A stretch of DNA of 61,145 nucleotides from a virus (Duplodnaviria > Caudoviricetes): IMG/VR virus record IMGVR_UViG_3300027844_000688, positions 1 through 61,145 of that record, one strand, 5' to 3'. The position numbers were made by a program, and so were the translations under genes. Below, piece after piece: positions 1 through 61,145 of the stretch (position 1 is its first letter; the number at the start of each line of letters is the position of its first letter). Below the pieces are notes generated by a model, which did not search any database, had not been told where the DNA came from, and saw nothing but the letters and a program-made list of their open reading frames with translations.

Positions 1-636
1 ACCGTTGACAGTCAGGTTGCCCGCAACCGTCACAGCACCAGCGAAGGCCGCCAGCTTGTCCTTGTCAATCGTGAGAGCCGGTGCCAAAACTGCATTAGTA
101 GCTTCCGTCTGGAAGATAATGGACCGCTCATCGCCAGCATTGATATACATCGACGAGGCACCACCTGTAATGGTGTTCGCCTTGATGCTCATATCCTCGA
201 TGTTGACCGAAGCAGTGCTCGTCAGAGCAGCGATGACCACGTTGCCCGCAGTAGTCTTGAGAGAAGCACTCGACCCACCAAGAATGTCGAGCCCAGCGAC
301 ACCCTCAATGCTGAAGGCTCCACTCACGGTCTTGCTAATGCTCTGAGGGCCAGCGGTATCGAGGGTGAGGTTGGCTGAAGCGACAATGGCCCCGTCAGCC
401 GAAAACTCGCCGCCAACGTGAAGCTGGCCGCCAATCTTGGCTCCGTGAGTTACCTCAAGAGCAAGATCGTTGGCAGCGCCGAAGTTGAAAAGCATGGGGA
501 CAGCGAGCGAGTTGACAAGAAGGTTGCTCGGAGTTCGTTGAGAACCCTTGAAGAGTTGCACAAACTTGTTTTCTGCCATCCCGTTCGTGTTGAATGAGTC
601 GAATGTGTTGTCGTTAGCGTAAGATGGAAAAGACAT
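1..636 (-). CDS. Putative virion fibre/beta-rich structural protein, 3' end truncated by the window edge
   Basis: Absent from the ORF track because there is no stop in the window. ATG at 636 with GGGAGA upstream. Reads open to base 1 (MSFPSYANDNTFDSF...AFAGAVTVAGNLTVNG). G/A/S/T/V-rich with GNLTVNG-type strands. Confidence 0.6.
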   Translation of the reverse strand, partial: MSFPSYANDNTFDSFNTNGMAENKFVQLFKGSQRTPSNLLVNSLAVPMLFNFGAANDLALEVTHGAKIGGQLHVGGEFSADGAIVASANLTLDTAGPQSISKTVSGAFSIEGVAGLDILGGSSASLKTTAGNVVIAALTSTASVNIEDMSIKANTITGGASSMYINAGDERSIIFQTEATNAVLAPALTIDKDKLAAFAGAVTVAGNLTVNG

Positions 637-827
637 GGTTTTTTTCTCCCGAAAAGTTGTTGCGCCGTTAGATGCGTGGGCAGACGCATAAGCACGTCAA
701 CCGTAGTATTGGTCCGTCGAACCGTCCGCCGTAGGGGGCGGTCATACATTCACATTCAATCGATACATCTCATCGGGAGATGTCGGCGTTGCCGGAATCA
801 GACCGGCTTCACCCTATATAGTGAGAT

Positions 828-841
828 ATTGGACAGCTATT
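828..841 (-). promoter_or_regulatory. Putative phage late-promoter motif (AATAGCTGTCCAAT)
   Basis: Loose copy of the recurring 14-nt motif, followed by N10-ATAG. Intergenic, upstream of the 1-636 gene. Confidence 0.4.
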
Positions 842-847
842 GTGGGT

Positions 848-1516
848 TTAGAAGTCAGGAGCAGAAACTCGGCGCTTCTTTTTTGAGCCGCCCTCATCGG
901 TAGAGGTACTTTGCCCTGGATCTTCGATTGCTGTCTTCTCTGCGGGTTCTTCAGCTTTCTTGGCCTCGACCTTCTTCGGCTTCCAAGACGCTGATGCTTT
1001 CCCTTCGGCTACCATCTTATCGATGACGGCTCTGCCTGTGACTTTCCCTTCGTCCCCAGCTTCCTCTGACGCCTCTGCTTTGGGAGGTGCTTCTGCCTCA
1101 ACTTGAGGTGCTTCTGCTTCCACGCCCTCTCGTTGCGCCAGGAAGCCCTTGGCCTTGACCAACTCATCGGCCTCTTTCTGGAACTCTATGATCCGAGCTT
1201 CCGCCTTCTTGCGGACCTCATCTCGTTCCGTCTCAAGGCTTTTGACCTCATCGAAGATGCCAGCTTCTCGGATAAGCTCCACGATCTGTTCTTGGACCTC
1301 GCCATGATAGGCTTGGAACTTCTCCCCAATCTGGTTGACCTCTTCTTGCATAGAAGCAAGTCGTTGGTCGATGAAGGCGATGTCATCAGTACGGGGCATT
1401 AGAGTCTCCTGGGGACTGTGGGGCTTGCGAGTCCGTTTGCGTTTGAGGGCTTTCTCCCGCTTGCGCTTATCACGCTGACGAGAGACGTTTCTCTTCTTCC
1501 CGCTGACTTTACCCAT
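848..1516 (-). CDS. Hypothetical coiled-coil protein
   Basis: 222-aa ORF with a basic N-terminus and a heptad-rich core. Confidence 0.7.
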   Translation of the reverse strand: MGKVSGKKRNVSRQRDKRKREKALKRKRTRKPHSPQETLMPRTDDIAFIDQRLASMQEEVNQIGEKFQAYHGEVQEQIVELIREAGIFDEVKSLETERDEVRKKAEARIIEFQKEADELVKAKGFLAQREGVEAEAPQVEAEAPPKAEASEEAGDEGKVTGRAVIDKMVAEGKASASWKPKKVEAKKAEEPAEKTAIEDPGQSTSTDEGGSKKKRRVSAPDF

Positions 1517-1532
1517 GATCCAGCCATCCCGT

Positions 1533-1787
1533 TCAAGAACGCCGCTTCTTTGCTTGGCTTGCGACCTTTACGAAGTCGTGCATGGTCTTACAAGCGGCAT
1601 CGTATTGTTGCTCTGAAGAACCGGGGTACTGGTTCAACGTATCTTGGGCGACATTTTCATCGTTATCAAAAATGAACACGACTTCTTGCCGGTCGTTTAT
1701 GTCCGTGCCCTGAAACTTCACACCACGGGCAACCAGAAACCCCGCCAGTCGAAAGTCTGTGAGTCGGATATCTTTCTTTTCAGACAA
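1533..1787 (-). CDS. Small DUF5659-like protein
   Basis: TDFRLAGFLVARG...VVFIF pattern resembles small phage DUF5659 proteins. AAGGAG RBS upstream. Confidence 0.55.
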   Translation of the reverse strand: MSEKKDIRLTDFRLAGFLVARGVKFQGTDINDRQEVVFIFDNDENVAQDTLNQYPGSSEQQYDAACKTMHDFVKVASQAKKRRS

Positions 1788-1858
1788 GGCTCACTCCTTC
1801 ACCTATGAGGCTTTGGTTGGGGGATACATTGTCCCCCAGCATTCATTACCACAGGGCT

Positions 1859-1872
1859 ATCAATCAACTACC
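1859..1872 (-). promoter_or_regulatory. Putative phage late-promoter motif (GGTAGTTGATTGAT-N12-ATGA)
   Basis: Recurring motif, located just downstream of the capsid terminator. Confidence 0.5.
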
Positions 1873-1950
1873 AAGACACTGTGGGGCTTCCCCCCAACGA
1901 ACGGATAGAAGTTTTTTAGGGCCGAGATTAGATTGGAGTGGATAGAGTCA

Positions 1951-1994
1951 AAATGAGAAAACCCGGCCTCCCCCAAAGGAGAGACCGGGTTTTC
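1951..1994 (-). terminator. Intrinsic terminator after the major capsid gene
   Basis: Minus strand reads GAAAACCCGGTCTCTCC-TTTG-GGGGAGGCCGGGTTTTC-TCATTT, a GC stem plus U-tract. Confidence 0.8.
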
Positions 1995-2019
1995 AATAGG
2001 GACTAACTCGAAGTTGAAA

Positions 2020-2892
2020 CTATCGAGTCACGGTCAGGCGGGTCAGACCACGGGGGTTGTACGCCCCGATACCCAAGTTCTCGAACACACTGAACCCGAT
2101 GGTACGAGCCTTCGGATCATCTGCCGAGAGAACCGTCAACTCGGTACGGACAGGAATCCGACCGAACATCTCGGGCTCACAGCAAACGTACACCGTGCCC
2201 ACAGGAACCAGACGGCTGGTAATGATCTGGGCACCCCAAAGGGTAGCCTGGAGACCAGTCTTCAGCAGTGTGGCCTGGGATTCGATGTCCAGGATGTCCC
2301 GACCGAACTTGCGAATATCAGCGTAGTCACGGGCGTTCATAAACACCCGAGCCACACGGAGATCGTGTCGTTCAATCAGAGCAAAGGCATCTGCCAGTAC
2401 CGAACCGGAAAGCGGAGCCACGACCGGCTGGTCGGGGTTCGTACCTGCGGAGATACTGTCGTAACCACTGGTTGCGATGCTATCCAGAACAGCGAACACA
2501 CGTTCGTCCTCGGCGGCCTGAATCTGCGCTCGGGCAAGATCCTGGGCACGCTCAATGAGGTCGAAACGACGCTCCTTGATCTGGGTCAGCGGAATCTCGG
2601 GGTTCGAGGCAATCTCGAACAACGGGAAAATCACACGCCTGGGCTTGGTGATTGCCAGAATGTTCTGACCTTCTTCACCCACAACAAAGGCCGTCACATC
2701 GGGATCTTTGTCGTAGATTGGAAGCGCACCGTCAGGAAGCTGCTCGACCAAGAAGGTCTTGCGCCCAACGGCACTGTAATCACGCCGAGTACGGAGTGGT
2801 TGGGTCATGGAGGCAGCGAGCTTGGCTCGACCCTGTGGGGTCTTGATGTAGTCGCTGATGATTTTTTGCTTTACAGCATTGTTGACACTCAT
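2020..2892 (-). CDS. Major capsid protein (HK97 fold)
   Basis: 290 aa. The pattern GRAKLAASMTQPLR..DY..VGRK.FLVEQLP.GALP.YDKD resembles large-phage HK97 capsids. Sits after protease/scaffold/decoration genes, has an AGGAGG RBS and a following terminator. Confidence 0.85.
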   Translation of the reverse strand: MSVNNAVKQKIISDYIKTPQGRAKLAASMTQPLRTRRDYSAVGRKTFLVEQLPDGALPIYDKDPDVTAFVVGEEGQNILAITKPRRVIFPLFEIASNPEIPLTQIKERRFDLIERAQDLARAQIQAAEDERVFAVLDSIATSGYDSISAGTNPDQPVVAPLSGSVLADAFALIERHDLRVARVFMNARDYADIRKFGRDILDIESQATLLKTGLQATLWGAQIITSRLVPVGTVYVCCEPEMFGRIPVRTELTVLSADDPKARTIGFSVFENLGIGAYNPRGLTRLTVTR

Positions 2893-2905
2893 TGTTCAGC
2901 CCTCC

Positions 2906-3523
2906 TTATACGCGCTGGTCGTAGACCAGTTCGGTCTGGGTTGAATCGGGCGGCATCTTGAGAACACCGATCAGCGTATTGAAACCAGTACCGGTTGCAC
3001 CAGAATCACTGAATCCAGCGTTGTTCGCATCGTCGTGTGCGTTGTCAGCCGCAACGACGTTGGTCAAGTAGCCATTGAGAGATGCCACCAACCCGTCAGA
3101 GACGGAATAGGTAATATCAACACCACTGTTGAGATTAGCCGTCTCATAAAGAGCATTGGCATACGTTCCCTGACCAGAGATGTATGGTCCCTTACCAGAG
3201 GCGGTGCCCGGGGTGTTCTCAAACGAGTTACCGTTCGCACTGTTGATGAAGACACCAAGTACGACTGTATCTGCGCTTGCCTCGGGGCCACCAACATAGT
3301 TGGAACCCTCATCGGGGCGAGCGAAACATACAGAACCAGAGAGGACACCATTAGATGTGGTGTCAACCTGATCCGAAGTACCGGTTGTAGTATTAGGCGG
3401 GTTGTCCTGGGTGAAGCTATCTGCTGTCAGGACGCCCGTGGTATTACGAATACCAACGTGCAAAATCCGTAGCGCAGAGCTACTCTCAGTCCAACCACCA
3501 CTTGCCTGTCCAAGCAAAGGCAT
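2906..3523 (-). CDS. Putative capsid decoration/cement protein
   Basis: 205 aa, G/S/T/N-rich beta protein immediately upstream of the capsid gene. AGGAGA RBS. Confidence 0.6.
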   Translation of the reverse strand: MPLLGQASGGWTESSSALRILHVGIRNTTGVLTADSFTQDNPPNTTTGTSDQVDTTSNGVLSGSVCFARPDEGSNYVGGPEASADTVVLGVFINSANGNSFENTPGTASGKGPYISGQGTYANALYETANLNSGVDITYSVSDGLVASLNGYLTNVVAADNAHDDANNAGFSDSGATGTGFNTLIGVLKMPPDSTQTELVYDQRV

Positions 3524-3626
3524 AATCTTTCTCCTACCTATGCTCCCTGTTTACAGGGGGCGGTTGATGAAAACGCTCAAAGCGTTTTTTGTGAGAGACC
3601 ATCCCTCACACATAGTTAGCAAACTT

Positions 3627-3640
3627 ATTGAATGAATATC
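3627..3640 (-). promoter_or_regulatory. Putative phage late-promoter motif (GATATTCATTCAAT-N12-TATG)
   Basis: Recurring motif upstream of the decoration plus capsid pair. Confidence 0.5.
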
Positions 3641-3653
3641 GTAGGAAGTTTCC

Positions 3654-3712
3654 GAAAGTTAGCTCCCCCTGCTAAAAAACAGTCGCTAAATCGCAAGGGG
3701 AGGGTAACTTTC
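3654..3712. repeat. Long imperfect inverted repeat after the scaffold gene
   Basis: GAAAGTTAGCTCCCCCTGC...GCAAGGGGAGGGTAACTTTC. Confidence 0.6.
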
Positions 3713-3723
3713 AAAGTTTCGTC

Positions 3724-5385
3724 CTACGAGCCAAAGACGTTAGAAACGTCAGGAGCAGATTCCCACAGATTCGCAAGCTCGCTAATCTCACTGGCTGCGG
3801 TCTTGTTGACTGCACCAACGGACTTCACGCCCTTACTTGCCTTACGGGGCTGGGGACGCAGACGGGAAGCCTTCTTGGAAGATGCCTTCTCGTCATCGCC
3901 TTCGTCGGCATCGTCTTCATCGCCTTCGTCGGCTTCGTCGGCTTCGCCTTCGTCGGCATCACCCTCTTCCTCATCCTCACCAGCGAACTTGCCGCCGTAG
4001 AGGTTGGCAAGAAGATCGCCGTCCTCGGCCATGAGTTCCTCGGCCATCAGACCCATTGGATCTTCACCCAGGATCGGAGCCTCTTCACCCATTACGTCAC
4101 AGGCTTCGGATTCGGCCTCTTCTTCGGCCATCATCAGAGACTCAATGTTGGCCTCCATGTCAGCGTCGGAAGGACCAGCAGCCTGCTGTTCTTCAGCGAG
4201 CATCTCGGAAAGCATGTCCATCTCATCGGCACCGAGAGCGATAGCGAGACGCTGTAGAGCGGCCTTCTTGGAGGCTTCTTCTTCGGCCTCTTCTTCGGCT
4301 TCCTCTTCAGCTTCCTCTTCTGACTTCTTGGCCTTCTTGGAAGCTACTTCCTCTTCGGCCTCTTCGTCAGCTTCCTCTTCGGCCTCTTCCTCGGACTTCT
4401 TGGCTCGGAGGCGGCGGATACGTGCCTTCTTGGAGGCTTCCTCTTCCGCTTCCTCTTCGGCTTCCTCTTCGGCTTCCTCTTCGGCTTCCTCTTCGGCAGC
4501 CTTGGAGAAGGAACTACCGAGACCGGCAGCTACTTCATCACGGGAAAGGATGCCGTCACCATCGGTGTCGAGAGCAGCGAAAACAGCCATGCTTCCGCCC
4601 CACTCTTCGGCGGTAATGAAACCATCACCGTCCAGATCGTAGGCATCAAACATATCGTGGGCGGTTCCGCCCGTGGCTGCCTTGGCACCGTCTTCTTCGG
4701 CGAGCATCTCGGCGAGCATCGCTTCAGCAACGGCGGCTTCCGAGTCAACCTCTTCGGGTGCATCGGGAACAAGACCTGCGCTATCGGGAGCGAGTGTCTC
4801 GTCCGCTGGATCGTTCTGGTCTGCACGCATAGCCTGAAGCTCTGAACGCATAGCCTGAAGCTCTGACATTAGTTCGCCCTGGACACCTTCGTCCTCGGCC
4901 AACATTTCCTCACCGAGCATCTCGGCAAGAAGGTCACCATCAGCCTCTTCGTCAGCAGTAAAAAGACTCTGCTTCTGGAGGCGGGCGATACTGGCCTTGA
5001 TCTGGATGTCGGGGAGGTCCATCAGATCGAGAGCTTGATCTTCAATCTGTGCTGTGGTGGCGTTCTGTCCCAACATGGCCTGGGCAATACGGATGCACTT
5101 TGCAGCCTTACGCTCAACACTGGCACGGAGATCACGGGCCGACTTCAAGGCCGGGTGGTCGTGACCTTCATGGGGAACCGCAGGATGTTCGGCGTTCCCG
5201 TAAGGACCGGGGGTGGGATCTTCGGCCCACGACGAGGTGTCGCCATTCTCATAATCATGGGCATCAGGATCTTCCTGATGCGCCGGGTGATCATGGGTAT
5301 CAGCATCGGTATAACCAGGATTCGCCGGGGGTGGCGATGCCTGCTTCTGTTCTGCTGGGTTCCAAGTTTTGCGTGTACGTGCCAT
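3724..5385 (-). CDS. Putative capsid scaffolding protein with an EF-hand pair
   Basis: 553 aa, very acidic, lies between protease and capsid genes. DLDGDGFITAEE and DTDGDGILSRDE are canonical EF-hand loops. Contains EEEA repeats. Confidence 0.7.
   Translation of the reverse strand: MARTRKTWNPAEQKQASPPPANPGYTDADTHDHPAHQEDPDAHDYENGDTSSWAEDPTPGPYGNAEHPAVPHEGHDHPALKSARDLRASVERKAAKCIRIAQAMLGQNATTAQIEDQALDLMDLPDIQIKASIARLQKQSLFTADEEADGDLLAEMLGEEMLAEDEGVQGELMSELQAMRSELQAMRADQNDPADETLAPDSAGLVPDAPEEVDSEAAVAEAMLAEMLAEEDGAKAATGGTAHDMFDAYDLDGDGFITAEEWGGSMAVFAALDTDGDGILSRDEVAAGLGSSFSKAAEEEAEEEAEEEAEEEAEEEASKKARIRRLRAKKSEEEAEEEADEEAEEEVASKKAKKSEEEAEEEAEEEAEEEASKKAALQRLAIALGADEMDMLSEMLAEEQQAAGPSDADMEANIESLMMAEEEAESEACDVMGEEAPILGEDPMGLMAEELMAEDGDLLANLYGGKFAGEDEEEGDADEGEADEADEGDEDDADEGDDEKASSKKASRLRPQPRKASKGVKSVGAVNKTAASEISELANLWESAPDVSNVFGS
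4261..4500 (-). repeat. Coding tandem repeats (EEEA)n separated by SKKA
   Basis: 12-nt unit TTCCTCTTCGGC repeated in three blocks. Confidence 0.85.
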
Positions 5386-5386
5386 G

Positions 5387-6856
5387 TCAAGACTCCTTGT
5401 TCGGCGGTGTCGAATCGCTCATGTTGTTGTCCCTCACCGAAAGCAACTTTCCAAGCCGCATGAGGGTCATAGACTCTGAAACAGTAGGTTTTCTACCAAG
5501 TGATCCAGCGCAAGCATGGAGGTAACCCTCCAAGGAACCGTACCGATCAGTCGTGCCGACTTGTAGTGCGGTTCTATAGATACATCTCGGAATAGAAAGT
5601 CCAACGAAGTTATTGAAAGTTGCAACTTTGTTGATGAGGTCCGCATCTGTATCGCTCGACCTAATCAAAAGCTCCAAAGCTGCGTTGTAGCCCACTTTTC
5701 GCCGCTTTTCGGCGGCTTCTTTGATGACATTATCATTCAAAGCAGTGGAGGAACTTTCTGGTGACGGGTCAGGAGAAAGTTCATCTTTCAGTTCTTTCTT
5801 GCCCAACTCTTGGCGAATCTTTCCCTTGATTCGGTTGAGAATCATCTTCTGGACTTCAGACTCGAAGTCCCCAAGAGAGCCTCCAGCAGCATCGGGCTCG
5901 TCTCCGCCGCCACCTTCTTCCTCGTCGTCGCCCCACCCGGCATAAATGCCGTCACTCATATCGAGCATAGCGGCCTTTCGGCGGGTGTTCTCATCCCAAT
6001 CCTTTGGGGGAGTGGCGAGAACCCGCTGGGCCTTGCGAACAATGGTGGCGTCTATTTCTTGCGGTGAGAGGATGTTTCGCATCACAGCCCCACCGAAAGC
6101 GGGAGTTTCCACCCAAGAGGCTTCGATGAAATGAACTCCCCCGGTTGGATCAACTGAAGGGTGGCCGCAAAGTTCTGCGACTCGGTGTTTACTGCCGCCT
6201 TGGTCAAAGAACGTGTTGCCCTTCTCGTACCGAACATGCTTGCACATCTCGGTCTCATCAGCGGCGACATGCCCACATTTGGTGCAGATGGTGAAGTCAA
6301 CGGTACAACCCATCGACATCGAGGCCATCTTGCCGCCCTCGATAGACTTGACCAGATCAGTGTTCTTTCGGTCCGTGGCGATCAAAATATCGATGTAGAC
6401 GCTATCCCCGATATCACGGGCGCAGGCGTCAATGATCCTGCCTCTCGACAAGTCCTCGACTTGGACATGCTCCACGAAGTTGTGGGCTCCAATGAACGTC
6501 CGGTAGCTCTTGAGCAGAACGTCCCGATCCCAGCTATCGAGGTTGTTATTGATGAAACGGTCACACTCGGGCTTGATGCGGAAGTTGGGGAACTTCCGGT
6601 TGACCCGAAAGCCGTCTTCAGTCACCGACCCCATCTTCATGTTGGATACATCATAGGTATCCACAGAGGCCACGATAGTAGCGTGGGTCAATAGGAACTG
6701 TTCGGGGTTGAACTTCGTATCGAAGATCTCCCCGGCTTGGTCAATCAAGTTGACCGAGAGTTGGGTCTGGATACTTGCTGTGCGGATGGTCTTCCATGTC
6801 TTCTTATCGACACGGGGTTGAACAACAGTCGCACGGGCATACTTGAGGAACGCCAT
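5387..6856 (-). CDS. Putative prohead maturation protease with Zn-finger insertion
   Basis: Motifs NNN.D.W, NFVEH, SMSMGC, CTKCGH...CKH and FIEASWVETPAF. His and Ser spacing fits HK97/herpes-type head proteases. Position in the head operon agrees. Confidence 0.65.
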   Translation of the reverse strand: MAFLKYARATVVQPRVDKKTWKTIRTASIQTQLSVNLIDQAGEIFDTKFNPEQFLLTHATIVASVDTYDVSNMKMGSVTEDGFRVNRKFPNFRIKPECDRFINNNLDSWDRDVLLKSYRTFIGAHNFVEHVQVEDLSRGRIIDACARDIGDSVYIDILIATDRKNTDLVKSIEGGKMASMSMGCTVDFTICTKCGHVAADETEMCKHVRYEKGNTFFDQGGSKHRVAELCGHPSVDPTGGVHFIEASWVETPAFGGAVMRNILSPQEIDATIVRKAQRVLATPPKDWDENTRRKAAMLDMSDGIYAGWGDDEEEGGGGDEPDAAGGSLGDFESEVQKMILNRIKGKIRQELGKKELKDELSPDPSPESSSTALNDNVIKEAAEKRRKVGYNAALELLIRSSDTDADLINKVATFNNFVGLSIPRCIYRTALQVGTTDRYGSLEGYLHACAGSLGRKPTVSESMTLMRLGKLLSVRDNNMSDSTPPNKES

Positions 6857-6857
6857 T

Positions 6858-7490
6858 TCAGCCTACCATCCCAAGAATGTCACAACGCTTGATCAAGAAC
6901 ATGCAGGAAGGGCAACCCATGAGCTTCTCACTCATGCCGCTCTCCCGCTTGTAGATCGCCTTGCGAAGCGAACCTGACCCGCACTTTGGGCAGCCAAAGT
7001 CGCTACTGGTTGTCTCGCTCTTCGTCGCCCGATACTTTCGATCCAACGCCGCCCAGTACAAAGCCTTCTTCACATGGGCTTCTGCTACTCGTTGAGAGAG
7101 ATGAGCCTCAATCCTGGCTGTACGGCGTTGCTCACGTTCAGCATCTTCCTCATCGTCGTCCACCATAAAGGTTGGAAGTGGAGTGTCGGGAGAGTTGCGT
7201 GAGGGATCGGGACCACCTGGAACTTCCACTGAACCTGCCCCGCCGGGGACAGAATCGTGGTGGGGTTCGTTTACGGGTGAGTCCTGTCGGATGCGCTGGA
7301 GGTCTTCAACAGGGTATCGCTTGTTGCCGTATGCGAACTCCACATCGACCATACCAATAGCAGGGAACACCGACACCACTCGGCCAGACACCATAGAGTC
7401 TGCACCAAAAGGAGCAACAGCATCCCCGACAGAGAACTCCGAAGCTCTCTGTTGGTAATCAATATAGACGGTGGCTGACCGCTCGGACAC
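6858..7490 (-). CDS. Hypothetical protein (SH3-like N-terminus, C-terminal Zn ribbon)
   Basis: FSVGDAV...GRVVSV...VDVEF; CPKC...CPSC. Confidence 0.65.
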   Translation of the reverse strand: MSERSATVYIDYQQRASEFSVGDAVAPFGADSMVSGRVVSVFPAIGMVDVEFAYGNKRYPVEDLQRIRQDSPVNEPHHDSVPGGAGSVEVPGGPDPSRNSPDTPLPTFMVDDDEEDAEREQRRTARIEAHLSQRVAEAHVKKALYWAALDRKYRATKSETTSSDFGCPKCGSGSLRKAIYKRESGMSEKLMGCPSCMFLIKRCDILGMVG

Positions 7491-7505
7491 AACAAACCTC
7501 CGTAA

Positions 7506-8381
7506 TCAAGCTGTCAGGTCAAAACCGTGTTGGACAGCGGCCTTCTTCCCAATGGAAGAAGCGGCATCATTCACGATATCGTCTGCGAGACTGACCAGCT
7601 TTTCCATACGTTCAGCCGAACCAGAAATCATCTCTTCAAGCCGCAGTTGGGCGGTCGGAGAAGAATCACCAGCACCGGTCATGCTATCGCAAAGACCCTG
7701 GAGGTAAGGAACGACCTCGCTCACGGCACCGACCACTCGATCAGATGCAGCAAGGGATTCCAGAGAGAGGCCGTCTTCACCGGCTGCTCCAGCAGAAATC
7801 AACGAGTCCCGAATCTTGTCCACGGTGCTGACCAAGGTATCGGCAGCGGAGGAAATCCCTCCAACACCTTCGACGCCCGCAGCAGCGAGCTTCGCAGCAC
7901 AGAGCTTGAGGTGGTCTCGGAGACGCCCCAGTTCCATCACCTGTTCATCGTGAGCCTGCTTGGCGAGTTGGACCACCCGGGAAGCCTGCTTGCCGGGTTC
8001 GGCACCTCGACTCTCTGTGGAGGCTGAAGCCAAATCACCCTCTTCCTGCTCCCCACGGAGTTCTCGGTTGGACTGTTGGGTGAAATGCCCATCCATGTAG
8101 GCACCTTCGTCCCCGTCGCCTTCGGCGGGACCGGCAACCTCACGACCGATGTCGTCTGGATCAAAGCCTTCTTCCTTCACGACATCGAGTTCATCAAGAG
8201 CAGTGCGATCTGCGCCTGCCTGACGCTCGACGTGATCTGAAAGCAGATCACAGCGATATGAGAAATCAGTTGCGACATGGGTGGGGACTCCAAGAGCCCT
8301 CGCCTCTGTCTCAAAAAGAGTAGCGATGCGGTCAAGTGTCTGGGACACCTGCTTTGCACCGTGTGGGGTCAGAGTTGCCAT
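7506..8381 (-). CDS. Probable nested in-frame gene (291 aa, MATLTPHGAKQV...) within the 1592-aa ORF
   Basis: AGGAGG at 8391-8396, 9 nt before ATG 8381. Promoter-like motif at 8481-8494. Confidence 0.6.
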   Translation of the reverse strand: MATLTPHGAKQVSQTLDRIATLFETEARALGVPTHVATDFSYRCDLLSDHVERQAGADRTALDELDVVKEEGFDPDDIGREVAGPAEGDGDEGAYMDGHFTQQSNRELRGEQEEGDLASASTESRGAEPGKQASRVVQLAKQAHDEQVMELGRLRDHLKLCAAKLAAAGVEGVGGISSAADTLVSTVDKIRDSLISAGAAGEDGLSLESLAASDRVVGAVSEVVPYLQGLCDSMTGAGDSSPTAQLRLEEMISGSAERMEKLVSLADDIVNDAASSIGKKAAVQHGFDLTA

Positions 8382-11300
8382 TTTCTTGTGCCTCCTAAAC
8401 CGGGTCGGGCCAGATTGTTCGTCTCTATCACGCAAAGGCCCTTCAGATACAGGAAGCCCTCTGCTTATATCACCAAGGTTATAGAGGAAAGATTGGGATG
8501 ACTTGTTTGCCAAAGATACTGCCCTGGTCAGCGAGGCTTCTTTGGCCTGTTCCAAGATTCGCCTCACTTGCTCGGGCTCAAGTGTCCCGTCTTCCACAAG
8601 TTTCGCCAGGGCTTGCCTGAAACTTTCAGGGACTTCTTTGCCCCCTGAAAGTTTGGAATGTTCGTCTGCGAGAGCCTTATGGACCGCTTCTGTGTGTTGA
8701 GAAACAGCCTTCTGGACCTCTTCATCGGTCCCCTCTGGAGGGGTCTTCAACTTGCCTATCGAGGCAAATGCCTCGACCACGGCGGTACTGGAATGAACCC
8801 GGGCCACCGCATCATCGATCTGGTCACGTTTCTCTGACGGAGAGAGATCGGCCCACTTCTTCTTGTCCTTCTGTTCCTTCTTCTTGTCCTTCTGTTCCTT
8901 CTTCTGCTTCTTCTTCCGTTCGTCTTCCTTGCCCTTACCTGACAGAGCCTTGGCGAGCATGGGGCCTTTAGTAGAGAAGTCGTGAGAAGCGTTCCGGCGC
9001 ATCCAGTCTTCCAAGAACGCTCTACCATCCCCCGTCATGGAGGAACTCTTGCTGTCCAGAGCCTTCGCCATGTCACCGTAAGGAGATTTATCGCCTCCGG
9101 TTACGGCCACGATATCGGTAGGGCTCATATCAGCGAGGGCTTCGTCGTAGATCCGTTTGGATTCATCGCTGCCGGGATCGTCAGCGATCTTTAGGACATC
9201 CCCCATCTTCCCCTGGCTCTGAAGGGATTTGATCATCTGGAGCACACCCGCTGATGGGGCGTCCCCGGTATTCCCAAAGGAATCGGGCTGGTCATTGAGC
9301 AATCGGGCAGTAGCGAGAGAGTTCCGTACAGCCTTGACTTGCTTGTACTCCGCAGACCTCTTTTCGTCCTTGAGAGTCCCGTCTACATTGGTCAGTGAAG
9401 AAATCCGGTCATTGAGCTTGTGGAGGATTTCCTCTTGCTCCTTCTCCTTCATGGAGCCGAACTGGACGACGGCGATGTTAGCCCTCTCACCCAGCTTCTC
9501 TGGGGTGGCTTGATCAGCGTCGTTCTTGATCTTGGAGCCACCAGACCACATCGGATTGAACGTGACCTGCTGGGCGATCTGGGAGTAAGCGATGGATTCT
9601 GCGAGTTCCTCGACCGAAACCCGCTTCTCCGCTTTGGCGAGCCTTGCCTTTGCAGCCCCCAGACTCCCCTCGACCCCCTGGACCTGCTCTTCTAACTTGG
9701 CCTTCTGCTCTTCCTTCTCTTCTGGTGACCCCTCACCGGACTCCAACGCTTTGAGTTGCTCCCCCAAGTCCTTCAGATTTCTCTCGGATTCCTTGACCTG
9801 GGACTGGGCTGCCGAGAGCTTCTCGAAGGGTTCAGTGTCCACACCACTCCGAGATGCCCTGGACTTATCCAATACCCAATCGGGGGTCTTACCCCCAACA
9901 GCCATCACATCAATAGCCTTGTTGATATGCCCCTGGACAGATTCGGACAACTCCAGTTGTTGGTCTTGGTCCAACAGCGCCATCGCATCTGCAATAGACT
10001 TCTTGGTTTCCCACATCGGCGAAGCGGAAGCCATCTGGCCTTCAAGCCGATTGACCGTCTTTGTGATCTTGTCTGCATCAGCTTTTAGCTTCTTGATCCT
10101 GCTCTCGTCCCGGGCTTTCTGGGTCTCACCTGCCCGAAACAACCCACCTTCGAGATCCTCCATCTCTGCAAGAAGTTCAGCCCGTTCTTGGTAAAGCGAA
10201 CCGAGTTCTTCCTCGGTCTCTTGCAGATCTTCGCTGCCATCGCCCATCTCTACATCAAAGGCATCTGCAATCGTGGCCTCCAACGCTTCGACGGCCTTTT
10301 CGATTCTTTTGGTCTTGTCTTCGGGGGACTCTTCCTTGGGAGTCTCCGAACCTTCACCCTCGTCCTTACCCTCGTCCTTACCCTCGTCCTCGTCTGTCCC
10401 TGGATCGTCCCCTGCAAGCCACGCCTCGGCGTCTTCTTTGGTCTTGAACTTCTGCTGTAAGGGCAGACCATCCTTATCCATCAAAGACTTGTGCTTGGCC
10501 TTGAAAGGCTTGCCACCCTTCTCTTTGGTCTCCCAAAGATCTCCTGGTTTCCGTTCCACGGCTTCCAAGTACCGAGAGGCAACTCGGTCAAGGGACTCTT
10601 CGTAAATGGTGTCCTTTAGATCAAAGGTGTCCTGCTGCTTGTTGGACACGAACCCGACTCGGGCCTTCAGCTTCTTCTTGCCCTTGGCAGGGGTGACACC
10701 CTTCGCCAAGAGATCGTTCGAGTACACGGGACTGGTCCCATCGGTCGCCACCGTGATGTGTGCAATCTTGTTGCTGCTCGTCACCCCGGCAACCTTGACC
10801 TTGACGGTTTGGCACTTCTCATCTGCCGCCCAACCGACGATCTCCAAAGGAGCAGAATCGCCCATAGGTAGCGCCTTGACCTCTTCTGGGCTGGGCTTGA
10901 ACTTGATCGTCATATGGTGGGCGAACCGCTTGGAAAGAAGGGGGATACCCGTCTCTTTCTCCCACCACCGGAACAACGCAGAGGGGTCGTCGAGAATGAC
11001 TGCTGTAAAGAGAGCCTTTGGCTTCTTGGCGGCAATCCTCTTGTAGTTCAGCGACAAGTCACGGTCTCCTTCCTGGCCCTGCGTCTCGATATCTGGATCA
11101 TCGACATCAAGTCGGCGCTTACGGAGATCGTACCGTGGGGGCTTCTTTTTTGGGTTGGGCTGGGACATATCTTCGATAGCTTCGTCCTCCTTCTCGGAAG
11201 GAGCCTTGGTAGCCACCCTTGTGGCCTCCCAACGAACCGCATGAATCGCTGCCCTTTCGCTGGTGTGCTTCTCAATAGAGAACCCCTCGCCCAAGGTCGA

Positions 11301-12284
11301 ATACCAGCCATGCCCGAACAAATAGACATAGCCTTTGGGGTCGAAGCTGCGAAACCCGACCGGGCTGCCCTTCATTTCCTCCACACCCCAATCGAACACT
11401 GCCTTCACAATGGTCGATTTGGAGAGAAGACCTCGGAGCCATCGTAAAAGCCCCGCCTCTCGATCCAGGGCGGCCTTCTTGACGGACATATCCTCGATGA
11501 CCGTGCCGTCCTTCATATAAGCATCCTCCAAGCCTGGGACCAAATACTGATCCTTCAGCATCGAAGAGGTATGCCCCACGGTCTTGGAGACCTCTTCCAA
11601 GACCTTCTTGAACTCATCTTTGAGGATTGCATCACGCTCTTTCCGGTCTACCGGAAGCTCCGGTCCGTCCTTACGAACGGCTTTCAGCGCATCCTGCATC
11701 TCACGATTAGCGTGGAACCCCCGAAGGTCTTTGGCGGTCACATCGTATTGATCGAGGTATTCGTTCACCTCTTTACCGTCGATCTTCTTCTCGATGCCCT
11801 CCCCCTGGAAAGCCAGAATGGAGTCCTCGGATTGCTTGTCTTTGACGGCCTCTTCCAAGGCTTTCACGACGTACTCGTTCTCGACGGTCTTATCGTGCTT
11901 GACCCCCGACTTACCTGTGTACTTGAGGCGAGCCTTGCCCCCTTCAAACGACACATGCCGCTTCTCCAAACAGGTCACCCCATAGTGGCCGTCCTCGGCA
12001 GACGAGGTGTTCCCGACCCGCTCGTAGGTTTCGTTGATTAGGGCAATCGCCAGGGCAGTCAATCGGGTCTCATCATCCTTGGATTGGAGGTCTTTCTTGA
12101 CCTTCGCTCGGAGATCGGAGATCGACGATTGGAGCTTGTCCAACCGCTCCGCTTTCTCTTCATGTCGCTGCTGGACCTGACGGGGGCCATACTCGTAGTG
12201 GGTATTCCCCTCTTCGTCTTCCGTCTTGGACTTGTACTTACCTTCCAAGTACCGGGCAGCGACTATGTTGGACAATGGGATCAT
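7506..12284 (-). CDS. Multidomain protein: type IB DNA topoisomerase + 2H phosphoesterase + coiled coil + C-terminal head-type domain
   Basis: TopIB catalytic residues in ERVGN, GKSGVKH, KDLRG and GHT....KDQYL. Two HxT motifs (HHMTI, AHITV). Long helical region follows. Confidence 0.8.
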   Translation of the reverse strand: MIPLSNIVAARYLEGKYKSKTEDEEGNTHYEYGPRQVQQRHEEKAERLDKLQSSISDLRAKVKKDLQSKDDETRLTALAIALINETYERVGNTSSAEDGHYGVTCLEKRHVSFEGGKARLKYTGKSGVKHDKTVENEYVVKALEEAVKDKQSEDSILAFQGEGIEKKIDGKEVNEYLDQYDVTAKDLRGFHANREMQDALKAVRKDGPELPVDRKERDAILKDEFKKVLEEVSKTVGHTSSMLKDQYLVPGLEDAYMKDGTVIEDMSVKKAALDREAGLLRWLRGLLSKSTIVKAVFDWGVEEMKGSPVGFRSFDPKGYVYLFGHGWYSTLGEGFSIEKHTSERAAIHAVRWEATRVATKAPSEKEDEAIEDMSQPNPKKKPPRYDLRKRRLDVDDPDIETQGQEGDRDLSLNYKRIAAKKPKALFTAVILDDPSALFRWWEKETGIPLLSKRFAHHMTIKFKPSPEEVKALPMGDSAPLEIVGWAADEKCQTVKVKVAGVTSSNKIAHITVATDGTSPVYSNDLLAKGVTPAKGKKKLKARVGFVSNKQQDTFDLKDTIYEESLDRVASRYLEAVERKPGDLWETKEKGGKPFKAKHKSLMDKDGLPLQQKFKTKEDAEAWLAGDDPGTDEDEGKDEGKDEGEGSETPKEESPEDKTKRIEKAVEALEATIADAFDVEMGDGSEDLQETEEELGSLYQERAELLAEMEDLEGGLFRAGETQKARDESRIKKLKADADKITKTVNRLEGQMASASPMWETKKSIADAMALLDQDQQLELSESVQGHINKAIDVMAVGGKTPDWVLDKSRASRSGVDTEPFEKLSAAQSQVKESERNLKDLGEQLKALESGEGSPEEKEEQKAKLEEQVQGVEGSLGAAKARLAKAEKRVSVEELAESIAYSQIAQQVTFNPMWSGGSKIKNDADQATPEKLGERANIAVVQFGSMKEKEQEEILHKLNDRISSLTNVDGTLKDEKRSAEYKQVKAVRNSLATARLLNDQPDSFGNTGDAPSAGVLQMIKSLQSQGKMGDVLKIADDPGSDESKRIYDEALADMSPTDIVAVTGGDKSPYGDMAKALDSKSSSMTGDGRAFLEDWMRRNASHDFSTKGPMLAKALSGKGKEDERKKKQKKEQKDKKKEQKDKKKWADLSPSEKRDQIDDAVARVHSSTAVVEAFASIGKLKTPPEGTDEEVQKAVSQHTEAVHKALADEHSKLSGGKEVPESFRQALAKLVEDGTLEPEQVRRILEQAKEASLTRAVSLANKSSQSFLYNLGDISRGLPVSEGPLRDRDEQSGPTRFRRHKKMATLTPHGAKQVSQTLDRIATLFETEARALGVPTHVATDFSYRCDLLSDHVERQAGADRTALDELDVVKEEGFDPDDIGREVAGPAEGDGDEGAYMDGHFTQQSNRELRGEQEEGDLASASTESRGAEPGKQASRVVQLAKQAHDEQVMELGRLRDHLKLCAAKLAAAGVEGVGGISSAADTLVSTVDKIRDSLISAGAAGEDGLSLESLAASDRVVGAVSEVVPYLQGLCDSMTGAGDSSPTAQLRLEEMISGSAERMEKLVSLADDIVNDAASSIGKKAAVQHGFDLTA
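8481..8494 (-). promoter_or_regulatory. Putative internal late-promoter motif (AATCTTTCCTCTAT-N12-ATAAG)
   Basis: Loose copy of the motif, ~100 nt upstream of the internal RBS/ATG. Confidence 0.45.
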
Positions 12285-12307
12285 TGAACCTCCATGAAAA
12301 GGAGGCG

Positions 12308-12321
12308 ATAGAGCGATTACC
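12308..12321 (-). promoter_or_regulatory. Putative phage late-promoter motif (GGTAATCGCTCTAT-N12-ATGG)
   Basis: Fills the short gap between the portal stop and the GGAGG RBS of the 1592-aa gene. Confidence 0.55.
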
Positions 12322-12323
12322 CG

Positions 12324-14021
12324 TTAGAAGCGGTCATCGCCTTCCGCTGGTGGTTCATAGTTCAACCCGAGCTTTTCGGCGATTAGCTGGACGACTTCAG
12401 TATTTTCCAGGATCTTATCTGCGGCACTGGAGTAAACCGAACGCATCATCTCATTATACATGGGATCGTTGATGGACCAGAGGTCACGTTCCAGCTTCAT
12501 GCGTGTGCTGACCGGATCGATATTCAAGAGTTCCAAGATCACGTCAACATCCAAACTGCCCTTCTGATACAGATTGAACAACGCATCGAACGTCTCACTA
12601 TTGTCTCGCAGTCCAAGACGGGTGAAGCTCAACTTCGGATAGATGATCTGCTCACCAAGTAGTTCATCCTCTTCGATGAACCCCATGCGGCGGCACATCG
12701 GCTTGAAGATGTATTCGTCAACGAAATCTTGAAGAATCTCCCGCAGGAGCATGTATCGAGTGTTGATGACTTCCAGATTGATCCGGTCGCCCGAGTAGGA
12801 AGACTCCCCTGAAAGGAGGCTCTCCGTGACCCCAAGACCCGAATACATCTGCCGGTCGGTCAGATCGTACTCGCTTGAAAGCTCCAGCAGACGGTTGGTG
12901 TTTCCCCCACCCATCTCTTCCCAAGTGACTTGGAAGTTAGTGACGATGGTGTAGTCAGGGTCTTGAAGACACAGATCGATCTGGTCACGCAGTTCCTCGG
13001 TATCCGCCGCATCCATGTCCTCTGCATAAACCAACCGATACGGGGTCATGTGCCTGGAGGCGATGCTGGTCTGGGCCTGTCGGAGTTTATCTCGATAGAC
13101 CAACACCCGAATGCACCGTTCAAGGATTGAGTGCCCTCGGGGCTCGTACTGGGACTTCTTCCGACTCATGTAGTACACGAACGACCCTGCATCGGGGTCC
13201 GTGTTCAAGGGGATGTTGCGGCCTTCTTGGATCGCCTCCACAACATCTCTCGGCATCGAGTTCACGATCCGTTGGGCCTGGACATCCCCCTGGTTTGCCT
13301 TCTGAACGATGTCCTTGGTCTTGGAGTCTGGGATTAGCTCAATGATCTTCTCGCTGGTGAACGGGAAGCTCTCCATGTGAATCTGCTCTGGGGGCAAAAC
13401 CCGCACCGCAGACCACCCATGAAAGTTCCGCTGCATCCAACGGACCTCACGCTCATCGGCATCCTCACGCTCATGGTAAGTCTCGGTCACTTCCCCATCC
13501 TCGGTCAGTTCCCGTCTGGCTTCCTCCCGAATGTCTTGGGGCATGTCCTCGGAGATGTCCTCAACGAAGATGAAGACCTCTCCAAGCAAGTAGTAGTCAT
13601 GGACAATCTCGATGAGCCTATGGAGCAGACCTTCTTTCTTGCTCCACCGCTCACAGAAATCGAGGGCTTGTTGGGCCAAAGTACGGTCTTCAGCTTTTGG
13701 CATCCCCAAACGAATCTTGGAAAGGGGAAGCTCCGTATGAAGATCGATAGCCTGCCCAACGAAGGGATCTGTCTGGTAGAAGAACCGATAGTAGTTCCGC
13801 TGCTCATCAAGAGACTGCGGAAGCTCCAAAAAGTCTGTTGAAAGCTCGGGGGAATAGAAGTTCCCCCCAGAGCCTCCGGTCGTCCCACCGCCTGTGAAGG
13901 CCACCCTCGAACGCATCGCAGACGTGACCACCACCTTGCGTGGTTTGCCAGTAGTCACCTTCGGTCTGGCTGGGGCCTTCCCTACAACCTTCGTGTCATT
14001 GGGGTTGTTCATCTTTGCCAT
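12324..14021 (-). CDS. Portal protein
   Basis: 565 aa near TerL. FYQTDPFVGQAIDLH, YYLLGEVF, RGHSILERC and GLGVTESLLSGE resemble portal helices. Confidence 0.8.
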   Translation of the reverse strand: MAKMNNPNDTKVVGKAPARPKVTTGKPRKVVVTSAMRSRVAFTGGGTTGGSGGNFYSPELSTDFLELPQSLDEQRNYYRFFYQTDPFVGQAIDLHTELPLSKIRLGMPKAEDRTLAQQALDFCERWSKKEGLLHRLIEIVHDYYLLGEVFIFVEDISEDMPQDIREEARRELTEDGEVTETYHEREDADEREVRWMQRNFHGWSAVRVLPPEQIHMESFPFTSEKIIELIPDSKTKDIVQKANQGDVQAQRIVNSMPRDVVEAIQEGRNIPLNTDPDAGSFVYYMSRKKSQYEPRGHSILERCIRVLVYRDKLRQAQTSIASRHMTPYRLVYAEDMDAADTEELRDQIDLCLQDPDYTIVTNFQVTWEEMGGGNTNRLLELSSEYDLTDRQMYSGLGVTESLLSGESSYSGDRINLEVINTRYMLLREILQDFVDEYIFKPMCRRMGFIEEDELLGEQIIYPKLSFTRLGLRDNSETFDALFNLYQKGSLDVDVILELLNIDPVSTRMKLERDLWSINDPMYNEMMRSVYSSAADKILENTEVVQLIAEKLGLNYEPPAEGDDRF

Positions 14022-14350
14022 CAGTTATCACCAGTCACCGGTCGTTCGAGAGATACTACCGGCGTCTTTTCTACCACGGGTGGTTCTATCATCAGATCGG
14101 GATCTTCAGTGTTGGTGTGAGAACCCAACACTCGGATGGAATCGAGGGCTCCCAACGCTCTGTCGGTATCCCGGATAGTGCGCTTGATCCGTGTCCTCTC
14201 CAAACCAAAAGCGGCCTTCTTCTCCAGAGAACGACAGGTATCCAGCACCGCCAACAAGGATTTATGAGCCGTGCGGATCTTTGCGTGGATCTCCCTGTCT
14301 TCTGGAGACGTAAGCGTGCTACTGATTCGTTTGAGGTATCGTGACATCAA
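14021..14350 (-). CDS. Hypothetical protein
   Basis: 109-aa ORF translationally coupled to its neighbours. Confidence 0.6.
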   Translation of the reverse strand: MMSRYLKRISSTLTSPEDREIHAKIRTAHKSLLAVLDTCRSLEKKAAFGLERTRIKRTIRDTDRALGALDSIRVLGSHTNTEDPDLMIEPPVVEKTPVVSLERPVTGDN

Positions 14351-14619
14351 CCTACCTTACCCTTGCCAGTCCACTTTTCTTTATTAGTGAGGAAGCCTTT
14401 TTTGTAAGCCATCTTCACGATTCTCTTGAGTAGGTCAGTATCCGCCGGAGACCCCTTGAAGATTCCCTCCCACGTTCCACCGATCTTCACAAACGCATCC
14501 GAGATGCGGTCAAACTCGCTGGGCTGGGAATAGACTTTCCCCTTGTAAAGCATATTGACGATCTTCTGAATGAAACGATGGTCTGCTCTAATGGGAGAAA
14601 TGGGGGATAACGTAGCCAT
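14347..14619 (-). CDS. Hypothetical protein
   Basis: 90-aa ORF with stop/start overlaps to TerL and the next gene. Confidence 0.65.
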   Translation of the reverse strand: MATLSPISPIRADHRFIQKIVNMLYKGKVYSQPSEFDRISDAFVKIGGTWEGIFKGSPADTDLLKRIVKMAYKKGFLTNKEKWTGKGKVG

Positions 14620-16457
14620 TATCGAACCTTCTTCGGCCCTTTGAGCCGATCTATTTGCCTGGATTCGTGGCTGCCGCTCCGCATGAGCTTCCTCCGCAAG
14701 TGGGTCGGTTGGTTTCTGGGGATGGCATTACCACGCCCTCCTTTAGCAAAGTAAATAGGCTTTCCAAGCTGTTGACTGGCAAGCCACACCATACGAACAA
14801 GTGCATCACTCATATCATCGTGCTTACCCCTGACGTTAGGGGCCTCAACAGTCGTCAGGTACTTGGAGTGTTGCTTCGCTTGAAGCTCTAACAACTCTGT
14901 GAGGTAGGGGCAGTGTTCTTGGCCGTCTGGGATTGGGTGGTCATACAGGACCAACCGCTTATCCCACATCATGTCCTTGAAGGTCTTGAAAATCTCGGAG
15001 ACCAAGTTCTTCGTCATGTGCCTGGACTCCATCTGGCGCAGCCCTCTCTTCGCCAGGGCTTGCTCCAACGGGATTCCAGCCCACTGATCGAAGACGCCCT
15101 CGGTGATAAAGAACTTCTTGCCCAGATCCGCAATCCAATCCGCGACATCCTCGAACTCCAAGCGGTCTTGATCCTTGTACTTTCCAACACCCGCTCTGAT
15201 CTGCTCGATGTAATCGAGAACGACTACTGAACCTCTCTCCTTATCTGCCTCGATATGACCAATGGCAACGGCAGTGCCGTCCCCGGCCAACCCAAGGTCG
15301 AGCCCAAGAAAGTGTGGGGACCGTGCTTTCGCTCCTGTACGGGGCCTACGATCTGGATCAACGCAGGCCATCAAGTCTTCCTTGCGTTCAATCCATCCAC
15401 GGGTTCTGTCCGTGAACTCCCCGCCGTACTCCGTAAAGAAGACAATCGGGTCTTTCTGGTAGTGCTTCTCGAACTCGCTTGCAGGGACGGTGGGGTTCAC
15501 CTCCCAGGTTGGGGCCTGGATCGCCAGCATGTTCTTGCTCGCTGGACCCCCAGACATAGCGATCTGGAACAACTTGTAGAACTGTCCTTGTCGTCCCAAG
15601 GGGGATGAGATGGAGATGATTCGACCCTCAACCGGACCAATCGGTATTCGAGCATCGTCTGGGTCTTTGGGGGAGAACGCCGATGTCGAAGGCGTCACAG
15701 CATTGTAGACTTCTTCAGCCCCCGACTGACCTTTGTCAGTGAAGTGGGCCATCTCATCGAGAATCACGACCAAGTTACCCGCACCACGAAGACCCTTCGC
15801 CACGCAAGATCTGAAGGTAATCTTCAGAGTCGCCTTGGCCGTTGGATCATTGTCGTATGAACCGTACTTCTCGATGTCCGAAGGGGTCTGAAACCGGGCA
15901 TAGGACATCGTGTTGTTCGCCGTGTAGGGCGAGAAGAATGCACAGTTCCGGTAATGCCCCGACACCTCTTGATAGAGCAGACCAGCTTGGTCCTTGTCCG
16001 TAGCGACCGAGATAATCTGAATGTTGTTCCCAGAAGGCAGACCGTAATATCCCTGCGGATTCCCCTTGGAGATAAGCCTGTACGTCTCGTAGGCGGCGAT
16101 ACAAGCAGAGATAGCTGTCTTGCCTGACCGTCGTCCGATGGAGAGAATCATCTCTCGGCGTTCCTCACCAGGAATGATCTCTTGGACGTTACAGCGGCCC
16201 TCTTCATAGAGCTTCCGAAGATAGCCCGCCTCGGTCATGTACTGGTAGTCGTCCCGCCGCCAGTCTGAAACAGGGACGTTCTTGTCGATGTCATTGAGGG
16301 GTATCCCGTAGTGAGCCTTCAGAATGATCTTCTGGACGGGAAAGAGCTTCATAGCGAGACCCCAATCGGCCTCGATGAACTCAATGATGTCGGCTGCTTC
16401 CGTGTCGTTGTCGGTAGGAGACCTCCCAATCGTAGATGCAATAGTCGAGAGGCTCAT
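14619..16457 (-). CDS. terL: Terminase large subunit
   Basis: Walker A GRRSGKT, Walker B VVILDEMAHF, coupling motif ISSP, RNase-H-like nuclease LGLDLG...HDDMSDA. Confidence 0.92.
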   Translation of the reverse strand: MSLSTIASTIGRSPTDNDTEAADIIEFIEADWGLAMKLFPVQKIILKAHYGIPLNDIDKNVPVSDWRRDDYQYMTEAGYLRKLYEEGRCNVQEIIPGEERREMILSIGRRSGKTAISACIAAYETYRLISKGNPQGYYGLPSGNNIQIISVATDKDQAGLLYQEVSGHYRNCAFFSPYTANNTMSYARFQTPSDIEKYGSYDNDPTAKATLKITFRSCVAKGLRGAGNLVVILDEMAHFTDKGQSGAEEVYNAVTPSTSAFSPKDPDDARIPIGPVEGRIISISSPLGRQGQFYKLFQIAMSGGPASKNMLAIQAPTWEVNPTVPASEFEKHYQKDPIVFFTEYGGEFTDRTRGWIERKEDLMACVDPDRRPRTGAKARSPHFLGLDLGLAGDGTAVAIGHIEADKERGSVVVLDYIEQIRAGVGKYKDQDRLEFEDVADWIADLGKKFFITEGVFDQWAGIPLEQALAKRGLRQMESRHMTKNLVSEIFKTFKDMMWDKRLVLYDHPIPDGQEHCPYLTELLELQAKQHSKYLTTVEAPNVRGKHDDMSDALVRMVWLASQQLGKPIYFAKGGRGNAIPRNQPTHLRRKLMRSGSHESRQIDRLKGPKKVR

Positions 16458-17131
16458 CAGTCCCTCTTCATACGATTCTTCGCTTCATCTTCCCATTCAT
16501 CAGCAAGACGTTGGGCGAGCTTGGCGAACACCGTCTCGATCATCTCGGGTCGCAGCCCTGTATCAGACAGGGCACCTCGGAAGGTTTCCATGATGAACGA
16601 AAACAACTTCTTGAACGAGGCAGATTCCAGATCAACGGCGGTATGAGAAAGCTGATCCTTCCGCTTGAGCCATGTGTCCCCGATAGCTTTCAGCGCACTG
16701 ACACGCCGCATGGAGATGTGGCTCGTCTCCTTGCCCTCACGTTCAGCAGAGGTACGCTCGAACGAAAGGGAGGCTGCTTCATCGGCGAGTCCAACGAGAA
16801 CATGATCCAACACCTCGCCGGACGAGGGCTTGCCCTTGGCCGTCCGAAGAATCGCATCGCTTTCCAACACCACTTGCTTCTGACGGACATGCTCGGCAAC
16901 AGAGTCGTTGACGGGTTTGAGTGGAGGGGCTGCCTTGCGACCCGGCTTACCCTTCATCACGTAGGGGAGTCCGTCCCCCTTCAGAATGACTATATCTTTG
17001 TCATGGAGATCGTCTTTGTCCCGCCATTTATTGTGGCCGAACTCATCCTTGACCTTGACCCGAGTGACCTCTGGGTCGAGTGCATCAATGATGTCTTGTC
17101 TCTCACCGTGTGTTTGCTTGGGCACTGGCAC
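16457..17131 (-). CDS. Putative terminase small subunit
   Basis: Helical 224-aa ORF coupled directly upstream of TerL. Assignment by position only. Confidence 0.45.
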   Translation of the reverse strand: MPVPKQTHGERQDIIDALDPEVTRVKVKDEFGHNKWRDKDDLHDKDIVILKGDGLPYVMKGKPGRKAAPPLKPVNDSVAEHVRQKQVVLESDAILRTAKGKPSSGEVLDHVLVGLADEAASLSFERTSAEREGKETSHISMRRVSALKAIGDTWLKRKDQLSHTAVDLESASFKKLFSFIMETFRGALSDTGLRPEMIETVFAKLAQRLADEWEDEAKNRMKRD

Positions 17132-17209
17132 CTCCTACTGATTCTACCGTCAACTTGGAAGTGCCTGCTCCTATCTGCTGAACGGTTATTTTCTATTCAT
17201 ATCTGTATA

Positions 17210-17767
17210 TCAGCCCGCCATCGTGTGAGACGGTGCGCCAATAGTAGTACCCGTCAGGGTCAGATACCCGTCAGTAGGGCTCAAAGTAAAGTTCGTTGCT
17301 GTGGCCTTTTCAACCTTGTCGAAGACGGTCCGAGAGGGGCCAGATGGTCCAGTCACAGTCACCGTGTCCACGCCATCAGTCGCCGCACTAAACCCTGGAA
17401 GGTTATTGATCGCAGCCACGATGTTAGCTGCGATGTCTGCGGCTACCTCACTGTCAGCAGTGAAATGATGATCTGCGATCAAGACATGCTCTCCGATATG
17501 AAGCTCCGACCGGCTAACCGAAGTCGCACCGAGAAGACCTGTCTCGAAATCGTTGCTGGCTACCGTGATGGTGCCCGTGGCTCCAGAGACGCTTCCCGTG
17601 ATCAGAGCGTTGACGTGCCTACCACCACCCGTGGAGATCTGCTGCTGTGTGACCGCACGGCGGTCCACAGTGGAGTTGATACCCTGGCTCGGGTCAGAGG
17701 GTGAGCTAATACCGGCTACAAGCGTCTTGAAGGACTTTCCGGCTCGTACATTGGATGGCTTCTTCAT
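17210..17767 (-). CDS. Putative virion structural protein
   Basis: T/G/A-rich. IAANIVAAIN....SA.....TVTVT resembles sheath/fibre insertion domains. Confidence 0.55.
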   Translation of the reverse strand: MKKPSNVRAGKSFKTLVAGISSPSDPSQGINSTVDRRAVTQQQISTGGGRHVNALITGSVSGATGTITVASNDFETGLLGATSVSRSELHIGEHVLIADHHFTADSEVAADIAANIVAAINNLPGFSAATDGVDTVTVTGPSGPSRTVFDKVEKATATNFTLSPTDGYLTLTGTTIGAPSHTMAG

Positions 17768-19110
17768 GGCTGCCCGCTCCCGACCTTTTCGATCATCTTT
17801 CTTGCCTGTTTAGCGATGTCCTTGATTCGATTACCCCCACTCCAGTCGAAAGAATCAGAATCGCCCGACTCGGCAAAGACCACTGTGCAGCTACCGCTCA
17901 ACTTCCCACTGCTGCTGTGAAAGTACGCCACCAGTTCGTAGGGTCGGCCCTTCCAAATCGCCTCTACCCGAGCACCGGCAGGGCCATAAGAGTGGTCATG
18001 TGTAGGCTTTCCAAGGAGGGGTGTATCTTTCGCCATCCCCATCGTACAGATACCCAGGCACAGATCATCGAGTCTGCCTTGTGCAGTGTCGGGGGTCGAA
18101 GCAGCGGTCTTGCCGAACCACGCCTGCTTCAAGACCTGCTCGGACTTCTCAACATCATCCAAGCCCTTTGGCATATCCTCGTCAGTCGGATGGTCTGTCT
18201 TTATGACAAGGCGATTGAGCGTAGAGAAAGCCTCACCCCCAGGTTCCTTGTCACGAATCTCTGAAGGGGTTGGAGGCGTCTTGGGACCGTCTGGAGAACT
18301 TGGGTGATTGGAATCAGCCTTGGATTGGGCGAACTCTCGGGTCTCCCTCGTCAGGGGGTTGTCGAAGAACAGATGGGCTGCGCCTCCGCTCCCAGAGTCG
18401 GCTTCGCCTTCCTCGGGTTCGTCGGTCTTGAACCAACTCTTACCCAGTTCACCCTCGGCTGGATCAACCAAGTCCTCTTCCTCGGCGGTCTTGCCGAACC
18501 ACTGTCCAGCCAGCTTTTGGGCTGCACTTTTCATTAGTTCCCTCGGGCTGAACAATCCAAAGTTCTTGGGGTCCAAGACGGAATCCCGAACCTTGTCCCC
18601 ACGCTCTACAACGAAGTCTGTGGTGCCACGGAAAGCGGCATCTCCGTCATCTCCAGCCTGGGATTTGTTTGAGTATGGCCCGTAGGTGTCTCCATCCTCG
18701 GTGCTGACGTACCACTTGCGGGGGTCCAGATCCTTGAGACCCTTACGCCCTGCCTGCTTCTGGTCCTGTCCCGCCAGCTTGCCTCCCGTCATACGGGAAA
18801 GCTGCTTGTAGGCGGCAGGTGCGTTTTTCTTGGCTCGTTCGACCTTATCTTCCCCTCTGGGGGTGTCTTCAAGACTGTTCGACAAACGGTCAGTAGACCG
18901 CTTGAGGTCAGAATCACTCATCTGCTGAATCTGCTCTGCCGAGTAGTTGAACTCCTTTTCAAGAGCATCATGGAGCGCATAGAAGTAACCAATCAGGTTC
19001 TTTCGACCTCTTGGTAGCGATGCGGCTTCCAGACCTTCACTGTAACGAGGCCCGCCTACGGTTCCCATAGGTGCCCCAAGAGGGTACTCGCCGTCTGCGT
19101 GCCTGTTCAT
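17764..19110 (-). CDS. Hypothetical modular protein (probable start MNRHAD at 19110)
   Basis: GAGG RBS. This start avoids overlap with the upstream gene. Contains repeated WFGKTA and KLAG/KQAG. Confidence 0.65.
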   Translation of the reverse strand: MNRHADGEYPLGAPMGTVGGPRYSEGLEAASLPRGRKNLIGYFYALHDALEKEFNYSAEQIQQMSDSDLKRSTDRLSNSLEDTPRGEDKVERAKKNAPAAYKQLSRMTGGKLAGQDQKQAGRKGLKDLDPRKWYVSTEDGDTYGPYSNKSQAGDDGDAAFRGTTDFVVERGDKVRDSVLDPKNFGLFSPRELMKSAAQKLAGQWFGKTAEEEDLVDPAEGELGKSWFKTDEPEEGEADSGSGGAAHLFFDNPLTRETREFAQSKADSNHPSSPDGPKTPPTPSEIRDKEPGGEAFSTLNRLVIKTDHPTDEDMPKGLDDVEKSEQVLKQAWFGKTAASTPDTAQGRLDDLCLGICTMGMAKDTPLLGKPTHDHSYGPAGARVEAIWKGRPYELVAYFHSSSGKLSGSCTVVFAESGDSDSFDWSGGNRIKDIAKQARKMIEKVGSGQP

Positions 19111-19114
19111 ATCT

Positions 19115-20119
19115 CTAACCTCTACTTGCCCGTAGCTGACGACGGCGTTGAAGATGGGCCAAGCGTGCTTGCTTACCAGACGAAGGGGAGCGAGGCTCGG
19201 TAGTGACACCGGGGAGGCTCCCCGATTCTTGAGTCTCACGAAGTTCCCGGTTCTCTTGCTGGGTGAACTCTCCACCCATGTACGCCTCATCACCGTCCAA
19301 AGACTCCAAAGGACCACCAACCTCACGGCCAATGTCTGATGGGTCCATGTCGGAGGCAACTTTGGCCTTTTGGATAGCCTTCGTCATCGCTTTTTCCATA
19401 GCGGCGTCAGCTTCTTCTGCTGTTGCACCGCTCTCATAAGCAGACTTACTCGCATCCCAGATCTTTGGGATCGACATCATGTTGATGGTGATCCGATTAC
19501 CCAACCGGGAGTAGGTACTGTTGATGTGCTTGTCCAGCTTCTTACCTTTCAGCGGCTTCGCATCAGCAGCGGTCTTACGAAGCTCCTGCAAGCGAGCCTT
19601 CTTCTTCTTCTCAAACTTCTCCAAAAGCTCGGCGGGCATCTTGCCGTCGTCCTTCTTCTTGTCGTCCTTCTTGTCGTCCTTCTTGTCGTCGGACTTGGAC
19701 TTGGCCTTACCGGCGGCAGCAGGGCCTCCAGACTCACACATCTCACGCATCTTCCCGGCGGGCATCTTCTCGCAACCCGCAGCCTTGGCCGCACGAAGCA
19801 CACGAAGACGGCGTAGGGTCTTCAGCCGAGCTTGCTTACCGGGTGCCGGGGCACGAGGGCCGTCAACCGGGGATGAACCCAGGTCGCCTGCTTCCTGTCG
19901 GTCTGAAAGCTCACGCCAGATCTGTTGTGTGAAATGACCACCCATGTACCCGCTCTCGTCGGCTTCTGATTCCAGGGGGCCTGCGTTCTCACGAACGATG
20001 TCCTCTGGATCGAAGTCCGCCAGGACAACTTTCAAGATGTCCTTCCGAAGCTCGGGGTACTGGTGGGCCATGCGAACCATTCGGCTCAAAAAAGTCATGG
20101 GAGTCATGGGATACCTCAC
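19115..20119 (-). CDS. Hypothetical protein with two FTQQ modules and an N-terminal AHQYPELR helix
   Basis: Internal duplication, DDKK repeats and KxA sites. Confidence 0.75.
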   Translation of the reverse strand: MRYPMTPMTFLSRMVRMAHQYPELRKDILKVVLADFDPEDIVRENAGPLESEADESGYMGGHFTQQIWRELSDRQEAGDLGSSPVDGPRAPAPGKQARLKTLRRLRVLRAAKAAGCEKMPAGKMREMCESGGPAAAGKAKSKSDDKKDDKKDDKKKDDGKMPAELLEKFEKKKKARLQELRKTAADAKPLKGKKLDKHINSTYSRLGNRITINMMSIPKIWDASKSAYESGATAEEADAAMEKAMTKAIQKAKVASDMDPSDIGREVGGPLESLDGDEAYMGGEFTQQENRELRETQESGSLPGVTTEPRSPSSGKQARLAHLQRRRQLRASRG

Positions 20120-22293
20120 TCGATTTCAATGCCACCGAAGAAGACATCGCCAAGGTCTTCATAATCGGGTGCTTCTTCATTTATTGAAAGATTGTCAGAT
20201 GCAAGGGTCAGGCTGAACTCTTGCGGATCGTGAGTCGGAGCAAAAAGGTTGGCCGTCAACTCGGCATCCGAAGCCTCTGCCTGACGGATCATCTCACGCT
20301 GATAGGCCGCTTTATCTTCTGCGGGAAGCTCATCCATCAACTGCTTCCCGTATTTTGTGCATGTGCCTCTGGAGTTGCAGGTACAAGCAGCACACTGCGA
20401 CATAGACATCACGAACTGAAGATCGTTTGTACGGTGCCGCTTGGCCCCATCCTCGCATCCTTCCAACCCTGTCGGAGTCGCATACGCCGCTGCATCCACA
20501 TAGAGATGTCCAGAGACGCCCTCATACTGCTTACGTGCCTCGGCGAGAAGATCCTTGGTAGCTGTTCGTAGCCCCTTGGTGAACCGTAGCTTGAGAATCT
20601 GCGTCAGGTCTGTACCTGCCATGCCCTCGGACATCTGCTTGCGAGCCCACCGGAGCATCCCTTTGATCTCACCAGCACGGAAACCGGATGTCTTGGCCGC
20701 CTGAATGATCCTGGCGTCTTCCCCAGTGAACCCAGTGAAACTCTCTGACTTCTGGGAGACACCTTCATAGGCTGCACCGTCATACTGCTTGGCCTTCTTG
20801 GAACGGATCTTCACAAGCTCCTTGTTCTCGGAGATGATCTCGGAAGCCCCCTTCAGCAGTTCTTCAGCAGAACCCTCTGTCGCCAATAGAACCTGTGCGT
20901 CCCGTTCGGGGATGAGCCCTGCGTCAGCCCACTTCTGGATCTTGACCTTGGCTTGCTTCACCCGACCTGCCTCAACTGCGGCTGTCTTCTCGGCTACCTT
21001 GTCCTCGGCAGTTGCCAACCTCTTCCAAGCGGCGTCCTCCGAGATGTTCGGTGTGTCCAGAACCCCAAGGCCGGTTCCCTCGTAATCAGAGGTCGCCGTC
21101 CGTTGGATCAATGCAACACCGATCTTCAGAACGTCCCGGGGGTCTGCCTCCGACGCAACGAGCCGCCGTGCTTCTTTACGATTCAGAAGCCCTGCTTCCA
21201 ACCACCGAATGATCTGATGGTGTGCTTTCTTACGGACAGAAGCAGCTTGTCGGCCTGCCAAATCCACGATCTCTTGCTCGGTAGGCTCCGCTTCAGCAAA
21301 AACCTTACGTGCGTCCGCATGACTAATGGTGTCTGCGGGTCGAACATCTACCGGCTTGGTGCGCTGGGCCTGCTTGGGGCTCAAGTTCTTCGGAATAGAC
21401 AAGAACGCCAGCCGAAGGATCTCTTTGGGATCTCCCTCGGAAGCGACCTTGAACCCGGCAGACTGGAGACGGGGAGCGTAGAGCCGATATGCCTTTTTCC
21501 AAGGCACCTCGTCCACCACCTCCATCTTTAGGACATCACCAAGGGGCGAACCCTCTTCAGCGATGACGTAGCGCACTGCGGCACACTTGCGGCGAAGGGT
21601 CTTCTTCCACTTACCGTTGTGAAGCCCGGGGAAGGCTGCGGCGTAAATGAAGACGTTGCCTGCGAGGCCATGTTCGTCTTTGACTTGGCGTAGGTCATCC
21701 TCGACCAGATGGAAGTCGTGGCCGAGAGTCTCGGCTGCTTCTTTGAGGATGTCCTGGATTGGATCACCATAGGCAGATCGTCGGTGTGCTCGGAACACAA
21801 CTCGATCCAACTCATCTTGGGCCGCCTGCTTTTCAGGCTTCTCACCACGAAGGGCTGCCTCGTAATCGGCAACGGCTTTATCCACGTTGGGAACGATTCC
21901 GTCCGTCCTACGATCTACGCCCCAGGCTTGTTCAAGCTCGGCGATACCTCGATTTACGGGGTTCTTGGGAAGTCGTGCGGGATCTTGTTCACCGTGCAAC
22001 CAGCCCAAGCCAGCCAGGGAACCTTCCTTCATCAACTCGGATAGATCGCCAATGCCTTCATGCTCGGAGCGACAAATACCTACGGGGATGTCATCCGCTT
22101 CACCGACCTTTGGATCGGACACAAGGCCGTCAGGCAACTGGGAAAGTCCTCGGGCTTCTGGGAGCCGTGCTCGATCCAGAACGCCATCGCCGTAATCCAT
22201 GTCGAAGTCAAAGCCGTCCATCCCGTAGTTCCACCCATTGGAAGGCGTGAAATCGGTGGGGAGGTTTGACCCTGCGTTTTTCTTCTTACTCAT
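20116..22293 (-). CDS. Large hypothetical (probable head-associated) protein with internal repeats and a Cys cluster
   Basis: Probable start MSKKKNAG coupled to the upstream stop. Two W..AGL repeats. CAACTCNSRGTC near the C-terminus. Confidence 0.7.
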   Translation of the reverse strand: MSKKKNAGSNLPTDFTPSNGWNYGMDGFDFDMDYGDGVLDRARLPEARGLSQLPDGLVSDPKVGEADDIPVGICRSEHEGIGDLSELMKEGSLAGLGWLHGEQDPARLPKNPVNRGIAELEQAWGVDRRTDGIVPNVDKAVADYEAALRGEKPEKQAAQDELDRVVFRAHRRSAYGDPIQDILKEAAETLGHDFHLVEDDLRQVKDEHGLAGNVFIYAAAFPGLHNGKWKKTLRRKCAAVRYVIAEEGSPLGDVLKMEVVDEVPWKKAYRLYAPRLQSAGFKVASEGDPKEILRLAFLSIPKNLSPKQAQRTKPVDVRPADTISHADARKVFAEAEPTEQEIVDLAGRQAASVRKKAHHQIIRWLEAGLLNRKEARRLVASEADPRDVLKIGVALIQRTATSDYEGTGLGVLDTPNISEDAAWKRLATAEDKVAEKTAAVEAGRVKQAKVKIQKWADAGLIPERDAQVLLATEGSAEELLKGASEIISENKELVKIRSKKAKQYDGAAYEGVSQKSESFTGFTGEDARIIQAAKTSGFRAGEIKGMLRWARKQMSEGMAGTDLTQILKLRFTKGLRTATKDLLAEARKQYEGVSGHLYVDAAAYATPTGLEGCEDGAKRHRTNDLQFVMSMSQCAACTCNSRGTCTKYGKQLMDELPAEDKAAYQREMIRQAEASDAELTANLFAPTHDPQEFSLTLASDNLSINEEAPDYEDLGDVFFGGIEIE

Positions 22294-22918
22294 CGTGTTC
22301 TCCCCGCATGTATCGGTCAGCGAGCATTGAGGATGGGGTCTTGCGACGAGCGGTCTTGATACGAGCGGTCTTGCCGTGTGCCGCATCCATCTCTTCTTCC
22401 TCTTCGTCAGCCCACGATTCGGGATCTTCCTTGATTTCCTCGGCGTCTTGGACGATCTGCTCGACCTCGGCCCGGTCTTCTGGGTCTTCCTGACGGGAAA
22501 TAGCTGCCCAATGGGGTGCCCGCACTTCGTCGTAGATCGTGTCCGTCAAAGCAGAGAGAGCCTCGACCACGTTCATGTACTGCCGACGCATCTCGGCGAT
22601 CTTCTGGATGTACCCCTTGCCGCCCAACGACCCATCTGGGCTGACATCGGCAGACTTGAGCCTTGCGAACTTGTGATAGGCCGATATGGCGTGGCCCAGC
22701 GATGCCGTAGTGGCTCGTAGGATTCGGGCTAACGCCCTGACCTTCTTCGGATCGAAGGCATAGTCAGGACCAATCCGACGTTCCTGGGGGCCTGTGTCAT
22801 TCCATGCCCACTGGGAAGAATCCCCCGATTTGTCCTTGATAAAACGGACTTCTCCTGCCGTTTTGGACAGGGATGCCAGTTTCTTTTGGGCAACTCGTTT
22901 TGGATCTGGTTCAATCAC
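22286..22918 (-). CDS. Hypothetical protein
   Basis: 210-aa ORF with RVAQKKL, KTAG and KTAR motifs. Confidence 0.7.
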   Translation of the reverse strand: MIEPDPKRVAQKKLASLSKTAGEVRFIKDKSGDSSQWAWNDTGPQERRIGPDYAFDPKKVRALARILRATTASLGHAISAYHKFARLKSADVSPDGSLGGKGYIQKIAEMRRQYMNVVEALSALTDTIYDEVRAPHWAAISRQEDPEDRAEVEQIVQDAEEIKEDPESWADEEEEEMDAAHGKTARIKTARRKTPSSMLADRYMRGEHDE

Positions 22919-22935
22919 ACCAATACCTCTCGTTC

Positions 22936-23841
22936 CTACATCACGGGCATCATAGGAAGATTACCTGCCGTCACTGCCAAGGGGGCGTCTCCACTGGAGA
23001 AGTCCTGTTCAAGCATGGCGAGATCCAGCGACAGCTTTCCACCCGAATACGTGATGTAGCGTTTCCCCATACACAGCATGAGCCTTACAACGAAGGCGAT
23101 GGGGAGCAAAGTGAAGGTTCCGAATCCAAGTCCGTTCATCAAAGCGCCTAATGCAGACCCAGGAACCGACCCGATCAAGTCCCCCATTGAGATCTGACCT
23201 GCCATAACCGCCCCAAGAGCATCCAAATCCCACTCGAACTCAACCACGTTCATCCAAATCCAGATGAACATGGCGACCATTAGAACCTTGCTGACCCTCG
23301 GCAGATGCTTTTTGAGCCAGATGTCAAACTGATCCACCTTGGGTCGGACATTCTTCTGAAGCCAACTCTTGAACCCTGGAAGCTGCTTCATCCCCGATTC
23401 AAGCATGGCATTCACAGAGAGCAGCTTGGATTCATCCATCGTGTAGAGCTTCAAGGGCCAGCGTTGAAATGCCTTGCCGATCCCCTCCCGCAGTGCCTTG
23501 AAGCCTCTTTCAGCCAAGTCCTTGATATGCTTGGGGCGAAGCTCCGTGAGCTTCGCTACACCCAGAAACTCCTTGAACGAGACCCACAGCTTCTTCCCCT
23601 TCTTGAGAAAGAACTGGACCATCTCCTTCAGCTTCTTGACCAACCCCCCAAAGGCAACCTTGCCCTGGTGCATTGGTAGATAGAAATGTTCGGCAAACGC
23701 CTCTATGACCTCGGGTGTGAAGTCCCACAGCGCAGCAGACCGGGTGTGAAATGACGTTTCACCCATAAAGGCTTCTCGGGCGGCCAAACGGCACAAATGT
23801 CGGTCGGCTACCCTACACGCTGAAGATGGATCATAACTCAT
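22936..23841 (-). CDS. Hypothetical membrane protein
   Basis: Hydrophobic C-terminal segments (VLMVAMFIWIWMNVV; FGTFTLLPIAFVV). N-terminal RVADRHL. Confidence 0.7.
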   Translation of the reverse strand: MSYDPSSACRVADRHLCRLAAREAFMGETSFHTRSAALWDFTPEVIEAFAEHFYLPMHQGKVAFGGLVKKLKEMVQFFLKKGKKLWVSFKEFLGVAKLTELRPKHIKDLAERGFKALREGIGKAFQRWPLKLYTMDESKLLSVNAMLESGMKQLPGFKSWLQKNVRPKVDQFDIWLKKHLPRVSKVLMVAMFIWIWMNVVEFEWDLDALGAVMAGQISMGDLIGSVPGSALGALMNGLGFGTFTLLPIAFVVRLMLCMGKRYITYSGGKLSLDLAMLEQDFSSGDAPLAVTAGNLPMMPVM

Positions 23842-23844
23842 TCA

Positions 23845-24444
23845 TCACACCTTGAGAGGCTCACCACCATCATCAAAGAGGCGGGAAATGACGTAATCTT
23901 CTCCATCCTTGGATACAGACCAAAGATCCTTGGTTGCCTTATGGACCAGTTCACCCTCTTTCTCCCCGGCAGACATAAACAAGGATGAGATATCTCCAAG
24001 GTTAGAGGTCCGCAGAGCCATCGACTGGGCCTGCTTGATGCTTCTACGCAGATGCGTGGTGTCCATCGGACAGAACTCACCCGTGTCCCACTTCACGAAG
24101 ACCCGAGTGTTGTGGGCCGTGATGTCCCCGAACGCCGAACGGACCATCACAACGGTCCCCTCTGTTCCAGGGTGAGGTGGGTTGTCATAAGACATGACAG
24201 CACCGAGAGCGCCTGCAAAGCGAACCCTGGTTCCCGCTTCCACGGGTAGGCCGAGTGCGTTCCTCTCACGGTCTCGTTGGGTAAGGGCTTGGAGAGATGA
24301 AGTTCGACCGTCTTCGAGGTTGGTGGCGGTCAGTGTTTGATCTACGGCACCCCCCAGAAAATGATCAATCGACCCTACGGTATCTTCAGTCGCAGCAGTC
24401 CTTCCGAACGCCGACTGCATCAAAGTGTCCCAAAAATCGCTCAT
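23845..24444 (-). CDS. Hypothetical protein (SH3-like core)
   Basis: GTRVRF...GTEGTVVMV...VFVKWDTG. Confidence 0.65.
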   Translation of the reverse strand: MSDFWDTLMQSAFGRTAATEDTVGSIDHFLGGAVDQTLTATNLEDGRTSSLQALTQRDRERNALGLPVEAGTRVRFAGALGAVMSYDNPPHPGTEGTVVMVRSAFGDITAHNTRVFVKWDTGEFCPMDTTHLRRSIKQAQSMALRTSNLGDISSLFMSAGEKEGELVHKATKDLWSVSKDGEDYVISRLFDDGGEPLKV

Positions 24445-25685
24445 TACATTCTCCTATGGGCTGCCCAGCCTACAGTTGTGGTTTGCACCCCACCGGGGAA
24501 CTCGATGTCGAACCCTGTGGCTGCTTTATTGGTAGTGATAGCCAGAGCATTGAGCCCAACCTCCAGCGATACCGTGTAGGAATCGTCTGGATGAGCGACC
24601 GTGAACGCCACTGAAACCGTGTCTGCGGTAGCAAAGTCAGCCGTACCGATCTGGAGTGGCTCGGCCAGCGTGCCTGCGCCTGCAACAGCCCCACGGCTGC
24701 AACCCACCAAGGTCGCTGCGGAGGTGCCATTCAGGGTCACATCCCCAAGGGCACAGCCAACGGCTGCCAATGAGCGGTCTCCGTTCATCGTCAGATTGGC
24801 AACGCTGCCACAGTTCGAGATGGATAATGATCCATCTCCTTCCAGGTTTGCGGAGATGGGTGTAGCCAACGTCGAGGTCGAAGCGACCGCTGTGCAGTTG
24901 GCGACACGATATTGTGAACCCACTGCGGAAGGCTTGGTAGCCGATGCGTCCTCGTAATCCAGTTGAAGACCGACAACCTCGTTGACGCTATCGAGCGTGA
25001 ACTCGGCGACTTCTTCAACCAAACAAAGAGCAGTTGGGGCGCTGGCCCCCATGTCCCCACCTTGGACGTGGACCACGTTCACGGAGCTTGCCCGAACCGG
25101 GTAGCCCCCTGCGCCTGTGGCTGTAAGTTTGCAGCCCTCAATGGACACCCCAACCGCTCCGATTTCGGAGGCAGCGCCTCCGATCACCCGAATACAGGCA
25201 TACCCATCATGGGCGTTCGTGACGTGGAGGTTCCGAAAGATGGCTTGCTCGGGGACTGTCCCCCCGCCTTCTTGGATCGTGATCGTATCTGCCGGGTCGG
25301 TGTTGGGGGTCGCTTCAGTAGCCGATTGGATCACCGCACCACCAAGTCCTACGAGATGTACCCCATTACGGGAGATCATAAGGTCTTCTTGGTAGACGCC
25401 TGGGCATATCAACACGACGTATGGATCGGTGTCACTCGACGAGACAGGGATCGCATCGAGGGCAGCTTGAATCGCAGAATAGGGGGCACCTGTTCCGCTC
25501 TTGCCCACGACCAAAACCCCGGTGATTCCTTGGATACCAGCCAACTCGGAGAGCTTGACGCCGCCCGTGACAACAGCGTCCACGAACTTCAACGCCCCGT
25601 CAGCGGCGTTGCGGGTGATCGTCAGAGTATCGCCGCTACCGGGCTCAATCTGAAGTTGATCTATTTGCAAAGGATCTTGGGCCAT
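24444..25685 (-). CDS. Tailspike/fibre-like protein with a pectin-lyase-type beta-helix
   Basis: YSAIQAALDAIP...VLICPGVYQE is a typical beta-helix cap. C-terminal V.F......Y.V...K...GF domain. Start MAQDP with GAGG RBS. Confidence 0.7.
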   Translation of the reverse strand: MAQDPLQIDQLQIEPGSGDTLTITRNAADGALKFVDAVVTGGVKLSELAGIQGITGVLVVGKSGTGAPYSAIQAALDAIPVSSSDTDPYVVLICPGVYQEDLMISRNGVHLVGLGGAVIQSATEATPNTDPADTITIQEGGGTVPEQAIFRNLHVTNAHDGYACIRVIGGAASEIGAVGVSIEGCKLTATGAGGYPVRASSVNVVHVQGGDMGASAPTALCLVEEVAEFTLDSVNEVVGLQLDYEDASATKPSAVGSQYRVANCTAVASTSTLATPISANLEGDGSLSISNCGSVANLTMNGDRSLAAVGCALGDVTLNGTSAATLVGCSRGAVAGAGTLAEPLQIGTADFATADTVSVAFTVAHPDDSYTVSLEVGLNALAITTNKAATGFDIEFPGGVQTTTVGWAAHRRM

Positions 25686-25692
25686 TTCATCC

Positions 25693-26121
25693 TCACACAA
25701 ATACGTCGTAGCCAACATCACCCGTATAGGTGATGCCAGTTTCGATAGTGAATCCGGTAATCGTTTTGCTAATCACTCGAACAAGAATGAAGTCCTCGGT
25801 CGAAAAAACCACCCGGTAGTTGGTGTTGGACATGGCCGTATCAAACGTCACGTCCTTGCTTGTCTCGATATCAAAGCTCTCAATACCGTTGCTTGCTGAT
25901 GTCTGGGCCACGAGATCCTCCACCTGACCAATCGCCGTCTGGATGTCATCCAATACAGCTTGTGGGAGAGACGAGTATGAGTCTTGGATCAACCCATTAG
26001 GCGTCTGCATGTTTCGCACGGAGACCACCGATGAAGAATCCAAGACCACGTTGAAGTAGTAGCTTTCCTCCCCCGATGAGGACTTGTAGGAAAACTCGGA
26101 TTGAACAAGCGATACGGCCAT
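25693..26121 (-). CDS. Virion protein sharing the C-terminal domain of the adjacent fibre gene
   Basis: VTFDTAMSNTNYRVVFS...KTITGFTI matches VAFTVAHPDDSYTVSLE...KAATGFDI. Confidence 0.65.
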   Translation of the reverse strand: MAVSLVQSEFSYKSSSGEESYYFNVVLDSSSVVSVRNMQTPNGLIQDSYSSLPQAVLDDIQTAIGQVEDLVAQTSASNGIESFDIETSKDVTFDTAMSNTNYRVVFSTEDFILVRVISKTITGFTIETGITYTGDVGYDVFV

Positions 26122-26123
26122 TG

Positions 26124-26441
26124 TTACCAAATCCCCGTAGTCTCAAAGCCGCGCTTCTCGAACCAATCTTTGAGGTTTATCAAGGACGTTCGGTTGCCCG
26201 ACCAAAGAGTGATGGAGTCGAAACCTTCTTCAATCCCCATGTCAGTGATGGGCTCTACCCCCGCCATGCGAATCTTGGCATCACGGAGAGAGCGTAGGAG
26301 GCCAGGAAGATTACGGATTTCAATGGCCCCGAAGTACACCTTGAGACGGTACTCTTCAGTCGCCTGCTTACGGAGCCATTGGCGAGCCAAGGACTTCGCC
26401 ATAATGACTCGTCTTTCTGAAGGTTTCTCTTTTTTTGCCAT
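26124..26441 (-). CDS. Hypothetical protein, first gene of the structural block
   Basis: Probable start MAKKEKP at 26441. Contains SLARQWLRKQA. Confidence 0.65.
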   Translation of the reverse strand: MAKKEKPSERRVIMAKSLARQWLRKQATEEYRLKVYFGAIEIRNLPGLLRSLRDAKIRMAGVEPITDMGIEEGFDSITLWSGNRTSLINLKDWFEKRGFETTGIW

Positions 26442-26481
26442 CGTCTTTACCCGCCTGTGGAGCCTCACTGGAAGGTAAGCA

Positions 26482-26495
26482 ATAATCAGAATACC
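26482..26495 (-). promoter_or_regulatory. Putative phage late-promoter motif (GGTATTCTGATTAT-N12-AGTG)
   Basis: Lies at the boundary between the replication and structural blocks. Confidence 0.55.
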
Positions 26496-26506
26496 GATAC
26501 GGCCCG

Positions 26507-27112
26507 TCAATCAACGGTATACATGACTGGGCTGGCCTGTGGATTCCTCTGAACCTCCCGAAGAATGTTCAGATTCTCGGAGATGGTCGTAAACAACGTG
26601 GCATAATCCATCATCCTGGTGTTATTTGACATCCTCTTGATAGAGCGGATGAAGCGGTGGCGTACAAGCCCCTGGCTAACACCAAGCCTCTTGGCAACTT
26701 CGCTCTGACAGGTCGTATCGAACATCAAGGCCATGATGTCCACGTCCAGCGGGTCCGAGAGGAACTTCCGTAAGTCATCTACCAGCTTGTCCCGACAGAT
26801 ATCAGGAAGCTCCAAGATGAACTGGATGCGGGCAGTGGCCCTTTGTAGTCGATAACAGACCGTTGGTTGGCTCACGTTGAAGATGGAAGCGATGTCGGTC
26901 TGCTTCAGGTGCCGGAAGTAGTAGAGGTCTATGAAGTCGGCCTCTCTTGGGGGGAGATCCCCCAAGATCCTTTTGATTCGGTCGATCTTTTCGAGTGCCT
27001 CGTCGTCCGGTTCGGTGAATATCGAATCCAACGCCGAGATGCCATCTTCGTTAGCAAACCTTGTTTCTATTTCCGTTGGATCGATCATATGGTGTCCTGT
27101 CCATCTACCCAT
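26507..27112 (-). CDS. Protein with two tandem sigma70 region-4-like HTH domains
   Basis: LPPREADFIDLYYF..LKQTDIASIFNVSQPTV and CQSEVAKRLGVSQGLV. Confidence 0.75.
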   Translation of the reverse strand: MGRWTGHHMIDPTEIETRFANEDGISALDSIFTEPDDEALEKIDRIKRILGDLPPREADFIDLYYFRHLKQTDIASIFNVSQPTVCYRLQRATARIQFILELPDICRDKLVDDLRKFLSDPLDVDIMALMFDTTCQSEVAKRLGVSQGLVRHRFIRSIKRMSNNTRMMDYATLFTTISENLNILREVQRNPQASPVMYTVD

Positions 27113-27656
27113 TGGCTCCCCCTTCCTCTGTGATTTCCATGAAGATTCGAGGCAGCCGAGTAATAACGCTCAAAGAGCGGAGGTCTATCTTTACGAAGAC
27201 GTGTTCGCCTTCGGAGTCCATAACCAGCCCTTCCAAAGAGCGGTAGGCACCTTCGATAACACGAACACTTGCCCCGATGACAATACTCTCGGAAGTGATT
27301 TCTCGGAGCTTCCGCTTCATTTCCCCTACGTGATCGTCGGTGATCACACAGAGAACCCGATATCCAACGGAACACTTCCGAGACATGACCTTGGCGACGT
27401 AAGCCTTCTCTTCCAACCGGAAGAAGTCTGTCTCGTCAGGGCCACTCCCAATGAAGACGTAGCCCTCCATCAAGTGAATCATCACCTTGCGGCCATTCTT
27501 CCAATAGATGGTGGAGGGCACAAAGACCGGGTGGTCTGAAGTGAGTTTTAGGTCTTTCCGAAGCTGCTTCTCAAGCACATTGTCTGCGATGTATGTCTCG
27601 CCTAAACGTGTAAGCTCAAGTGCGGCCCAGGTTGTTCGGTCTCGATGATCGGTCAC
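27105..27656 (-). CDS. nusG: NusG-family transcription elongation factor
   Basis: NGN domain (VFVP...LMEGYVFI) plus KOW motif (GASVRVIEGAYRSLEGLV). Confidence 0.8.
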   Translation of the reverse strand: MTDHRDRTTWAALELTRLGETYIADNVLEKQLRKDLKLTSDHPVFVPSTIYWKNGRKVMIHLMEGYVFIGSGPDETDFFRLEEKAYVAKVMSRKCSVGYRVLCVITDDHVGEMKRKLREITSESIVIGASVRVIEGAYRSLEGLVMDSEGEHVFVKIDLRSLSVITRLPRIFMEITEEGGANG

Positions 27657-29064
27657 ATTTGCCCTCGCTGATTTCGTTCACACGCAGGGCAAGAAGACGA
27701 CAAAACTCTGACTGCGATAGTGCAAAAGGCGAGAACTGGGAACCGGACCTTGTAGTGTCTGCGTCTCGCTTCATCGCCCTTCGGTCCACATGGACACCAT
27801 TGGCAGTCAAAGTTACCCCACCAACATCTTGGTGGGATGGCTTTGGTGGAACTTCCGAGGCCGGAAGTCTTGACACCTTACCGAGATCGCATGACTTTTG
27901 TCTCTCGGTGGAGCGAGAACCCATAGAAACTTTCGCCGAAACTTTCGGGGAAAGTTCATCGAATCTTTGAGGGGTCCGAGATAGAATCGGGGGTCTCTCG
28001 CCAGAACAGACCCGATGAAGCTGAATCAAATCGCATTCAAGAGTCGCCGATGTCGGCTTCCCTAATCTAATAGAAAGCATTGATGCAATATCGAGAAGTT
28101 GGTCCCCGTGGCGGTTACCGACTGTCTCCAACGCTTCTCGATCCCAGTATAGCGGATTCTTTGCCAATCCTAAAGAGACCTTGTACGAAAAAAGGGCCGC
28201 TCGGGCCAGACGCTCGTAACAAGTGGAGGGTGAAACCCGCCCCAATAGGGCTGTAAGGCCGGAAAGCACATCATCTAATGAACCTCCCAAGGCGGATAAA
28301 ACTTCCAAGTAAACCGCATTGAGATCAAGGTGCAGGTAGCTCACCACATTAGCTCGGTTCACTGGACCGAGCATGGAGACCCCCTCCACGGCCTTGATGG
28401 CATCCCGAACATGGCACTCTGTTATCTCGGCGATGAGGGGTAGAACCTGGGGGTCGTTCTCAATGCCTTCTGCATCGCAGATTTGAGTCAACCGTTCAGC
28501 GATGACGGAAGGGGCAAGAGGGTTGACCACAAAGGCGGGGGCACAACGAGAGAGGATCGTTGCCCGCATCTTCTCGGGTTCCGTCGTACAAAAGATGCAA
28601 ACCAATCGGCGGTCTTCGGAACCTTGACTGGCTTCCTCCAAAGGCTTGAGCATCGCATCCAAGGCACTTGTCGAAAGCTGGTGGGCTTCATCAAACAAGT
28701 AGATTCGACGCTTGCCGCTAAAGGTCGAGTAACCGATCTCGGCCAGAATCTTCTGGATGTCCGCCTTGCCGGAGTTGGTGGCGGCGTCCACCTCCACGAA
28801 GCTCTCACTGACGCCCAACTCCAAGATCGAACGGCAAGACATACATTGGTCGCAGGGGCCGCCTTCAACCGGACTCTCACACAAGAGAGACCGGGCGAGA
28901 ATCCTGCCCAACGTCGTCTTTCCAGAACCATGACGACCGGCAAACAAATAGGACTGCCGGAAACCCAACCCTTGATCCACAAAGCAGCGGAGAACAGAGA
29001 CCGTGGCCTCCTGTCCAAGCACATCCTCGTAGCGGAGGGGTCTGTATTTTGTATCAAGGCTCAT
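27616..29064 (-). CDS. dnaX: DNA polymerase III gamma/tau clamp-loader subunit
   Basis: KYRP...DVLGQ, GRHGSGKTT, Zn cysteines PCDQCMSC, EVDAA, DEAH and TILSRC. Confidence 0.92.
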   Translation of the reverse strand: MSLDTKYRPLRYEDVLGQEATVSVLRCFVDQGLGFRQSYLFAGRHGSGKTTLGRILARSLLCESPVEGGPCDQCMSCRSILELGVSESFVEVDAATNSGKADIQKILAEIGYSTFSGKRRIYLFDEAHQLSTSALDAMLKPLEEASQGSEDRRLVCIFCTTEPEKMRATILSRCAPAFVVNPLAPSVIAERLTQICDAEGIENDPQVLPLIAEITECHVRDAIKAVEGVSMLGPVNRANVVSYLHLDLNAVYLEVLSALGGSLDDVLSGLTALLGRVSPSTCYERLARAALFSYKVSLGLAKNPLYWDREALETVGNRHGDQLLDIASMLSIRLGKPTSATLECDLIQLHRVCSGERPPILSRTPQRFDELSPKVSAKVSMGSRSTERQKSCDLGKVSRLPASEVPPKPSHQDVGGVTLTANGVHVDRRAMKRDADTTRSGSQFSPFALSQSEFCRLLALRVNEISEGKCDRSSRPNNLGRT

Positions 29065-29126
29065 TACCCCTCCTGTGGGTTCCGCTTATACTGGATACCC
29101 GCCAGCCAAGGATAACGACCCCCTGA

Positions 29127-29615
29127 CTATGCTTCCATGTCGGGAGGTGGAGTCCCGTCATCACTGACAAAGAGAGTTGTGATGGGCGCTTCTGACGCCT
29201 CGTTCTCTTCACGAGGACGCCAATCTCCGTGACGGTCCATCTCATCGTTGTAGTACGTCACATCTGGGGGTGCCACGAAGCACTTGAAGTCACCCGTCTG
29301 GGGGTTCTCTTCAGTACGACAAGCACAGAGATGATGGTCCAACAGCGCCGTCTTCTGGGCACCTGTCAGACCCGACCACTCATCCGAGGCCAACTCAAGA
29401 ATGAACTTGTACTCTGTATCTCCCAGGACACCCACGATAGCTGGAGCCTTCCGGGACTTCCCAAGGATAACCCGACCACCCGCCTTGCTCGCCCGCTCAC
29501 GAAAGATGACGGCGATCTCATCCAAGACCATCACCAGATCGGGGTGGTAGTCCGAGACCAGCTTTGTCACTACGTCGTAGACATCCTTGCCTGCTTTCCA
29601 CATTTCGACTGCCAT
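29127..29615 (-). CDS. Putative phage metallopeptidase-like protein (degenerate HExxH)
   Basis: FILEL...W..L...QK.ALLDHHLCAC...PPDV. Confidence 0.6.
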   Translation of the reverse strand: MAVEMWKAGKDVYDVVTKLVSDYHPDLVMVLDEIAVIFRERASKAGGRVILGKSRKAPAIVGVLGDTEYKFILELASDEWSGLTGAQKTALLDHHLCACRTEENPQTGDFKCFVAPPDVTYYNDEMDRHGDWRPREENEASEAPITTLFVSDDGTPPPDMEA

Positions 29616-29619
29616 AATC

Positions 29620-30300
29620 TTATCTCCCTCTAAATGCGTGTTTGAGTCCGTCCAGACCTGCTCGGTCCCATATCTCTCCAGGATCTTTTCCGCCTGTGTA
29701 GGCTACCTTTCGACATGAGATTCCGGCACGCCTCAACCAATGAAGAGCTTTATCCGTCCCTACCCTACCCGTCTCGTCGTTGTCATAGACTACATTGACG
29801 AAAACTCCGAGCCGCCGAAGATACTCAATGTGCTTGCGAGTGAGACTCGCCCGCACCGAAGCAAGAACGGCGTCCGTCTCTGGGACGACCCATTCCATCG
29901 GATAGAGATCAAAGCGGCCCTCTACGATCCAAGCCTCCCCACCTGCCCACAGTTTCTTCGCCGTATCTGTCCCGGTAACCCAGATGGGATTCCAATCCGC
30001 CTTGGGCCGCACCAGATACCGGGTCAGGTACTTCCGGCTCATGGACTTCGCTTCAAACCCAACGGGTTCTCCCCTTGGCGTGTAGAGAGGGCATACCAAT
30101 AGCCCTTCCAGAGACTCTCCATGAGAACCATATCGATCAACGAAGTCGGGGTCGGTGTTGGGGGTAGGGCAACGGGTCCATACACCCTCTCCCATGTTCT
30201 CGTAGGAAGCTGTCTTCGCCCCTCTCCCAAGAAGGTAGCCTTCAGCCTCTTCTGTCAGGGAGATCGTATCCAGAGCCTCTTCGATCCACGTCATTGTCAT
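29620..30300 (-). CDS. DnaG-type primase catalytic (TOPRIM) protein without Zn-binding domain
   Basis: YLLGRG, WIVEGRFD, VYDNDETG and KDPGE. Probable start MTMTW. Confidence 0.75.
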   Translation of the reverse strand: MTMTWIEEALDTISLTEEAEGYLLGRGAKTASYENMGEGVWTRCPTPNTDPDFVDRYGSHGESLEGLLVCPLYTPRGEPVGFEAKSMSRKYLTRYLVRPKADWNPIWVTGTDTAKKLWAGGEAWIVEGRFDLYPMEWVVPETDAVLASVRASLTRKHIEYLRRLGVFVNVVYDNDETGRVGTDKALHWLRRAGISCRKVAYTGGKDPGEIWDRAGLDGLKHAFRGR

Positions 30301-30848
30301 TTCTTGGCAACCCCAAGTCCTCTGCTGGGGTTGTGGATTACCGAGATCGCACGGGATGATCCGAACCTGGAAAGGAAGCCCACGTAAGAACGGTCTGCTG
30401 GGACGGCCACCACCATGTCCCCGAGCATCCAATCAACCCGATGGATGGGGCAACCTCCGAACTCATCAAGCCCAGGAAGTACCTGATCGAGTTCTTTTAC
30501 GGCAGAAATGAGTTCAATATCTGGGAGATCATAGGACCGGACATACTCGATGGCTTGGTTCACGCCCTTGTGCGTGCCTTCGGACACGTTCCCCCACTTG
30601 GCCTCCTGACCCATCCCGATGATCTCATCCAAGACCTCTCTGAAGAACGGGCCGTCATCTTTGATATGACGCACGGCTGCTCGGACTACTTGATTAGCCA
30701 GGGGCTCTCGGACCCACAACAACCCATGAGACGTAGAGACAAGGTACGGTGCGGTCGCTGTGTTCACCGGAAACTCCACCATAAGTGGAACCCCCCGACT
30801 CTTGGTTATGCGTGGGTCTGGTTCCAACTGCTGAAGAAGATCGTTCAT
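30297..30848 (-). CDS. Hypothetical protein
   Basis: Probable start MNDLLQ, coupled to neighbours. Confidence 0.6.
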   Translation of the reverse strand: MNDLLQQLEPDPRITKSRGVPLMVEFPVNTATAPYLVSTSHGLLWVREPLANQVVRAAVRHIKDDGPFFREVLDEIIGMGQEAKWGNVSEGTHKGVNQAIEYVRSYDLPDIELISAVKELDQVLPGLDEFGGCPIHRVDWMLGDMVVAVPADRSYVGFLSRFGSSRAISVIHNPSRGLGVAKK

Positions 30849-31339
30849 TTCCGAAACCACTTGAACAAGAAAGACCACCAACGGGCAGGAACCGTATAAA
30901 CCACTGAAATGCAGGCCGGTTCTTCCACTACGTCAGGCTCATCGAGGAAAGGATCGTCTGACCTGACAACCTCTTCATCCTCGTTATCGAGCACCCACAT
31001 CAAGGGAGCCATGTCAGGATAACGGAAAGCGATCTCGGCCCGGGAAGCAGTCTCTACAAACTCTCGGAAGTCGTCCTTGAGGGCGGTCTTATCCTTGATC
31101 GGGCTGAAGATGGGACAGCCCTTGGCCTTGTCCACGCCCTCGAACCGGACATCACAGATCGTCAAATCCTTGAGACAGATATGGATCTCGGCCCCGTCTT
31201 GGCTGACTCGCCGCTCATTGAAAATACAGTTGTGGGGCCGCTTACGGAGAGACACGTCCAACAACTTATGCAGGTGTCGTGTCCGCACCTGCTTGAGTTT
31301 GTATTTTATGGCCCCTTCGTTCTTCACAGTCTTCTCCAA
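30845..31339 (-). CDS. Hypothetical Cys-containing protein
   Basis: 164-aa ORF in the operon. Confidence 0.6.
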   Translation of the reverse strand: MEKTVKNEGAIKYKLKQVRTRHLHKLLDVSLRKRPHNCIFNERRVSQDGAEIHICLKDLTICDVRFEGVDKAKGCPIFSPIKDKTALKDDFREFVETASRAEIAFRYPDMAPLMWVLDNEDEEVVRSDDPFLDEPDVVEEPACISVVYTVPARWWSFLFKWFRK

Positions 31340-31359
31340 TCGTCACAGCACAATACCGA

Positions 31360-31824
31360 TCAGAAACCCGACGCTTCCCAATCATCCAAGATATTGGACA
31401 ACTGATTGAGTCGGTCAATGTTGAGATTCCCCATGCGCTTCTTGATCTCCTTTCGGAGTCCTCTGACACGCATGGATGTTTTCTGTACGTCAATCTCGTC
31501 GTCTGGGGTCAACTCCCAGACAATCGCTTGGGACAATGATGCAGTCAATCTCCGCTCACCAGAGGCTCGAACCAAGCCGTCTTCTACAAGAGAAAGCCTC
31601 GTAGGCCGATTGGACCGTGTTGCTGCCGTATTGAAAGCGGTGTCCATCTCTTCATCGGTGCCGCCAAGAGCACCCCTATCGCCAAGGAACACAAGGATTT
31701 TGCTCCGCATCCCCGATGCTCGTTGAGCAGACTTCTTCCATGCCTCCCGAGAGGTGTCCTTGTAGCCAAGATTTTGGTCCAACTGGTCGAACCAGACATC
31801 TACATCAGTCTCACTCATGCTCAA
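31360..31824 (-). CDS. Winged-helix-like DNA-binding protein
   Basis: GGTDEEM...RPTRLSLVEDGLVRASGERR...AIVW. Confidence 0.6.
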   Translation of the reverse strand: MSMSETDVDVWFDQLDQNLGYKDTSREAWKKSAQRASGMRSKILVFLGDRGALGGTDEEMDTAFNTAATRSNRPTRLSLVEDGLVRASGERRLTASLSQAIVWELTPDDEIDVQKTSMRVRGLRKEIKKRMGNLNIDRLNQLSNILDDWEASGF

Positions 31825-32440
31825 CCCCGCTCATCTTGATTCCCATGATCTCGTTGTAGTCAAACCGCTTCCCCAGAACATCTTGGATCAAGATACTTTT
31901 GCCAGTCAGTTCGATGACCTGACCATTGTAAGTACGGGCATAATACGGAACAGATATCTGCCCTTTGGCAAAGGCGACACCCTTGCTCGTTGGACGCCAA
32001 AAACCGGAGTCTTTCTTCCCTGTGGACTCTTGGTCCTCACGGGTCATCTCACCCTTCTCAAGCAACCCCCACCACCGAAGCGTGGTGTGTTGGTTGGTCT
32101 TGGTCAACCACTGCGGGGCTCGGTTTGGCACATCCACCCATCCCGATTGACCCACCCCTAAATCTCCCTCTGAAGTCTGGACCAACCAGATCAGCCCACG
32201 GGCCATCGTCCCATTGAGGTTCCGGTCATAGCTCTTGGCCCACTTGGAGCAGCAGGGGCAAATAGTTCCATCTTCCAACTGTGCAGCCAATCTATCAATG
32301 GATTCGGACAGTAGTTCCCCGCTTGCAGCGGTTGGCAACATCCGACGCAAGCTCTCTCGCAGAGAAGAACCGGGGCTGACCTCTTTAGCTTTGGGTTCTT
32401 CTAACCCGCTCCACCAATCGTCTACCTCACGCATACTCAA
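31811..32440 (-). CDS. Hypothetical protein (CPCC, wHTH-like)
   Basis: CPCC...LRWWGLLE...GFWRPTSKGVAF. Confidence 0.6.
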   Translation of the reverse strand: MSMREVDDWWSGLEEPKAKEVSPGSSLRESLRRMLPTAASGELLSESIDRLAAQLEDGTICPCCSKWAKSYDRNLNGTMARGLIWLVQTSEGDLGVGQSGWVDVPNRAPQWLTKTNQHTTLRWWGLLEKGEMTREDQESTGKKDSGFWRPTSKGVAFAKGQISVPYYARTYNGQVIELTGKSILIQDVLGKRFDYNEIMGIKMSGVEHE

Positions 32441-32663
32441 TCTCCGATACCACCTTGACTACGGCATAGGGGCCGCTTGGAGGTTGGGGCTGCCCGAAGT
32501 CCTCGTTGCCGCTCACGGCAACGACTTGTCCGACCCTATTGATAAGCAGGTAGTCGTCCTTCTCGTACTCCAGAATCTCGGTTCTCTCCACAGAGACCTC
32601 CCCGACACAACGCTCACATGGCTGGGCTGACCCACAGGTTTCGCAGATGCTTTTCCATGTCAT
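32427..32663 (-). CDS. Small Zn-binding hypothetical protein
   Basis: CETC...CERC. Confidence 0.5.
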   Translation of the reverse strand: MTWKSICETCGSAQPCERCVGEVSVERTEILEYEKDDYLLINRVGQVVAVSGNEDFGQPQPPSGPYAVVKVVSEIEYA

Positions 32664-33298
32664 CGGACCTCCTTGAAGACCGATGCTTCATCCTTGATCT
32701 GAATGGTGTATGCCTTGTCTGCCGCCTCCACCAATGCTGGGTTGTGAGACACCAGCAAAATGTCCATGCCCAGCCGCTTGCACAGTAGGGACAGGAAGCG
32801 GCTCATGTTGTGGACGTAGTGGGCGTCGAAGGCTGGCAAAGACTCATCCAACAGCAACAAGGGACGCATCTCCCGACGCAGCAGGACAATGATTCGTAGC
32901 AGGGCTGATTGGACCGTTGTGACCGCCCCACCGAAAGCATCACTACTCGAACCATCGATAACAGTCCCATTCGGTTGACGTTGCTTGGTGATCAGATCCA
33001 CCGAGACCTTGCCCCGTTGAACCTCGACGTTGGCCTCCACCCACAGGTCTTGGTCGTCAAAAACCGACGCAAGCCCTTCGGAGAGCAGCTTCTCGACGGC
33101 CTGGACTCCCTCGGTGATCTCCATGTCGATCATCTGCCGGAAGACATTGGCTACCAGTTCGAGCTTCTCTTCTTCGGCCTCGAAGCGGCGGATCTCGGCC
33201 TGGGTGTCGCCCAAACGCCGTTGGACGCCTTCACGCATACCAACGGCTCGATCCAGCTTCGACCGAAGCTCCTGTGTCTTGGGGACGGGGGGGAGCAT
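32660..33298 (-). CDS. SbcC/Rad50-like ATPase, C-terminal half
   Basis: Coiled coil, variant signature AFGG, Walker B LLLLDE and H-loop LVSH. No Walker A. Confidence 0.8.
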   Translation of the reverse strand: MLPPVPKTQELRSKLDRAVGMREGVQRRLGDTQAEIRRFEAEEEKLELVANVFRQMIDMEITEGVQAVEKLLSEGLASVFDDQDLWVEANVEVQRGKVSVDLITKQRQPNGTVIDGSSSDAFGGAVTTVQSALLRIIVLLRREMRPLLLLDESLPAFDAHYVHNMSRFLSLLCKRLGMDILLVSHNPALVEAADKAYTIQIKDEASVFKEVR

Positions 33299-34429
33299 TT
33301 ATACCTCCCAGGCGACAATAGACAGGTAGTCGTCACCACTTCGACTCTCATCGAAGCGAACCCAACCACCCTTACCCTTCTGATTGATGCCGAAGCGGAT
33401 CGTGTCTCCCTTGTAGCTGGATAGAATCTTCTCCAGATTCTTGTAACTGATGGAGAAACTATCCAGATCATCCGAGTTGTCAGAGGCACCTGACTCCACA
33501 CACTCAACAGGGAGGTACTTCTGGCCTCCCACCATGCGGGTCATGCCCATCTCAACCCCTGCCTCGGAAGGGCGAAAGAAGAGGCGCACGTCTTCGTGAG
33601 GCGCACCAGAGCGAAGGAATCGGATGCCCGTCTCAACACCCTCTTTGGAGAGAACCCAATAATGCTGGTCCTCACGGTCACGGCCCACGTCCAACATAGG
33701 GAACGCCTTGGAGAAGCGGGACTCCCCGAAGAGTGCCCCATCCCCACGCCGGTAGATGGCGAAGCGGTCGTGCTCCAGAATCTCGATGTCTCCATCACCA
33801 CACAAGGTCAAGAACTGCTGCAAAGCGGGGATGTTCTTACCGTGGATACGAATCGTAGATCCCTTGATCCCTTGAACCCCAACGACCGTGGCCGTTTCCT
33901 TGTCTGAAGCGTAGAACAGCCCATCCCGAACCTCGGTCAAGCTGAACTCTGGTGTCTTCGTGTCGTCTGGGGAAATGAAGGAACGGAGATGCGAGAGCGC
34001 ACCAAAGAGGCGGGGCGTCTCCAAGGACACCGTGGAGGCAGCTTCCTTGAGGACATCATCCCACAACGGAAACATCTCTGGGTCCAAAGAGGCGAACTGT
34101 TGATCCCCAACCGGGGCTGTGGCCTTCACCACCTCCCCGTCAAACTCCAACGTGAGAGCGGCATCTTCTACTGCGCTCAACCACATCTGGAGCCTCTTAC
34201 CCTCGACGGTGAACGCAGAGGGTTCACCATCAGTATGATCGACCACCTGACAAACCAGGGGGCAACTGCTGAATACACGATTGCTTTGAGACAGTACCTC
34301 CGCCCCGGTTCCGTCACCCGTCACCCGAAACAAGTAGTGGGTTGAGATGTCCGACCCTGTGGTTGAAATAGTGGTAGAGGTCAACTTGATAGCGTCCATC
34401 AAGTCCTGCTTGGCAATCAAGATTTTCAT
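33299..34429 (-). CDS. dnaN: DNA polymerase III beta sliding-clamp-like protein
   Basis: 376 aa. MKILIAKQDLMDAI start, FP.W..VL and FYASD motifs, three-domain length. Same block as the clamp-loader genes. Confidence 0.7.
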   Translation of the reverse strand: MKILIAKQDLMDAIKLTSTTISTTGSDISTHYLFRVTGDGTGAEVLSQSNRVFSSCPLVCQVVDHTDGEPSAFTVEGKRLQMWLSAVEDAALTLEFDGEVVKATAPVGDQQFASLDPEMFPLWDDVLKEAASTVSLETPRLFGALSHLRSFISPDDTKTPEFSLTEVRDGLFYASDKETATVVGVQGIKGSTIRIHGKNIPALQQFLTLCGDGDIEILEHDRFAIYRRGDGALFGESRFSKAFPMLDVGRDREDQHYWVLSKEGVETGIRFLRSGAPHEDVRLFFRPSEAGVEMGMTRMVGGQKYLPVECVESGASDNSDDLDSFSISYKNLEKILSSYKGDTIRFGINQKGKGGWVRFDESRSGDDYLSIVAWEV

Positions 34430-34713
34430 TCTGGATCTCCCTGCGTGGTGTCGTTCAGATATGGTTGAAGGGCTGTCTCGGCGGTCGTGATCTCATTCTC
34501 GATATCGGAGACAGCCTTGGTGTATCGACCAGACAGGCTTTCAATAGCCTTATCAAGCTGGTCAGGCTCGATCTTGCGGTCTCGACACTCACGTTCTACG
34601 GTTTCCAGGGATTGCTGGGCGCTCTCCAGCCTTCCCTTCATACGCTGAACCTCGGAAGCGAGTTTATCCCTACGTTTGACAGCATCTTCTAATCGGCGGT
34701 GTACTTCATCCAT
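34426..34713 (-). CDS. Small coiled-coil protein
   Basis: 95 aa, almost entirely heptad repeats. Confidence 0.65.
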   Translation of the reverse strand: MDEVHRRLEDAVKRRDKLASEVQRMKGRLESAQQSLETVERECRDRKIEPDQLDKAIESLSGRYTKAVSDIENEITTAETALQPYLNDTTQGDPE

Positions 34714-34733
34714 GTGGACCTCCTACGCATTAG

Positions 34734-35681
34734 CTACCCCCCACCCGGGGACTTTGACCCCCCGCCAGACAGGCCAAACTCAATAAGACCCTCGGCACCA
34801 TCAAACAGGTCTGTTGTATTCTTCGGCTTACGTCGATTCTGTTTCCGCTGTGCCTGCCTCGCATCACAAACATCCTCATAGTCACAGAGGCGGCACATAC
34901 TGGGAACCGGGACTGGATCAAACTTCTCCTTGTGTATCTCTTTACGGACACCTGCGGCTCGTTGGGCGAGTCCCTGCAAGTCCTCTTTCGAGAAGTCCAC
35001 CCAATCCACACCTGCATCTTCTGTCCCGTCTTCCTTGGGCGTCCCATATGGGTAACGGAAATACACGAACCCAATCCTGTCGGGGGATACATTGTGGGCG
35101 AGATAAAAGCACAGGGCATACCAACGAAGCTGGTCTGGGTCTGTGTACCGACCCTTGTGGACCGAGTTCTTCCCATCGAGGATCGTGATGCCTGTGTCCT
35201 CACGTCGGATGATGTAATCAGCCCTGCCACCGATGGGGGTGTACTTGTTCACGTAAGCAACCAGATCGACCTCGGACCGGGCGTAGGGTCCAACGAAGCG
35301 GTTGTGCTTCACAGTGCCAATAAACCCGGTCACTCCGTCGATACAGATCTGGAGCATTTCTGCCCGAGTTGGGGCCATTCGAGGATCAATATAGTGTTGT
35401 GCGATCTCGAAGGTGAACTCACGCCGGGTCAACTCTTTGAGGCGGTACACCAAGCCCGCAGGCTCTCTCCAAAGCTCATCGTTGTAGAAGGTCTCGGTCA
35501 CCTTGGCGATCACGATGCCCATCAAGGCGTGATGAGTGGATCTCTTATGGGGCTTGGGTTTCTTCTTTCCCGGCCCTGCCCCAAGGTCAATAGCGCCCCA
35601 CCCGCAATACCAGAGGAACTTCTGGGGACAATCTTCGTAACGACGAAAGTTAGTCCAATACAGCGTAAATGGTTTGTCCAA
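34734..35681 (-). CDS. PD-(D/E)XK exonuclease, Cas4/AddB-like with Fe-S cysteines
   Basis: CPQ...GRAD...LDGK...QLRWYA...CRLCDYEDVC. Probable TTG start at 35681. Confidence 0.8.
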   Translation of the reverse strand: MDKPFTLYWTNFRRYEDCPQKFLWYCGWGAIDLGAGPGKKKPKPHKRSTHHALMGIVIAKVTETFYNDELWREPAGLVYRLKELTRREFTFEIAQHYIDPRMAPTRAEMLQICIDGVTGFIGTVKHNRFVGPYARSEVDLVAYVNKYTPIGGRADYIIRREDTGITILDGKNSVHKGRYTDPDQLRWYALCFYLAHNVSPDRIGFVYFRYPYGTPKEDGTEDAGVDWVDFSKEDLQGLAQRAAGVRKEIHKEKFDPVPVPSMCRLCDYEDVCDARQAQRKQNRRKPKNTTDLFDGAEGLIEFGLSGGGSKSPGGG

Positions 35682-35691
35682 CTTGCTTCCC

Positions 35692-36672
35692 CTATTGAGC
35701 CTGTTCCAAGTAGAGGATGGCCTGCTCCCGAACTTCCTCTGGAATATCTGGCAGACCCCGAATGATGTCCAGCAAAGAAGTCTGGGTGTTGGAGGCCAAG
35801 GTCTCCTTGATGGACTCCACAAAGAAATCCATCGCCGCAGTACGAGCCTCTGTACGCACTCTACCGTCGAGATCAAAAACTTCGGCGGCGGGGAGAACAT
35901 TCAAATCACGGCGTTCAATACTCACACCAGACGCCTCGAAAGAGAGAACGACACAGGCTGGTTTGCGGTCCAAGTCATCTTGGATCAACGCCCCTCGACT
36001 CAAGCTACCGAGATTCACAACCTGCTTACCGGGAGCAATCTCTGTAATGCCCTGGTCCTTGTGCCAATGCCCGAACAACCAAACATCGGGATCAAGGCCA
36101 GCCAGATCTGCATACTTCACGATGTCTTCGTTCTCAAACATCTGACCGCCCTTCGGGCTGGCAAGAACATGAGCCGCTACCACAAGGTAGTCCTCATCCC
36201 CCTTCTTGATGTTCTTGAAGCGGTCCATGTCGTACTTGGTCCCGTGGTATGGGATGCCCACAACACGAACTCTCGGTCGGAGCTTCGTCCCGGGCGAACC
36301 AAATACCGCCTCGTATTCGTCGTATAAGCGGCGGAAGACACCCGTTGAATACAGCACCCCCAAAGGCTGCTGGTCCAGATAAGAGTAGTCACCGTAGATA
36401 CAATCATGGTTGCCGATGTTGGCATAGACCGGGCAGGGATATTCGGCGTGGAGATCTGCCACCGCCCGAACGAGGCTGTGGCTGTTCCTGCTTGGACTCT
36501 TGAGGTCAAAGAAGTCGCCGCCGTCAATCACCGCTTCGGCTTTGACCTCTTTGGCAATCTCTCCGATCTGCCGGAGCTTCCCCAGGATCGTCTCCCGCCA
36601 ATCATCTGTACGAGATTGGGGGGATCTATCCGATAGATGTACGTCTGTTCGCCAAACAAGTGTCACGCCCAT
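35692..36672 (-). CDS. SbcD/Mre11-like metallophosphoesterase nuclease
   Basis: DVH, GGDFFD, GNHD, GHWH and NLGSL motifs. Confidence 0.88.
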   Translation of the reverse strand: MGVTLVWRTDVHLSDRSPQSRTDDWRETILGKLRQIGEIAKEVKAEAVIDGGDFFDLKSPSRNSHSLVRAVADLHAEYPCPVYANIGNHDCIYGDYSYLDQQPLGVLYSTGVFRRLYDEYEAVFGSPGTKLRPRVRVVGIPYHGTKYDMDRFKNIKKGDEDYLVVAAHVLASPKGGQMFENEDIVKYADLAGLDPDVWLFGHWHKDQGITEIAPGKQVVNLGSLSRGALIQDDLDRKPACVVLSFEASGVSIERRDLNVLPAAEVFDLDGRVRTEARTAAMDFFVESIKETLASNTQTSLLDIIRGLPDIPEEVREQAILYLEQAQ

Positions 36673-36725
36673 TGTGTTCTCCCATGCAACACTTGTTCTA
36701 CTCGGAACAACCCAAAACACGCCCC

Positions 36726-37028
36726 CTAATGGACGGCGATTTGTGGTGTCCTCAAGAGAGTGGCAAAGGCGGGCGTTTCTTCACCGACCCAAGCCCCGAG
36801 CGTGTTGAACTCAAAGAACTCGACGGCTTCCGCATGTGTCATCTGATCCCGTTCGGTCAGAATCTCAATGCAACGGTTCTTATCGTACAGAGCTATCGGG
36901 GGTCGCCCGAACTGTTCAACGTATCCAATCAAGGCATCTTCATATCCATCGGCCAGGATCAACTCCAGGCGAGATACTTCTTCAATGACATCTTCCGGCC
37001 ATACTGCGTAGGCGTCCTTTGTACCCAT
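36726..37028 (-). CDS. Hypothetical phage protein
   Basis: ADGYEDALIG...EAVEFFEFNTLGAWVGE.TP, a pattern I recognise from small phage proteins. Confidence 0.7.
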   Translation of the reverse strand: MGTKDAYAVWPEDVIEEVSRLELILADGYEDALIGYVEQFGRPPIALYDKNRCIEILTERDQMTHAEAVEFFEFNTLGAWVGEETPAFATLLRTPQIAVH

Positions 37029-37049
37029 GTCCCAACCCTCCCAAACGGT

Positions 37050-38117
37050 TCAGAACACAGTACCGCAGACAGGGCACTCTCCGTGATCCCCAAGCAAATC
37101 CTCTACCGCCTTATCGGCGGAAGATCGTTCTGTGTCCGTGGTTTCGATGTCTTTCTGGGTATCTATTATTTGGGCACGCACGATGAGTATACGATCTCGC
37201 AACGACCGCAGATCGACCAATGTAGACGCCATGTTAGTAGCGGCCACGACTGACCCATTGAAGTTGGGAACCGACGCCTCATCGATACCCGTCAGACTTT
37301 CAACCGCCTGCCGAGAATCCTGCAAGCGGGTGCGTAGACCACGCATCTCTTGAAGCTCCTTCAAGAGATCGTAGAGATCCCACCGTGGGATCTTGATCTC
37401 ATCAACCCCGGCGAGATGCTCAACTTCAGATGTAGCCTTCACCCAAGCGGCGTGCAGGTCCGTGACCTTGCCTATGACCCCATGAAGATGCGCTGCCTTC
37501 TCGATGGAACCTTCAATGCCGCTCGACTGGTCAATGACTTCATCCAACCCCTCATAGGTCTCAAGCTCTCCCACCAGGGATTGCTCATCGGTGCGACGGA
37601 CCTTGAGGGTGCTGGAGGCAGAACGGCGGTCAGACTCGGAAGTCTTCAAGGCTCGGTTCAAGGCACCGACCCGTTCCACGTCAGACACAGCTTCCGCAAT
37701 CACCGATCCTGGCTGATCCACAAGGAACGCCACATCAACGATCTGCCGTGCAACTTGAGGCCAGATGGGCTGACCGCCTGCCACAATAGGTCTAATGTCG
37801 AGAGCCGCCACCTCGGGGGGAACTTCCCGCCCAGAATAGATGGGTTCACCGTCGTTGACGATGTATCGAGGCTTGATCTTCGGCCCCTTCTCCCAACACA
37901 CCTTCTCACCGGAATCAAACTCAATCTCCACCGATGAGTAGTCTGCCCCATGCCTGACGAACGATGTCCCCTTGGTGTTGGTGAAGACACCATGAATAGC
38001 CCGCATCAAGGCGCTTTTGCCCCGGTTGTTGCTCCCGGTAACAACAGTAAAACCATCGATCTCGATGCTACTGTCTTTGATACTCTGGAAGTTCTGTACC
38101 CGAACTCTAATCGCCAT
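37050..38117 (-). CDS. SbcC/Rad50-like ATPase, N-terminal half ending at the Zn hook
   Basis: VQNFQS, Walker A GSNNRGKS, Q-loop, coiled coil and terminal CPVCG. Confidence 0.85.
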   Translation of the reverse strand: MAIRVRVQNFQSIKDSSIEIDGFTVVTGSNNRGKSALMRAIHGVFTNTKGTSFVRHGADYSSVEIEFDSGEKVCWEKGPKIKPRYIVNDGEPIYSGREVPPEVAALDIRPIVAGGQPIWPQVARQIVDVAFLVDQPGSVIAEAVSDVERVGALNRALKTSESDRRSASSTLKVRRTDEQSLVGELETYEGLDEVIDQSSGIEGSIEKAAHLHGVIGKVTDLHAAWVKATSEVEHLAGVDEIKIPRWDLYDLLKELQEMRGLRTRLQDSRQAVESLTGIDEASVPNFNGSVVAATNMASTLVDLRSLRDRILIVRAQIIDTQKDIETTDTERSSADKAVEDLLGDHGECPVCGTVF

Positions 38118-38373
38118 TGGCCGCTCCACTCGTCTCTGGGGGCGTAAGCGAACGAGTCACAGAAGGTGAGGCATAAGGACACGCAGGGCATCCCAAGTAG
38201 GTGCATACCCCCACATCACCCGTAAGTTGGGCCATCTTCGCTTTCACTGTCACTTCACAGAGATTGGCCCCGCAGTTAGGGCACGTCATGTTCTTGTCTT
38301 GGCTGGCTTTCCACTCGGGAACACCAATCGGTTCCGGGTTTGGGAGCCCATAGTCTCGTAGGTTTTTGCTCAT
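38107..38373 (-). CDS. Zn-ribbon protein
   Basis: CPNC...CPAC. Confidence 0.6.
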   Translation of the reverse strand: MSKNLRDYGLPNPEPIGVPEWKASQDKNMTCPNCGANLCEVTVKAKMAQLTGDVGVCTYLGCPACPYASPSVTRSLTPPETSGAANGD

Positions 38374-38409
38374 AAGACCTCCTGTAAGTTTTACCCCCCA
38401 CAGCGGGTT

Positions 38410-39558
38410 TTAGACCCCCTCCAACCCATCGAACACATCAAGCTCTTCTTCCTCGGGAACGGTTCCATGCGCTTGACGCATCCCCATCTGGGCTTGGAGG
38501 TAAAGCTCTTCCAAGGCCCCTGGTGTAGCCTGGAGAACCTCACGGAACTTCTCGGACCCCTGACCCCGAATCTCTGTGCCGTCTGATCGGTGCCAAGAGT
38601 ACCAAGAGCCTGACTTCTTCAAGACCTTGTGGGCCGCTGCCACATCAAGGATGCTCCGAAGATTGTCTATCCCCTCACCCTGCCGGATGTAGAGAATCGA
38701 GTCGTGGTTCTGTTGGGGTGAAACCTTGCACTTCTCCAGCTTGACCTTCACCACGTTCCCGATGGTTTGATCCACCATCTTGTGGGACATCGGGTCGTAG
38801 ACCTTGCCCTTCTCCTGCTTGATCCGCTGGAGCTTGATCATCAGAGAGGCATAGAACTTCCATGCCTTGCCACCCTGAATGTTGGTGGAATCGCCGTAGC
38901 CCATCGTGTTGATCTTGTCTCGAATCTGGGCGATGCAGATCAGGGTAGTTCCCGTCTTCTGGGTCTTCACCTTGAACTTGGGGAGATACTTGGACCACTG
39001 ACGGGCAAGCTCTCCAATCGCAGATCGACGACCCTGCTCATCCACCTTCTCCGCCATCACGGCTTCTGGAACGGCTGCTCCAACAGAGTCGATGACAATG
39101 AGGTCCACCCCTGCATTGATCAGCACCCAGATGATCTTGATACCTTCTTCCAGGGTATCTGGCTGGTACAGCATGAACTTGTTGGGGTCGTTGATGGGAA
39201 TCCCGAGGTTGGCAGCGTAACGTGGCTGGATCTCGTTCTCCCAATCGATGTAGGCCACCGTCCCACCAGCGGCGATCACAGATACCGCTGCGGTCAGGGC
39301 CAGAGTTGTCTTCCCCGACGCTTCGTGACCGTAGATGCTAATGACCTTCCCGACCGGATAGCCAGGACAGATAGAGTCTGGCCCCCCAATCAAAGAGTCG
39401 AGAACGATACTCCCGGTTGCGATGTGGGGGATCTGGTCACGGGCATCGTCTTCCCCCAAAGGAACGTAAGCATCCGAATCCTTCAATGCCTTGTCGAGCA
39501 CCTCTTTGGCGCTGGACAACGCTGATTGTGCTACTTTTGCCTTCGTTCCTTTTGCCAT
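38410..39558 (-). CDS. recA: RecA recombinase
   Basis: IATGSIVLD, GHEASGKTT, IVIDSV, QIRDKI, GGKAWKFYAS and KSGSWYS. Confidence 0.95.
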   Translation of the reverse strand: MAKGTKAKVAQSALSSAKEVLDKALKDSDAYVPLGEDDARDQIPHIATGSIVLDSLIGGPDSICPGYPVGKVISIYGHEASGKTTLALTAAVSVIAAGGTVAYIDWENEIQPRYAANLGIPINDPNKFMLYQPDTLEEGIKIIWVLINAGVDLIVIDSVGAAVPEAVMAEKVDEQGRRSAIGELARQWSKYLPKFKVKTQKTGTTLICIAQIRDKINTMGYGDSTNIQGGKAWKFYASLMIKLQRIKQEKGKVYDPMSHKMVDQTIGNVVKVKLEKCKVSPQQNHDSILYIRQGEGIDNLRSILDVAAAHKVLKKSGSWYSWHRSDGTEIRGQGSEKFREVLQATPGALEELYLQAQMGMRQAHGTVPEEEELDVFDGLEGV

Positions 39559-39560
39559 TT

Positions 39561-40223
39561 CTATCCCTCCGACCAGACCGACCAGAGGAAGAAGCGGTCT
39601 TCTTCCCTATGGATCAATCCAGGTTTTATAGTTTGACCAGCCTTCTTACCACGCTGGTATGTATGAATCTTGATGAACTGGTGCTTCTCTGCGGGAGTCA
39701 GATCCCCCTCCTGTAAAGTACCCTCAAAGAACTGCCAGAACCGAGCCGCAGCTAAAGCTGCCCAAAAGGCGTCTGCCTCGTTGTGGTTCCAACGGCCTTT
39801 GTTCCCAGCGTTCCTCTTGGCGGCTTCGACCATATCGCCCTTGAGCATCTTCCAGCCCTTCGGACGATCCAAGAAGTGTCGAGCGTGAACTTTGAGTTGG
39901 CCGGGAGAGAAGAACACAACGTCTTTCTTCTCCAGCTTCAATGCCTCGTTGGAGTAGAGGAACAGGCCGTACATGCCCTCACTCCACAGATCATTGAACA
40001 CAGGAGACTCAATACCAACCCGGTCCGGTTGGTATGTCTGGATCAACTCCCGCAAATGCTCCCGCATGTAGATGTACCGATCCACAAAGGGCATCTTCGG
40101 TGTCGTCTGAAAACGCCCTCGTTGTGGGCAGCGGCTTTGGCCTTCTGCCTCGGAATCATAGATTGCCCACCCGTAGTTGGTGAGCGATGGGTCGAGCCCG
40201 AGAACCAGCACAGCAGCCTCCAT
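39561..40223 (-). CDS. ruvC: RuvC-like Holliday junction resolvase
   Basis: VLGLDPSLTNYGW, VGIE and NEADA. Confidence 0.8.
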   Translation of the reverse strand: MEAAVLVLGLDPSLTNYGWAIYDSEAEGQSRCPQRGRFQTTPKMPFVDRYIYMREHLRELIQTYQPDRVGIESPVFNDLWSEGMYGLFLYSNEALKLEKKDVVFFSPGQLKVHARHFLDRPKGWKMLKGDMVEAAKRNAGNKGRWNHNEADAFWAALAAARFWQFFEGTLQEGDLTPAEKHQFIKIHTYQRGKKAGQTIKPGLIHREEDRFFLWSVWSEG

Positions 40224-40230
40224 TAGACCA

Positions 40231-40265
40231 CGCCGTAGTTGGGGCCGGGTGCCCCAACTACGGCG
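40231..40265. repeat. Perfect 15-bp hairpin between the ssb-like gene and ruvC
   Basis: CGCCGTAGTTGGGGC-CGGGT-GCCCCAACTACGGCG. Confidence 0.9.
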
Positions 40266-40271
40266 AGAGGG

Positions 40272-41009
40272 CTACTCTGATAGGTTCAGGATGTCGTCCA
40301 GAAGATCGTCCACTTCCTCGGTGGTAGCAGACGTGTCAGTAGGCGTGGAAACCCCACCATCCTTGCCCAGCTTCTCTCGAATCTGGTCCAGGGTCAGATC
40401 ACGGGCAAAGTCGTCACGGATCGTTGATGCGACCACCAAGGCTTGAGCCAGGATCTTCTCCACCACTTCTGCCTTCTTGTCACCTGCTTCCACGAACTTG
40501 CGGAACAGGCTCTCACGGCACGGAGAGAGGTTCAGCTTCTTGAACTGTGCCTCGGTGCAGGTCACAGACAGATCGTGGCTGCCAAAGGGGAACTCTCGGT
40601 GGATGCTCGCCATCTGCTCGTACTTCGACTTGCCAAAGAACCACGGCAGAACCTCACACTCACCAGCGGCGATGCGAGCCTTGTCGGGGGTTCCATCGTC
40701 CTTGGTGGGCCAAACGATAGCGATGGTGCCAACGCCCATACGGGGCTGATCACCGGCCAGCTTGGTGTACTCGGAACCCTTGTTCAAGATGTACCCCACC
40801 TTCGGGATGTACGAACGGGGGCCACCGATGAATCGGGGGGTCTCGGCATCCATGTCGAGTTCACCCTCTTCCAGACCGGGCCACCAAACGAAGCTGACCC
40901 GATAGGTCTTGTCCAACTCCTTGGGGTCGAACCGCTTGTTGCCCTTAGACTTGACCGAGGAATCTCCGTCCCCAAAGCCAAACTCTGCATATCCTGTTGC
41001 TGTACTCAT
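40272..41009 (-). CDS. Putative ssDNA-binding protein (gp32-like)
   Basis: AAGGAG RBS, DLSVTC....FK.....PC core, acidic tail EEVDDLLDDIL. Adjacent to recA/ruvC. Confidence 0.6.
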   Translation of the reverse strand: MSTATGYAEFGFGDGDSSVKSKGNKRFDPKELDKTYRVSFVWWPGLEEGELDMDAETPRFIGGPRSYIPKVGYILNKGSEYTKLAGDQPRMGVGTIAIVWPTKDDGTPDKARIAAGECEVLPWFFGKSKYEQMASIHREFPFGSHDLSVTCTEAQFKKLNLSPCRESLFRKFVEAGDKKAEVVEKILAQALVVASTIRDDFARDLTLDQIREKLGKDGGVSTPTDTSATTEEVDDLLDDILNLSE

Positions 41010-41103
41010 TTTTGCTATCTCCTTGCAGGCTGGTTGTGAAATCTTATCGTTCGGAAACGTGCCTGCACTCTTCATACTCTATGGGAGAGATATTCACCCC
41101 CCC

Positions 41104-41952
41104 TCAATCAAAAGTGCTGATCAAATCGTCCAGATTGAACCCTTCATCTGCGAATCGGGTGACGGGTGACGTAGAGGGTGGATCAATCCCCTGCTTCTTT
41201 GAGGGGAGGGTCTCCATCTCGATATCATCGAGGAACCCATCTACCTCTGCTTCCTCCGAAGTGGGGGGCAAGACCTCCGCTGCGGTAGGGGTCACATCCT
41301 CGGGCTTGGTCTTCGATTCTGGGGCGTCCTCTACATCGGGGGCGTCCTCTACATGGAACTCCCCCTCAACATTGTCGAGAAAGCCGTCGATGTCTGCCAG
41401 GGCATTGTGGCCTGCCATTAGATCAACATCGGTTCCTGGGACTACTTTTGATCCCCAATGAGAGCCAAGTGAAATCTCTTCTTGGCAGAGCTTGATCTGA
41501 TCCCGAAGACGCCCTTGGATGTCCTTCAAGTCAGTACGCTTGGCCTTGACCACGGTCATCACACCTTCGAGTTCGTGAGCCGCATCCTCGTAGATGATCT
41601 TCTCTTGGATCTCGGCTCGCATCTTCACAGATGCCATCGCCTCACGATCTGCGACGTTACGCCCCGCTCGAACTTCTGGGTCAGAAGCAAACAAGTCGTG
41701 TTTGGTAAGTTCAATGACCGCTTCGGCCTTGCGGAGCTTGTGCTTGAACCACTGGAGATCCTGGGCGACCGAGAGATACATCCGTTCTAACCGAGAAAGC
41801 AGAGCACGGACCTCATAGACCTTGGTGTTGATCCGCTTCGGACCAAAGGCCAACGGGTCGGCATCCAAAGCAACATCCATAGTGGATAAGGCCCCGTAAA
41901 CCTTTTCGACCCTCTCTTGATCAATGGTTGGCTTACGTTCCTTCTGGGCCAT
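41104..41952 (-). CDS. Coiled-coil protein, possibly a UvsY-like recombination mediator
   Basis: Start MAQKERK with AAGGAG RBS. Helical core and acidic tail. Function inferred from context. Confidence 0.5.
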   Translation of the reverse strand: MAQKERKPTIDQERVEKVYGALSTMDVALDADPLAFGPKRINTKVYEVRALLSRLERMYLSVAQDLQWFKHKLRKAEAVIELTKHDLFASDPEVRAGRNVADREAMASVKMRAEIQEKIIYEDAAHELEGVMTVVKAKRTDLKDIQGRLRDQIKLCQEEISLGSHWGSKVVPGTDVDLMAGHNALADIDGFLDNVEGEFHVEDAPDVEDAPESKTKPEDVTPTAAEVLPPTSEEAEVDGFLDDIEMETLPSKKQGIDPPSTSPVTRFADEGFNLDDLISTFD

Positions 41953-42280
41953 GTCCTGCTCCTTGTACCAAGGAGGCCATCTCGGATGCGATGAGATTGG
42001 CATAGCCTCGTTTGATTGAAATGATTTGGTCTCGGAAGAAATCATCCGAGACGGCACCGGAAACTTTGGCTTGCTCAAGCAAAGCCACGTCTGCCCGAAG
42101 TGCCAACATATGGGCACAGACCACAGCGTCAGAGGCGTACCCATCGATCTCTACCGTGAACTGAAGACCGAAGTCGTTGGTTTCAGTCTTCAAGGTACGG
42201 GTAACGGCCACCTCTCGGAGTCTCATAGAGTCTCGGAGGTGTTCAAAATGGGTCTGCTCTGTGGTCTTTTCGTCGCTCAT
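41933..42280 (-). CDS. Hypothetical protein
   Basis: 115-aa ORF with GAGG RBS. Confidence 0.6.
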   Translation of the reverse strand: MSDEKTTEQTHFEHLRDSMRLREVAVTRTLKTETNDFGLQFTVEIDGYASDAVVCAHMLALRADVALLEQAKVSGAVSDDFFRDQIISIKRGYANLIASEMASLVQGAGHGPEGT

Positions 42281-42318
42281 TCGGGCCTCTCTTTTGTCTA
42301 CCCTGCGGGTAACTAAAT

Positions 42319-44703
42319 CTACCCACCCACCACAAAAGCGTGCCGGAGACGATCAATAAACAAGGTGTTGCGGTCTTGTTCTTTGTTGTTGCCTACTGCT
42401 CGCTCCAGTGCCGAGTGGGTTCCCACCAAGATCACCTTCTCCTTGGCCCGTGTGACACCCGTATACAACAGGTTGCGTTGAAGTTGGTGGTGGAACGAAT
42501 CCACCAGGGGCATCACGATATGCCCATACTCCTGCCCCTGACTCTTGTGGATAGTGCAAGCGTAAGCCAACCGCAGATACCGGGGTGCATCCTTGAAGGA
42601 GAACCGGACCAAGAGGGGACGAGTGTCGTGGATTTTGACTTCCACTTCCTTGGTTCGACGGTCGATCCGAGAGATCTTCCCCACGTCTCCGTTGTAGACA
42701 TGCAGCTTGTAGTTGTTCTTCACAACCATGACCCGATCACCCTCTCGGACATCGCCGGACCCCAAACGAATCTCCTGTACGCCAGGAGACTTGGGGTTCA
42801 GCAACTCTCTCAACCGAGAGTTTAGGTTCGTGACACCTACGGTTCCGGTGTGACGTGGAGAGAGGATCTGAAAGTTCTCTCGGTCCCGGTATAGCTTCTC
42901 GGCGATCTTGAGGATCGCAGCCAACACCTTGGTCTCATCAGAGATACCCACCAAAGCGAAGTCAGACTTCTGACCGGCATCTGGAACCCGACCCGCATGG
43001 ATCTCATGGGCGGCGTACACAATGTCAGAAGTGTCTTCCTGTCGGAAAATCTCGGTGAGGCTGACCGTAGGGAACGAATCGGAGTCAATCAGATCACGCA
43101 GGACATTCCCCGGCCCCACAGAAGGTAGCTGTGCCGCATCCCCCACAAAGACCAACCGACAAGTACGGGAGGTGCCTGCCAGCAACCGATAGAGTAAGGC
43201 TTGATCCACCATCGAGGCTTCATCAATCACAACGAACTGGGCAGGGTGGGGGTTGCTCTGTGAGTGCCCCCATTCTTCCGATGAGTTGGCCTCAACCCGG
43301 GTCTGTGAATCCCCAACGATTCCTGCATACGTGAACTCTCGGGTCTCGGCACTGATACCAGAGGCTTGGAACGCCCGATGGATCGTCTTTGCCTTGGACC
43401 CGGTAACAGCCTCAAGCCGCTTGGCGGCGATGCCTGTCGGGGCTACCAACAAGTAAGGCAGGCCCGTTGACTGGATAATACGAACCAGAGTTCGCAAGCT
43501 GGTGGTCTTCCCGGTGCCGGGGAGACCCGAAATCACACTCACGGGATTCAGCAAGGCGTTCCGAACGCCTTGAATCTGGTCCGGTGTCAGGTTGACCTTT
43601 GCCAACTCACCCCATTCATCAATGGCTTGCTGGGCGACCCCCTCAACGAGATCGTCGGCCCGCTTCTTGGAAAACTGCTTCCAACCCTGGATCTTCTTCT
43701 TGGCCCCGCCCGCAGTCTTCATGGTCTTCGGACCCACAGAGGCCAACTGCTCCACGAACTGCTCTATGCGGTCTTGGTTGTCCAACCCAGCATGTCCCAC
43801 CCTCTCTCGCAGCAAGGCTGTGGATTCCTCTTCGACCTTGTAGAACCAGGGTTCATAAATCGCTGTGGTCCCGGGGCGGGTCTCCCGGTCCAAATGGACC
43901 AGCCCTGCCTTGCTCAAATCTCCCAAGGAGACCGCCAACTGCTTTGGCTCCAAGTCAGGGATGTTCTGACGTACCAGATGAAGCAACTGCCCGGTAAGCA
44001 AGTAAAGGTGGCCCATCTCCTTTTGAGTCTTGATGGCATAGAGAGCCGCCCCCTTGACCCGATTGAGATCGTTGAGATCGAGGCCGAGCTTCCTCGCAAC
44101 CTCATCGGCAACCTTGAAGGTCAGCCCCTCAAGCTCAACCAAAGACCACGGGTTCTGGGTCAGGATGTCCTGTGTCTTATCCCCGAAATGTGCCCAAATC
44201 TTGGTGATCTTGCCCTTCGGAACATCAAGATCGTTCAAGAAATCCAACACTTGGAAGTGCGCCTTGGCAGACCTCCACCGAGAAGCCAAGTGTAGCGCCG
44301 TGAGATTGGTCATGCTGGGAGCCTTCTCAAGCCGAGAAGAGTCCTCCAAGGCATCGATAAAGTCGTCCCCAAAATGGTGGTGCAACCGCTTGACGAGAAG
44401 CTCACCGACACCGGCAGAGATCAACATCTTTCCTGCGGTCTCGATATCGATACCGTCCTTGAGGACGGGTGCCCGAAGAATCTGGATCTGTCTCCCGTAT
44501 TGTGGGTGATCTACCCATTTACCATCGAAACCGAACCAGACCCCGACCGACACGGGCAAACCGGGAATGTTTCCCCGAACAGTGACGGGGCCTCTCCCAT
44601 TAGTGTCATCCATTGACACCTTGAGGACGTAGAACGCCTGGGATGAGTTCTCATAAAGAACCGAGTGAACCCTTCCAGAAAAGTATGTTTGAGGGCTACC
44701 CAT
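42319..44703 (-). CDS. recD2: RecD2-like SF1B helicase
   Basis: N-terminal OB/HhH region (HPQYGRQ, NPW.L), GLPGTGKTT, DEASM, GDAAQLPSVG, NGDVG, TIHKSQG and YTGVTRAK. Confidence 0.92.
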   Translation of the reverse strand: MGSPQTYFSGRVHSVLYENSSQAFYVLKVSMDDTNGRGPVTVRGNIPGLPVSVGVWFGFDGKWVDHPQYGRQIQILRAPVLKDGIDIETAGKMLISAGVGELLVKRLHHHFGDDFIDALEDSSRLEKAPSMTNLTALHLASRWRSAKAHFQVLDFLNDLDVPKGKITKIWAHFGDKTQDILTQNPWSLVELEGLTFKVADEVARKLGLDLNDLNRVKGAALYAIKTQKEMGHLYLLTGQLLHLVRQNIPDLEPKQLAVSLGDLSKAGLVHLDRETRPGTTAIYEPWFYKVEEESTALLRERVGHAGLDNQDRIEQFVEQLASVGPKTMKTAGGAKKKIQGWKQFSKKRADDLVEGVAQQAIDEWGELAKVNLTPDQIQGVRNALLNPVSVISGLPGTGKTTSLRTLVRIIQSTGLPYLLVAPTGIAAKRLEAVTGSKAKTIHRAFQASGISAETREFTYAGIVGDSQTRVEANSSEEWGHSQSNPHPAQFVVIDEASMVDQALLYRLLAGTSRTCRLVFVGDAAQLPSVGPGNVLRDLIDSDSFPTVSLTEIFRQEDTSDIVYAAHEIHAGRVPDAGQKSDFALVGISDETKVLAAILKIAEKLYRDRENFQILSPRHTGTVGVTNLNSRLRELLNPKSPGVQEIRLGSGDVREGDRVMVVKNNYKLHVYNGDVGKISRIDRRTKEVEVKIHDTRPLLVRFSFKDAPRYLRLAYACTIHKSQGQEYGHIVMPLVDSFHHQLQRNLLYTGVTRAKEKVILVGTHSALERAVGNNKEQDRNTLFIDRLRHAFVVGG

Positions 44704-45295
44704 CTTGAGTGATCTTCTCCAGTCTTCCGAGCATGTCCTTGAGTTCAGCAATATCGACACCCAAGACCTCGGGATCAATATCGGGCTTCTGACCGGGCAT
44801 CGTGGCCCGTAGCTTCTCAAGGGATTCCTTCATCTTGTCCACATCTATCATGGTGGCGCAGGCCACCCGAGAGTAGTGCCCAACAAGGAAGGCGAAGGGG
44901 AGGTCTACCTCGGTTCCGTCGAACTTCTCTATGAACCAACGAGTGCCGTCTTGTCGGAGGATGCCCTCCAAGGAGAGGCTAAAAAACCTGTGTGGGTGCT
45001 CATGGTGGCCGAACTGGCACCATTCCATCGGTTGAAGAAGGCAGGAACCCCCACCCCATTTCTCTGGGTCCGGTGGCATAACCGGAGGGAAGTGGTGAAG
45101 GGCTATCGTGACCCGTTGGTCGATCTGGGGCTTCAAAGTCTCTACAAGAGACTGCTTTCCATGATCTTCCGTAAGGGAGACAATCGTAGTGGGGTCCACC
45201 ACGAAGGGATCTTGGCCCCACGGGGCCTCCCCATCATCTTCCAGGGAGAATACTCCCTCCAACAATATGGCTTTGAACTCTTCAAGTGCTTCCAA
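44696..45295 (-). CDS. Hypothetical protein
   Basis: 199-aa ORF containing WGGGSC...CQFGHH. Confidence 0.65.
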   Translation of the reverse strand: MEALEEFKAILLEGVFSLEDDGEAPWGQDPFVVDPTTIVSLTEDHGKQSLVETLKPQIDQRVTIALHHFPPVMPPDPEKWGGGSCLLQPMEWCQFGHHEHPHRFFSLSLEGILRQDGTRWFIEKFDGTEVDLPFAFLVGHYSRVACATMIDVDKMKESLEKLRATMPGQKPDIDPEVLGVDIAELKDMLGRLEKITQDG

Positions 45296-45350
45296 GGGAA
45301 CCTCCAGTACATCTACTCCATCTACATGGAAATGTACCGGTGGTAGACCC

Positions 45351-47339
45351 TCAAAGACTCAAAGTACAGGTGCCGCCATCACAAAACTTGTCCTCTGCGG
45401 ACACATCATGGGTTTCGGTAGAGGCAAGATTCAGTGGGGAGATCTTATCCATCATCTGCCAGTATTGATCCCCGGTGATCGTCTCGTAGGGGGCCTGCAC
45501 ATATCCGTGGTCGTTCAACGGAAGCATCGAGATGGACTTCAGGTCTGCCTCATAGATCTCCAGACAGGGCTTGATGTCCTTGACCTCATCCTGTCGGAAC
45601 GTGACCGTGATGGAGACTTGGTTGTCTGCCCAATGTCGCTGGAGGTCCACAGCGTTAGCGAACTGCTGCCACATGGTCACGTCGTCCTTACCTTGAACGA
45701 AGTGTTCCTCTCTGACCGGGAAGCTAACCACCGAAGTATCATCGGAATAAGCATCAGCCTCCACCTCGTACCCGGCTTTCTCGCAGGCAGCGACCAAAGG
45801 CGAAGTGTTCTGCACCCGAATACGTCGAATGTAGTGCTCACTGTGGGGGTAGTGAATCCCCGGGGTTGATCCAGTCAGAAGGCTCACCGTGCCGGACGGC
45901 TTCACTGAAGTCATCTTCTTACTCAATCCAACACAGAGCCACTCTGAATAGAGGGTGTCCAGGTCTTTGATGTAATCGTAGCCATTGTCGCACCAACGCA
46001 GGTACTCACGACGACCCAGCTTATTCATCGCCTGGATGATCCCAGATTGGGAACAACCGATCCGGCGGTTCCGCTGCGTCACGGCGTTGGTACGGACATC
46101 ATGTGTGGGAACCAGGGTGACGGTCTTGGCATACAAATAGGCAAACTTCAGCGTTCGCTTATAGTCCTCAAAGGAGGTGTGATTCGCAGGGAACGTCTCA
46201 ACCAGACAGCACAACTCGAAGCTCTCCAAGCTCTGCTCGCTACACGGGTTGGAACCCATCACCCGCATATCCTTGTTGTCTGCGGGCTTACCCATTCGGG
46301 AAAACCGCCGCATATTATCGAGCCAGATGATCCCAGGCTCCCCGTTCACAGCGATGGACTTGGCGATCTCGGTGTAGTCCATACCAACCGTGCCGAAGAC
46401 ACTGTTGTTAGAGGCCCAGCGACGATCCATCAGAGCTTCTTTGTCCTGCTTGAGCGTGATGAACTCTTCATCGTCGGGCTCGCCGAACATGATCTCGGCA
46501 GTGCGCCGAATGCCTCCGGCAACCACGCACTTCCCGATGTAGTTGAAGATGTCCACGATCTGCGCTGAAGAAATCTTGGAGGACTTGCCATCTTTGGGTG
46601 TCAGCAAGTTGGTCAGATTCTCAACCAGATCAATCATCGGTTGGGAGCCGGAAGCCACACCACCAAAGCCATTGATAGGAGTTCCACGGGGGCGGACCTC
46701 GGAGTAATCGATATTGGTGGGGTATGCGCCTCGACCGACGAAGCTGTTGAGGACCGTGTGAATCAGATCGACCCAACCCTCACGGGAATCGCCGACCACA
46801 TAAGTCTCATCCGTGTACCGGGGAGTCTGGATTCGGACCTTGCCCTTACCTCGGGTGTCCCCACCAACACCAACGCCCAGCATACTCATATCCATGAGGA
46901 AACAGAACGGAGCGGCGAAGTCCACGTCGATAGCTTGGGTAGAAGCGAACGCACAGTTGTTCAATGCTGCGCTGCCCTTCTCGTAAACCAAATCGGTCCC
47001 CATCATCCACAGACCACGACCGGGAGGAAGCCACTTGAAGTCCCACATACGTCGGAACATCTCTTGTGCCGACTTCTGTGCCTTGGGTTCGTTCCAAGGA
47101 AGCAGGTACGTGCGGCAGTGGATCTTCTGAAGGTTGTAGACACCCTCGACGACACGCTTGCAGGTTTCGTCCCACTCTTCGGTTCGACCGCCTTCGGTTG
47201 GACGGGCGTAGGTACGCTTATACGTGAAGTAGCCCAACGGCCCCCATTCGGGTTGCCTTCCCTGGTATTCCTCAACAAAGTTGAGGGAGAGGGAAAAAGT
47301 ACGGACCTTACGGTCATTCTGGGTTTGGGGGAATATCAT
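45351..47339 (-). CDS. nrdJ: Class II (adenosylcobalamin-dependent) ribonucleotide reductase, monomeric type
   Basis: TYKRTYAR, PPGRGLW, LNNC, GGIRR.A, NPCSEQ, VKPSGTVS and C-terminal FCDGGTC. Confidence 0.92.
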   Translation of the reverse strand: MIFPQTQNDRKVRTFSLSLNFVEEYQGRQPEWGPLGYFTYKRTYARPTEGGRTEEWDETCKRVVEGVYNLQKIHCRTYLLPWNEPKAQKSAQEMFRRMWDFKWLPPGRGLWMMGTDLVYEKGSAALNNCAFASTQAIDVDFAAPFCFLMDMSMLGVGVGGDTRGKGKVRIQTPRYTDETYVVGDSREGWVDLIHTVLNSFVGRGAYPTNIDYSEVRPRGTPINGFGGVASGSQPMIDLVENLTNLLTPKDGKSSKISSAQIVDIFNYIGKCVVAGGIRRTAEIMFGEPDDEEFITLKQDKEALMDRRWASNNSVFGTVGMDYTEIAKSIAVNGEPGIIWLDNMRRFSRMGKPADNKDMRVMGSNPCSEQSLESFELCCLVETFPANHTSFEDYKRTLKFAYLYAKTVTLVPTHDVRTNAVTQRNRRIGCSQSGIIQAMNKLGRREYLRWCDNGYDYIKDLDTLYSEWLCVGLSKKMTSVKPSGTVSLLTGSTPGIHYPHSEHYIRRIRVQNTSPLVAACEKAGYEVEADAYSDDTSVVSFPVREEHFVQGKDDVTMWQQFANAVDLQRHWADNQVSITVTFRQDEVKDIKPCLEIYEADLKSISMLPLNDHGYVQAPYETITGDQYWQMMDKISPLNLASTETHDVSAEDKFCDGGTCTLSL

Positions 47340-47414
47340 CTAACGGGCTCCGCTATCTACTATGGGTTCCAATATCGGGCTCTCGGCAGAGCCCCCACTA
47401 CTGGAGGACGACTA

Positions 47415-48407
47415 TCAAAGCCCTACCGACACTTCTCGGGGATCAAAAATCCGAAGCAGGCCAGACTCAAAATGTACCCACGGATCAACGCAACCGTTCA
47501 ACACAGAGCGTTCTGTGTTTGCCATCAGTTCAATCAACTGACTGATCCCCTCTGTCCGCCACCTTCCAGCAGCAGGGAGCAGGTAGTTTTTGTACCTCCA
47601 CTCATTGACACCCAACAAGGCCGCTGCGTCTGTCGGGGCTATCTTTCGCTCCACCATATTTGCGGCACGCAACCAATCGAACACCGGGGAAGATGTCCGT
47701 CGTAAGACCTCAATCAACGAGTTAGGTTGAGTAGTCTTGATCTTCTGGACGGCGTAAAGCACTGCCCTCCGAGATCGTTTCTCTAAAGCATCTGAAAGCA
47801 GGAACGCCGATGCGTCGGAGAGAGCCGCCATCGACCGCTTGATGTGAGTGGGTTCAATCTGGTCTGCCCCCTCGGACTCGGCCAGAAACGCATACTTCTG
47901 AATCTCGAAGAACAAGTGCCCGAGATCAGTGCCAATACGCCTGACCAGATCAGCGGCCAGACGATCATCTAACTTCTTGTTGTACCGGGCAGCTTCCTCC
48001 ACGCAGAAGCTCGCAGCAGCTTCCTCGGCTTTCCAGGGCTTCGGAGCGGTGAACTCCTTGTGGTACTTCGAGTGCTGGGTGACGAGGCGGCTAAAAGCCG
48101 TTTTCTTCTTGGGGGCTGACGGGCTGTAAACCAGCAAGGAGATGTTGCTTCGGGGGGAAGCCTTCTGCTCATTGACGATGGCCTCGTCAATGTCCCCGGT
48201 CGTGTGGGCAACAACCAAGGTGTTGCCCTGCATAAACAAGTGAGATGCCCCACCCATCGCAGCGGCAAACTCTTTGCGTTTTGTCCCATCCACCCGCTCG
48301 ACTCGCCAGCCTCGTTCAATGGCCTTCTGTTCTGTCTGCTGCAAGAACCGCCGCCGCAGAAACCCCTCCGAGCCAGAGAGAAACATCAAGGGTGGGACTC
48401 GTTTCAT
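47415..48407 (-). CDS. holA: DNA polymerase III delta-like subunit
   Basis: FLSGSEGFLR, GTDLGHLFFEIQK and AFLLSDAL; 330 aa. Confidence 0.75.
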   Translation of the reverse strand: MKRVPPLMFLSGSEGFLRRRFLQQTEQKAIERGWRVERVDGTKRKEFAAAMGGASHLFMQGNTLVVAHTTGDIDEAIVNEQKASPRSNISLLVYSPSAPKKKTAFSRLVTQHSKYHKEFTAPKPWKAEEAAASFCVEEAARYNKKLDDRLAADLVRRIGTDLGHLFFEIQKYAFLAESEGADQIEPTHIKRSMAALSDASAFLLSDALEKRSRRAVLYAVQKIKTTQPNSLIEVLRRTSSPVFDWLRAANMVERKIAPTDAAALLGVNEWRYKNYLLPAAGRWRTEGISQLIELMANTERSVLNGCVDPWVHFESGLLRIFDPREVSVGL

Positions 48408-49003
48408 GCCGAAGCCACCAACGCAGAGACAAACTCCAGCGTCGTAAACTGCTTGTGCTCACAGAGGGGGCGGAAATGGGGCCAGAACCGGGCGTGACGA
48501 TCCATATCCTCGGGAAGCAGTCGGAGACAGGCGTCGAGAAGCTCTGGTAGATAATCTCTGTGCTCTCGAACCGAACTAATCAACTCGGCGATCTGATTCT
48601 TCTCAACGTAGGAGAGAAGATTCTGTGCGGCCCCGTGCAGCCTGGGGGTCTCGTCTGACTGCATGTTGACCCAACGAGCAAAGCATCTGGAACGCACCGT
48701 GTCTCGAACTGAACCGATGTCCCCCACCCACAGGATTATCTGCCACGCAGAAGTGTCATAATCCTCCAAGGTCTTGAGTAGGACATCTTGCGTCTTCGGG
48801 TCTGCGTCATCGAGACGGATAAGGACAACCCCACGCCTGGAGCCGATCACGGGGGATTGAAGTAGACCTACCACCTCTCGGGCTGCGGCAACACGGAGAC
48901 CCTTTCCTGTTCCGAAGGGCGGTGCCGCCAGCATCCCAGATTGGGTGGCTTCTTCTCGGGCAGCTTGTTCAGCCCCCGGCCCATGAAATAGCAGTGCAGA
49001 CAA
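48404..49003 (-). CDS. holB: Short DNA polymerase III delta-prime-like subunit
   Basis: ALLFHGPG, QDVLLKTLED and TVRSRC. GGAGG RBS with TTG start. Confidence 0.7.
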   Translation of the reverse strand: MSALLFHGPGAEQAAREEATQSGMLAAPPFGTGKGLRVAAAREVVGLLQSPVIGSRRGVVLIRLDDADPKTQDVLLKTLEDYDTSAWQIILWVGDIGSVRDTVRSRCFARWVNMQSDETPRLHGAAQNLLSYVEKNQIAELISSVREHRDYLPELLDACLRLLPEDMDRHARFWPHFRPLCEHKQFTTLEFVSALVASA

Positions 49004-49035
49004 CCCTTCCTCCCGTACTACTCCTGCTACCCAGA

Positions 49036-49096
49036 AAAGAGGGAGTTCGACCCCCCATCAAATCGATACAAAGAGGGAGTTCGACCCCCCATCAAA
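49036..49096 (-). repeat. Tandem 27-bp direct repeat; each copy is a terminator-like hairpin on the minus strand
   Basis: AAAGAGGGAGTTCGACCCCCCATCAAA at 49036-49062 and 49070-49096. Confidence 0.85.
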
Positions 49097-49283
49097 CCGC
49101 TACGTGAAAGGGGTGGTTGCAGGTCTGACAGACGTACCGGAAGGCTCGCCCGCCAGTAGGGAGTCGGTGGATAAAGATGATCTTCGCCTGTGTCCCTTCG
49201 CAACGCTCTCCGCTGCCACGACAAGCGACCCAAACGATATCCCCTGGCCTCGGGTTGTTCTTTGACTGCTTATTTTTTGCCAT
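49092..49283 (-). CDS. Small Zn-ribbon protein
   Basis: MAKNKQ...CRG...C...CQTC. GAGG RBS. Confidence 0.6.
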   Translation of the reverse strand: MAKNKQSKNNPRPGDIVWVACRGSGERCEGTQAKIIFIHRLPTGGRAFRYVCQTCNHPFHVAV

Positions 49284-49287
49284 AGCC

Positions 49288-49914
49288 TCACTCGTCAGTG
49301 GTAGGTGCTGATCCGGCTTGTACCTTCCTGGGTAAAGATGCCGCCGTAGCACTTGATTCTACCGATGTAGAGGACTCTCCGGTTCCAGTATTCCCAACAG
49401 CAGGAAGGAAACCGTTATCTCGGAAGCTCTTGAGCAGTTCGCCCTCCAACAGCTTGAGCACTTCTTTGTAGTCTTTACGATTCAGTAGGGTCTTGATCCG
49501 AGAGGCGGCCTTCTGATTGGCAGTATCCTGAATCACCGGGACGACCCCATACTGCCAGTGATCCCACTTTATGAAAGACGGGAAATAGGGCCGGAAATAG
49601 GGGCGGATGGGTCCACCCACGGTCGCCAAGACGGCCACCTCCAAAGAAGGAGCGGCACGATCTGACGTAGGGAACCACACAGAGCCCTTTCCCAAGATGA
49701 CATGAAGAACCAGGATGGCGAGCTTGTGGGTGTAGCTATCAGCTACCACATAGGGTTCATCAACAGGGGTACCCCGTACAACGGGGGTTCCCTCTTGAGT
49801 TACCTTGTCCCCGATCCCAGAAATCCCCGGCTGGGTATGCACAGAGCCAGAAGAGTCCTTTCCCGTTCTTGGATCGATATCGACTAACGTCAGGGATGTT
49901 TTCCACTTTGGCAT
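49288..49914 (-). CDS. Hypothetical protein
   Basis: 208-aa ORF preceded by the promoter-like motif. Confidence 0.6.
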   Translation of the reverse strand: MPKWKTSLTLVDIDPRTGKDSSGSVHTQPGISGIGDKVTQEGTPVVRGTPVDEPYVVADSYTHKLAILVLHVILGKGSVWFPTSDRAAPSLEVAVLATVGGPIRPYFRPYFPSFIKWDHWQYGVVPVIQDTANQKAASRIKTLLNRKDYKEVLKLLEGELLKSFRDNGFLPAVGNTGTGESSTSVESSATAASLPRKVQAGSAPTTDE

Positions 49915-49945
49915 GTTCTTCCACCTGTCTCATACAGGTTGAGGC

Positions 49946-49959
49946 ATACCCAAACTATC
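49946..49959 (-). promoter_or_regulatory. Putative phage late-promoter motif (GATAGTTTGGGTAT-N12-ATGAG)
   Basis: Recurring motif. Confidence 0.5.
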
Positions 49960-49960
49960 G

Positions 49961-50024
49961 GGTGAAAGTTAGCTGAAAGTTGCGTATGTTTGGGTGAAAG
50001 TTAGCGAAAGTTGCTAACTTTGCG
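49961..50024. repeat. Clustered GAAAGTT repeats (iteron-like)
   Basis: Four direct GAAAGTT copies plus one inverted AACTTT in ~60 bp of non-coding DNA. Confidence 0.6.
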
Positions 50025-50543
50025 AACTCCAGACGCACCTCTCCCAGTTGCAAACACCCTCATGTGGAGAGATAGAAGCGAAAGAAGAGTGAAACTTTGT
50101 AGTCTCATTTCTGGATGTAGAACGATTACTGGCACGGTCAAAGATAAGAGGGTGTTCTCTATTCTATATAATAGAATAACCTTCGAGACTTTCCCAATCT
50201 CCGTAGGGGCTACCAGATGTGTCCACCCCTTGAAGGTGGCTGATTTCCCTTATGGCCCCCTTCCTCCAAAAGAGGGTCGGGGTACACCGTGGTACATTTA
50301 GCTGTCAATGAACCGTGGATTGAAGAGACGCCGTATGAGCTTCCCGATGGTTTCCCACCTTCCAGTTCTTCTGGTTCGTCAGAAGGTCTGACTCCCCTTA
50401 CTTCCCCTACACCCCCTCCGAAGAGGGCTTGACGGTTTCGAGGTGCTACTGAAATACCCCCGAAGGGGCCAATCCGACGAGGAAGCTATTGGGATTCCCT
50501 CTGCTTGTCAAGAACCTTGATCCCTCTCGACGGTTAGATGCCC

Positions 50544-50557
50544 ACTACTCCCCTTAT
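50544..50557 (+). promoter_or_regulatory. Putative phage late-promoter motif (ACTACTCCCCTTAT-N12-TAGA)
   Basis: Loose plus-strand copy of the motif upstream of the plus-strand membrane genes. Confidence 0.4.
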
Positions 50558-50607
50558 GGGTTTCTCTATTAGAAGAAGCCACCGAGCCACGGGGGGAGGA
50601 AAGCACT

Positions 50608-50877
50608 ATGAACAGCAAGATATGGGGGCATATCAAAGACGCTCTGGTCCTTGCGGTGATCCCCTTGGTCCTATGGGGAGTCCGCTTGGAGATCACCCTG
50701 GCAGTCCAACAAGAGAAGCTGAACACCGTTCTGGCAGAAGTCAGCGAAGCCAGCACGACAGACAAGGACATCTCTCGCCTTGTCCAGACCAACGCCAACC
50801 AACTCACGGCCCTGAACGGGAAAATCGATGTCGCCAATGCGAGACTTGATGCTATCAAAGACCTTCTGGATAGGTAG
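50608..50877 (+). CDS. Small membrane protein with coiled coil (possible lysis/holin-associated)
   Basis: GGAGG RBS, one hydrophobic segment and a heptad tail. Confidence 0.6.
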   Translation: MNSKIWGHIKDALVLAVIPLVLWGVRLEITLAVQQEKLNTVLAEVSEASTTDKDISRLVQTNANQLTALNGKIDVANARLDAIKDLLDR

Positions 50878-51340
50878 CCTCGGGGCGGTCATCCTGGGAA
50901 TCCTCATCAGTCAGGGGATGTTTCTCGGCCTATGGCCCCAGACCATTGAGATGGCACCCCCTGGTGTCCTCATCCAAGAAGAGCAAGCGGGGGTCTTTCA
51001 AGAAGACCCCACCACTGTGATCACAATAGTGGGTTCAGCCGCCCCTGATGGCCCTGAAAGCCCCTCCGCAGGCAAAGAGGGTGTAGACCCCCTGCCTCCC
51101 GCTACGGTCGCCCCAGAGGGCCACAACGGGCGTCGTGAGATGATGGAGCAGAGGCGGGTCATTGAAGTCCAGAACCAGCGGGTCGATGACTTCAACCGTG
51201 GCCTCGGCGAGTTAGAAGAAAAGCTCCGCAAGCGGCAAGAGCGGATCGACCGTCAGCAGGAAAAGGCCGACCGTTTGGAGAAGCGCATCGACCGCAAAAC
51301 CGAGAAGGTTGAGCAAGAAGCCGAGCAGCCTCAAGATTGA
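50828..51340 (+). CDS. Membrane-anchored coiled-coil protein
   Basis: N-terminal TM segment, Pro-rich linker and C-terminal coiled coil. Exact start uncertain. Confidence 0.6.
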   Translation: MSPMRDLMLSKTFWIGSLGAVILGILISQGMFLGLWPQTIEMAPPGVLIQEEQAGVFQEDPTTVITIVGSAAPDGPESPSAGKEGVDPLPPATVAPEGHNGRREMMEQRRVIEVQNQRVDDFNRGLGELEEKLRKRQERIDRQQEKADRLEKRIDRKTEKVEQEAEQPQD

Positions 51341-51384
51341 CCCGCAAGATCGCAGACGATTGCCGTGAGGGTTCAGGCTCTATT

Positions 51385-52584
51385 TTAGTTGAGTAGTGCT
51401 GCTGGTGGGATACTGATCCAAAAGCCGCACGAAGTAGCCAGCAGTTGTCTGGTCACCAAGTAGGGGTCGGCGTTCGCCGCAGGACGGCGGTCCTCGATGT
51501 AGCCACAACCCTTGGTCATCACGTCACGGGGAATACGGATGGATGCACCACGATCTGCGTCTCCATACTCGAACTCGTCGTAGTTGCAGGTTTCGTGCTC
51601 GCCTGTCATCCGAGCTTCATTCCCGACTCCGTAGACCGCCATATGCTCTTTGTGTGTCTCACCGAGAGCATCGATGATGGTGGCGATGTTCTTGGGAATC
51701 CCAAGTTCATTCCGACCCTGGTTAGGCTCACGGGTGGCCCAGGTGGAGAAGTTGGTATGTAGACCGCTCCCGTTCCAGTCACCTTGACGGGGCTTCGGGT
51801 CGTAGCACACAGCTAAACCATAGGTTTCGGCAACTCTGTCGAGGATGTACCGTGCCAACCATAGGTGGTCAGAAGCGATCAAGGCGTTGGCTTCATCCGT
51901 GTCAGACGAGAGACCTCGATGGCCGATCTGGAACTCCCATTGGCCCAAAGCCACTTCGGCGTTGAGACCGTAGATCAAGATGCCCGCTTCCATGCAGTAG
52001 CGGAGATGGCGCATCGCAATCTCCCGGCCAACGACATTTTCGGCTCCCGTTCCACAGTAGTACGGGCCTTGGGGAGAGGGTTCAGCACCCACCTCGGGCC
52101 AACCCATGATCAATCCGTTGGTGGCTCCCCGGTTCTCACTATCTGGGTAGTAGAGGAAGTATTCCTGCTCAAACCCAAACCAACTCTCTGCCTTGGCGGC
52201 ACCTTCATTGATAATGGAGGTCAAACGGGCACGGGTATTGGATACGTGCGGTGTGCCCTCGGCATCGAGCACTTCACAGAGAACGAGGAACCCCAGACCC
52301 TCTTTCTGGAAGGGGTCGAGGACGTAATGGACAGGTTTCAAGATGCAGTCGGAGTTCTGCCCTGTCGCTTGCCCTGTCGATGATCCATCAAAGCCCCAGT
52401 CTGGAAGATTAGGAACCGGGACATTAGAGTTTTCGGTGTCCCAGACCTCAACTACTCGGACTTTGCTCCGTACTTGTTGAGTAAGGGTGGGCTCGTCCTG
52501 CGTTGGGGTTGTTCCATCAAGCCAAAGGTACGTGGCGATGGCAAGGGTGGGTGCGGTTCTCGTATCGATCCTACGAAGTGTCAT
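51385..52584 (-). CDS. glnII: Glutamine synthetase type II
   Basis: YLWLDG, WGFDGSSTGQA, FGFEQEY, QGPYYCG, NAEV..GQWEFQIG, WNGSGLHTNFST, RGASIRIP and EDRRPAAN.DPY. Confidence 0.92.
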   Translation of the reverse strand: MTLRRIDTRTAPTLAIATYLWLDGTTPTQDEPTLTQQVRSKVRVVEVWDTENSNVPVPNLPDWGFDGSSTGQATGQNSDCILKPVHYVLDPFQKEGLGFLVLCEVLDAEGTPHVSNTRARLTSIINEGAAKAESWFGFEQEYFLYYPDSENRGATNGLIMGWPEVGAEPSPQGPYYCGTGAENVVGREIAMRHLRYCMEAGILIYGLNAEVALGQWEFQIGHRGLSSDTDEANALIASDHLWLARYILDRVAETYGLAVCYDPKPRQGDWNGSGLHTNFSTWATREPNQGRNELGIPKNIATIIDALGETHKEHMAVYGVGNEARMTGEHETCNYDEFEYGDADRGASIRIPRDVMTKGCGYIEDRRPAANADPYLVTRQLLATSCGFWISIPPAALLN

Positions 52585-52586
52585 GC

Positions 52587-52651
52587 GTCACGTCTCGCTC
52601 TTTATGTGTCACGTCTCGCTCTTTAGTGGTGTCGATCAATGATCGACACCA
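52587..52651. promoter_or_regulatory. Direct repeat plus perfect palindrome upstream of glnII
   Basis: GTCACGTCTCGCTCTTTA twice (52587-52604, 52608-52625). TGGTGTCGATCA-A-TGATCGACACCA (52627-52651). Confidence 0.6.
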
Positions 52652-52666
52652 TACCCAGCACTGGAC

Positions 52667-52704
52667 AAAGAAAAGCCCGTAGCTGCCGAAACAACCACGG
52701 GCTT
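52667..52704 (-). terminator. Intrinsic terminator
   Basis: Minus strand reads AAGCCCGTGGTTG-TTTCGG-CAGCTACGGGCTT-TTCTTT. Confidence 0.75.
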
Positions 52705-52728
52705 ATCAACCCAGAAAGCAGCAAAGGG

Positions 52729-53694
52729 TTACGGGTTCAGACAAGTACCGTCATCGTCGAGCACTGTCACAATGCGGGAGGCCAAAACCTGTGTCAGAGG
52801 CGTCGTCTTCCCACCGCCGACAGAACCACGGTTCGCAGCCCCGCCACTACGGATGGGGTAGGAGCCTCGTTCCTGCACTTCACCCGAGAGGGTGGGGCTT
52901 GCAGCAACGGCGGTTCCGTCGAGGGGTGTAGGTCGGACATTGAGATCAGCAACGCCACCAAAACCAGCAGCGGACGAGAGAGAACCTTCACTGTAACTGA
53001 TGCGAAGACTGCCACTGTTGTAGATGGTACGGATACCCTCGTTCTCTACCGTGACGGTAGCAACCGGAGCGGTAGGGTTCGGGTGGTTAGACCCACCAGC
53101 ACGGACACCGACACGCTTGGCCTCGGTCGCCGATTTGGTGAAACCACCTTGCACACCGTCAGTGCCGGGATCAAAAGCACCCGCAGCCTCGGTCGAGTGG
53201 ATCTGGGCCATGTTGGCGATCTGATAGACCCGACCCGAAAGGATATCCAGCACGTCGGCCAGGGTTCCCGCAGAGTTACCTGTGGTGAGCGTACAAGCAG
53301 CGTTAGCTGCCGTACCCTGGATCGCAGTGTTGATAGCGGCCAGAGTGGTATCGGAGCCACCGTCAACCAAAGCGATGATCGCATCGGCAGAGGCGTTGGC
53401 GATTGCCGCCGTCATAGCTTGATTCTGACCACCACCATCGGCACAGGTGTCGAGCAGATATGCCGCAAGACCTTGAACCGGGCTGGAAGCTGAACCACCA
53501 CCCTTGGAGACCAAGATCGGGGTTCCGCCGCCGCCATCTTGAGAGATGGTCACGGTGTCACTGGTGACTCGGTTGGCATACCGGGTTTGGCCGGGGCCAT
53601 CGAGGTCGCTTCGTTGAGAGACGTTTGGGACCAGATCGAGAACCTGTACGGTTCCGTCAGAGACATTAGAGTTGGCAATACAAATGTAGGGCAT
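52729..53694 (-). CDS. Putative virion structural protein
   Basis: Probable start MPYICIAN. G/A/T/S-rich, followed by a terminator. Confidence 0.6.
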   Translation of the reverse strand: MPYICIANSNVSDGTVQVLDLVPNVSQRSDLDGPGQTRYANRVTSDTVTISQDGGGGTPILVSKGGGSASSPVQGLAAYLLDTCADGGGQNQAMTAAIANASADAIIALVDGGSDTTLAAINTAIQGTAANAACTLTTGNSAGTLADVLDILSGRVYQIANMAQIHSTEAAGAFDPGTDGVQGGFTKSATEAKRVGVRAGGSNHPNPTAPVATVTVENEGIRTIYNSGSLRISYSEGSLSSAAGFGGVADLNVRPTPLDGTAVAASPTLSGEVQERGSYPIRSGGAANRGSVGGGKTTPLTQVLASRIVTVLDDDGTCLNP

Positions 53695-53699
53695 GATGT

Positions 53700-54365
53700 T
53701 TACTCGCTTTCCTTGGGGGGTTCTGGTTCGGGTTCTTGCGTGGGAGTCCGTCCCAGCATGTCGTGATCTCCAATCGGCATCGCTGCTTTCTCCGCACACG
53801 GCGCAAGGTCAACAGCAACAGAAGGGACCGTCAGTTCTCCATCTGGGTTTGTCATCTCTTCAATCACGACAGGGAGTAAGCCCCTTGCCCATTTAGCACT
53901 TGAGATAACCATTTTATTGTCCACACAGTTCGGGATTCCCCCTGCGTAGTATTCAGCCAGGGCCAAAGCAGAGTCCAGCATGTCACCTACGATCTTGGCG
54001 ATCTCTTCTTCATTGATCACAGATTCCAAAGACTTTCCCGGTCCTCTTGGTGCCAAGCACCCACTAAAGTCGATAGCCACTTCGGGGAACACAGCCCCCT
54101 TCTTCTCAATGACTTCTGCTGCCGTGGAGAGCACCGTTCTTACCGATGCCCCTACAAGACAGATGGTGAAGTCACCGTCTGGTCGGGACTCTTGGATGTA
54201 AGCGATGGCTGCTGCCGAGCTTGCTCCATTTAGAGCCGCTACGACGAGGGGGATGTTCTGCTCGAAAGTGTTGGGTTGATACCCGGTCTGGGTTTGCTTA
54301 TGAAGCCAAGCACACCCTTGAAGAAGCAAGAGAGAGACCAATAATACTGAAATCGAATGCCGCAT
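53700..54365 (-). CDS. Predicted lipoprotein
   Basis: MRHSISVLLVSLLLLQG-C signal peptide and lipobox. Confidence 0.65.
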   Translation of the reverse strand: MRHSISVLLVSLLLLQGCAWLHKQTQTGYQPNTFEQNIPLVVAALNGASSAAAIAYIQESRPDGDFTICLVGASVRTVLSTAAEVIEKKGAVFPEVAIDFSGCLAPRGPGKSLESVINEEEIAKIVGDMLDSALALAEYYAGGIPNCVDNKMVISSAKWARGLLPVVIEEMTNPDGELTVPSVAVDLAPCAEKAAMPIGDHDMLGRTPTQEPEPEPPKESE

Positions 54366-54376
54366 CACACCCCCAA

Positions 54377-56020
54377 TCAATCCCACCAAAGACGAAGGGT
54401 TCCGTCTTTTCGGATATCTGATTCATCTACTTTGGCGCTGCTGCCTCGACCTGCTTTTTCAATCTGAAGTAAGAGATCTGGATTGTCACTACGGATGTAG
54501 AGGGCAACGCTGTACTCACGGGCGGCTTGAATCTCAAGATTGCCCATCTTTTCGTATTTCTTGAGCCACCGACCAACCTTGTCGGCGTTGAAGTCACCAT
54601 ATCCAAAGGGCATCGCAGCCTTCGCAGCCTTCTGCCAAGTCGATACATCCGTCCATTGGTTGGAGCGCCACTTGAGTTGGCGATGCTTCATGGCGATCTC
54701 GTAGTCCCCTTCCGTCATCGCTGACATATCGGCGAAGACTTTAGGTAGATCATTGAGGCCAGCAGCCAGTCGGATCAGAGCTTTGCGATCAGATGCCTTC
54801 TTGCCCTTCTCCTTCTTCTCTGGCTTGGACCCACCAGAAAGGGCTGTTACCAGGGAAGATTCCATCGCATCCAACCACTTTTCTTTGTCACCTTTGGACA
54901 TCATATCTAACCAAGAAGACCAGTCGCTTTTTGGAGCCGTCACCTTCTTCCGAAAAGTCTCCCCCACCTCTTTTGGGGTTGAAGCGGAAGAGATCATATC
55001 GTCAATCCCTTGACCCATGATGACCTTGCTGTATTGAACCACCTCTTTCCAAGTGTCCTCGGGGTCCAACTTCCCCCCTACGGAGGGGTCGGTGATGTCC
55101 TTGAGGGCATCAAGGGCTTTAGGCGTCCCAGCGTCTTGAAGTGCTCCTGACATTTCCTTGCGTGTTTGCTCCAGCTTCTCGGCCTTCTCCCCCTCCTTCT
55201 CCTTCTCGGGATCTCCAACGAGTCCCAGATCCTTCCTGAACTGGACGAACTGCTTTTTGACGGCGGGGGCATCATCGGGGTTGTTTTTGAGTTCCTTCTC
55301 CAAAAGACCGGCGAGGTGCTCTTCAACCGTTTTACCGGAAGAGATGAGCTTTTTGATGTCTTCCGACTTCACCCCCCACTTCAACTGGTCGCGCACGGGC
55401 ATAGCCTCAAAAACTGCGCCTGCTGCTTCACCCTTGGCCTCTCCAGAGGGCTTGGCCTTCTCGGTATCACCTACACTGTGCGCCTTGGGGTCAGCGCCCG
55501 GGTGTTCCTTGAGGTACTTCTTGAGAGCCTCTTCAGTGGCGTGTTCCTTCGCAGTCTTCAGCACCCCAGCGGTCTTCTGGCTGGCGAACATGCCGCTTGG
55601 GAGTTTGATGCCCATAAGGTCGGCGACCTTGAAGATATTGTTCCGTTGAAGGCTGATGTCCCAGTTCTGACCACCCTTGATCAACTGGGTGAGCCTGCTG
55701 ATAGCGTTGTACTCGTTGTCTTTGATCTTCAAGGAGTCAGAGAGCTTGTCGGTGATGTCCTGCAATAGCTGGGCTGATTGCTTGTCTTGCTTTTCAACCG
55801 TCCTATACAGCTTGAAGAAGTCTCGTTGGTCGAGAAGCCTCCAGAGGATCTCACTACCTGCGTGTGCGGCCTGACGCCTCGTAACAGTCTTCTTGCCTTT
55901 CTGGGTGCTCGCCAAGAACCACCATTCGGAGTTACTTGCCATCTTGATCAGTGGGAGTAGCTTTGGTCGAAGATCTGGCCGCTCATAGGCGAGCTTGATT
56001 GCTGCGGTCCGTAAAGACAT
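54377..56020 (-). CDS. Modular protein with an N-terminal IKLAY..P.LR helix
   Basis: 547 aa. Domains are separated by KMAS, KTAG, KTAK and KKAS. Confidence 0.75.
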   Translation of the reverse strand: MSLRTAAIKLAYERPDLRPKLLPLIKMASNSEWWFLASTQKGKKTVTRRQAAHAGSEILWRLLDQRDFFKLYRTVEKQDKQSAQLLQDITDKLSDSLKIKDNEYNAISRLTQLIKGGQNWDISLQRNNIFKVADLMGIKLPSGMFASQKTAGVLKTAKEHATEEALKKYLKEHPGADPKAHSVGDTEKAKPSGEAKGEAAGAVFEAMPVRDQLKWGVKSEDIKKLISSGKTVEEHLAGLLEKELKNNPDDAPAVKKQFVQFRKDLGLVGDPEKEKEGEKAEKLEQTRKEMSGALQDAGTPKALDALKDITDPSVGGKLDPEDTWKEVVQYSKVIMGQGIDDMISSASTPKEVGETFRKKVTAPKSDWSSWLDMMSKGDKEKWLDAMESSLVTALSGGSKPEKKEKGKKASDRKALIRLAAGLNDLPKVFADMSAMTEGDYEIAMKHRQLKWRSNQWTDVSTWQKAAKAAMPFGYGDFNADKVGRWLKKYEKMGNLEIQAAREYSVALYIRSDNPDLLLQIEKAGRGSSAKVDESDIRKDGTLRLWWD

Positions 56021-57307
56021 CTAACGCCCCTTTGCTTTGGAGAGCGGCATTGGCTTCCAAGAGAGGTCTCTCTCGACAAGAGGCAAACCGTTTCGGTTCA
56101 TACTCTGAAGCTCGTTCAAGGACATATAGCCAAGCTCACCGTGTCCAAGATCTGCCCAACCAAACATCCGGTCACGTCCGTCGAACTCGGTGACGTACCA
56201 GACACCCCGGCCATACGGAGAGAAGAACTTGACCCATACAGTTGGATCTTCCACGTCTTCCTGCGTGTAGAGCTTGGGGATCTTCCTGGCGATGTTGTTG
56301 GGCATAAGCTGGTGCTTACGCACACCGTCGAGCGGGTGCTTGGCTGCTTGCTTGATCAGCGGAAGCAACTTCGGTCGGAGATCGGGACGAGCATAGGCGA
56401 GCTTGATTGTGTCCCTACGGAGCTTGGCCTTCTTGACGGCCTTTTCCTGGCCTTTCCAAGCCTCTTTCGTCATGTGTTCTTCGAGACCCTTCTCGTCGAA
56501 CTTGCCGGTCTTTGGATCAACGAACTTCTCAATGAGCTTGGCCTCTTGGTCACTAACTTCGGTGTAGTAGTCGAGAAGCTCCTGCTTCACATCATCGGGC
56601 ATCTTCCCACCTTCAGCGGCGGTCTTACCTTCAGCGTCTTTACGCTTGCCCATCGCCCAATCATGGAACTTGGAGGTTGCCGCCATTGGGACAAAAGTCC
56701 CAACTCCGGTTCCAATCATCCCTGCGGTTGCACCCATGCCGAAGCCCATGCCCCAGCCCTTGATTCCCAGAGCAGCAGCAGCCACCCCACCTGCGGCACC
56801 ACTACCCATGCCTAAAGTGGCCGCCAAACCCGCAGCCACAGGGGCCAGATAGACGCCACCTGCAATACCACCTGCAAGGGTTCCCATGCCCAGGAGCACC
56901 TTTACACCAGCGTCGAACTTGTTTTTCTCCAGAAGCTCGAAACCGCCGAGCTTCTTCATCCCGGCATCGGCACCCTCAAGGATCTTGCCCGAGCCCTTTT
57001 CCAGTGCTCCGAAGAACGCCGTCTTGATCTTCTTCTTGATGCTCTTCAAGGCACCCGTCAGTCCCTTGGCAGTGGGGGCTTCGTTGCTTCCACCCTCTTC
57101 TCCACCGCCGCCTTCGCTGTCACCTTCCTCAAAGAAGTCTTGTGGCTTCTTCTTGGAGTCGGGGTGCTTCTCCATGTACTTCTTATGGAGGTTCTTGGCA
57201 CCCTCTTCAGTTTTGGCCTTGTCCCCTGCTACCAAGATCGGAAGGATCTTCGCACGGAGTTCGGGCTTCTCGTAAGCGAGCTTGATTAGGCGGGTGCGTG
57301 TACTCAT
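56021..57307 (-). CDS. Modular protein: two IKLAY helices, Gly-rich hydrophobic segment, C-terminal DUF2958-like domain
   Basis: Start MSTRTRLIKLAY. C-terminus VKFFSPYG..VWYVTE...FGWADLG..ELGY.SL.EL...VERDL. Confidence 0.75.
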   Translation of the reverse strand: MSTRTRLIKLAYEKPELRAKILPILVAGDKAKTEEGAKNLHKKYMEKHPDSKKKPQDFFEEGDSEGGGGEEGGSNEAPTAKGLTGALKSIKKKIKTAFFGALEKGSGKILEGADAGMKKLGGFELLEKNKFDAGVKVLLGMGTLAGGIAGGVYLAPVAAGLAATLGMGSGAAGGVAAAALGIKGWGMGFGMGATAGMIGTGVGTFVPMAATSKFHDWAMGKRKDAEGKTAAEGGKMPDDVKQELLDYYTEVSDQEAKLIEKFVDPKTGKFDEKGLEEHMTKEAWKGQEKAVKKAKLRRDTIKLAYARPDLRPKLLPLIKQAAKHPLDGVRKHQLMPNNIARKIPKLYTQEDVEDPTVWVKFFSPYGRGVWYVTEFDGRDRMFGWADLGHGELGYMSLNELQSMNRNGLPLVERDLSWKPMPLSKAKGR

Positions 57308-57317
57308 TGGGAAACCT

Positions 57318-58466
57318 CTACAAAAGACCGAGCAAGTGCTCACGGTGTTGCGGTTTGTTGTAAGCCAGCTTGATGATCTGGGTACGGAAAGCTGCCTTCT
57401 TCTGGGCAGCCATCCTCTGACCACGGGTCAGCAGGTACAGACCGACGATCTCTTGGATCTTCTTGTCTTTCTGCATCGCTGATGCGATGGCCGTCAGTCC
57501 CTTCTTGATGGCACGCCCAATGGCTACCTTCTTGCTCTTGTCTGTGGGGTCTTCACCCATCTCTCGAAGGATTCCAGCCTGTCCTGTGGGCTTGCCCTTC
57601 TCCAAGTGCTCGATGAAGCGTTCGACCACTTCTCGGTCCCAGTCGTTGAGACTGCGAGGGATCATCTTCTTCATAAAGTGGATGATGAACTTCCCTTCTC
57701 GACGTTGGTGGCGGATGAGTTGGATGATCAACATCCCAAAGTCGGAGTCCCCACCGTCGTTCTTATCGAGCCAGGACTTGCCCATCGCTCTCGCCACTGC
57801 GGGATCTGCGTCGAAGTTCCCTTCCTGGCCTGCACCCGACTCCGAATCTGTCATGTCTCTGACTCGGCGGGTGCGCTCGGCTTCCTCGGTTTTGATGAGT
57901 TGGATCACCTTTTTCTTCAGCCCGTCTTGGGCGACATTCAAGGGAGCCTTGTCTGGAGTAGCCGTGCCGTTCAAGATCTGCCTCTGGAGCTTCTTGCCGA
58001 TGCTTGGGAAAAACTGGACATTTACATCCCGGCTTCCGAGCGGGATACCACCAATGGTGTTCTGCAAGATGTCCTCGGCGGTCATCCCCTGGACCTGGGG
58101 TTCTCCTTCATTGGAGACGGTGCTCAAGATCTTGTAGAGGTTCCCGAGCATGATCTTGCACATAGGTCGCTTCGGGTTCCGCCATTCGGGGCTGATGTTG
58201 GCGAACTGTGGGTCACCTTCAATCGATGCCCATGCCCGTGGACCCTTGCCAGCCAAGCTGAAAAAGGGAAGGCCAGCAGCGCCCTCAAGGATTTCCAGTC
58301 GGATAGCCTCATCCATCTTGTCGCTGCAATATGAAGCGATCCGCTGCAACCTCTTCGCCGCCACACGCAGCATAACTCTGCGAGCAGGTAGAGAAGTGAT
58401 CTTGAGTTCACCAGTAACAGCAGTAAGCGCCTGCCGTGCGATCTTGTATCTCGTCAAAACGTGCAT
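57318..58466 (-). CDS. Modular protein, possibly sigma-factor-like, with a C-terminal IKLAY helix
   Basis: TAEDILQ and a C-terminal HTH-like segment. Ends in IIKLAYNKPQHREHLLGLL. Confidence 0.6.
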   Translation of the reverse strand: MHVLTRYKIARQALTAVTGELKITSLPARRVMLRVAAKRLQRIASYCSDKMDEAIRLEILEGAAGLPFFSLAGKGPRAWASIEGDPQFANISPEWRNPKRPMCKIMLGNLYKILSTVSNEGEPQVQGMTAEDILQNTIGGIPLGSRDVNVQFFPSIGKKLQRQILNGTATPDKAPLNVAQDGLKKKVIQLIKTEEAERTRRVRDMTDSESGAGQEGNFDADPAVARAMGKSWLDKNDGGDSDFGMLIIQLIRHQRREGKFIIHFMKKMIPRSLNDWDREVVERFIEHLEKGKPTGQAGILREMGEDPTDKSKKVAIGRAIKKGLTAIASAMQKDKKIQEIVGLYLLTRGQRMAAQKKAAFRTQIIKLAYNKPQHREHLLGLL

Positions 58467-58519
58467 CGTTGAACCTCAATCTTCGGAAACTCGGGAGCGG
58501 CCTCTACGAGAGGCAGTAC

Positions 58520-58533
58520 ATAGAGGGATTATC
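58520..58533 (-). promoter_or_regulatory. Putative phage late-promoter motif (GATAATCCCTCTAT-N12-GTAG)
   Basis: Recurring motif at the head of the 58466-52729 operon. Confidence 0.55.
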
Positions 58534-58670
58534 GATAGATAGAGTCTCAAAACAAGGGCTTGGTGGCCTCCCCCAGAATACGACGATATCTCTGTCAGAA
58601 GTGCTTGACGGCTTCGTCTGTAAAGTGTTACTCCCTCCCGAAGTTTGGGAGGGATAGCCCCTATGTCTCT

Positions 58671-58699
58671 TTGACATAGGGTACTCAACCTGTTAGGCT
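58671..58699 (+). promoter_or_regulatory. Host sigma70-type promoter
   Basis: TTGACA-N17-TAGGCT with an extended -10 TG. Confidence 0.7.
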
Positions 58700-58801
58700 G
58701 ATTTTAGTTTCCAGGCAACGACCCTGCTCGGTAAGAGCGTCTGTCACAGCCCGGGATGGAACCACAACTGATACCTCGCCGATACGGCGTACAGGACGAA
58801 G

Positions 58802-59854
58802 ATGACAAACACGGCCCCCACAGCTTCCTCTCTTTTCGACCCACTGGTCAAAGTTCTCGGAACCCTCATCGCCTACGATGAGGCCCAAAGCGTTTGCCGA
58901 GAGACCGTGTACGATACGGTCCTGCTGGAAGCGGGGATCGACCCTACTACGACACCCCTCTCGCTGAAGGGACGAACCGGACTTTACCGGATCGTCCAGT
59001 TTGCACACCGCAACCAGCGTGACGGCTACTGCGGCACGAAGCGAGCCGCCACCACAACCCTGACCGCTGCCGGTGGTTGGAGCCTGACGCCTGCTGGCGT
59101 TGCCCTGTCCCAAGCTCTCAATGGAACCACCCCTCCGGTTGTTGCCGCCGTGGCAACTTCGACACCGCAACCGTCCTCACCCAACGAGACGAGCGAGTGG
59201 CTGGCAGGCCAGCCTCCTGCGTTCTGGAATCGCCTGGAGTCGGCCATCGCCAGCAAGTGCCGGGTCTCGGCCAAGATGGACCTTGTGGGCGACCACCTCC
59301 ACAACGCTGTGGAAAGGTGGGTGAAGCGCAACGCCTTCGCTAACCGAATCCACGAAGGGAACCCCCCGAGCTACTCCGACTGCGCCACTTGGGCCGTCCG
59401 TTCAGCGTTCACCGACATCCGTGGTTGGGGTAAGTGGGGAGACGCCAAGGCTCTGCGAGGTGCGATGACCGAAAAGGAGCGTAAGGATAAGGAAGAGTAC
59501 GACAAGAAGAGCCCGCAGTTTGCCGACGAAAGTGGGGGGCCAGCACAGTTTGGTGGTGGTCAGGTTTCCTTTGATCTGGAAGGGGCTCTGCTTGAGGTCG
59601 AGGACGTAAGCCACAGCAACGACATCGAGACTGTCCTGCACATGGAGTGGAACATCAGTTGGGCAGAGGAAACGCTCCGTGCCCGTATGCCGATTGCCCA
59701 CGAACGCTACACCCGAGTTCTGCACTGGCTGATCGAAGGCTACAAGGCCCGAGAGATTGCCGACTTTGAGGGTGTCAGCGTGTACCGTGCGTCAACGATG
59801 GTAGCCGACTTGAAGGCTCTGCTCCGCAAGGCCCGAGACGACGAAGGCTGGTAG
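58802..59854 (+). CDS. Sigma-factor-like protein with an N-terminal winged-helix-like domain
   Basis: C-terminal region-4 HTH (EGYKAREIADFEGVS), region-2-like DHLHNAVERW...TWAVRSA, and N-terminal WSLTPAG wing (Mrr_N-like). Confidence 0.65.
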   Translation: MTNTAPTASSLFDPLVKVLGTLIAYDEAQSVCRETVYDTVLLEAGIDPTTTPLSLKGRTGLYRIVQFAHRNQRDGYCGTKRAATTTLTAAGGWSLTPAGVALSQALNGTTPPVVAAVATSTPQPSSPNETSEWLAGQPPAFWNRLESAIASKCRVSAKMDLVGDHLHNAVERWVKRNAFANRIHEGNPPSYSDCATWAVRSAFTDIRGWGKWGDAKALRGAMTEKERKDKEEYDKKSPQFADESGGPAQFGGGQVSFDLEGALLEVEDVSHSNDIETVLHMEWNISWAEETLRARMPIAHERYTRVLHWLIEGYKAREIADFEGVSVYRASTMVADLKALLRKARDDEGW

Positions 59855-59866
59855 CCTTTGGGTCAT

Positions 59867-59887
59867 GCCCGTGGTCGAACCACGGGT
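59867..59887. terminator. Hairpin between convergent genes
   Basis: GCCCGTGGT-CGA-ACCACGGGT. No clear U-tract. Confidence 0.4.
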
Positions 59888-59920
59888 GCCCCGGCATGTA
59901 ATCGTAGTTAGAGCTTGGGC

Positions 59921-60379
59921 TCAATGTCCAAACCCACCCCTCGTTTGGCTCTGTGGCCGACCATCCCAAGAGTGGGCACCAGAATAAGAAGAGATGCTCA
60001 CAGAGATGCCCCCGTTGATACCGGGCCTCCACTTCTTGCGGAGCTTCTTCCCTCTCGGGTCAAACTTCCCTTTGAGGGGCACGACCTTTTCGTCTGTACG
60101 CCCCACGCTCACGACCTTCTTCTGAAGCTGTTGGAGGATTATCTGCTTCGGCGTGGCTCGGATGATCTGGTAGTAATCGATGTTGGTCTGGTCGTAGCCC
60201 CAGTTTGAGTAGAGGATATCCCCCACAACGGGTTCTTCGGGGAGATTCCCTGCGGTGAGATACCTGTGAGCGACACGGGCAACGTCCCCACGACTGCTCT
60301 GGAGATACTTTAGAGTCTCGTAGCGTTCCGCTATCCGAGAAGATGATGCGGTGCGATATTTCTGGAGCTTCCGGTCCAT
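59921..60379 (-). CDS. Hypothetical protein with RIAERY/RVAHRYL leader
   Basis: Leader followed by a VGDILYSNWGYDQTNIDYYQI domain, a pattern I recognise from small phage proteins. Confidence 0.7.
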   Translation of the reverse strand: MDRKLQKYRTASSSRIAERYETLKYLQSSRGDVARVAHRYLTAGNLPEEPVVGDILYSNWGYDQTNIDYYQIIRATPKQIILQQLQKKVVSVGRTDEKVVPLKGKFDPRGKKLRKKWRPGINGGISVSISSYSGAHSWDGRPQSQTRGGFGH

Positions 60380-60720
60380 TACTCAACCTCTTCGCCGAGC
60401 CTGTCCATGTTCGTTGGCTCTTGTCGGTCATCGAAAGGTTCAGTGGGGATCGGCAGTGCGTCGAGATCAGCAAGAGGGTCACCATCGACCAGACCTTGTA
60501 GATCAAACTCACCTGGGGGCGGGAGTTCCCCGGCTGACATGAGGCGTCGAGAGAGGACTGTCATCACGCCCTGGATCTCTTCCATCTCGTAGTCTTCCCG
60601 GCGCAGCATCCTCACGAAGCTAATGTTGTTCATCACCTTCGCCTTGGACAACAACTGGTCAGCGTTGTACCGGGAAAAGTAATCGTCCCATTCTTCAACT
60701 GTTCGTGGATCTGCACTCAT
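60379..60720 (-). CDS. Hypothetical protein
   Basis: 113-aa coupled ORF. Confidence 0.65.
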   Translation of the reverse strand: MSADPRTVEEWDDYFSRYNADQLLSKAKVMNNISFVRMLRREDYEMEEIQGVMTVLSRRLMSAGELPPPGEFDLQGLVDGDPLADLDALPIPTEPFDDRQEPTNMDRLGEEVE

Positions 60721-60730
60721 CTCATTATCC

Positions 60731-61144
60731 TCAATACGTTTGGATCTTGAACACTTGTGAAATCTCTTTCGGAGTCGGTTCCCAGACCTTGGCGAACTTC
60801 AAGTAGATGTTGAGGTCGATGGAATAACCCTTTATCTCACCCTTCTTCCACTTCTCCATCTCTTTGGAAGACATCGCGTAGCCGTTCTCATCCCCATGCC
60901 AGCCACAGATGAGACGACCATCCTCAAACGCCGTCCATGCTTTCTTGTCTTTTGGGGCATCGGAGCGGCCAATGAAGTATTTGATCACCTCGTCGGGTGA
61001 CTTGAATGTCCCAACATTTCGACCATTGTCCAGAAGTTGGCCTCTGCCAATCTCACCTTCATCGAAAGAATCTTCCGTGGACTCTATCGACCAAGAGTCC
61101 ACGATGATCTCGAATGTCTCCTTGGCACCGGCCCACTTCGATTG
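60731..61144 (-). CDS. Hypothetical protein, 5' end beyond the window
   Basis: The frame stays open upstream of 61102 to the window edge. Confidence 0.6.
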   Translation of the reverse strand, partial: QSKWAGAKETFEIIVDSWSIESTEDSFDEGEIGRGQLLDNGRNVGTFKSPDEVIKYFIGRSDAPKDKKAWTAFEDGRLICGWHGDENGYAMSSKEMEKWKKGEIKGYSIDLNIYLKFAKVWEPTPKEISQVFKIQTY

Positions 61145-61145
61145 G

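Follow-up and report, generated by a model that had tools for sequence, protein, structure and literature searches.

A topoisomerase IB and 2H phosphoesterase protein of the head-gene cluster of a huge marine phage as a candidate capsid-loaded enzyme kit

Why a topoisomerase should be encoded among the head genes of a bacteriophage is the question raised by a 61,145-nucleotide stretch of viral DNA (IMG/VR record IMGVR_UViG_3300027844_000688; hereafter the window), a fragment of a very large marine phage representing ~13% of a roughly half-megabase (~0.5 Mb) genome. As its preliminary description reported, one frame flanked by portal and protease genes joins a type IB topoisomerase (TopIB) to a 2H phosphoesterase. 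A TopIB carried in the virion is to our knowledge a hallmark of the poxviruses. No phage counterpart was described in the literature searched, and none is listed in the available parts of the study of polyvalent proteins of phages and conjugative elements by Iyer, Burroughs, Anand, de Souza, and Aravind (2017; PMC5512222), where the word "topoisomerase" occurs in the reference list only. By analogy with known systems, the protein (P0001) may be a cargo protein of the head-gene cluster, an enzyme kit loaded into the capsid, to which a probability of about 0.5 is assigned.

P0001 is encoded by a single frame of 1592 codons from ATG to stop (Table 1). The identical 1592-residue protein was recorded from 14 contigs, and the long frame is therefore not the error of one assembly. 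The gene slot between portal and protease was borne out by phrog_16240 and phrog_18299 matches to the flanking genes, and the genes from terminase to protease are separated by overlaps or gaps of 1-39 bases throughout. Of the terminator-like hairpins on the coding strand from the terminase gene to the capsid gene end, one just after the capsid gene is both the longest and the richest in G+C; a weaker terminator call (1973-1955) overlaps it. The close gene spacing and this hairpin are in keeping with a block that is read as one unit.

Table 1. Features of P0001 and of its surroundings, in positions of the window.
Feature	Residues	Positions	Strand	Basis or remark
P0001, whole frame	1-1592	7506..12284	-	ATG at 12284, GGAGG precedes
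Joint motif copy 1, IVAARYL	7-13	12246..12266	-	
Topoisomerase IB domain	1-275	11460..12284	-	Pfam E 3.5e-27
Catalytic R89	89	12020-12018	-	
Catalytic K125	125	11912-11910	-	
Catalytic R188	188	11723-11721	-	
Catalytic H238	238	11573-11571	-	
Catalytic Y247	247	11546-11544	-	
Small insert after topoisomerase	276-354	11223..11459	-	aligned with L012, partly L022
Conserved acidic segment	355-423	11016..11222	-	
Joint motif copy 2, RIAAKKP, directly before 2H domain	416-422	11019..11039	-	
2H domain, CNPase/tRNA-ligase-CPD type	424-560	10605..11015	-	Pfam tRNA_lig_CPD E 7e-6
2H motif H457-M-T459	457-459	10916-10908	-	
2H motif H509-I-T511	509-511	10760-10752	-	
Joint motif copy 3, RVASRYL, directly after 2H domain	567-573	10566..10586	-	helix in model
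Charged E/K/A-rich spacer	575-1261	8502..10562	-	composition
Junction, translated regulatory DNA	1262-1301	8382..8501	-	
Conserved promoter-like element in junction		8456-8489	-	
Shine-Dalgarno AGGAGG		8391-8396	-	9 bases before internal ATG at 8381
Nested in-frame gene (C-module)	1302-1592	7506..8381	-	
C-module helical hairpin		8220-8366	-	model
C-module conserved disordered acidic motif		7998-8210	-	
C-module four-helix bundle		7527-7991	-	model
Portal gene, upstream neighbour of P0001		12324..14021	-	phrog_16240 E 1.2e-28
Conserved 210-residue protein, always next after C-module		6858..7490	-	
Head-maturation (prohead) protease gene		5387..6856	-	phrog_18299 E 3.3e-13
Terminator-like hairpin just after major head (capsid) gene		1957..1994	-	17-pair stem
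Second protein, P0002		19115..20119	-	two more copies of C-module acidic motif

The amino-terminal region matched Pfam Topoisom_I (PF01028) over residues 38-244 with 95.7 bits (cut-off 23.7), and the Deinococcus TopIB structure 2f4q aligned to residues 16-277 (E 1e-11), with TopIB chains of the PDB, including 2h7f, 1a41, and 6z01, matched at E 1e-11 to 7e-3. In the alignment, the R-K-R-H-Y catalytic set is in register with the positions of 2f4q and 2h7f, and all five residues fall inside the ~11480-12240 interval where an intact set had been noticed. The pentad is also conserved in 120 relatives, with both arginines and the lysine in 120/120, the histidine in 116, and the tyrosine in 115, the remainder being gaps. 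The full N-terminal DNA-binding domain of poxvirus and bacterial TopIB is absent and only its last hairpin is kept: alignments with 2f4q, 6z01, and 2h7f start no earlier than chain residue ~62-63, P0001 has only ~35 residues ahead of its core, and a lone 280-residue TopIB relative (G004) is likewise without it. Membership of the PF01028 superfamily stands because the N-terminal domain is not required for catalysis. Judged by sequence, the TopIB domain is real and looks active. The small insert that follows it was reached by 34 of 270 compared proteins and, among 12 relatives, aligned only with L012 and partly with L022. The next segment, with the family consensus ATKT.AE.EDEE...PK.KPPR.DLR...DPD...D.DLSLNYK., was matched in 93/119 long topoisomerase relatives and occurs also in post-portal proteins that have no topoisomerase (L021, L038-L050).

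The two-HxT 2H domain expected at ~10600-11020 was identified with both motifs inside that range. Both histidines are invariant in 66/66 aligned family members, both threonines are kept in at least 90%, and 599 relatives of the domain were detected at E<=1e-3. The sole Pfam family matched, above its cut-off, was tRNA_lig_CPD (the fungal tRNA-ligase CPD), over the second half of the model only (173-229 of 250). An AlphaFold model (pLDDT 94.9) predicted the pseudo-symmetric two-lobe alpha/beta 2H fold, and a Foldseek search of the model, the fold check that had been proposed, likewise recovered this fold (E 5e-4 to CNPase). In structure comparison the top 41 VIA rows were all 2H enzymes (Z 9.1-12.8), including CNPase (Z 12.8, rmsd 2.4, 124 residues) and the fungal Trl1 kinase-CPD 6u05 (Z 12.2); Z was lower for drCPDase (7.0), Acb1 (6.0-6.4), and rotavirus VP3 (6.3). 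The domain is real and looks active; its modelled fold and its sequence place it nearer to CNPase and Trl1-CPD than to the branches of LigT, CPDase, Acb1, and the viral 2',5'-PDE. CNPase and the fungal and plant Trl1 CPD (PDB 9etl, 2yp0, 6u05) share with P0001 the 2H fold and two H-x-T motifs over 122-124 residues, and differ in size (~200-250 residues against ~135) and in that the P0001 chain has no kinase or ligase partner.

Partner domains among 61 scanned 2H relatives comprised HAD_SAK_1 (nine), a PolyA_pol/CCA-adding head (six), cREC with NUDIX (one), and the combination TopIB, 2H, and HAD (two), and an RNA ligase family was carried by 0/61. The window itself, ~13% of the genome, encodes no HAD phosphatase, CCA-adding enzyme, or RNA ligase. 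Because the modelled fold is nearer to CNPase and Trl1 CPD and relatives are fused to HAD phosphatases and CCA-adding enzymes, RNA-end healing is favoured over degradation of cyclic oligonucleotides as the role of the 2H domain. The preliminary description had offered both, and its RNA cyclic-phosphodiesterase half fits these Z values and RNA-repair partners better than its Acb1 half.

Along the chain, IVAARYL and RVASRYL were located as previously pointed out and a third copy of this joint motif (R-V/I-A-x-R-Y/F) was added, with the 2H cassette set between two copies. The remainder had been taken for ~750 residues of helical sequence, and resolves into a charged spacer of ~690 residues (36% D/E/K/R) and a 291-residue C-terminal module (the C-module) that many relatives encode separately. 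The spacer contains repeats of 12 bases (10351-10390) and 21 bases (8856-8905, KKEQKDK units), a variant without one 7-residue repeat unit exists, and its residues ~850-1100 are weakly common to seven relatives.

As read from its start signals, the C-module is an in-frame gene nested in that of P0001, with a ribosome-binding site and an ATG of its own, and is described here for the first time. Stand-alone relatives align from their own residue 1 to P0001 residue 1302; the module is a separate gene in L004, L010, L012, L014, and L022 and is fused in L005, L016, L019, L021, and G002, with the internal Shine-Dalgarno sequence and ATG present also in the fused L005, L016, L019, and G002. An element located 60-80 bases before the C-module start is conserved in an alignment of 15 loci and has one exact copy in the window compared to 0.02 expected. 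Its looser pattern was not enriched in the window (5 found, 7 expected), its strict pattern missed 8/8 further loci, and it is not a general promoter of the window. In seawater RNA libraries, contigs at least 99% identical cover the C-module in 4/4, and library X18 also covers 10611-10819 and 10967-11175 of the 2H region. In X15, X18, and X19 the contigs stop at 8458, 8457, and 8440, without a loose end at these points, and the stretch is present in full in DNA runs. This amounts to a weak hint of an RNA end; RNA libraries may include DNA, and neither true ends nor levels can be read from contigs. In 50,697 phage records the sole match to the C-module was an uncultured phage without annotation, no cultured relative was identified, and the C-module fold gave only generic helical-bundle matches; from its gene position we infer a prohead protein.

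The metagenomic P0001 family comprises 429 long and 346 short relatives. By domain content, the topoisomerase is what stays constant in this family, and the accompanying enzyme cassettes are exchanged. TopIB is part of the post-portal protein in 16/27 portal-anchored loci (about 10 distinct sequences, several loci being near-identical pairs), where its partners are a CCA-adding enzyme, another 2H, GNAT, HAD_SAK_1, or an Ntn-hydrolase. These varied partners at the post-portal position answer in the affirmative an earlier question, whether homologues swap cargo domains at this locus. At least 12 different accessory families occur across the relatives, and those in 120 listed long relatives include HAD_SAK_1, 2H, PAP2, DUF5661, Ham1, GNAT, SOD, ParB, InPase, and RNA ligase. 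Among 29 TopIB-anchored loci, TopIB lies in the terminase-to-protease block in 26, and no head gene was found within 9 kb in the other three. It directly follows the large terminase gene in 15/29, in 13 of these fused to a small homologue of the 90-residue post-terminase protein of the window; in G004 it is a lone gene far from the portal.

The loci with TopIB after the terminase gene point towards packaging and away from delivery, in which case the topoisomerase would serve DNA packaging or head assembly and not the next infection. At the terminase/portal vertex it could release twist while the head fills with ~0.5 Mb of DNA, or resolve tangles in replicated DNA, with the other enzymes acting late in the producing cell and ejection not needed. 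This role is possible because a sister group has the topoisomerase right after the terminase gene, and it is also in keeping with a TopIB that is single-copy in 5/5 large related records, like a core function, and with the 346 short forms being devoid of cargo domains. The RNA-repair, acetyltransferase, phosphatase, and pyrophosphatase cassettes on the same chain have no evident packaging role, however, and incorporation is indicated by the C-module fusions of several lineages. A function confined to packaging or assembly is considered unlikely. Packaging and delivery roles are not mutually exclusive. For the 2H domain, the competing proposal is an anti-signalling nuclease directed against cyclic oligonucleotides or 2'-5'-linked signals (CBASS, type III CRISPR, or similar), likened to Acb1 and to the rotavirus and coronavirus 2',5'-phosphodiesterases. 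Acb1, VP3, and a Burkholderia phage phosphodiesterase indeed have the same 2H fold and were listed in the comparisons (Z 6.0-6.4; BFVD rows 8, 22, 25, and 31), and Acb1 (PDB 7t26, 7t27) is a phage 2H phosphoesterase of similarly small size. In addition, the available text of Iyer et al., 2017 (PMC5512222) treats the 2H of polyvalent proteins as unlinked to RNA ligases and as possibly degrading signal nucleotides, which the lack of RNA ligase in the scanned relatives matches. Acb1 nevertheless differs in partners and Pfam assignment (rmsd ~4; TM 0.39-0.48 in its BFVD rows; no sequence-family match), the modelled fold is ~6 Z units nearer to CNPase and Trl1-CPD, which open 2',3'-cyclic phosphates, the only Pfam match and the RNA-repair partner domains agree with the latter, and a PADLOC defence search returned nothing. 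An anti-signalling role is judged fairly improbable, with the reservation that a shared fold does not fix the substrate of a 2H enzyme.

A further alternative concerns the frame itself, which might comprise one gene for an enzyme protein (1-1301) and another for the C-module (1302-1592), joined by the functionless accident of a lost stop. The full ribosome-binding site and ATG at the junction, the linker of translated regulatory DNA, a 291-residue protein called alone on two short contigs (P0307), a 93%-identical relative recorded as a 291-residue protein (P0153), and a stop between the parts in five related lineages are all consistent with this. Yet the ~40-codon junction is open in the window, L005, L016/L019, L021, and G002 and in 14 further long relatives ending with the C-module, where a stop-free junction would arise by chance at ~0.05-0.1 per lineage (a rough estimate, no computed test), and the identical joined frame recurs on 14 contigs. 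An accidental joining is considered very improbable.

Capsid loading of P0001 would proceed as follows. The gene would be read late with the portal, protease, scaffold, and capsid genes, and the internal start, probably served by an internal promoter, would also give rise to the C-module by itself, which would build into the prohead interior. The rarer full-length chain, having the same C-terminus, would co-assemble and carry the enzymes in, much as lambda C/Nu3 and herpesvirus UL26/UL26.5 bring in a protease via a shared scaffold end. Cleavage at the joints by the head protease may follow. At infection, the enzymes would arrive together with the DNA. The topoisomerase would relax torsional stress in the ~half-megabase genome without ATP, and the 2H enzyme would act on tRNA or other RNA cut by host metal-independent RNases, opening the 2',3'-cyclic phosphate ends that remain. 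This would potentially begin an end-healing route; the HAD phosphatase and CCA-adding enzyme of its later steps occur as fusions in relatives. Virion delivery is proposed from the gene position, the fusion to a head-cluster module, and analogy. The analysis agrees with the earlier interpretation of P0001 as virion-delivered enzymes in the active-looking domains and the head-block position, found the cassette swapping that had been put forward as a check, and departs from that interpretation over an Acb1-like 2H. The herpesvirus-style scheme in full is a tentative possibility: an abundant head-core protein from internal promoter and start, plus a rare full-length chain cut at R-V-A-x-R-Y joints and injected, supplying a poxvirus-like TopIB and a changeable RNA-repair and host-modifying kit.

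Several known systems resemble parts of this arrangement. The poxvirus TopIB is carried in the virion and helps early transcription; it and its bacterial and mimivirus relatives have the catalytic core and R-K-R-H-Y set in common with P0001, which differs in missing the first ~60 N-terminal residues, in being fused into a giant chain, and in that its virion carriage is only proposed. In lambda C/Nu3 and HSV UL26/UL26.5 the C-terminal part of a long frame is also made alone from an internal start, UL26.5 has its own promoter, and the shared end takes the enzyme into the procapsid. The nested layout of P0001, with an in-frame internal start and ribosome-binding site conserved in relatives, is alike and suggests cargo loading by co-assembly. 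In those systems the passenger is a maturation protease and the shared part a scaffold, whereas the proposed passengers of P0001 are a topoisomerase and a putative RNA-end enzyme. T4 Alt and internal proteins with capsid-targeting sequences are loaded by way of the prohead core and, after trimming by the head protease, are injected, and T4 Pnkp/Rnl repairs tRNA cut by host nucleases. Unlike in the proposed kit, each of these is a small protein of its own and the repair enzymes are left unpackaged, and the P0001 joint motif does not resemble the targeting sequence of T4.

Among known kinds, P0001 comes closest to the polyvalent phage proteins which, in the available text of PMC5512222, have many enzymatic domains per chain shuffled among relatives, are encoded beside portal and terminase genes, and are proposed to be packaged and injected. 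P0001 likewise has at least two effector-type domains in a shuffled chain and a gene among the packaging and head genes, and 2H, GNAT, InPase, and ParB domains recur in both groups as far as that text extends. The P0001 family differs in the TopIB as constant part, in the lack of MuF or portal fusions among the 120 listed relatives, and in P0001 ending in a new C-module that is a nested gene.

Hundreds of proteins in the largest known phages make up a family anchored by TopIB. If these proteins are packaged, the family would be a natural catalogue of what huge phages need in the first seconds of infection, in which RNA-end repair would rank high, and if the herpesvirus-style loading is true, the incoming half-megabase genome would come equipped with a swivel and with tRNA-end repair of its own. 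A concrete, proposed loading mechanism is provided by the nested C-module, which is also a possible handle for putting foreign enzymes in capsids. Should the topoisomerase act instead at the packaging motor, it would bear on how very long genomes are packed without torsional arrest.

The gene for the 1592-residue protein P0001 lies within the terminase-to-head-protein block of the window (see the table), in which intergenic gaps are mostly 1-39 bases and a terminator-like hairpin (1994-1957) directly follows the head-protein gene, being the longest and most G+C-rich of the block on the coding strand. The 61-kb record was rated 13% complete and thus represents part of a phage genome of about 0.4-0.5 Mb. 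Among named relatives, the closest is LR745208.1, a 485-kb uncultured phage without annotation (89% identity for the major head protein and 66% for the portal). The sequencing runs holding the P0001 stretch were labelled marine or seawater metagenomes, and the identical P0001 protein was recorded from 14 contigs.

Genes of the terminase-to-head-protein block in the window
Feature	Coordinates	Strand	Remark
Large terminase	14619-16457	-	followed by two small genes
Portal	12324-14021	-	directly precedes P0001 in gene order
P0001	7506-12284	-	1592 residues, after portal
Conserved 210-residue gene		-	between P0001 and protease
Head-maturation protease	5387-6856	-	
EF-hand protein, 553 residues	3724-5385	-	scaffold slot, between protease and capsid genes
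205-residue gene			between EF-hand protein and major head protein
Major head protein	2020-2892	-	last in block

A PDB sequence search with the protease found no match, and in the Glu-rich P0001 chain, counts of T4-type or phiKZ-type cut motifs would carry no information. Within the scaffold-slot protein, residues ~243-284 form a calcium-binding pair of EF-hands (Pfam EF-hand_5, E 8e-12); in relatives both ends of this protein are conserved and its middle is variable. Head genes of relatives can be about twice as long via big internal insertions, including the portal (loci L025-L029 and L044), terminase (L022-L024, L047-L049, and L064), and protease (L021, L050, and L053). Elsewhere in the window, a sigma-70 region 4 protein adjoining a weak antiterminator-like match (26507-27112 and 27105-27656, both minus strand) constitutes a possible pair of phage transcription factors. 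The remainder of the window comprises replication and recombination genes (clamp loader, Toprim primase, SbcCD-like protein, RecA, RuvC, RecD2, and class II ribonucleotide reductase) and a glutamine synthetase gene (51385-52584). An Rfam search of the whole window gave no matches.

A type IB topoisomerase (TopIB) was identified at the N-terminus of P0001 (Pfam E 3.5e-27) that aligned to TopIB structures from Deinococcus, archaea, and vaccinia, and of the usual N-terminal domain only the final hairpin is left. The catalytic residues are R89, K125, R188, H238, and Y247, supporting the intact-looking R-K-R-H-Y set of the preliminary description. Across P0001 and 119 long relatives, the R, K, and R were present in 120/120 sequences, the histidine in 116/120, and the tyrosine in 115/120, with gaps in the remainder. 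Tandem in-frame repeats occur in the charged spacer (21-base at 8856-8905 and 12-base at 10351-10390); the database variant P0187 lacks exactly one seven-residue KKEQKDK unit of the 21-base repeat and therefore, spacer length is polymorphic. PHROGs, NCBIfam, and PADLOC searches of P0001 found nothing, an ESM Atlas search with residues 576-1295 and 1296-1592 returned no usable match, and 12 alternative-frame or antisense ORFs within the gene had zero Pfam matches.

Comparison of 27 portal-anchored loci (26 from IMG/VR plus L004 from LR745208.1) revealed that the post-portal gene encodes a variable giant of 508 to >2800 residues. TopIB was present in the giant of 16/27 loci (~10 distinct sequences once near-identical pairs of loci are counted as one), five loci stop too early to judge, and two apparent misses have TopIB further downstream. 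The preliminary description had raised the swapping of cargo domains at this locus, and this was observed: the partners of TopIB are a CCA-adding enzyme with an intein, another 2H phosphoesterase, and GNAT in L012; a CCA-adding enzyme in L014 and L022; HAD_SAK_1 in L004; and an Ntn-hydrolase-like domain and DUF5661 in L017. Pfam assigned an insertion in L012 (residues 164-610) as an intein with a LAGLIDADG domain. A word-index search identified 429 long and 346 short relatives at E<=1e-10, and accessory domains among the 120 long relatives listed included HAD_SAK_1 (12), another 2H family (13), PAP2 (9), and DUF5661 (9) along with Ham1, GNAT, GGACT, superoxide dismutase, ParB, InPase, and RNA ligase. 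The N-terminal placement of TopIB in P0001 is a minority layout, since only 21/119 long relatives have the domain begin in their first 60 residues. The 2H domain of P0001 was matched in 0/12 portal-anchored giants, is flanked by two copies of a short joint motif ('NYKRIAAKK' before and 'RVASRYLE' after), and relatives continue uninterrupted where it lies, an arrangement that resembles the insertion of a cassette.

A further joint-motif copy (IVAARYL) lies at residues 7-13. The pattern [RKH][IVL]A.{1,2}[RKH][YFW] occurred 15 times in 13 giants vs. 1.3 in shuffles (0/500 shuffles reached 15), a test that is not clean as many copies represent one inherited position, and loosening the pattern gave no enrichment (6 vs. 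3.5). By eye, an N-terminal copy was counted in only about 6-9/65 stand-alone 2H proteins, and the motif is therefore not a part of the 2H domain.

The small 2H phosphoesterase (residues 424-560) has two H-x-T histidines that were invariant in 66/66 aligned members, an AlphaFold model with pLDDT 94.9, and matches to 2H-fold structures, in agreement with the two-HxT domain first described. By VIA-align, the closest structures were mouse CNPase (124 residues at rmsd 2.4, Z 12.8) and 6u05, a kinase-CPD of a fungal tRNA ligase (Z 12.2), with far lower values for drCPDase (7.0), Acb1 (6.4), rotavirus VP3 (6.3), a Burkholderia phage phosphodiesterase and plant CPDase (both 6.2), and LigT-like proteins (5.9). 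In a full HMMER scan, 599 relatives reached E<=1e-3, many being stand-alone proteins of 130-165 residues. Among 61 scanned with Pfam, HAD_SAK_1 was found in nine (its 'Swiss Army Knife RNA repair' context being taken from the Pfam family title), a CCA-adding/poly(A) polymerase head in six, a TopIB+2H+HAD chain in two, cREC+NUDIX in one, and an RNA ligase family in 0/61. Based upon the closeness of the fold to CNPase and 6u05 and the RNA-repair partners in relatives, we read the domain as a putative cyclic phosphodiesterase that acts on 2',3'-cyclic phosphate ends. It could act in a ligase-free end-healing route in which the cyclic phosphate is opened by 2H, the phosphate is removed, and CCA is rebuilt. 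The preliminary description had offered a role against nucleotide-signal or RNA-cleaving defences, of which the RNA half is favored (Z 12.8 for CNPase vs. 6.4 for Acb1). Fold alone does not fix the substrate, and an Acb1-type enzyme is a less likely alternative; for polyvalent proteins, Iyer et al. (2017; PMC5512222) preferred signal degradation or RNase roles of the 2H domain.

The second alternative concerns the time at which TopIB works. In 29 loci anchored on a 349-residue TopIB relative, 15 (a sister group comprising L038-L050, L064, and L065; TopIB ORF at about 9001-10050 of each locus) had TopIB directly after the large terminase gene and 11 had the layout of the window, such that TopIB is tied to the terminase-to-protease block in 26/29; the other three had no head gene within 9 kb. 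Among the post-terminase loci, 13/15 TopIBs were fused to a homolog of the window's 90-residue post-terminase protein (14347-14619) and 11/15 retained a post-portal gene with only the conserved acidic segment left. This post-terminase placement feeds the alternative that TopIB acts in packaging. In one relative that is 90% complete, TopIB stands alone as a 280-residue protein encoded far from the portal. The cultured 228-kb Xanthomonas phage PhiXhv-12 (L031) encodes a 668-residue 'topoisomerase' (8065-10071; 31% identity over residues 42-200) 2.7 kb upstream of its head-tail connector gene, and the proximity of a topoisomerase to structural genes may therefore extend to a cultured phage.

A nested in-frame gene encoding the C-terminal module of P0001 is newly recognized here. 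Residues 1302-1592 match a separate gene after the giant in L004, L010, L012, L014, and L022, and of 34 matching database proteins (196-429 residues), 27 had their own first residue aligned to residue 1302. The window DNA has AGGAGG, nine bases, and ATG at 8381, and the 'RFRRHKK' preceding the module's methionine is the translated ribosome-binding site. The same start signals are kept in the fused L005, L016, L019, and genome G002. The frame is open through this regulatory DNA in the window, L005, L016/L019, L021, and G002, and stops occur at the junction in L010, L012, L014, and L022. The module also ends 14 other long relatives. Its model (pLDDT 76) comprises a helical hairpin, an acidic stretch, and a four-helix bundle; a BFVD fold search gave no match at E<=1e-3 and a wide PDB search matched only generic helical bundles (Z<=11.9, a range common for helical models), from which no fold assignment follows. 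The acidic stretch (FDPxDIG.E..GP.E...DE.YM.G.FTQQ.NRELR) is strongly conserved yet predicted to be disordered, a combination suggestive of a docking peptide. The 334-residue P0002 (19115-20119, minus strand), with no family match, has two acidic-motif copies flanking a Lys/Asp-rich middle and may be an adaptor using the same docking site. When the whole window was searched with an HMM of the motif, P0001 and P0002 were the only matches, and the motif occurred once or twice per genome in five related records; it is not a tag common to many proteins.

An alignment of 15 fused and split loci displayed a conserved DNA element 60-80 bases above the module's start signals with the core CTATAC, ~10 bases, TA(A/T)AG, 3-4 bases, and GGGC. 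A pattern for it occurred once in the window vs. 0.02 expected, and this promoter-like element is not a general late promoter of the window. The strict pattern was missed in 8/8 further loci and the CTATAC core was visible in the alignment in most of them. Contigs at least 99% identical to the module were found in four seawater RNA libraries, those of three libraries ending at 8458, 8457, and 8440, inside or just past the element, with no loose end, and the whole stretch was present in DNA runs. These stops are a weak hint of an RNA end, as the libraries may hold DNA and contigs cannot rank levels. Contig cover was sparse or absent over the portal and terminase genes and the greater part of 8460-12284, which is uninformative on expression. 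In four runs from four studies, seawater RNA-library contigs at least 99% identical also extended over 1900-5563 (genes for the capsid, the 205-residue product, the scaffold-slot protein, and the protease), and the phage is thus represented among the RNA libraries from its habitat.

Of the kinds described so far, P0001 comes nearest to the polyvalent proteins (Iyer et al., 2017; PMC5512222), whose features of architecture and gene context it shares. P0001 differs in being built around TopIB, which that paper names in its reference list only, and in having the C-terminal module, although the paper's supplements could list further architectures. For some jumbo phages, Iyer et al. (2021) note type I topoisomerases that are specific to phages and contain a tyrosine-recombinase-type domain, though the portion available does not place them in a setting like that of P0001. 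The accessible parts of the PaBG paper, RsoM2USA paper, and a 2026 jumbo-phage review report no virion TopIB, and our literature search turned up no description of TopIB at a phage head locus or in a phage virion.

Building on the observed domain content, catalytic residues, locus, domain shuffling, and internal start signals, we propose a composite mechanism of head-locus co-expression, a nested module, co-assembly, delivery, early relaxation, and RNA-end repair to which we give about even odds (0.5). Packaging is its weakest step and the loading mechanism is testable rather than established. Co-assembly through a shared end is known for lambda C/Nu3 and HSV UL26/UL26.5, and virion TopIB of poxviruses aids early transcription by supercoil relaxation. 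The P0001 gene would be read late together with the head genes, yielding both the free 291-residue module and a rarer full chain that, by analogy with lambda and HSV, would co-assemble via the shared C-terminal end, possibly with trimming at the joint motifs. The enzymes would then be delivered along with the DNA and after entry, TopIB would relax supercoils of both signs without ATP and the 2H enzyme would start to mend RNA ends generated by host RNase cleavage.
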